Shown here: piece by piece, positions 1 through 20,000 of the stretch
How positions within the stretch are numbered: the first letter of the stretch is position 1
How the letters are laid out: every line of letters starts with the position of its first letter
Virus record (IMG/VR): IMGVR_UViG_3300005264_001596
Direction: 5' to 3' (one strand)
DNA length: 20,000 nucleotides
Source of the DNA: an uncultured virus (IMG/VR IMGVR_UViG_3300005264_001596)
Taxonomy: Duplodnaviria > Heunggongvirae > Uroviricota > Caudoviricetes
Made by a program: the position numbers and the translations under genes
Notes under the pieces: model-generated
Seen by the model: the letters and a program-made list of their open reading frames with translations, nothing else
What the model was told of the DNA's origin: nothing
Database searches by the model: none

Positions 1-1
1 T

Positions 2-136
2 CATAAAATCAAAAAGAATAATTTTAATCCTGGTGTATTTATAGTATCTAAAACTATAACATCATTAATTAGTTTATATGTAAGAGATACTGATAAAATG
101 ATAAAAAATATTACTAAATTAGAGAAAGGAAAATAA
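2..136 (+). CDS. 3' end of a hypothetical protein running in from the left edge
   Basis: Frame open from position 2 (HKIKKNNFNPGVF...KLEKGK) to TAA at 134-136. Confidence 0.7.
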   Translation, partial: HKIKKNNFNPGVFIVSKTITSLISLYVRDTDKMIKNITKLEKGK

Positions 137-139
137 ATT

Positions 140-271
140 ATGAATGATTATGAAAAAGCTAGAAAAGAACAAGAAGAAAAAATTAAAAATATGATTGAAA
201 GTGGTAGTCAAATGCTTAATGAAGTAGCTGTAGGAGAAACTTTTTCAAATTCAAGAAAAGTTGAGAAATAA
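140..271 (+). CDS. Small 43-aa hypothetical protein (MNDYEKARKEQEEKIKNMIESGSQMLNEVAVGETFSNSRKVEK), not in the ORF track
   Basis: AAAGGA SD-like site upstream of ATG 140; fills the gap between neighbouring genes; AT-rich codon usage like its neighbours. Confidence 0.7.
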   Translation: MNDYEKARKEQEEKIKNMIESGSQMLNEVAVGETFSNSRKVEK

Positions 272-280
272 CAATAATTA
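270..280 (+). promoter_or_regulatory. Candidate late promoter AACA-N5-TA
   Basis: AACAATAATTA just upstream of the AGGAGG SD of ORF 302; same motif at 2561, 18412(-) and 18454. Confidence 0.45.
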
Positions 281-301
281 AATATAAGGAGGAAATATAA
301 T

Positions 302-1120
302 ATGAACAATTTAACAAATTTATTAGAAAATATTCAAGATAATAATATTCAAGATAATAATGGTGATTTAAATTATTTATTTGAATCTAGGGTAGAAATG
401 GAATTATCAGAAGAATTATTATTATCAGAAGCTGGAGGTTTAAATCTTAATTATAAAACTGATAAACTTTTAGAACAATGGTCAGTATTTATGAATGATG
501 CAATGACCAAAGTTTTTAAAACTAGAGATATGCAGATTAAAGCCCTTAATAAATTAACTGCAACTCGTAATGTATATAATGCTGATAAAGTAGTATCTTT
601 ATATCCTGATGTATTAGCAACAGATATGAATAAATTATTTGATATTAAAAAAATGATTAAAATTATAGAATCTGATTTTAATCCAGATTTGAATTATCGA
701 AATAATGAAAAAGTATTTATTAAAAAATGGTTAAATGATTTGGGTAGTGGAATTATGCAATGGAATTATCTTTGGGTTATATTATTGTCAGCCAGTGGAA
801 TTGGTTCAATAATTTCTATATTTAGTTCAATTAAATCAATCCTTGCTAGATTACCAAAAACAAAAATTAAAAGTAAAGATGTTACTGAAAAAGAACTTAA
901 AAAATATATTGAAGATATGAAGAAAGAAATTAATGGTATTAAAAATCTTTATGATACATTTAAAAAAGCTGGATCTGAGATAAATAAAATTGAAGATAAA
1001 AAAACCAGAGCATATGCATACTGGGTATTTAAATCAGCTATATTTAGAGCAGATAGTATAATTGAAATGAAATATCAACATATTGTTACTATTTATAAAC
1101 AAAAAATGAAGAAAAAATAA
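302..1120 (+). CDS. Probable virion head/ejection protein with acidic N-terminal propeptide and a hydrophobic segment
   Basis: Strong SD; acidic N-terminus with repeated L-x-E motifs (LLE, LFE, LSE, LLLSE-A); basic remainder; hydrophobic stretch WNYLWVILLSASGIGSIISIF. Confidence 0.5.
   Translation: MNNLTNLLENIQDNNIQDNNGDLNYLFESRVEMELSEELLLSEAGGLNLNYKTDKLLEQWSVFMNDAMTKVFKTRDMQIKALNKLTATRNVYNADKVVSLYPDVLATDMNKLFDIKKMIKIIESDFNPDLNYRNNEKVFIKKWLNDLGSGIMQWNYLWVILLSASGIGSIISIFSSIKSILARLPKTKIKSKDVTEKELKKYIEDMKKEINGIKNLYDTFKKAGSEINKIEDKKTRAYAYWVFKSAIFRADSIIEMKYQHIVTIYKQKMKKK
329..358 (+). repeat. 15-bp in-frame tandem duplication (aatattcaagataat x2; NIQDN NIQDN)
   Basis: Direct reading of the sequence. 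Confidence 0.8.
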
Positions 1121-1127
1121 TTTTAAT

Positions 1128-1158
1128 AATAGAGGGATAATACCCTCTATTTTTTTTT
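1128..1158 (+). terminator. Intrinsic terminator-like hairpin
   Basis: aatagaggg-ataata-ccctctatt followed by a T run. Confidence 0.8.
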
Positions 1159-1876
1159 GAAATTTAGATTAACTAGAACTCAAAGAAAAATTAGATTTGC
1201 ATTATTGTTAATATGTACTGCATACCTTATAACAATAGGTGTAAAAAATATAACACATGAAAAACATGAAGTGATTAATAATGATATCGTATATGCGATT
1301 GAAAATATATCAGTTCAAGAATCAGTAGAACCAAAAACATTTATTGCAAATTTAAAAGAAACAAATTTATTAAAAAGACAATATGAAATCATGAAACCTT
1401 TAATTGAAACAATCAGCGAATATAATAAATTAAATAAGTATATCTCAAAGTATAAAGGTAATGATTTTACTGTTGATGATTATTTAATGGTTAAAGAAGT
1501 ATCAAATTATTATGGCGTTCCAATTGAAATATCATTAGCAATCATAGAAGTTGAAAGTAATTTTTATTCAGCTGCTGCTAATCCAGATTCTTCTGCTGGT
1601 GGATATTATCAAGTACTTTCTTCTACTGGTAAATGGTTATATGAAAAAGTATTACCTGAAGAAATACGAACTAAGTATGGTGCTTGGTCTGATGATATGA
1701 GATTTAATAAAGAAATAAGTATTTATCTTGGAAACTCATATTTAGCTTTTAATTATAAAGGTGACTGGAGTAGAAGTATTCGAAGATATTATGGAAGTAT
1801 TCATGAAGAAAATAACAATATTTATCTAAATAAAGTAATAAATAAAACTAATAATATTTTAAAAGAAGTATATTAA
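1157..1876 (+). CDS. Membrane-anchored SLT-domain lytic transglycosylase (start codon uncertain)
   Basis: SLT motifs AIIEVESNF (catalytic Glu), SSAGGYYQV, IYLGNSYL, RRYYG; basic N-terminus plus TM helix FALLLICTAYLITIGV. Confidence 0.85.
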   Translation: MKFRLTRTQRKIRFALLLICTAYLITIGVKNITHEKHEVINNDIVYAIENISVQESVEPKTFIANLKETNLLKRQYEIMKPLIETISEYNKLNKYISKYKGNDFTVDDYLMVKEVSNYYGVPIEISLAIIEVESNFYSAAANPDSSAGGYYQVLSSTGKWLYEKVLPEEIRTKYGAWSDDMRFNKEISIYLGNSYLAFNYKGDWSRSIRRYYGSIHEENNNIYLNKVINKTNNILKEVY

Positions 1877-1906
1877 AAAAGAAAATAATGCATTTTCTTT
1901 TTTTTT
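1875..1906 (+). terminator. AT-rich terminator-like hairpin
   Basis: aaaaaagaaaat-aatgc-attttctttttt plus further Ts. Confidence 0.55.
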
Positions 1907-1967
1907 ATTCACACATAACATTATAATATAATAAAAGTATAAAAAATAAGAAAGGAGAATTTAATAA

Positions 1968-2480
1968 ATGCTTTGTTTAGATTTTAATAGAGAATGTAGA
2001 AAATGTAATATTTGTGAACACTTTAGATCAACTGATGCAAATCAAAGCAATAAAAAAGAAATAGATTTATATATTAATGAGATAAGTTTAAGTTATATGG
2101 ATTTTGATACTATAAGATTATTAAAAAAGATATTAGATTATTCAGTAACACTAAAAATTAATAAAATCCCTGTGGATATTATTAAAGAATATGCAATAAA
2201 AATGAATTGGAATCATGTTTCAATGTTCCAATATATTGATGAAAATATAATTACTGATTATGGACATTTAATAGAAGAAAATAGAATTGATTTAAATTTT
2301 AAAGAATTTAATATTATTAAATTTATGGAAAGACTAGAATTTGATGATTTTAAAAAGTTTTTAATTGAAAATAAATTATCAAATAAATGTATATGTTTAA
2401 ATCAGTTAATTAAATTAACACCAAATATATATTTAGAAAAATATTATGATTTAATAATAGATATTATTAAAGATTTATAA
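1968..2480 (+). CDS. Hypothetical protein with N-terminal Cys cluster and a tryptophan-repeat-like unit
   Basis: AAGGAG SD; C-x6-CRKCNIC; NWNHVSMFQYIDENIITDY resembles viral tryptophan-repeat units. Confidence 0.6.
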   Translation: MLCLDFNRECRKCNICEHFRSTDANQSNKKEIDLYINEISLSYMDFDTIRLLKKILDYSVTLKINKIPVDIIKEYAIKMNWNHVSMFQYIDENIITDYGHLIEENRIDLNFKEFNIIKFMERLEFDDFKKFLIENKLSNKCICLNQLIKLTPNIYLEKYYDLIIDIIKDL

Positions 2481-2504
2481 TGGCTTACATAAGCCATTAT
2501 TTTT
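2477..2504 (+). terminator. Intrinsic terminator
   Basis: ataatggctt-acat-aagccattat followed by tttt. Confidence 0.8.
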
Positions 2505-2527
2505 CTGTCATATAAAGTTTTTGGTTA

Positions 2528-2544
2528 TATATTATATAAATGAA
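2528..2544 (+). promoter_or_regulatory. Candidate early promoter TATATTAT-N5-TGAA
   Basis: tatattat ataaa tgaa; motif recurs at 7268, 10450 and 13086, each intergenic. Confidence 0.6.
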
Positions 2545-2560
2545 AATAAATATTACTATC

Positions 2561-2571
2561 AACATTTTTTA
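2561..2571 (+). promoter_or_regulatory. Candidate late promoter AACA-N5-TA upstream of the tubulin gene
   Basis: aacatttttta. Confidence 0.35.
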
Positions 2572-2604
2572 GTAATACAACTTAATTTTAAGGAGGACAT
2601 AAAT

Positions 2605-2667
2605 ATGTCAGTAAATGATACAATAGAAAACATGGTGGATTTATCGAATGAAAGATTTAATGACTAA
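2605..2667 (+). CDS. 20-aa upstream ORF (MSVNDTIENMVDLSNERFND) overlapping the tubulin start
   Basis: AGGAGG SD at 2591-2596 is spaced for ATG 2605, not for the tubulin ATG; TAA at 2665-2667 overlaps the tubulin frame (ATGACTAA). Confidence 0.5.
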   Translation: MSVNDTIENMVDLSNERFND

Positions 2668-3733
2668 TACATTAGTATTAGGATTAGGTCAAGCAGGCGG
2701 TAATGTAACAAGTCTTGCATATGAAAGAAATATTTTAACAGCAGCAATTAATACATCACAAAAAGATCTATATGAAACAAATGCTCATATCAAAATTCAT
2801 ATGAGTGATATTGATGGTTCAGGTAAAGATAGAGATTTTTCGTTCGAGATGTTTAAAGAAAATTATCAATCTCTTTTACAACCAATATTTGATTTAATTG
2901 ATTCCAATGATATTAATAATATTGCAATTGTTGCATCTGGAACAGGTGGAACAGGTTCAGGAATCTTTGCACCAGTATTAGCATTTTTAAATAATAAATA
3001 TGGTGATAAACTTATTTATGGCGTAGCCATTTTAGGTTCAATTAAAGAAGATTACTTAGCTCAGTCAAATGCAAAAGAATTTTTAAAAGAAGTTGACGAA
3101 AAACTCAGTGTTCCTTATATGATTTTCGATAATGACTCTGTAGAAGGTAATGTTCATGAGGTTTACAAAACAATTAATAATGATATCATCAATAAAATAT
3201 GTGTTATTGATGGTTACATGTATGATGCATCTGATATAGCTAATATCGATAATAGTGACAAAACTAGATTGTATAAATCTGGAAGATTTTTAATATCTAC
3301 AATTGATAATATAAGTACATCTTTAACTAATGATATTGATGCTGAAGATAATATCATTTCATCTATAAGAAAAAGTCATCAAACTGATATTGGTGAATTT
3401 GTAGACACATATGGAATTTATATTAATTCAAATGATTTAAATAAATTTGATTATAATTTTGTAAAATTACAAAATGAATTTGGTCAATCAGTAACGATGT
3501 TTAAACACATTCAATTGTATAATGGTAAATCTCCAGAAATTGCTGTTATTATGACAGGACTAGAATCTCCAGTTGATAGATTTAATCTTATTGATAGAAG
3601 AATGTCTGAATATGAATCAAAAGAACGAAGAGCATTACCAAATTCAAATAAAATGAGTATTCCATTTGGTGAAAGAGTTGCAGTTGAAAAAATTAATGAT
3701 GATGATGATTTGCTTGGATTATTTACAAGATAA
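2648..3733 (+). CDS. Tubulin/FtsZ-family GTPase (PhuZ/TubZ-like)
   Basis: Motifs GLGQAGGN, AINT, GSGKD, signature SGTGGTGSG, FDND, T7-loop-like NIDNSD; acidic tail DDDDLLGLF. Start at 2648 or 2660. Confidence 0.92.
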   Translation: MKDLMTNTLVLGLGQAGGNVTSLAYERNILTAAINTSQKDLYETNAHIKIHMSDIDGSGKDRDFSFEMFKENYQSLLQPIFDLIDSNDINNIAIVASGTGGTGSGIFAPVLAFLNNKYGDKLIYGVAILGSIKEDYLAQSNAKEFLKEVDEKLSVPYMIFDNDSVEGNVHEVYKTINNDIINKICVIDGYMYDASDIANIDNSDKTRLYKSGRFLISTIDNISTSLTNDIDAEDNIISSIRKSHQTDIGEFVDTYGIYINSNDLNKFDYNFVKLQNEFGQSVTMFKHIQLYNGKSPEIAVIMTGLESPVDRFNLIDRRMSEYESKERRALPNSNKMSIPFGERVAVEKINDDDDLLGLFTR

Positions 3734-3750
3734 AATAGGAGGTATAAATT

Positions 3751-4722
3751 ATGAATGGTGGATTTATATTAAAATTTAAAAAGAATGATGATAATTATAA
3801 GGTAGATTTTAATAATTCTAAATCAAAAGATTTAAGAGAAACATTTAAATCTCCTAAAAAAGCTTCTAAACTATCAGAAGTTCGAGTAAAAGAGTTAGTT
3901 GTAAAATCTTTCTCTGCATTATTACAAGATATAGAAAGAGGATCAGGATATGATTATTTTGATACTCTTTTTAATAATATTGCATTTGCTAAAATATTTA
4001 TTGATATTATTGATAAGTACAAGAATAATAAAAGAATAGAGCGAATGATGTCAAGGATAATAGATTTATTATCTAAATATTATAATAAAGAAGATGAAGA
4101 TACAGAATTAGAGAAAGTACATTATATAAATAATAGATATAAGCATTTCTTAGAAAACGAAACTTGGAATAGAAACCAAAATATGGCTTTTCTAATAAAA
4201 GATAATGATATAAGATTTCAGTTAATTATTAAATCATATAATGTAAGAAACGCAGTTTATTTATATACTAGAATAGCAAATGATGTTAAGAAAAAACCTA
4301 AAGATGCTTGGCAAATATTAATTGATATGATGGAGGATTTTGATGAAGGTAAAATAATTGGTGAAATTTTATCTACAAGAAAAAGATTAACTCCAAAGTT
4401 AACAGAATATGTTTATCAAATGGTTGATGAAGCTGGACAAGATGTTTTATATGATGCTTTAGTTTATTTTGCTAAAAGAGAAAAGAATACATTAGCTATG
4501 GATATAAATAAGACAAGACACAAGACCATGTTATTAACATATCTTGAAAATAATAATATGAGAATTAAAAAGATAAAATCATATATGAAAGAAATAATAA
4601 GAGACGATATTACATTAGTAGATACATTCGATCATATTCTTAAAAATGAAGAGTTGTTTAAAGGTGAAAGAATATATAGATTCTCTAATATTGAAAATAA
4701 AAATATGATTAACTTACAATAA
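3751..4722 (+). CDS. Hypothetical helical protein downstream of tubulin
   Basis: AGGAGG SD; long ORF; no recognised motif. Confidence 0.75.
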   Translation: MNGGFILKFKKNDDNYKVDFNNSKSKDLRETFKSPKKASKLSEVRVKELVVKSFSALLQDIERGSGYDYFDTLFNNIAFAKIFIDIIDKYKNNKRIERMMSRIIDLLSKYYNKEDEDTELEKVHYINNRYKHFLENETWNRNQNMAFLIKDNDIRFQLIIKSYNVRNAVYLYTRIANDVKKKPKDAWQILIDMMEDFDEGKIIGEILSTRKRLTPKLTEYVYQMVDEAGQDVLYDALVYFAKREKNTLAMDINKTRHKTMLLTYLENNNMRIKKIKSYMKEIIRDDITLVDTFDHILKNEELFKGERIYRFSNIENKNMINLQ

Positions 4723-4742
4723 AAAAAGAGGAGATGAGTACT

Positions 4743-5567
4743 ATGATAGAAAATTTTATAGATTTAGATTTAACAATTCCAACGACTAAACCGAATATAT
4801 TTAAAATACATCAAACAGAAAAAGGTAAAACTTTTGGTATAATTGATAATGAAATGTTATTCGGTATACCAATCGATAATAGTGTTAGAAACTCCAGTAT
4901 ACTTAATATGAAAGGTAAAGTTAAAAGTATTGCTAATGGTGATAAAACTCGTAATATTGTTACAATAGTTGATGATAATGATGATGAAGATGATACATTT
5001 GATATTTATTCATTTTATAATTATTGTGATCTAGGTATTATAACTGAAGCACATATTATTTCTGGATTTAGCATTAAAGGATTTTCTGATATTGATAGAA
5101 AAAGAATTGGTATGTATTTAGTTCCTGATTATTCATCAGGAAATAAGGAGTTATTATTAAAGATTATTATTAAAAAATATAGTGGTGAATTAACTACCAT
5201 AATTTATGATTTAATAAATGACCAAATTAAGAATGATACTATTAGCATTAAAATGAAAAATAAAGATTTACTTAATTCGTATCAAGATATGCTTAATACT
5301 TTAGATTTTGCTGATAAACTCACTGATGAAACAATTCATTATTATTTTGATAAGAATAAATATGATAGAATTATATTTAATTTAAATGTCAGATTATCAA
5401 AAGAAGAATATGATGTTTTATATACAAAAACAGTGGAATTTAATAATTTATATAATCCTTATATATTTAAAAGAATAGGATTAAAAAATATAATTAATAA
5501 ATCAGGTGAAACAACTGAATTTTATGATGCATTTATGAAATCATTAAATTCATATAAAAATAAATAA
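4743..5567 (+). CDS. Hypothetical protein (start more likely 4743 than 4734)
   Basis: GAGGAG at 4728-4733 abuts ATG 4734 but lies 9 nt from ATG 4743. Confidence 0.7.
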   Translation: MIENFIDLDLTIPTTKPNIFKIHQTEKGKTFGIIDNEMLFGIPIDNSVRNSSILNMKGKVKSIANGDKTRNIVTIVDDNDDEDDTFDIYSFYNYCDLGIITEAHIISGFSIKGFSDIDRKRIGMYLVPDYSSGNKELLLKIIIKKYSGELTTIIYDLINDQIKNDTISIKMKNKDLLNSYQDMLNTLDFADKLTDETIHYYFDKNKYDRIIFNLNVRLSKEEYDVLYTKTVEFNNLYNPYIFKRIGLKNIINKSGETTEFYDAFMKSLNSYKNK

Positions 5568-5586
5568 GGGTCAAACCTTATTTTTT
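5562..5586 (+). terminator. Terminator-like hairpin
   Basis: aaataagg-gtcaaa-ccttattt plus T run. Confidence 0.6.
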
Positions 5587-5610
5587 GTTAAGACATGGGA
5601 GGTCTACAAT

Positions 5611-6861
5611 ATGGCAGCTAAAAAAGGTCCAAACTTTTTAGATGAATTAGAAAAAACAGTTAAAAAATATCAATATCTTTCAGAAGATAAAGATATTATG
5701 TTAACAACTGGATTATTAACTTTAGATTATGGAAATGGTAAAAGAATTAAAGTATATGATGATGATAATAATATTATTGATGAATATGATGAACTTGGAG
5801 TTGCTATGGGTAGCGTAAATGGATTTACAGGAGAATCTTCTACAGGTAAATCTGCACTTGCTTATATATGTGCTGGTTCAATTATGGCAACATATGACCA
5901 ATCTGATGTACATATAATTGATGTTGAAGATTCATTTGATAAAGAACGTTTTAAAAATCTTACAAACTTATCAGCATCTACATTAAAGAAACGTATGAAT
6001 ATTCTTAAAACTGATGTCGTTGAAGAAATGGCAGATTATATTGTTAAATTAGTTAAAGAAAAACTTACAAGAGTTACTGAATTAACTATAGATTCAGGTA
6101 AACGCAATATGTTCAATGAGCCTATACAATTTCTTACACCAACTGTTATAATTATTGACTCTTGGAGTAAACTTACAACTAGAAGTCAATTAGTAAAAGC
6201 TTTTGATGAAAGTTCTAAACAGGAATATGAAAATAATATGCAAGGTGCAACAAGAGCTAAAACCCTTAATGCTATTATTAAATTAATGTCTAAATTAGCA
6301 ACTATTGCCAATGTTACATTTCTTGTAGTTCATCATACAACAGATGTTATTCAAGCGGGTTTTATATCTAAGGCTGCTCAGAATATGCATATGGGTGGAG
6401 GTAAACATATAACAGGAGGAAAACAATCCATATATTTATCAAATAATTTAATAGAAACTGGTAATATGGGTAAACTAATTGCAAATGGTAGTAGAAGTCC
6501 AAATTATGGAGTTGATGGTTTTTTAGTAGGTATGAAAGTTGCTAAGAGTAGAACTAATTCTACAGGTAAAATTCTTGAAGCAGTATTTGATTATAGACTA
6601 GGTGGATTTAATAGATTGCTTACATTATTCCACTATGCTGCTAAGAATGAGATCATTCAAGGTGGAGGACAAAAATATTATTTTGAAAGTTATCCTGAGG
6701 TTACATTCTCTAAAAAGAATTTTGAAAAAGTGGCAAGAAAAAATCCTAAGTTAGTAAGTGTTTTATTCGATGAATGTAAAAATAGTCTTTCATCACTTCT
6801 ATCCAATACATCAAATTTTGACATAGATGATGAAATTGATATTATGGATGCATTATATTAA
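5611..6861 (+). CDS. uvsX: RecA/UvsX-family recombinase
   Basis: TTGLLTLDY, Walker A GESSTGKS, IDVE, Walker B IIIDS, GGK motif, KSR, GGGQKYY; acidic tail. Confidence 0.92.
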   Translation: MAAKKGPNFLDELEKTVKKYQYLSEDKDIMLTTGLLTLDYGNGKRIKVYDDDNNIIDEYDELGVAMGSVNGFTGESSTGKSALAYICAGSIMATYDQSDVHIIDVEDSFDKERFKNLTNLSASTLKKRMNILKTDVVEEMADYIVKLVKEKLTRVTELTIDSGKRNMFNEPIQFLTPTVIIIDSWSKLTTRSQLVKAFDESSKQEYENNMQGATRAKTLNAIIKLMSKLATIANVTFLVVHHTTDVIQAGFISKAAQNMHMGGGKHITGGKQSIYLSNNLIETGNMGKLIANGSRSPNYGVDGFLVGMKVAKSRTNSTGKILEAVFDYRLGGFNRLLTLFHYAAKNEIIQGGGQKYYFESYPEVTFSKKNFEKVARKNPKLVSVLFDECKNSLSSLLSNTSNFDIDDEIDIMDALY

Positions 6862-6867
6862 ATTAAT

Positions 6868-6902
6868 TAGATGTAGTCATTTTTGACTACATCTATTTAT
6901 TT
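6868..6902 (+). terminator. Intrinsic terminator
   Basis: tagatgtagtca-tttt-tgactacatcta, 12-bp perfect stem followed by a T-rich tail. Confidence 0.85.
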
Positions 6903-6919
6903 CAAAAGGAGTCTAAAAT

Positions 6920-7264
6920 ATGAAAGTAAATGTCACAACGACAAATGAAGAATTTATAAATAAATGTATTACTATAATTAAAAAGAATATTAATAGCACT
7001 GTAACAATGAATAGTTTTAAAGAATTTATATTTAATGCTTCATTATTCGATGATAAATTTTATATAGTTGTATTTAAAGATAATACAGTTACTATAATGG
7101 ATACCAATTTAAATGGATATGGTTATATTACATTTACACATCCAAAAATTTATGAAGATATAAAAGATCGTATGTTTCCTGAAGATACTTTTATTGATTT
7201 ACAAAAAGATAATGTTGCCAAAACATTTAATCATTATTCTAGTTTAATTGATAATCTTCTTTAA
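6920..7264 (+). CDS. Hypothetical protein
   Basis: AAGGAG SD; 114-aa ORF. Confidence 0.75.
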   Translation: MKVNVTTTNEEFINKCITIIKKNINSTVTMNSFKEFIFNASLFDDKFYIVVFKDNTVTIMDTNLNGYGYITFTHPKIYEDIKDRMFPEDTFIDLQKDNVAKTFNHYSSLIDNLL

Positions 7265-7267
7265 GCA

Positions 7268-7284
7268 TATATTATAAGTATGAA
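7268..7284 (+). promoter_or_regulatory. Candidate early promoter TATATTAT-N5-TGAA
   Basis: tatattat aagta tgaa upstream of the RNAP beta-C gene. Confidence 0.6.
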
Positions 7285-7310
7285 TAATAAAATAGAAGGA
7301 GAGTATAAAA

Positions 7311-9062
7311 ATGAGCAATAATTTGAAAAAAGAGTTTAAAAAGATTAATAAGAAGTATGATGATTTAGATAAAGCCCATGCATCTGGTCTAATGACAATG
7401 GCAGCACATATTTCAGCAAATAGACTTATGATGTTTTTCTCTAATTTAACCCAATATAATCAAATTGACAATCCAGAACCACCATTATTAACAACTGGAT
7501 ATGAAAATCCATTAGCACTATATAGTAAATTATCATATAACCAAATTGAAAATAAGGTTATAGTTGTAGGGAAAATAATAAAAAATAAATACAATTATAC
7601 ACTTATTACTTATGATAAGAAAAAAGATTTGTATGATATTGTTGAAAGACATGAAGCAGAAGATCTTGGTGAAAGTTATGGTTTTAAAATAAATAATGAA
7701 ACTATAGACTCTTATAATATCGGAAATACAATAAAGAAAGATACAGTATTATGGAAATCAAGTGGTTATGATGATTATATGAATTATGGCTATGGAAAGA
7801 ATTTAAACACTATGTATTCTATAAATTTAAATAATCTTGAAGATGCTATAACTACAACTGATGATATTGGTTTAGATACTAATAAAGTTAAAACTATTGA
7901 AGTTATTATTTCTGATAATACTGGTCCATTAAATTTATATGGAGATAATAAACAATTTAAAGTATTTCCTGAAGTTGGAGAAACTGTTAATGATTGTATA
8001 TTATGTGCAACTAGACTTAGAAATGAAAAATCAGATTTATTTAATTTCACAAATGATAAATTAAGAAAGTTAATTTCAGGTGATACAACATATGTTACTC
8101 ATGGTAATTATAAAGTTATTGATATTGATATTCTTACAAATAATCCTATTGATGATTTACCTAATACAAAATCATATCAACAAATAAAACGAGTGTATTC
8201 AGAAATTATAGAATATCGAAAAAAGATTCATAAAGAATTAGATATAATTATAAACTCTGGCTCAGATTATACAAGTAGATTATCATTTCTTTATAAAAGA
8301 ATAAATGATTTATTAGATGATAGAATTAAAATAGAAGTTAATAATAAAATATTCTCAAAATTTATTATTAATTTTACCGTGATGCATAAAGATACACCTA
8401 AATTAGGAAGTAAGATAGTGGGTAGATCTGGAAATAAAGGAATCATTGGTACCATTAGAAATAAAAAAGAAGCATCATATTATATTGATGAAAAAGGTGA
8501 AGAACAAAAAGTTCAAATAATTTTAGATGGATTAGGTATATTAGCAAGACTTGCATTAATGCAAAGTTATGAAGTTGAAGTTAATTGGATGGTTGGTCAA
8601 GCATTAGATCGAGTATGGGATGATAGAAAAAAATTTATGAAAACTTGTTTTGATTTATTAAATATACTTAATCCTTCAGAAGCTGAAGCATTAGAAAATG
8701 ATTATATGAATTTAGATAAATCAGGTAAAAAATATATTTATAAATCTATTCAGGAACATGGATTACCTATATTTGTTAAACCGTCTGAAGGCATTGGAGA
8801 TAAACGATATGAAGAATTAATTGATTATGTGAAACCTAAGAAATATAAAATTTATAAATATGATACAAATGGAAAGAAAATTTATTATAAAAGACCAATG
8901 ATAGTTGGAAAACAGTATGTAATGATTTTAAAACATACTCCATTATCTAAATTTAGTGTCAGAAGTAGAGGTGCAGTGAATCCACGTTCAGGAACACCTA
9001 CTAGAAGTAATGCTTTTCTTAAAAATAGAGCTTTATATTCTGATACCTCATCTCGACTTGGT
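7311..9062 (+). CDS. rpoB: Phage multisubunit RNAP beta-like subunit, C-terminal half, exon 1 (spliced product about 707 aa)
   Basis: SANRLMMFFSNLTQ (cf. DANRALMGANMQRQ), GKNL, NLEDAI, GSKIVGRSGNKGII (cf. GDKxxGRHGNKGVI), VGKQYVMILKH, KFSVRSRG; ends at RLG of the GxRxGEME motif. Confidence 0.92.
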
Positions 9063-9415
9063 GAATTTTTGCCAACGACTTTTTAATTGCGGGGAACTGC
9101 TAACTAGATTAGCGGGATGAATAATCCTCTCTACTTTAGGATACAGATACTAAACTATCATAGTAATATAGATAGTGGCGAAGGGTAACTCCTTAGGTAT
9201 AGTAAAAATTCTGTATATAGAGACAATCCGCATCCAAGCTTCTCAAAGAGAAGAAGGTTCAACGACTATCCCTTTCGGGGGAGTACAGAACAAGCTAAGG
9301 TTCTGGAAAAGGAAGACCTATCATAAGATAGAAGATATAGTCTATTCTGCATCGAGAGATGTAGCAGTTCATAAGAGAACGATATAAAGAGTTGCGTCTT
9401 TATATGAATATAAAG
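9063..9415 (+). ncRNA. Group I self-splicing intron (IA2-like), 353 nt, no homing endonuclease
   Basis: 5' exon ends in U; P1 UUGGU/GCCAA with U9062-G9071 wobble; core aattgcgggga / aatccgcatcca / tcaacgacta / aagatatagtc (P7 gacta/tagtc); P7.1 and P7.2 hairpins; terminal G9415; excision restores RLG|EME in frame. Confidence 0.93.
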
Positions 9416-9787
9416 GAAATGGAACTTGGAATTTTACTAATAAATAATCAACCAAAAGCTGTTAAATTCTTAATGAGTATTTATGCAAATTCAACAGAGA
9501 GCCGAAGACGTTTTGCTCATTGGTTATATGATAATCCTTTTTCAAGTGGTACAAATTATTCTGAAAAAGGTTTTAGAAATAAACCAGTTGATATTATGAA
9601 TAATCAAATGAATTCAATAGGATTAAATTTAAATATGGTTTATGAAAGTCCTAAATCATATGCTAAACGAATTAACAAAAATGGTGATAATATGGAAGAT
9701 GCTATTAATAATGATTTAAATAAAGTTAAAAATATTAATGAACTATCATTTTTATTAAAAAGAGAAATTAATAAATCAGGCAAATAG
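9416..9787 (+). CDS. rpoB: RNAP beta-like C-terminal half, exon 2
   Basis: Starts GAA ATG GAA (EME), completing the GEME motif; NQMNSIGLNL resembles the beta C-terminal ELxSLGL motif. Confidence 0.9.
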   Translation, partial: EMELGILLINNQPKAVKFLMSIYANSTESRRRFAHWLYDNPFSSGTNYSEKGFRNKPVDIMNNQMNSIGLNLNMVYESPKSYAKRINKNGDNMEDAINNDLNKVKNINELSFLLKREINKSGK

Positions 9788-9801
9788 CCTGATTTGTTTT
9801 T
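9773..9801 (+). terminator. Intrinsic terminator overlapping the stop codon
   Basis: aaatcaggc-aaata-gcctgattt followed by gttttt. Confidence 0.75.
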
Positions 9802-9824
9802 CCTTATATAGGAGGTGTTAATTT

Positions 9825-10445
9825 ATGAACAGAGGAATGTCTTTTAATTTTAAATCTAAAGATAATTATATAAATGACTCTATATCTTTATCAATAATTG
9901 CATCAATTGATAATAAATATTCAAATAAAAAACTTATTAAAAAATTAGATAAATATATATTAGATGTTTTTAATAATTTGACATTTAATGAATATTCTCT
10001 ATTTCTGATTTTCGTTGGAATAAATGAATCAGCCCCTTTATTAATTAAAGCATTAAATAAACTCAGAGATGATAAATATGAGAATATGATAATAATAGCA
10101 GTATCATCTAAATATAATGAGACTAAAAAATTTTCAAAAAAGATTAGAAAAGAATTAGAATATTATTTAGATTATGTAGATGAATATATAAGTATAAAAA
10201 AAGAATATTCCGATTATATGCAACAAAGAGAAGAATATTCAGATTTAGCATATAATTTATTACCGAGTATTATTGATTCATTTATTTCTAAAACAGGTGT
10301 ACTCAAATTTTTAATTAAAAATACATCACATAGTATAAACATATGGGATGGTACAAAAAATACACTTTTAAATCCAAATGAATTTAAAAAATGTGTAATT
10401 GAAGATAAAACTCATAAAACAAGATTCTTAGACTTACGTAAATAA
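9825..10445 (+). CDS. Putative SLOG-superfamily (YpsA/DUF1273-like) protein
   Basis: GGAGG SD; beta/alpha pattern IFVGINE...IIIAV...YVDEYISI...MQQREEY...SHSINIWDG resembles YpsA-type MQxRNxYM and LIAVWDG motifs. Confidence 0.45.
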   Translation: MNRGMSFNFKSKDNYINDSISLSIIASIDNKYSNKKLIKKLDKYILDVFNNLTFNEYSLFLIFVGINESAPLLIKALNKLRDDKYENMIIIAVSSKYNETKKFSKKIRKELEYYLDYVDEYISIKKEYSDYMQQREEYSDLAYNLLPSIIDSFISKTGVLKFLIKNTSHSINIWDGTKNTLLNPNEFKKCVIEDKTHKTRFLDLRK

Positions 10446-10449
10446 AGTA

Positions 10450-10467
10450 TATATTATTATAATAGAA
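10450..10467 (+). promoter_or_regulatory. Candidate early promoter TATATTAT-N5-TAGAA
   Basis: tatattat tataa tagaa upstream of the ligase. Confidence 0.55.
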
Positions 10468-10480
10468 AGGAGAAGATGAT

Positions 10481-12553
10481 ATGAAAAAAATAAAATATTT
10501 AAAAGAAGTTTATGATAATAATCAATTATTACGATGCTCATTAATCATTAGAGATAAGAAACATTATAAGTTCATAAATAAATTTATTTATGAAAAAGAT
10601 TTAAGTGAAAATGAAATAAAATTAGCTGGTCTTATTATTGAGATATGTAAAACGATATATGATAGTAATAGTAATATTGCTGTACCAATTAATGATTTTC
10701 ACTATGATAAATTACTTGAGAAATATAAAAAATATCATAATGAACCATTTGGAAGACCAACAAGTTCTGAAACTTATGATTTCCCAAAATTAGCTGGCAC
10801 ATTAGATAAATGTTATTATTTTGATAATTGGATGGATAAAGTAAGTAAATTAAATATATTTCCAATTGAATTATCTGATAAAAAAGATGGCAATTCAATA
10901 GCAGTTACTTTAGTTAGACATGGCAATAAAATGAAAGTTGAAAAAGCAACAACTAGAGGTAATAAAGAAGAAGGGGTTAATGTAACTAAAATATTTAAAG
11001 GTTATGAATTTGATAATATGAAATTTGACCGAATTGGGTTACAGTTTGAATTTATGATTGATAAGAAGAGTAAAGAAGAATTTGAATTAATGAAAGGTAA
11101 AACATATAAAACTTTAAGAAGTTGCTCTAGTGCATTATTAACATCTATGCAATATGCAAAATCATATGAAGAACTTAAAGAATTACAAAAATTTATGAAA
11201 TTAAGTTTATTAAATTATGATTATGAGGATAATTCTGATTATGAGTCAGTTGTATTACAAAAAATAACAAAATCAATACCTTCTATAAATAGATTAAATA
11301 AAGATATAATTTATATTGATTCTGATTTTACTAAGAAAAATGCATTGAAAAAAGTATTCTTCAATAGGATAGAAAAATATATTAATAATAAACTAGATGA
11401 GAGAGATAAGTTGGATTATGCAATCGATGGCATAGTGATAACTTTATTAAATCATAAAGCAGTTTCAGAATTAGGTAGAAAGAATAATATAAATAAATAT
11501 CAAATAGCTTATAAATTTCCTGAAACAAAAAAAATGACAACTGTAAGACATTTAGTTGAGAAACGAGGTAAATTTAATTATATAGGATTATTAGCAGATG
11601 TAGACACGGTATTACTAAATGGAACTGAGCATCATCTTGGTCAAATACATTCTTTAAAAAAATTTAAAGAACTTGACTTAAGAGTTGGTGACGAAGTTTA
11701 TTTAAAATATAGTGGAGATGTGATACCATTTTTATATAAAGAAGAGGGATTAAAAATTGGAACAGGTCCTAAATTAAAACTTCCAACAATATGTAATTTA
11801 TGTGGACATCAATTACACGAAATGAATAGTATGCTTAGGTGTACAAATGAAGAATGTCCTGGAATGATTAATGGTAAATTAACAACATTTTGTGAAAGAG
11901 TCGGAATTGAGAATATCTCTGGTAAAAGATTAGAAAAAGTAACTGAACTTGATAGGGTGAACACACCATATGATTTGTTACTTATAACAGAGGAGGAGCT
12001 TCGTTCGATCGGTATAAATACTGAAAAAACAATTCAGTTGTATCTTAGAGAATTCAATAAAGTACGAAAAGGCATATACGACTATCAGCTATTATCTGGA
12101 TTATCCATTGATAAATTGGGTAGGCGTGCTTCGAAAACTTTATTAGAGAACATATCCCTGACTGAGATGGTCCTTCTCCCTTATGCGGAGTTGTATGCTA
12201 AGATTATATCTATACCAGGTCATAAAGAAAAGAAAGCCACTCTGTATACTGAAGGTATTATTAAAAACCGAGAACTATTACAAAAACTGATTAGTATTAT
12301 AAAAATAAAAGAAAATAAAAAGATCAAAGTTTATGATAAAAAGATTTTAGTATCTGGAATTAGAGGTGATAAAGAATTAGAAAACCATGCAAATAAACTT
12401 GGATATGGTGTATCAGAATCAGCTTGGAAAGATGTATCTATATTAGTTATTAGAGATCCGAGTTTTAAAAATAAAACGAAAGGTAAGAAAGCTATAAAGA
12501 AGAATATTCCAATAATGACATTAAATGAATTTATGAATTATAAAGGAGTATAA
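10481..12553 (+). CDS. ligA: NAD+-dependent DNA ligase
   Basis: DFHYDKL (domain Ia), KKDG adenylation motif, ATTRGN, AIDGIV, IAYKF, GDVIP, Zn finger CNLC...RCTNEEC, HhH repeats, C-terminal BRCT. Confidence 0.95.
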   Translation: MKKIKYLKEVYDNNQLLRCSLIIRDKKHYKFINKFIYEKDLSENEIKLAGLIIEICKTIYDSNSNIAVPINDFHYDKLLEKYKKYHNEPFGRPTSSETYDFPKLAGTLDKCYYFDNWMDKVSKLNIFPIELSDKKDGNSIAVTLVRHGNKMKVEKATTRGNKEEGVNVTKIFKGYEFDNMKFDRIGLQFEFMIDKKSKEEFELMKGKTYKTLRSCSSALLTSMQYAKSYEELKELQKFMKLSLLNYDYEDNSDYESVVLQKITKSIPSINRLNKDIIYIDSDFTKKNALKKVFFNRIEKYINNKLDERDKLDYAIDGIVITLLNHKAVSELGRKNNINKYQIAYKFPETKKMTTVRHLVEKRGKFNYIGLLADVDTVLLNGTEHHLGQIHSLKKFKELDLRVGDEVYLKYSGDVIPFLYKEEGLKIGTGPKLKLPTICNLCGHQLHEMNSMLRCTNEECPGMINGKLTTFCERVGIENISGKRLEKVTELDRVNTPYDLLLITEEELRSIGINTEKTIQLYLREFNKVRKGIYDYQLLSGLSIDKLGRRASKTLLENISLTEMVLLPYAELYAKIISIPGHKEKKATLYTEGIIKNRELLQKLISIIKIKENKKIKVYDKKILVSGIRGDKELENHANKLGYGVSESAWKDVSILVIRDPSFKNKTKGKKAIKKNIPIMTLNEFMNYKGV

Positions 12554-12556
12554 AAA

Positions 12557-13060
12557 ATGAAAAATACTCTTATCTATTGCAGTAATAAATTAGATGCAAT
12601 ATCAATTATTAACCAGTTTGTAAAAAATAAATATGATATTAAATTATATACCTTAAAAGATGGTCCTAAATTAATAGACATAAATCATAAAACTAAAATA
12701 ATTAAATTTAGAGATATTCAAACTTTTAAAATGAATTTAAAATATTTAAATTCATTTGATGATATATTTGTATATAATTATAAACCTAATTTTATAAAAG
12801 TATATGATGCTGGTAAGATTAAATATTCTATAGATAAAATGGGTGTAATTAGATTACATCCATTTGATATAGCCCACTCAGATATAATAGAACCACAAAA
12901 CGCATTATACGGTGGATATATAAATATTGAAAAGGGTGCAATTAGTACTCCATATTTTTATTCTACATCATTAGGTGTATCATCACCAACTGAAATGTCT
13001 GAATTAAATTCTATTATTAGAAGAATTATAATGGGTGATTTTATATCTACATTATTTTAA
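12557..13060 (+). CDS. Hypothetical protein
   Basis: AAGGAG SD inside the ligase 3' end; 167-aa ORF. Confidence 0.7.
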   Translation: MKNTLIYCSNKLDAISIINQFVKNKYDIKLYTLKDGPKLIDINHKTKIIKFRDIQTFKMNLKYLNSFDDIFVYNYKPNFIKVYDAGKIKYSIDKMGVIRLHPFDIAHSDIIEPQNALYGGYINIEKGAISTPYFYSTSLGVSSPTEMSELNSIIRRIIMGDFISTLF

Positions 13061-13085
13061 TTAATGCTGGATAGAAGATTAGGTA

Positions 13086-13103
13086 TATATTATACCTGTA
13101 GAA
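13086..13103 (+). promoter_or_regulatory. Candidate early promoter TATATTAT-N5-TAGAA
   Basis: tatattat acctg tagaa. Confidence 0.6.
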
Positions 13104-13127
13104 TAGAATATAGGAGGTTATAAAATA

Positions 13128-13685
13128 ATGAACAAATTGATTTTCAGTTTACTTAATTCAACTGTAGCATCAGCATCTGATTCTACAAAATTAACTATTG
13201 TTAGTAATGGATTAAAAATTAGTAGAAAGGGCGATGGTGAAATAGAAATTAAAACTACATCAAAAGATAGTAAAAATGGTTTAGCTGATTTAGCTATTGG
13301 TGAATTATTAAAATCTATAGGTTTAAAAGGTTCAGTTAAATTTCTTGATAATTTTCTTATATCATTAAGAAGAGCTATGATTAAATCTAGTACTAAAAAA
13401 ATGGTTGGAATGCCTAGTAATATAGTAGAAAAAATGTTTAGATTAATGGTATCAGAAGGTTTCTTAGATGATGCTCAAATAGATACAATTATTAAGAATA
13501 ACGGTATGAGTGAAAAAAATAAATTAAACATACTATTGAAAAAATTGAAAAGTAATAAAAAGAAACAAACTAAAATTAAAAATGATAAGAAGAAAAACAA
13601 AGAATTAGATGAAAATAAAAAAGGAAATTTTAAGTTTAGTTTCACAAAGAAAATGAAAAAGAAAATTTCTAAATCATCTAAATAG
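13128..13685 (+). CDS. Hypothetical basic protein with Lys-rich C-terminal tail
   Basis: AGGAGG SD; last ~55 residues are very K-rich. Confidence 0.75.
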   Translation: MNKLIFSLLNSTVASASDSTKLTIVSNGLKISRKGDGEIEIKTTSKDSKNGLADLAIGELLKSIGLKGSVKFLDNFLISLRRAMIKSSTKKMVGMPSNIVEKMFRLMVSEGFLDDAQIDTIIKNNGMSEKNKLNILLKKLKSNKKKQTKIKNDKKKNKELDENKKGNFKFSFTKKMKKKISKSSK

Positions 13686-13751
13686 ACAGGATATAATACT
13701 ATTAAGTATTTATCATAAACGGGTTATTATAAAATATAGGAGGAAATAATA

Positions 13752-14372
13752 ATGAGCTTAGTAAACGCAATGACTAAAACTGGAAAGATGTTCTTTGAAT
13801 TGGTGAATGACAGAATGATGGAATACGCATTAACAACTTTGCATAACTCAATTACTTATTCATTAAGAGTTGACAAAAAGGTTGATTTGGGTTTAATGAA
13901 ATTGGAGATTGTAAAACAAGGTGAGGGAAAAGCATCAGCACTTATACCATCTATAACATTAAATGATGAATTCATTAAATATGTTGAGGATGATGATATT
14001 ACATTTGATGAAATCACTTTAGATCATATTTATGATATCGTATCTAAAGCAGTAACAAAAAGTACATTTAAAAAATCATACATCGAAATTGCTAGAGGAA
14101 AAATATATGATATTGATAAAAATAAACTTGTAGAAGGAAATGCTAATTCAGCTAGAGTAGTAAATACTAATGAGGATGAATTAATTGCAACTGTTGTTGT
14201 ATTCTTTGCAACTATCTTAGAAGATCTTAATGAAAATAAAGGTGAAGAATCTTATACAATCAATACTGATATTGCTGACTTCATTGTTAAAGTTACAGGT
14301 AAAAATACTAAAGTATCAGCAGCACCATCTAAAACACTTAAGCAATTAATTAAAGATGATGAAGCAAAATAA
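13752..14372 (+). CDS. Putative tandem HU/IHF-like DNA-binding protein
   Basis: Two units of helix + strand + P..L/F-K helix: KKVDLGLMKLEI...IPSITLNDEFIKYV and YTINTDIADFIV...VSAAPSKTLKQLIK (cf. HU KFKPGKALKDAV); strong SD and terminator. Confidence 0.45.
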   Translation: MSLVNAMTKTGKMFFELVNDRMMEYALTTLHNSITYSLRVDKKVDLGLMKLEIVKQGEGKASALIPSITLNDEFIKYVEDDDITFDEITLDHIYDIVSKAVTKSTFKKSYIEIARGKIYDIDKNKLVEGNANSARVVNTNEDELIATVVVFFATILEDLNENKGEESYTINTDIADFIVKVTGKNTKVSAAPSKTLKQLIKDDEAK

Positions 14373-14380
14373 TAAAATAT

Positions 14381-14414
14381 TAAAAGGTAGAAATATTTCT
14401 ACCTTTTATTTTTT
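14381..14414 (+). terminator. Intrinsic terminator
   Basis: taaaaggtagaa-atat-ttctacctttta plus T run. Confidence 0.85.
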
Positions 14415-14444
14415 ATCTTCATAAATAAAACTGGAGGTATTTTC

Positions 14445-15875
14445 ATGAATATAGGACAATTTCGTTCTAATTTTTCACATAAAAAAGAAGAATTTAATTC
14501 AAAATTATTTAATATAGACGAAAATAAAGCAATATGGGAATATGTTGTAGATTACTTTAAACAATTTAAATCACCAAATTTTGAATTAATAGATTGGTCA
14601 TATGATGATAAACCACATAAAATCAATGAACATTTACAACGAATAAATATTAAAAATAAAAAGATTCGAGATAATCAAGAGATAATAAATATTGTACCTA
14701 TAGGTGATACTTTTATAGGAGAATTAAAACTTACTTGGTTACTTAGAGATAATAAGAAAACTAAAGTAGTTGAGAAAAGCTTATATATTCCTCAATATAT
14801 AAATAATCAATTATTTATAAATGGTAATAGTATTTTACCTGTAAAGCAAATAATTGATACTATATACTCGGTAGAATATAAAAATAAAATAGCTATAAAA
14901 TCTTATTCAACTATAACTATATCCAAAGTTAGTACAGACATTATTAAGTACAACAAGGCTTTTGAAGAATCCAAAGCTAAATTTAATTATTTTGAAATAA
15001 ATATATTTGGTAAAAAATTTAGTCCACTTATTTTCTTCTTTCCTATATATGGGGTTAGAAGAACATTACGTTATTTTAAACTTAATAATATTATGGAAAT
15101 TATACCAACTGATTCTAAATTAATTGATCATGAATTAAATAATTATTATAAAATAAATGATAATATAATGCTAGAAGTACTTAAGTGTAGATCTCATATG
15201 AAAGCTAATAATAATTATATTACTAATATGATATCAACTGTAATTGAGTCATTTAATGAAAATGTTACAATAGATGATATAAATGATAATGATAAAGATT
15301 TTTGGTATTCATATATAGGTAATATTTATAGTAATAGTAAATCTATTAATACTATAATGAAAAAAGGTAAAACTATAGTGAACCTATCATTTAAATTAGC
15401 TTTAGATTACTTGACTAAAAGTATTCTTGATTTACCTGAAGAACATAAAAAAGATACTTGGGCTATTGTTAGATATATGATGTTTCATTTTAATGATATC
15501 GTTAAGAAAAAGCATAATATAAATTATAAAAGAATGAGACAAAATGAATATATTGCATTAGCTTTTATACATTCAAGAGATTATGCATTACGTTCATTTA
15601 TAAATGGTCGATTTAAAAAGATTAAACAAATTGAAAAATTATTTCATTTTAAACCTAATTCATTAATTAAAAATATAATGAAGAAAAAAGAGATTTCAAA
15701 ATTAGTTAGATATAATCCTAATATAAATGATCTGCAAGCTATAAATCTTTTAAGATTCTCATTTGCTGGATTAGGTGGTATTAGTGGTAAAGTCGTAAGC
15801 GATAGTGCTATAGATTATTATCCTAATTATTTATTTAAAATAGATCCTGTATCAAATTCAACCTCAAGTCCAGGT
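14445..15875 (+). CDS. rpoB: Phage multisubunit RNAP beta-like subunit, N-terminal half, exon 1 (spliced product about 619 aa)
   Basis: LYIPQY...LFINGNSILPVKQI (cf. FIINGxERVxxxQL), YKRMRQNE, LRFSFAGLGGI (cf. RLSALGPGGL), YYPNYLFKIDPVSNSTSSPG (cf. HPTHYGRxCPIETPEG). Confidence 0.88.
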
Positions 15876-16273
15876 AAACTTATAATGCCTACTATTTTTT
15901 AATTGCGGGGAACTGATGGCTTGACCATCGGGAATATGAATTCCTCTTTATAAGTTCTAACTACTAAACTATTGTAGTAATATAATAGTGGCAAGGAGTA
16001 ACTTCCAAGGTATAGTAAAAAGGTTAGGAATAAAGACAATCCGCATCCAAGCTTCTTTAGTAGGAAAAGAAGAAGGTTCAACGACTATCCCAAAAGGGAG
16101 TACACTATAAGCTAATGATAGTGGAAATAGAAATACATTCATATAATCGCTAGAGGACGCAGATTGGACATCTGATAATTATATGAGTGAAGATATAGTC
16201 TAGTCTATATATAGATATATAGCAGTTCATAAGAGAACGGTATAAAGAGTTGCGTCTTTATATGAATACATCG
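15876..16273 (+). ncRNA. Group I self-splicing intron (IA2-like), 398 nt, no homing endonuclease
   Basis: 5' exon ends in U15875; P1 AGGU/GCCU (15887-15890); P10 UAAU pairs with 3' exon AUUA; same core elements as intron 1; terminal G16273; excision gives SSPG|ITGLITPF in frame. Confidence 0.92.
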
Positions 16274-16702
16274 ATTACTGGCTTAATCACTCCATTTACT
16301 AAATTAGATAAACAAGGATATTTTCATTCAGGTAAAAAAGAACCATATGGTAAAATGGATATAATGACTGATTCATTAATTAAATTTTTCAATAATAATG
16401 AAAAAGCTAAAGAATTTAATAATAACAGATTAACTAGAAGGGAATTAAATTACGGTAATATTAATTTTACTCCTAAAAAAATAATTAATTCTAAAAAAAT
16501 AATGTCATTTAAATTAATAGATAATAAAGTTAAATCATTTACATTTGAGTTTAAAAATTCAGCTAAACATAAGGTATATGATTATAAATTTAAGCGATCA
16601 ATGGAACGAGATACTACAGGAAATTTTGTATTTGCATTTAAACGATCTTGGATAAAACGAATGGCTTTTAGAAAGAAAAAAATGAGATATGTAAAAAAAT
16701 AA
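16274..16702 (+). CDS. rpoB: RNAP beta-like N-terminal half, exon 2
   Basis: ITGLITPFTKLDKQGYF matches beta NIGLIxxLxxYAxxNxYGF; basic C-terminal extension. Confidence 0.85.
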   Translation: MTGLITPFTKLDKQGYFHSGKKEPYGKMDIMTDSLIKFFNNNEKAKEFNNNRLTRRELNYGNINFTPKKIINSKKIMSFKLIDNKVKSFTFEFKNSAKHKVYDYKFKRSMERDTTGNFVFAFKRSWIKRMAFRKKKMRYVKK

Positions 16703-16704
16703 AT

Positions 16705-16742
16705 AAAATTGAGTAGGGTATTAACCCTACTCTTATTTTTTT
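16705..16742. terminator. Probable bidirectional terminator between convergent genes
   Basis: gagtagggt-atta-accctactc with A-rich left flank and T-rich right flank. Confidence 0.85.
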
Positions 16743-16747
16743 GTATT

Positions 16748-17500
16748 TTAGTTTCTATATTCGAATCGACCAATAGCTGCAAGATTACCTTTAAGTGCTT
16801 CTTCTTGCATTTCTTTAATCCATTCTTTACGTTCATTATTTGCATCTCCCCAACTATCAATTTTCAATGATATATTTCCTAGAGGAGTTTCTAAATCTTC
16901 AACAAATTTTAATTTATTCCATAAATATATTTTGACATCAAATTCTGCCAATTCAAGAAATGTTTCACTTAATCCTTCTGGTATAGAAGCAAAATTGGGA
17001 TATTGCGTTTTCAATTTAAGTAATATATCTTTTGTACCATAACCTTTTAGTTTTACAATATTAGGGGGTACAAAATCCCATCGTTTAAATTTAAAACCCA
17101 TTTTAGATTTAAATGTACTTTGGAGTGAATAATCTAACATACCTTCTACATCAAAAGTATTTCCTCTAACACCACCAATACCACCTAAAAATCCTTCATT
17201 ATCTTTTACTGATATTATAGACATAATACTTACATTATTATTTTCTAATAAAGGATTGCCAATTTTATATTGATAATATCCATCAGGAGTTTCTTTTTCA
17301 TCATATAAAGTTGTAGCACTATCTGATTTATCAGCAATTATATAAGCATCTTCTAATTCATATGGTATTATTTGACTAAAAACTTTCATTGTTTTATCTT
17401 CTATTATACTTTTAATTTTAGGATAGTATTTTTCAAGATGTAACATATCTAAACCTAATCTGTATTCTATAATATCAGTCATAATATAATTTATATCCAT
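16748..17500 (-). CDS. Neck / head-tail connector protein (T4 gp13-like)
   Basis: C-terminal FLELAEFDVKIYLWNKLKFVEDLETPLGNISLKIDSWGDANNERKEW resembles the gp13 C-terminus; GGAGG SD; next to the prohead protease. Confidence 0.6.
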   Translation of the reverse strand: MDINYIMTDIIEYRLGLDMLHLEKYYPKIKSIIEDKTMKVFSQIIPYELEDAYIIADKSDSATTLYDEKETPDGYYQYKIGNPLLENNNVSIMSIISVKDNEGFLGGIGGVRGNTFDVEGMLDYSLQSTFKSKMGFKFKRWDFVPPNIVKLKGYGTKDILLKLKTQYPNFASIPEGLSETFLELAEFDVKIYLWNKLKFVEDLETPLGNISLKIDSWGDANNERKEWIKEMQEEALKGNLAAIGRFEYRN

Positions 17501-17514
17501 ATATCACACCTCCA

Positions 17515-18384
17515 TTATGGTAAAAGAATATTCTTGATATTTTTTCTTATAGATTTTTCAATTGGAACTAAAATAGTAGTTCCTTCATGTTGTATATAAT
17601 AAGCACCTAATGATGCATCAAGATATCCATTAACTGAAGCAGCTTCAAATAATTCACTAATCTTTTTAAATTCTGTAGATTTATTTTTCATTGCATCATT
17701 AATAAAAGATACAGCTTCAGATAAATTAATTTTTTCAGTTGCATCTTGTTGCATGTTATTTAATAATGCAGATTCATTTAAACTAATTAATTTAGTTCCA
17801 TAAGCTTCTTTATGAGAAGGTCTAAATACATAATCATAAGTTACAGTTATTAAACCACGATTTACTTCTTTTGTTTTTGGATTAACTGTTCCCATACCTC
17901 TATATGAAAAAGATGGAATAACACCAGCTAATGTATTATCTCTAAGATTAATACCATATCCTGATGGTAATGTTGTAATACGACCCATTAATAAATTATC
18001 TTCCCACCAAACTTTATTTATACGGTGTGAAGTTCTATCAGGCTGTATCATTGATTGTCTCATACCTTTTTCATTTGGTGATAATCCTTCTCCTAGAGGA
18101 TGTCCATATTCACCCATCCATTGATCATGACTTAAATCATTTTGAATAATAGGATTATTTTCAATTGATTCTTTTAACCAAGGTTTTATATATTTCTTTC
18201 CATTCCAATTCATAACTCCAGTAGATTGAAGCACAGTATCAAATGTAATAGTTTTAACTTTAATACCTGCTAAATTAATTTTTTGATCTTCTGAAATTAT
18301 TGTAGTTTTATTTTTTACTAGCTCAGGATCTAAATCCATTGCTGATTCATTAAAAAAATAAAAGTATTTATTATCTTCTTTCAT
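17515..18384 (-). CDS. Prohead core protease (T4 gp21-like)
   Basis: NWNGKKY, GEYGHP (catalytic His), SHRI, TLPSGYG, FSYRGMG (catalytic Ser), TYDYVFRPSH. Confidence 0.9.
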   Translation of the reverse strand: MKEDNKYFYFFNESAMDLDPELVKNKTTIISEDQKINLAGIKVKTITFDTVLQSTGVMNWNGKKYIKPWLKESIENNPIIQNDLSHDQWMGEYGHPLGEGLSPNEKGMRQSMIQPDRTSHRINKVWWEDNLLMGRITTLPSGYGINLRDNTLAGVIPSFSYRGMGTVNPKTKEVNRGLITVTYDYVFRPSHKEAYGTKLISLNESALLNNMQQDATEKINLSEAVSFINDAMKNKSTEFKKISELFEAASVNGYLDASLGAYYIQHEGTTILVPIEKSIRKNIKNILLP

Positions 18385-18411
18385 TATAACCTCCTTATTT
18401 TCACCATATTT

Positions 18412-18422
18412 TAAATAATGTT
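18412..18422 (-). promoter_or_regulatory. Candidate late promoter AACA-N5-TA for the protease-neck operon
   Basis: Minus strand reads AACATTATTTA upstream of the AGGAGG SD. Confidence 0.5.
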
Positions 18423-18453
18423 GTAATAATTACTTGGAAATTAATTTATTATA

Positions 18454-18464
18454 AACAAAAGATA
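18454..18464 (+). promoter_or_regulatory. Candidate late promoter AACA-N5-TA
   Basis: AACAAAAGATA upstream of the AGGAGG SD of ORF 18489. Confidence 0.5.
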
Positions 18465-18488
18465 AAGTTATAATAAGGAGGAAACTAA

Positions 18489-20000
18489 ATGCTTGACAGA
18501 ATTAATCGATTTGAAAAATCTGACATTATTAAAAATGAAAAAATAGTTATTGAAGAACTTAAAAAGAGGGTTTCACGAATAAACACAATTGATAAACTTA
18601 TGATTGACAAAGAAAGACATAGTATATTATTTGATAATAAATATGGTATATATGGAATAATTTATATTTTTAACCATATTATTAATAATGATGGTTCATT
18701 TGCAAATTATATTATTAATCTTTCAAATTCACCAGATGATTATATTGGTAAGATATCAAAATTAATTAAAGAAAGAGTTACAAATGAAAATTTTAGTACT
18801 TTTACTAATGAAATATTACCTTTATTTAGTAAAGGATATCCTAATAATGGATTAAGTAAAGAACTTATTAAAAGAAATGGTATTAAAATGACTTATAGTA
18901 AATACCAAATAAATATTTTAATGTTTGATGGTATTGTAAATGAACTATATCAAATTATTGATGAAAAAAATATTGATGAAGAAACTTTATTAAATTTTCA
19001 TTCGCTTTTTTCTAGCGTATTAATGAAAAAGAAGAAAGAAAAAACTTATGAGAATATGGCATTACAATTATCATATGAAATATCATCTTATAATGAAGCT
19101 TCTAAAATAGTAGATAATCTTAATAAATATGATGAATTAATTAAAAGAATGATAAATGGTGAATATCTTGATTTACCTATATTAAATGTAACAACTATAT
19201 TTATTAAATCCAAATTCTTACATAATAAATCATATATAAGAATATTTCTTAAGGATTTAAAATATAATATTGATTTATTAAATATTGAATTAGTGAATGG
19301 AAAAGATCATATTATAAATAAGAAAATTGAAATATTAATTCATATATTAAATACTCATTACAGAAAGATAAATTTAATTTTAAATGAAAATAAATTTACA
19401 GATTTTGATTATTTTAGAGAAGCTGGACTTATTGAAGAATTTGATATTATAGATTCATTTGATGATGACTTTGCTAATGAGTTAGAAAATCTTCAAGAAA
19501 GTGTAAGTAGAGCTGTTACTAATAAAGCAAAAGAGATAGCAAGAAAACTAAATGTTCTTAAATATAAAGAGAATAAATTCTGGGATAAGATTGAAGGAAT
19601 TGAAAAAAATATAAGAACTGATTACAAAGATGCTAAAGAAGAAGAGTATAATGAAAAAGTAGTAGATCAAGTTTTTAATTTAACTAAATTTGTAAGAAAA
19701 TTATCTTTATATAGTCTTGGATTTTTATTTCCAGCAACTAGATTAATTACTCTTATAGCTTTAATTACAAAAATTGCAACTAATGAGAAAACTAAAAAAG
19801 AAGCTCGACTTAGAATACTTCATGAATTAGAGGCAGAACTTAGAATAGTAAAAGAAAAAATATCAGATGCTTCTTCTGATGATAACAAAGAAGCTAAATA
19901 TAAATTGATGCGAATAGAAAATGAACTTATAAAAAATATTGAAAAAGTTAAAGTAAGTAATTCAAAGGGTTATTATAGAAAATCATCTAGTATACATTAA
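18489..20000 (+). CDS. Probable virion structural protein: internal acidic linker, hydrophobic hairpin and C-terminal coiled coil
   Basis: Complete 503-aa ORF (TAA at 19998-20000); acidic linker ILNE...FRE...LIEE...LQES, then basic domain with LSLYSLGFLFPATRLITLIALITKIA; divergent from the protease. Confidence 0.55.
   Translation: MLDRINRFEKSDIIKNEKIVIEELKKRVSRINTIDKLMIDKERHSILFDNKYGIYGIIYIFNHIINNDGSFANYIINLSNSPDDYIGKISKLIKERVTNENFSTFTNEILPLFSKGYPNNGLSKELIKRNGIKMTYSKYQINILMFDGIVNELYQIIDEKNIDEETLLNFHSLFSSVLMKKKKEKTYENMALQLSYEISSYNEASKIVDNLNKYDELIKRMINGEYLDLPILNVTTIFIKSKFLHNKSYIRIFLKDLKYNIDLLNIELVNGKDHIINKKIEILIHILNTHYRKINLILNENKFTDFDYFREAGLIEEFDIIDSFDDDFANELENLQESVSRAVTNKAKEIARKLNVLKYKENKFWDKIEGIEKNIRTDYKDAKEEEYNEKVVDQVFNLTKFVRKLSLYSLGFLFPATRLITLIALITKIATNEKTKKEARLRILHELEAELRIVKEKISDASSDDNKEAKYKLMRIENELIKNIEKVKVSNSKGYYRKSSSIH

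What the first reader, a model, noticed from the sequence alone, without database searches (positions are those of the whole stretch)
9063..16273. Twin paralogous, endonuclease-free group I introns interrupt both halves of a split RNAP beta subunit
Seen: introns 9063-9415 and 15876-16273 share long near-identical blocks (ttttaattgcggggaactg; agacaatccgcatccaagcttct; agaagaaggttcaacgactatccc; agcagttcataagagaacg-tataaagagttgcgtctttatatgaata) but sit in non-homologous exon contexts, both in phase 0 after a GGT Gly codon. Established: group I introns occur in RNAP genes of phiKZ- and AR9-like phages and usually spread by homing endonucleases to cognate sites. Inference: one ribozyme lineage moved to a new site within the genome (reverse splicing or trans-mobilisation). 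Active polymerase would need two splicing events, a possible double gate on the early-to-late switch.
Basis: partly seen in the sequence, partly recalled or inferred. Interest (0 to 1): 0.85.

Follow-up and report, generated by a model that had tools for sequence, protein, structure and literature searches.

The report
Sister group I introns in phage RNAP
Two closely related self-splicing group I introns without endonuclease genes interrupt the two genes for the beta subunit of a jumbo phage's own RNA polymerase; this is a clear example of something already known from related phages.

Summary
Window 9063-9415 (353 nt) and 15876-16273 (398 nt) are two ORF-less group I introns, about 76% identical. 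Rfam RF00028 gives 53.2 and 47.4 bits in short-region scans; whole-window scans missed both.

Each follows a GGT codon in phase 0. One sits in the AR9 gp089-like beta C-half of the non-virion RNA polymerase, at RLG|EMELG. The other sits in the gp105-like beta N-half, at SSPG|ITGL. Intron-less relatives (56-63% identity) read straight across both junctions.

P1 and P10 differ between the copies exactly as their exons require. My helix table has 23 compensatory pair changes and none broken.

Among 19 family members from jumbo-phage contigs, including introns at or near both sites, the two copies are sisters (support 100/96). They alone lack P2 and carry two extra P5 hairpins. One lineage therefore colonised a second site. 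The mechanism (reverse splicing or endonuclease-assisted) and the genome where it happened are unresolved.

The kind is known. Papers report introns in AR9-like and PhiPA3 polymerase genes. Five related records hold 5-23 RF00028 matches each, and Staphylococcus phage PB50 has three near-identical mini-introns in the same gene.

The "double gate" idea is untested. No RNA data exist.

The parts
7311..9062 (+). Gene A exon 1: non-virion RNAP beta subunit, C-terminal half (AR9 gp089 homologue). Ends ...YSDTSSRLG.
   Evidence: Pfam RNA_pol_Rpb2_6 at 9e-08 and phrog_3295 at 1.1e-70. tblastn to AR9 g089 at 2e-72. PDB 7s00_C at 2.2e-80.
9063..9415 (+). Intron A: 353-nt ORF-less group I intron. An in-frame TAA at 9084-9086 stops translation of unspliced RNA.
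   Evidence: RF00028 at 53.2 bits (gathering score 50), E 6.4e-13. Helix table. Fold z-score -2.28.
9058..9075 (+). P1 of intron A: exon UUGGU (9058-9062) pairs with guide GCCAA (9071-9075), with U9062.G9071 at the 5' splice site. The loop bases 9067-9070 (UUUU) can pair with exon-2 bases 9416-9419 (GAAA) to form P10.
   Evidence: Read directly from the sequence. 5 of 5 pairs are standard.
9264..9342 (+). Catalytic core of intron A. P7 is GACUA 9264-9268 with UAGUC 9338-9342. It encloses P7.1 (9269-9282), P7.2 (9286-9305), the P3 3' strand (9306-9311, pairing with 9079-9084) and P8 (9318-9331).
   Evidence: The R and S consensus elements align to RF00028.
9347..9415 (+). P9 (9347-9364, GAGA loop), P9.1 (9367-9380), P9.2 (9382-9405), and a tail ending in omega-G at 9415.
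   Evidence: P9.1 is conserved across the family.
9416..9787 (+). Gene A exon 2 (EMELGILL... to the stop codon).
   Evidence: Aligns to AR9 gp089 and to P0002/P0003 directly after RIG.
14445..15875 (+). Gene B exon 1: non-virion RNAP beta subunit, N-terminal half (AR9 gp105 homologue). Ends ...SNSTSSPG.
   Evidence: tblastn to AR9 g105 at 6e-25. PDB 7s00_c at 3.9e-26. There is no Pfam or PHROG hit.
15876..16273 (+). Intron B: 398-nt ORF-less group I intron, sister of intron A. P1 is AGGU 15872-15875 with GCCU 15887-15890. P10 is UAAU 15883-15886 with exon-2 AUUA 16274-16277. P8 is extended to a 12-bp stem (16136-16189). Omega-G is at 16273. An in-frame TAA lies at 15900-15902.
   Evidence: RF00028 at 47.4 bits (below the gathering score of 50), E 4.1e-11. 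Helix table. Fold z-score -2.56.
16274..16702 (+). Gene B exon 2 (ITGLITPF... to the stop codon).
   Evidence: Aligns to AR9 gp105 and to P0033-35 directly after SSPG.

Best explanation
Both elements are self-splicing group I introns of the IA type, with P7.1 and P7.2 between P7 and the 3' strand of P3. Neither carries an ORF. They interrupt the two early genes that together encode the beta subunit of the phage's non-virion RNA polymerase.

Inferred course of splicing. The intron folds in each pre-mRNA. The last exon base, U, forms a G.U wobble with the internal guide sequence in P1. Guanosine bound in P7 attacks after that U. P10 then lines up exon 2. The freed exon-1 3'-OH attacks after the terminal G, which restores the conserved motifs RLG-EMELG and SSPG-ITGLITPF. 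Unspliced RNA meets a TAA eight codons into either intron.

The two introns are sister copies of one lineage that occupies two non-homologous sites sharing only GGU| at the 5' splice site. The guide (GCCAA versus GCCU) and the P10 strand (UUUU versus UAAU) have each changed to fit their own exons. The lineage belongs to a large, site-hopping, multi-copy intron family of AR9-like and other jumbo phages.

What is shown: the anatomy, the exon restoration, the covariation and the sister relationship. What is inferred: catalysis, the route of transposition (about even odds between reverse splicing and an endonuclease- or recombination-assisted move) and where the move took place. The confidence given is for the whole statement. 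Taken separately, I put genuine splicing group I introns at about 0.9 and sister copies of one lineage at about 0.75.
For: 1. RF00028 hits at E 6.4e-13 and 4.1e-11. The intron core also matches 371 phage records by blastn.
2. Junctions are exact against the intron-less orthologues P0002, P0003 and P0033-35 and against AR9 gp089/gp105.
3. The 5' exon ends in U and the intron ends in G. P1 has 5 and 4 bp, P10 has 4 bp, and both differ between the copies in step with the exons.
4. My table of 19 helices has 102 equivalent pairs: 75 identical, 4 changed on one side, 23 compensatory and 0 broken.
5. On the untouched MAFFT alignment, 74 in-register pairs are 100% paired. Fourteen changed on both sides, against 0-2 when the partners are slid, and 0 of 500 shuffles reach this.
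6. A structure predicted from intron A alone and mapped onto B gives 14 both-changed-but-paired pairs out of 114. Random column pairs give 2.8%.
7. A+B form a clade with 100/100 support (16 rows) and 100/96 (19 rows). The rows include L036 (same site as A), L045/48/52 (+15 nt), L097 (6 nt upstream of B's site) and L098 (15 nt upstream).
8. A-B identity is 75.5%, against at most 70% to any other member. Only A and B lack P2 and carry the P5.H1/H2 hairpins.
9. The closest protein relatives lack both introns.
Against: - No RNA evidence exists. The only runs holding this DNA are DNA runs from one marine-sediment study.
- Two whole-window Rfam scans found nothing. B's score of 47.4 is under the curated 50 bits.
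- P1 of intron B has only 4 bp. Its L9 loop is UAGA, not GNRA.
- The P5 region is atypical, with two extra hairpins between J4/5 and the helix that pairs next to J5/4.
- My helix table was drawn while looking at both copies, so its zero broken pairs is partly by construction. The unbiased mapping has 20 broken pairs of 114.
- The tree has 19 rows, chosen from loci that happened to be fetched. It includes no exact same-site intron for B.
- Only 20 kb of the source genome is visible, so a third copy or a donor closer to either intron cannot be excluded. Contig depth and a variant contig suggest more copies in the sample.
- A reverse transcriptase domain was found in only 1 of 5 related jumbo-phage records.
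Confidence: 0.75

Rival explanations
1. Independent acquisitions. Each intron came into this phage separately from co-infecting phages by endonuclease-driven homing at its own (near-)cognate site. A and B resemble each other only because the donors carried related introns.
For: Introns of the same family sit at or near both sites in other jumbo phages: L036 at A's exact site, L045/48/52 at +15 nt, PB50 at -4 nt, L097 at -6 nt and L098 at -15 nt from B's site. The L097 intron carries a NUMOD4/HNH_3-like ORF, with sub-threshold scores of 18.0 and 20.9 bits. The closest protein relatives lack both introns, so gain is recent relative to those lineages.
Against: A and B group together with 100/96 support against all sampled site-neighbours. 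They share two derived traits that no other sampled member has: loss of P2 and the extra P5 hairpins. None of the B-site neighbours is at exactly B's position. If both came from one donor genome, they are still paralogues, and the transposition merely happened elsewhere.
Confidence: 0.15
2. Concerted evolution. The two introns are old, independent residents, and gene conversion between them keeps them similar.
For: Blocks of near identity alternate with strongly diverged helices. The last 48 nt are 47 of 48 identical, while 5 of the 7 pairs of P5.H3a are changed. In another record (G001), a beta-C intron and a beta-N intron also group by genome (83/89).
Against: The most conserved blocks (P4, P7, P9.1, the R/S elements) are conserved across the whole family, so constraint explains them. 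The 23 compensatory pair changes show long independent evolution of both copies. The shared structural gains and losses are easier to explain by common descent.
Confidence: 0.1
3. Dead relics. The elements no longer splice, and the beta subunit is made as four polypeptides (or the genes are pseudogenes). Exon 2 would then be translated from the in-frame ATG four codons upstream of each 3' junction (9404 and 16262).
For: Both introns carry an in-frame stop eight codons after the 5' junction and an in-frame ATG just before exon 2. Beta is already split in this phage group. There are no RNA data.
Against: Every core helix is intact in both copies and is maintained by compensatory changes. The guide and P10 strands track the exons. 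The break points lie inside invariant motifs (G584/E585 are invariant in 11 of 11 aligned relatives). The ATG lies in the 3' strand of the P9.2 stem, and in relative L036 it is followed by a stop.
Confidence: 0.05
4. Regulatory double gate. Splicing of the two introns is rate-limiting and times the switch to late transcription. This adds to the best explanation and does not exclude it.
For: This rests on logic alone. In AR9 the non-virion RNAP genes are early genes and the enzyme transcribes late genes (passage of PMC7598289). Both beta halves here need splicing.
Against: Nothing in the sequence points to regulated splicing. Relatives carry from zero to several introns in the same genes at varying sites. 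That pattern is what selfish, phenotypically neutral elements would give.
Confidence: 0.08

Closest known systems
Introns in RNAP subunit genes of AR9 and MarsHill-like Staphylococcus jumbo phages (Korn et al. preprint 10.1101/2020.12.14.422802, passages read; it cites the AR9 genome paper, which I did not read)
   Same: Same phage group, same enzyme (virion and non-virion RNAP subunit genes) and the same phenomenon. [quoted passage not shown] In the deposited PB50 genome the beta-C gene is cut by three near-identical ORF-less mini-introns, one of them 4 nt upstream of intron A's site.
   Different: AR9's own gp089 and gp105 genes are uninterrupted. The introns here are full-size (353 and 398 nt), with a three-way P5 extension, and they sit in two different genes. 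In the passages I read, paralogy and guide retargeting are not analysed.
PhiPA3 gp210 intron in a virion RNAP beta gene (Birkholz et al. 2024, PMC11620839, passages read)
   Same: A group I intron inserted at a highly conserved spot of a jumbo-phage multisubunit RNAP beta gene.
   Different: That intron encodes an active HNH nicking endonuclease. It lies in the virion RNAP of a Pseudomonas chimallivirus and acts in phage-phage competition. The introns here have no ORF and lie in the non-virion RNAP.
Jug (jumbo gut) phages with many small group I introns (PMC12880540, passages read)
   Same: Many short introns per jumbo-phage genome interrupt essential genes (18.5 on average, about 206 nt). Homing endonuclease genes are mostly stand-alone. 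Splicing was confirmed by metatranscriptomes for 37 of 76 predicted introns.
   Different: A different phage clade and different genes (terL, nrdD, DNA polymerase). The passages read make no site-retargeting analysis.
Related rDNA group I introns at different sites, taken as evidence of reverse-splicing spread (Bhattacharya et al. 2005, PMC1299323, abstract seen in the listing; Hausner et al. 2014 review, PMC3984707, passages read)
   Same: Sister introns at heterologous sites whose only shared requirement is short complementarity to the guide sequence.
   Different: Those cases are in eukaryotic rRNA genes. Here the sites lie in two protein-coding genes of a phage, and the guide and P10 strands can be read against both exon contexts.
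Multiple related introns in one phage: T4 td/nrdB/sunY and Twort orf142
   Same: Several group I introns with similar cores in one phage genome, some of them ORF-less.
   Different: Recalled only. I did not compare sequences.

Membership tests
Group I intron (Rfam RF00028) | Conserved core (P3-P9 with the P/Q/R/S elements) scoring with the covariance model | tested here: met
   Intron A scores 53.2 bits (gathering score 50), E 6.4e-13. Intron B scores 47.4 bits, just under the cut-off, E 4.1e-11. Whole-window scans missed both.
Group I intron (Rfam RF00028) | 5' splice site after a U that forms a G.U wobble in P1 with an internal guide sequence | tested here: met
   Intron A: UUGGU with GCCAA. 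Intron B: AGGU with GCCU. The last pair is U.G in both.
Group I intron (Rfam RF00028) | Terminal G (omega-G) and P10 pairing with the 3' exon | tested here: met
   G9415 and G16273. P10 is GAAA/UUUU in A and AUUA/UAAU in B, lying directly 5' of the P1 guide strand.
Group I intron (Rfam RF00028) | P3/P7 pseudoknot | tested here: met
   P3 is 9079-9084 with 9306-9311 (6 of 6 pairs) and 15892-15898 with 16124-16130 (7 of 7 pairs). P7 has 5 of 5 pairs in both copies. P3 was out of register in the MAFFT alignment, so it is not among the 74 pairs.
Group I intron (Rfam RF00028) | Excision restores an intact, conserved reading frame | tested here: met
   Gap-free alignment across both junctions to AR9 and to five intron-less relatives.
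Group I intron (Rfam RF00028) | Guanosine-dependent self-splicing | not testable with these tools
   No RNA run holds the stretch. This needs in vitro transcription with GTP, or RT-PCR.
Subgroup IA | Extra helices P7.1 and P7.2 between P7 and the 3' strand of P3 (the definition is recalled) | tested here: met
   P7.1 is UCCC/GGGA in both copies. P7.2 is CAGAAC/GUUCUG in A and CACUAU/AUAGUG in B, with 3 compensatory pairs.
Mobile intron with homing endonuclease gene | An intron-encoded HNH, GIY-YIG or LAGLIDADG ORF | tested here: not met
   The in-intron ORFs of 70 and 60 aa have no significant hit. No endonuclease domain appears in any window ORF scanned; the best is LAGLIDADG_3 at E 0.04 in ORF 4734-5567, which is not significant.
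Jumbo-phage non-virion RNAP beta subunit, split into N and C halves | Homology to AR9 gp105 (N half) and gp089 (C half) | tested here: met
   PDB 7s00 chain c at 3.9e-26 and chain C at 2.2e-80. The AR9 record notes 'non-virion RNAP subunit' for both genes. UvsX lies upstream, as in AR9.

The most novel reading that the evidence does not exclude

The two target sites share only GGU|, which pairs with the invariant GCC of the guide. After the jump, the rest of the guide and the P10 strand were re-tuned to the new exons.

In a second jumbo phage (G001), the beta-C and beta-N introns also group by genome rather than by site. Intragenomic hopping may therefore be the main way this family multiplies in jumbo phages. 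It could also be the process behind the proposal, cited in the RNAP review, that split RNAP genes arose through intron mobility.
Probability: 0.3. Interest if true: 0.6.

Novelty: new member of a known kind. Interest (0 to 1): 0.35.

Why it matters
For annotation, the two beta genes of this uncultured jumbo phage should each be joined across an intron rather than called as four ORFs. The same applies to many IMG/VR contigs and to deposited genomes such as PB50.

For intron biology, the 2014 review read here says that ectopic spread of group I introns has no direct experimental evidence, and that the best circumstantial evidence comes from rDNA. A sister pair in two protein-coding genes, with guide and P10 strands that track the exons, is a compact and testable case. 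Both ribozymes and both targets are short enough for forward-splicing and reverse-splicing assays.

It does not change what is known about jumbo-phage transcription.

Tried and rejected
- Whole-window Rfam scans at the gathering threshold and at E up to 10 over 7.6 kb gave no intron hit. This came from the speed filters: short-region scans do hit.
- No whole genome is held for the window.
- Exact-pattern scans for lineage-specific blocks found nothing in viral contigs or metagenome contigs. The source contig and other close copies could therefore not be fetched.
- A 22-mer of the core found 7 IMG/VR loci that share only the core.
- The search for related loci found no relative with the single beta-C protein in viral contigs, with the beta-N alignment in viral contigs or with the close beta-C alignment in metagenome contigs. 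No DNA of the intron-less alleles was obtained.
- Sequencing runs: no RNA holder is listed. The laid Logan contigs of three DNA runs from one study showed no joint that removes either intron among the 15 joints listed (71 more were not shown). The contigs break inside both introns.
- A covariance model of my own was not built. The intron exceeds the size that can be calibrated in the time allowed, so nhmmer was used instead.
- Reverse transcriptase as a cofactor for reverse splicing: RVT_1 was found in 1 of 5 related records, so there is no consistent link.
- Co-conversion of exon flanks: both 5' exons carry ACCTCA a few codons upstream. The bases next to the introns differ, so I treat this as coincidence.


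Full report
**What the window is**

The 20 kb window has 24% G+C. It carries genes typical of AR9/PBS1-like jumbo phages:
- a tubulin/PhuZ-like gene at 2648-3733;
- a UvsX-like recombinase at 5611-6861;
- an NAD-dependent DNA ligase at 10481-12553;
- a prohead protease at 17515-18384 on the minus strand.

Its proteins are on record from a single 80,543-bp contig. The only runs that hold the DNA are DNA runs of one marine-sediment metagenome study.

**The two host genes**

ORF 7311-9086 matches RNA_pol_Rpb2_6 and phrog_3295, 'RNA polymerase beta subunit'. It also matches AR9 g089 at 2e-72, annotated as the non-virion RNAP beta C-terminus, and PDB chain 7s00_C at 2.2e-80.

ORF 14445-15902 has no Pfam or PHROG hit. 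It does match AR9 g105 at 6e-25, annotated as the non-virion RNAP beta N-terminus, and PDB chain 7s00_c at 3.9e-26.

UvsX lies just upstream of the beta-C gene, as it does in AR9 and in Staphylococcus jumbo phages. The description 'both halves of a split beta subunit' is therefore right, and the enzyme is the non-virion one.

**The observation**

The window holds exactly two copies.

Joining 9062 to 9416 and 15875 to 16274 gives proteins that align without a gap to AR9 gp089 and gp105. They align the same way to the closest relatives in the protein database, which are full-length and uninterrupted:
- P0002 (704 aa, 61% identity) and P0003 (698 aa, 56%) read RIG-EQE and RIG-EME;
- P0033, P0034 and P0035 (615, 616 and 600 aa; 60-63% identity) read SSPG-VTGL or SSPG-VTSL.

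Both insertion points lie between codons and directly after GGT.

**They are group I introns**

Two Rfam scans of long stretches found nothing. Scans of about 400 nt around each element hit RF00028: 53.2 bits for A (above the curated 50) and 47.4 bits for B (just below it), with E-values of 6e-13 and 4e-11. The intron core matches 371 phage records by blastn. None of them covers more than 56% of intron A.

Read by hand, both copies have:
- a 5' exon ending in U, which forms a U.G pair with the guide (UUGGU/GCCAA in A, AGGU/GCCU in B);
- a P10 strand directly 5' of the guide that pairs with the first bases of exon 2 (GAAA/UUUU in A, AUUA/UAAU in B);
- a terminal G;
- P3, P4, P6, P6a and P7;
- P7.1 and P7.2 (the IA hallmark, recalled);
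- P8, P9, P9.1 and P9.2;
- no P2.

The P5 region is unusual. Two hairpins follow J4/5, and then comes a long helix with a three-way junction.

**Selection on the structure**

In my table of 19 helices there are 102 positionally equivalent pairs. Of these, 75 are identical, 4 differ on one side, 23 differ on both sides and still pair, and none is broken. That table was drawn with both sequences in view, so I ran two less biased checks.

- On the untouched MAFFT alignment, the 74 pairs that are in register are all paired. Fourteen changed on both sides, against 0-2 when the partners are slid by 1-3 columns. None of 500 shuffles reaches this.
- The minimum-energy fold of A alone, mapped onto B, gives 14 such pairs of 114, with 20 broken. 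Random column pairs give 2.8% both-changed and 30% broken.

Fold energies are modestly better than shuffled sequences, with z-scores of -2.3 and -2.6. Both copies have evidently been kept as folded RNAs for a long time after they separated.

**No endonuclease**

The in-intron ORFs (70 and 60 aa) and the other window ORFs give no significant endonuclease hit.

**Are they sisters, or site-specific imports?**

An alignment of beta-C relatives fetched 80 IMG/VR jumbo-phage loci. Many of them carry group I cores in or next to the gene.

Introns of the same family sit at or near both sites:
- exactly at A's site in L035-L038 (a mini-intron after RIG);
- 15 nt downstream of A's site in L045/48/52;
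- 4 nt upstream of A's site in Staphylococcus phage PB50;
- at the GR-GNKG motif in L053, L080 and L081;
- in the beta-N gene 6 nt upstream of B's site in L097, with a NUMOD4/HNH_3-like ORF in the P6 loop (both scores sub-threshold);
- in the beta-N gene 15 nt upstream of B's site in L098.

In maximum-likelihood trees of 16 and then 19 family members, A and B are exclusive sisters, with support 100/100 and 100/96. I left the two PB50 mini-introns out of the trees because they align poorly.

A-B identity is 75.5%, against at most 70% to any other member. In the family alignment only A and B lack P2 and carry the two extra P5 hairpins. A's terminal branch is about 2.5-3.4 times longer than B's. 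I draw no direction of transfer from that.

In record G001, the beta-C intron (L053a) and the beta-N intron (L097) also group together (83/89). This hints that grouping by genome rather than by site is a pattern of the family.

**Mechanism of spread**

The two sites share only GGU| before the splice site, and this pairs with the invariant GCC of the guide. That is what reverse splicing needs. The review read says this route requires four to six complementary bases and has no direct experimental support.

Against an exclusive RNA route, family members with an HNH-like ORF exist. A reverse transcriptase domain was found in only 1 of 5 related records. I rate the two routes about equal.

**How ordinary it is**

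- Five related IMG/VR jumbo-phage records have 5, 11, 14, 23 and 14 RF00028 matches at E up to 0.001.
- PB50's beta-C gene, annotated as four CDS, is cut by three near-identical mini-introns without an ORF.
- Internexus has an ORF-bearing insert in the same gene.
- The MarsHill preprint states that jumbo-phage RNAP subunit genes are frequently disrupted by introns, in AR9 too (passages).
- PhiPA3 has an HNH-bearing intron in a virion RNAP beta gene (passages).
- Jug phages average 18.5 small group I introns per genome, and splicing is supported by RNA reads for 37 of 76 predicted introns (passages).
- The RNAP review records a proposal that the split RNAP genes arose through intron mobility (passage).

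I did not see the supplements of these papers, nor the AR9 genome paper itself.

**What stays open**

Splicing itself is inferred. Only 20 kb of the genome is visible.

Logan contigs of the likely source run break inside both introns (at 9106/9385 and at 15984/16239). Summed depth in the bins that hold the introns is 140-210. The eight long pieces listed for that run have depths of 33-37. One contig at depth 33.8 carries intron A's flanks with bases 9099-9147 replaced by 16 other letters. This fits further copies in the sample, perhaps in the same genome, but it cannot show that.

The 'double gate' idea follows only from AR9's early/late scheme, and nothing in the sequence speaks for it.

**Verdict**

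This is a real and well-built pair of sister group I introns, with guide strands retargeted to two different genes of one enzyme subunit. It is a new member of a known kind, of moderate interest, and mainly useful as a tractable test case for ectopic intron spread.

Noticed in passing
window 1-20000: Rfam cmscan missed both introns when given 20 kb or 7.6 kb, even at E up to 10. It found both when given about 400 nt. AT-rich phage introns with long peripheral inserts are lost to the speed filters, so intron counts from whole-genome scans of such phages are likely underestimates.
   Followed up: yes
L012 (OR770614, Staphylococcus phage PB50) 3430-3630, 4203-4355, 5037-5206: The non-virion RNAP beta-C gene is annotated as four separate CDS. 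The three gaps hold near-identical ORF-less mini group I introns of about 150-190 nt. The last one sits 4 nt upstream of the site of intron A (RV|GEME).
   Followed up: partly
L097 519-1500 (minus strand); L098 313-1456 (minus strand): The beta-N genes of two IMG/VR jumbo phages carry introns of the same family, 6 and 15 nt upstream of intron B's site. Both have ORFs inserted in the P6 loop. The L097 ORF (195 aa) has sub-threshold NUMOD4 and HNH_3 hits. L098 has two introns separated by a 15-codon mini-exon.
   Followed up: partly
G001-G005 (records of L053, L081, L036, L060, L048): These records have 5, 11, 14, 23 and 14 RF00028 matches. The record with 23 is only 62% complete. An RVT_1 reverse transcriptase domain occurs in one of the five (G005, 279328-279864).
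   Followed up: partly
L006-L010 (IMG/VR contigs labelled GVMAG): Contigs labelled as giant-virus MAGs (27-34% G+C) share an exact 22-mer of the intron core (P4 3' strand to P6). L010 has four core matches. They may be jumbo phages binned as giant viruses, or giant viruses carrying the same intron family.
   Followed up: no
window 9099-9147, 9346-9382, 15969-16062: In the likely source run the assembly graph breaks inside both introns. Summed depth there is 4-6 times the depth of the long pieces (33-37). Variant contigs exist, one of them with 49 nt of the P5 hairpins replaced by 16 nt at depth 33.8. This suggests further copies of this intron lineage in the sample.
   Followed up: partly
window 9084-9086, 9404-9406; 15900-15902, 16262-16264: Both introns have an in-frame TAA eight codons after the 5' splice site. 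Both also have an ATG in frame with exon 2, four codons before the 3' splice site, inside the conserved tail TATATGAATA. In relative L036 the same ATG is followed by a stop, so it is probably not a functional start.
   Followed up: partly
window 9045-9062 and 15861-15875: Both 5' exons encode T-S-S shortly before the splice-site Gly and share the hexamer ACCTCA. In gene A this is derived: relatives read DTAN, DTAC or KTPV. In gene B, STSS is shared with relatives. I treated this as coincidence, because the bases next to the introns differ.
   Followed up: partly
window 2648-3733: A tubulin/FtsZ-family GTPase (Pfam PF00091 at 2.1e-12; phrog_4733 'tubulin PhuZ' at 3.8e-06) lies in this AT-rich marine-sediment jumbo phage, upstream of the UvsX and RNAP genes.
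   Followed up: no
window 16274-16702: The beta-N gene here and in its three closest relatives runs about 110-120 aa past the point where AR9 gp105 ends (619 aa spliced, against 497 aa). This basic, lysine-rich tail has no family hit.
   Followed up: no
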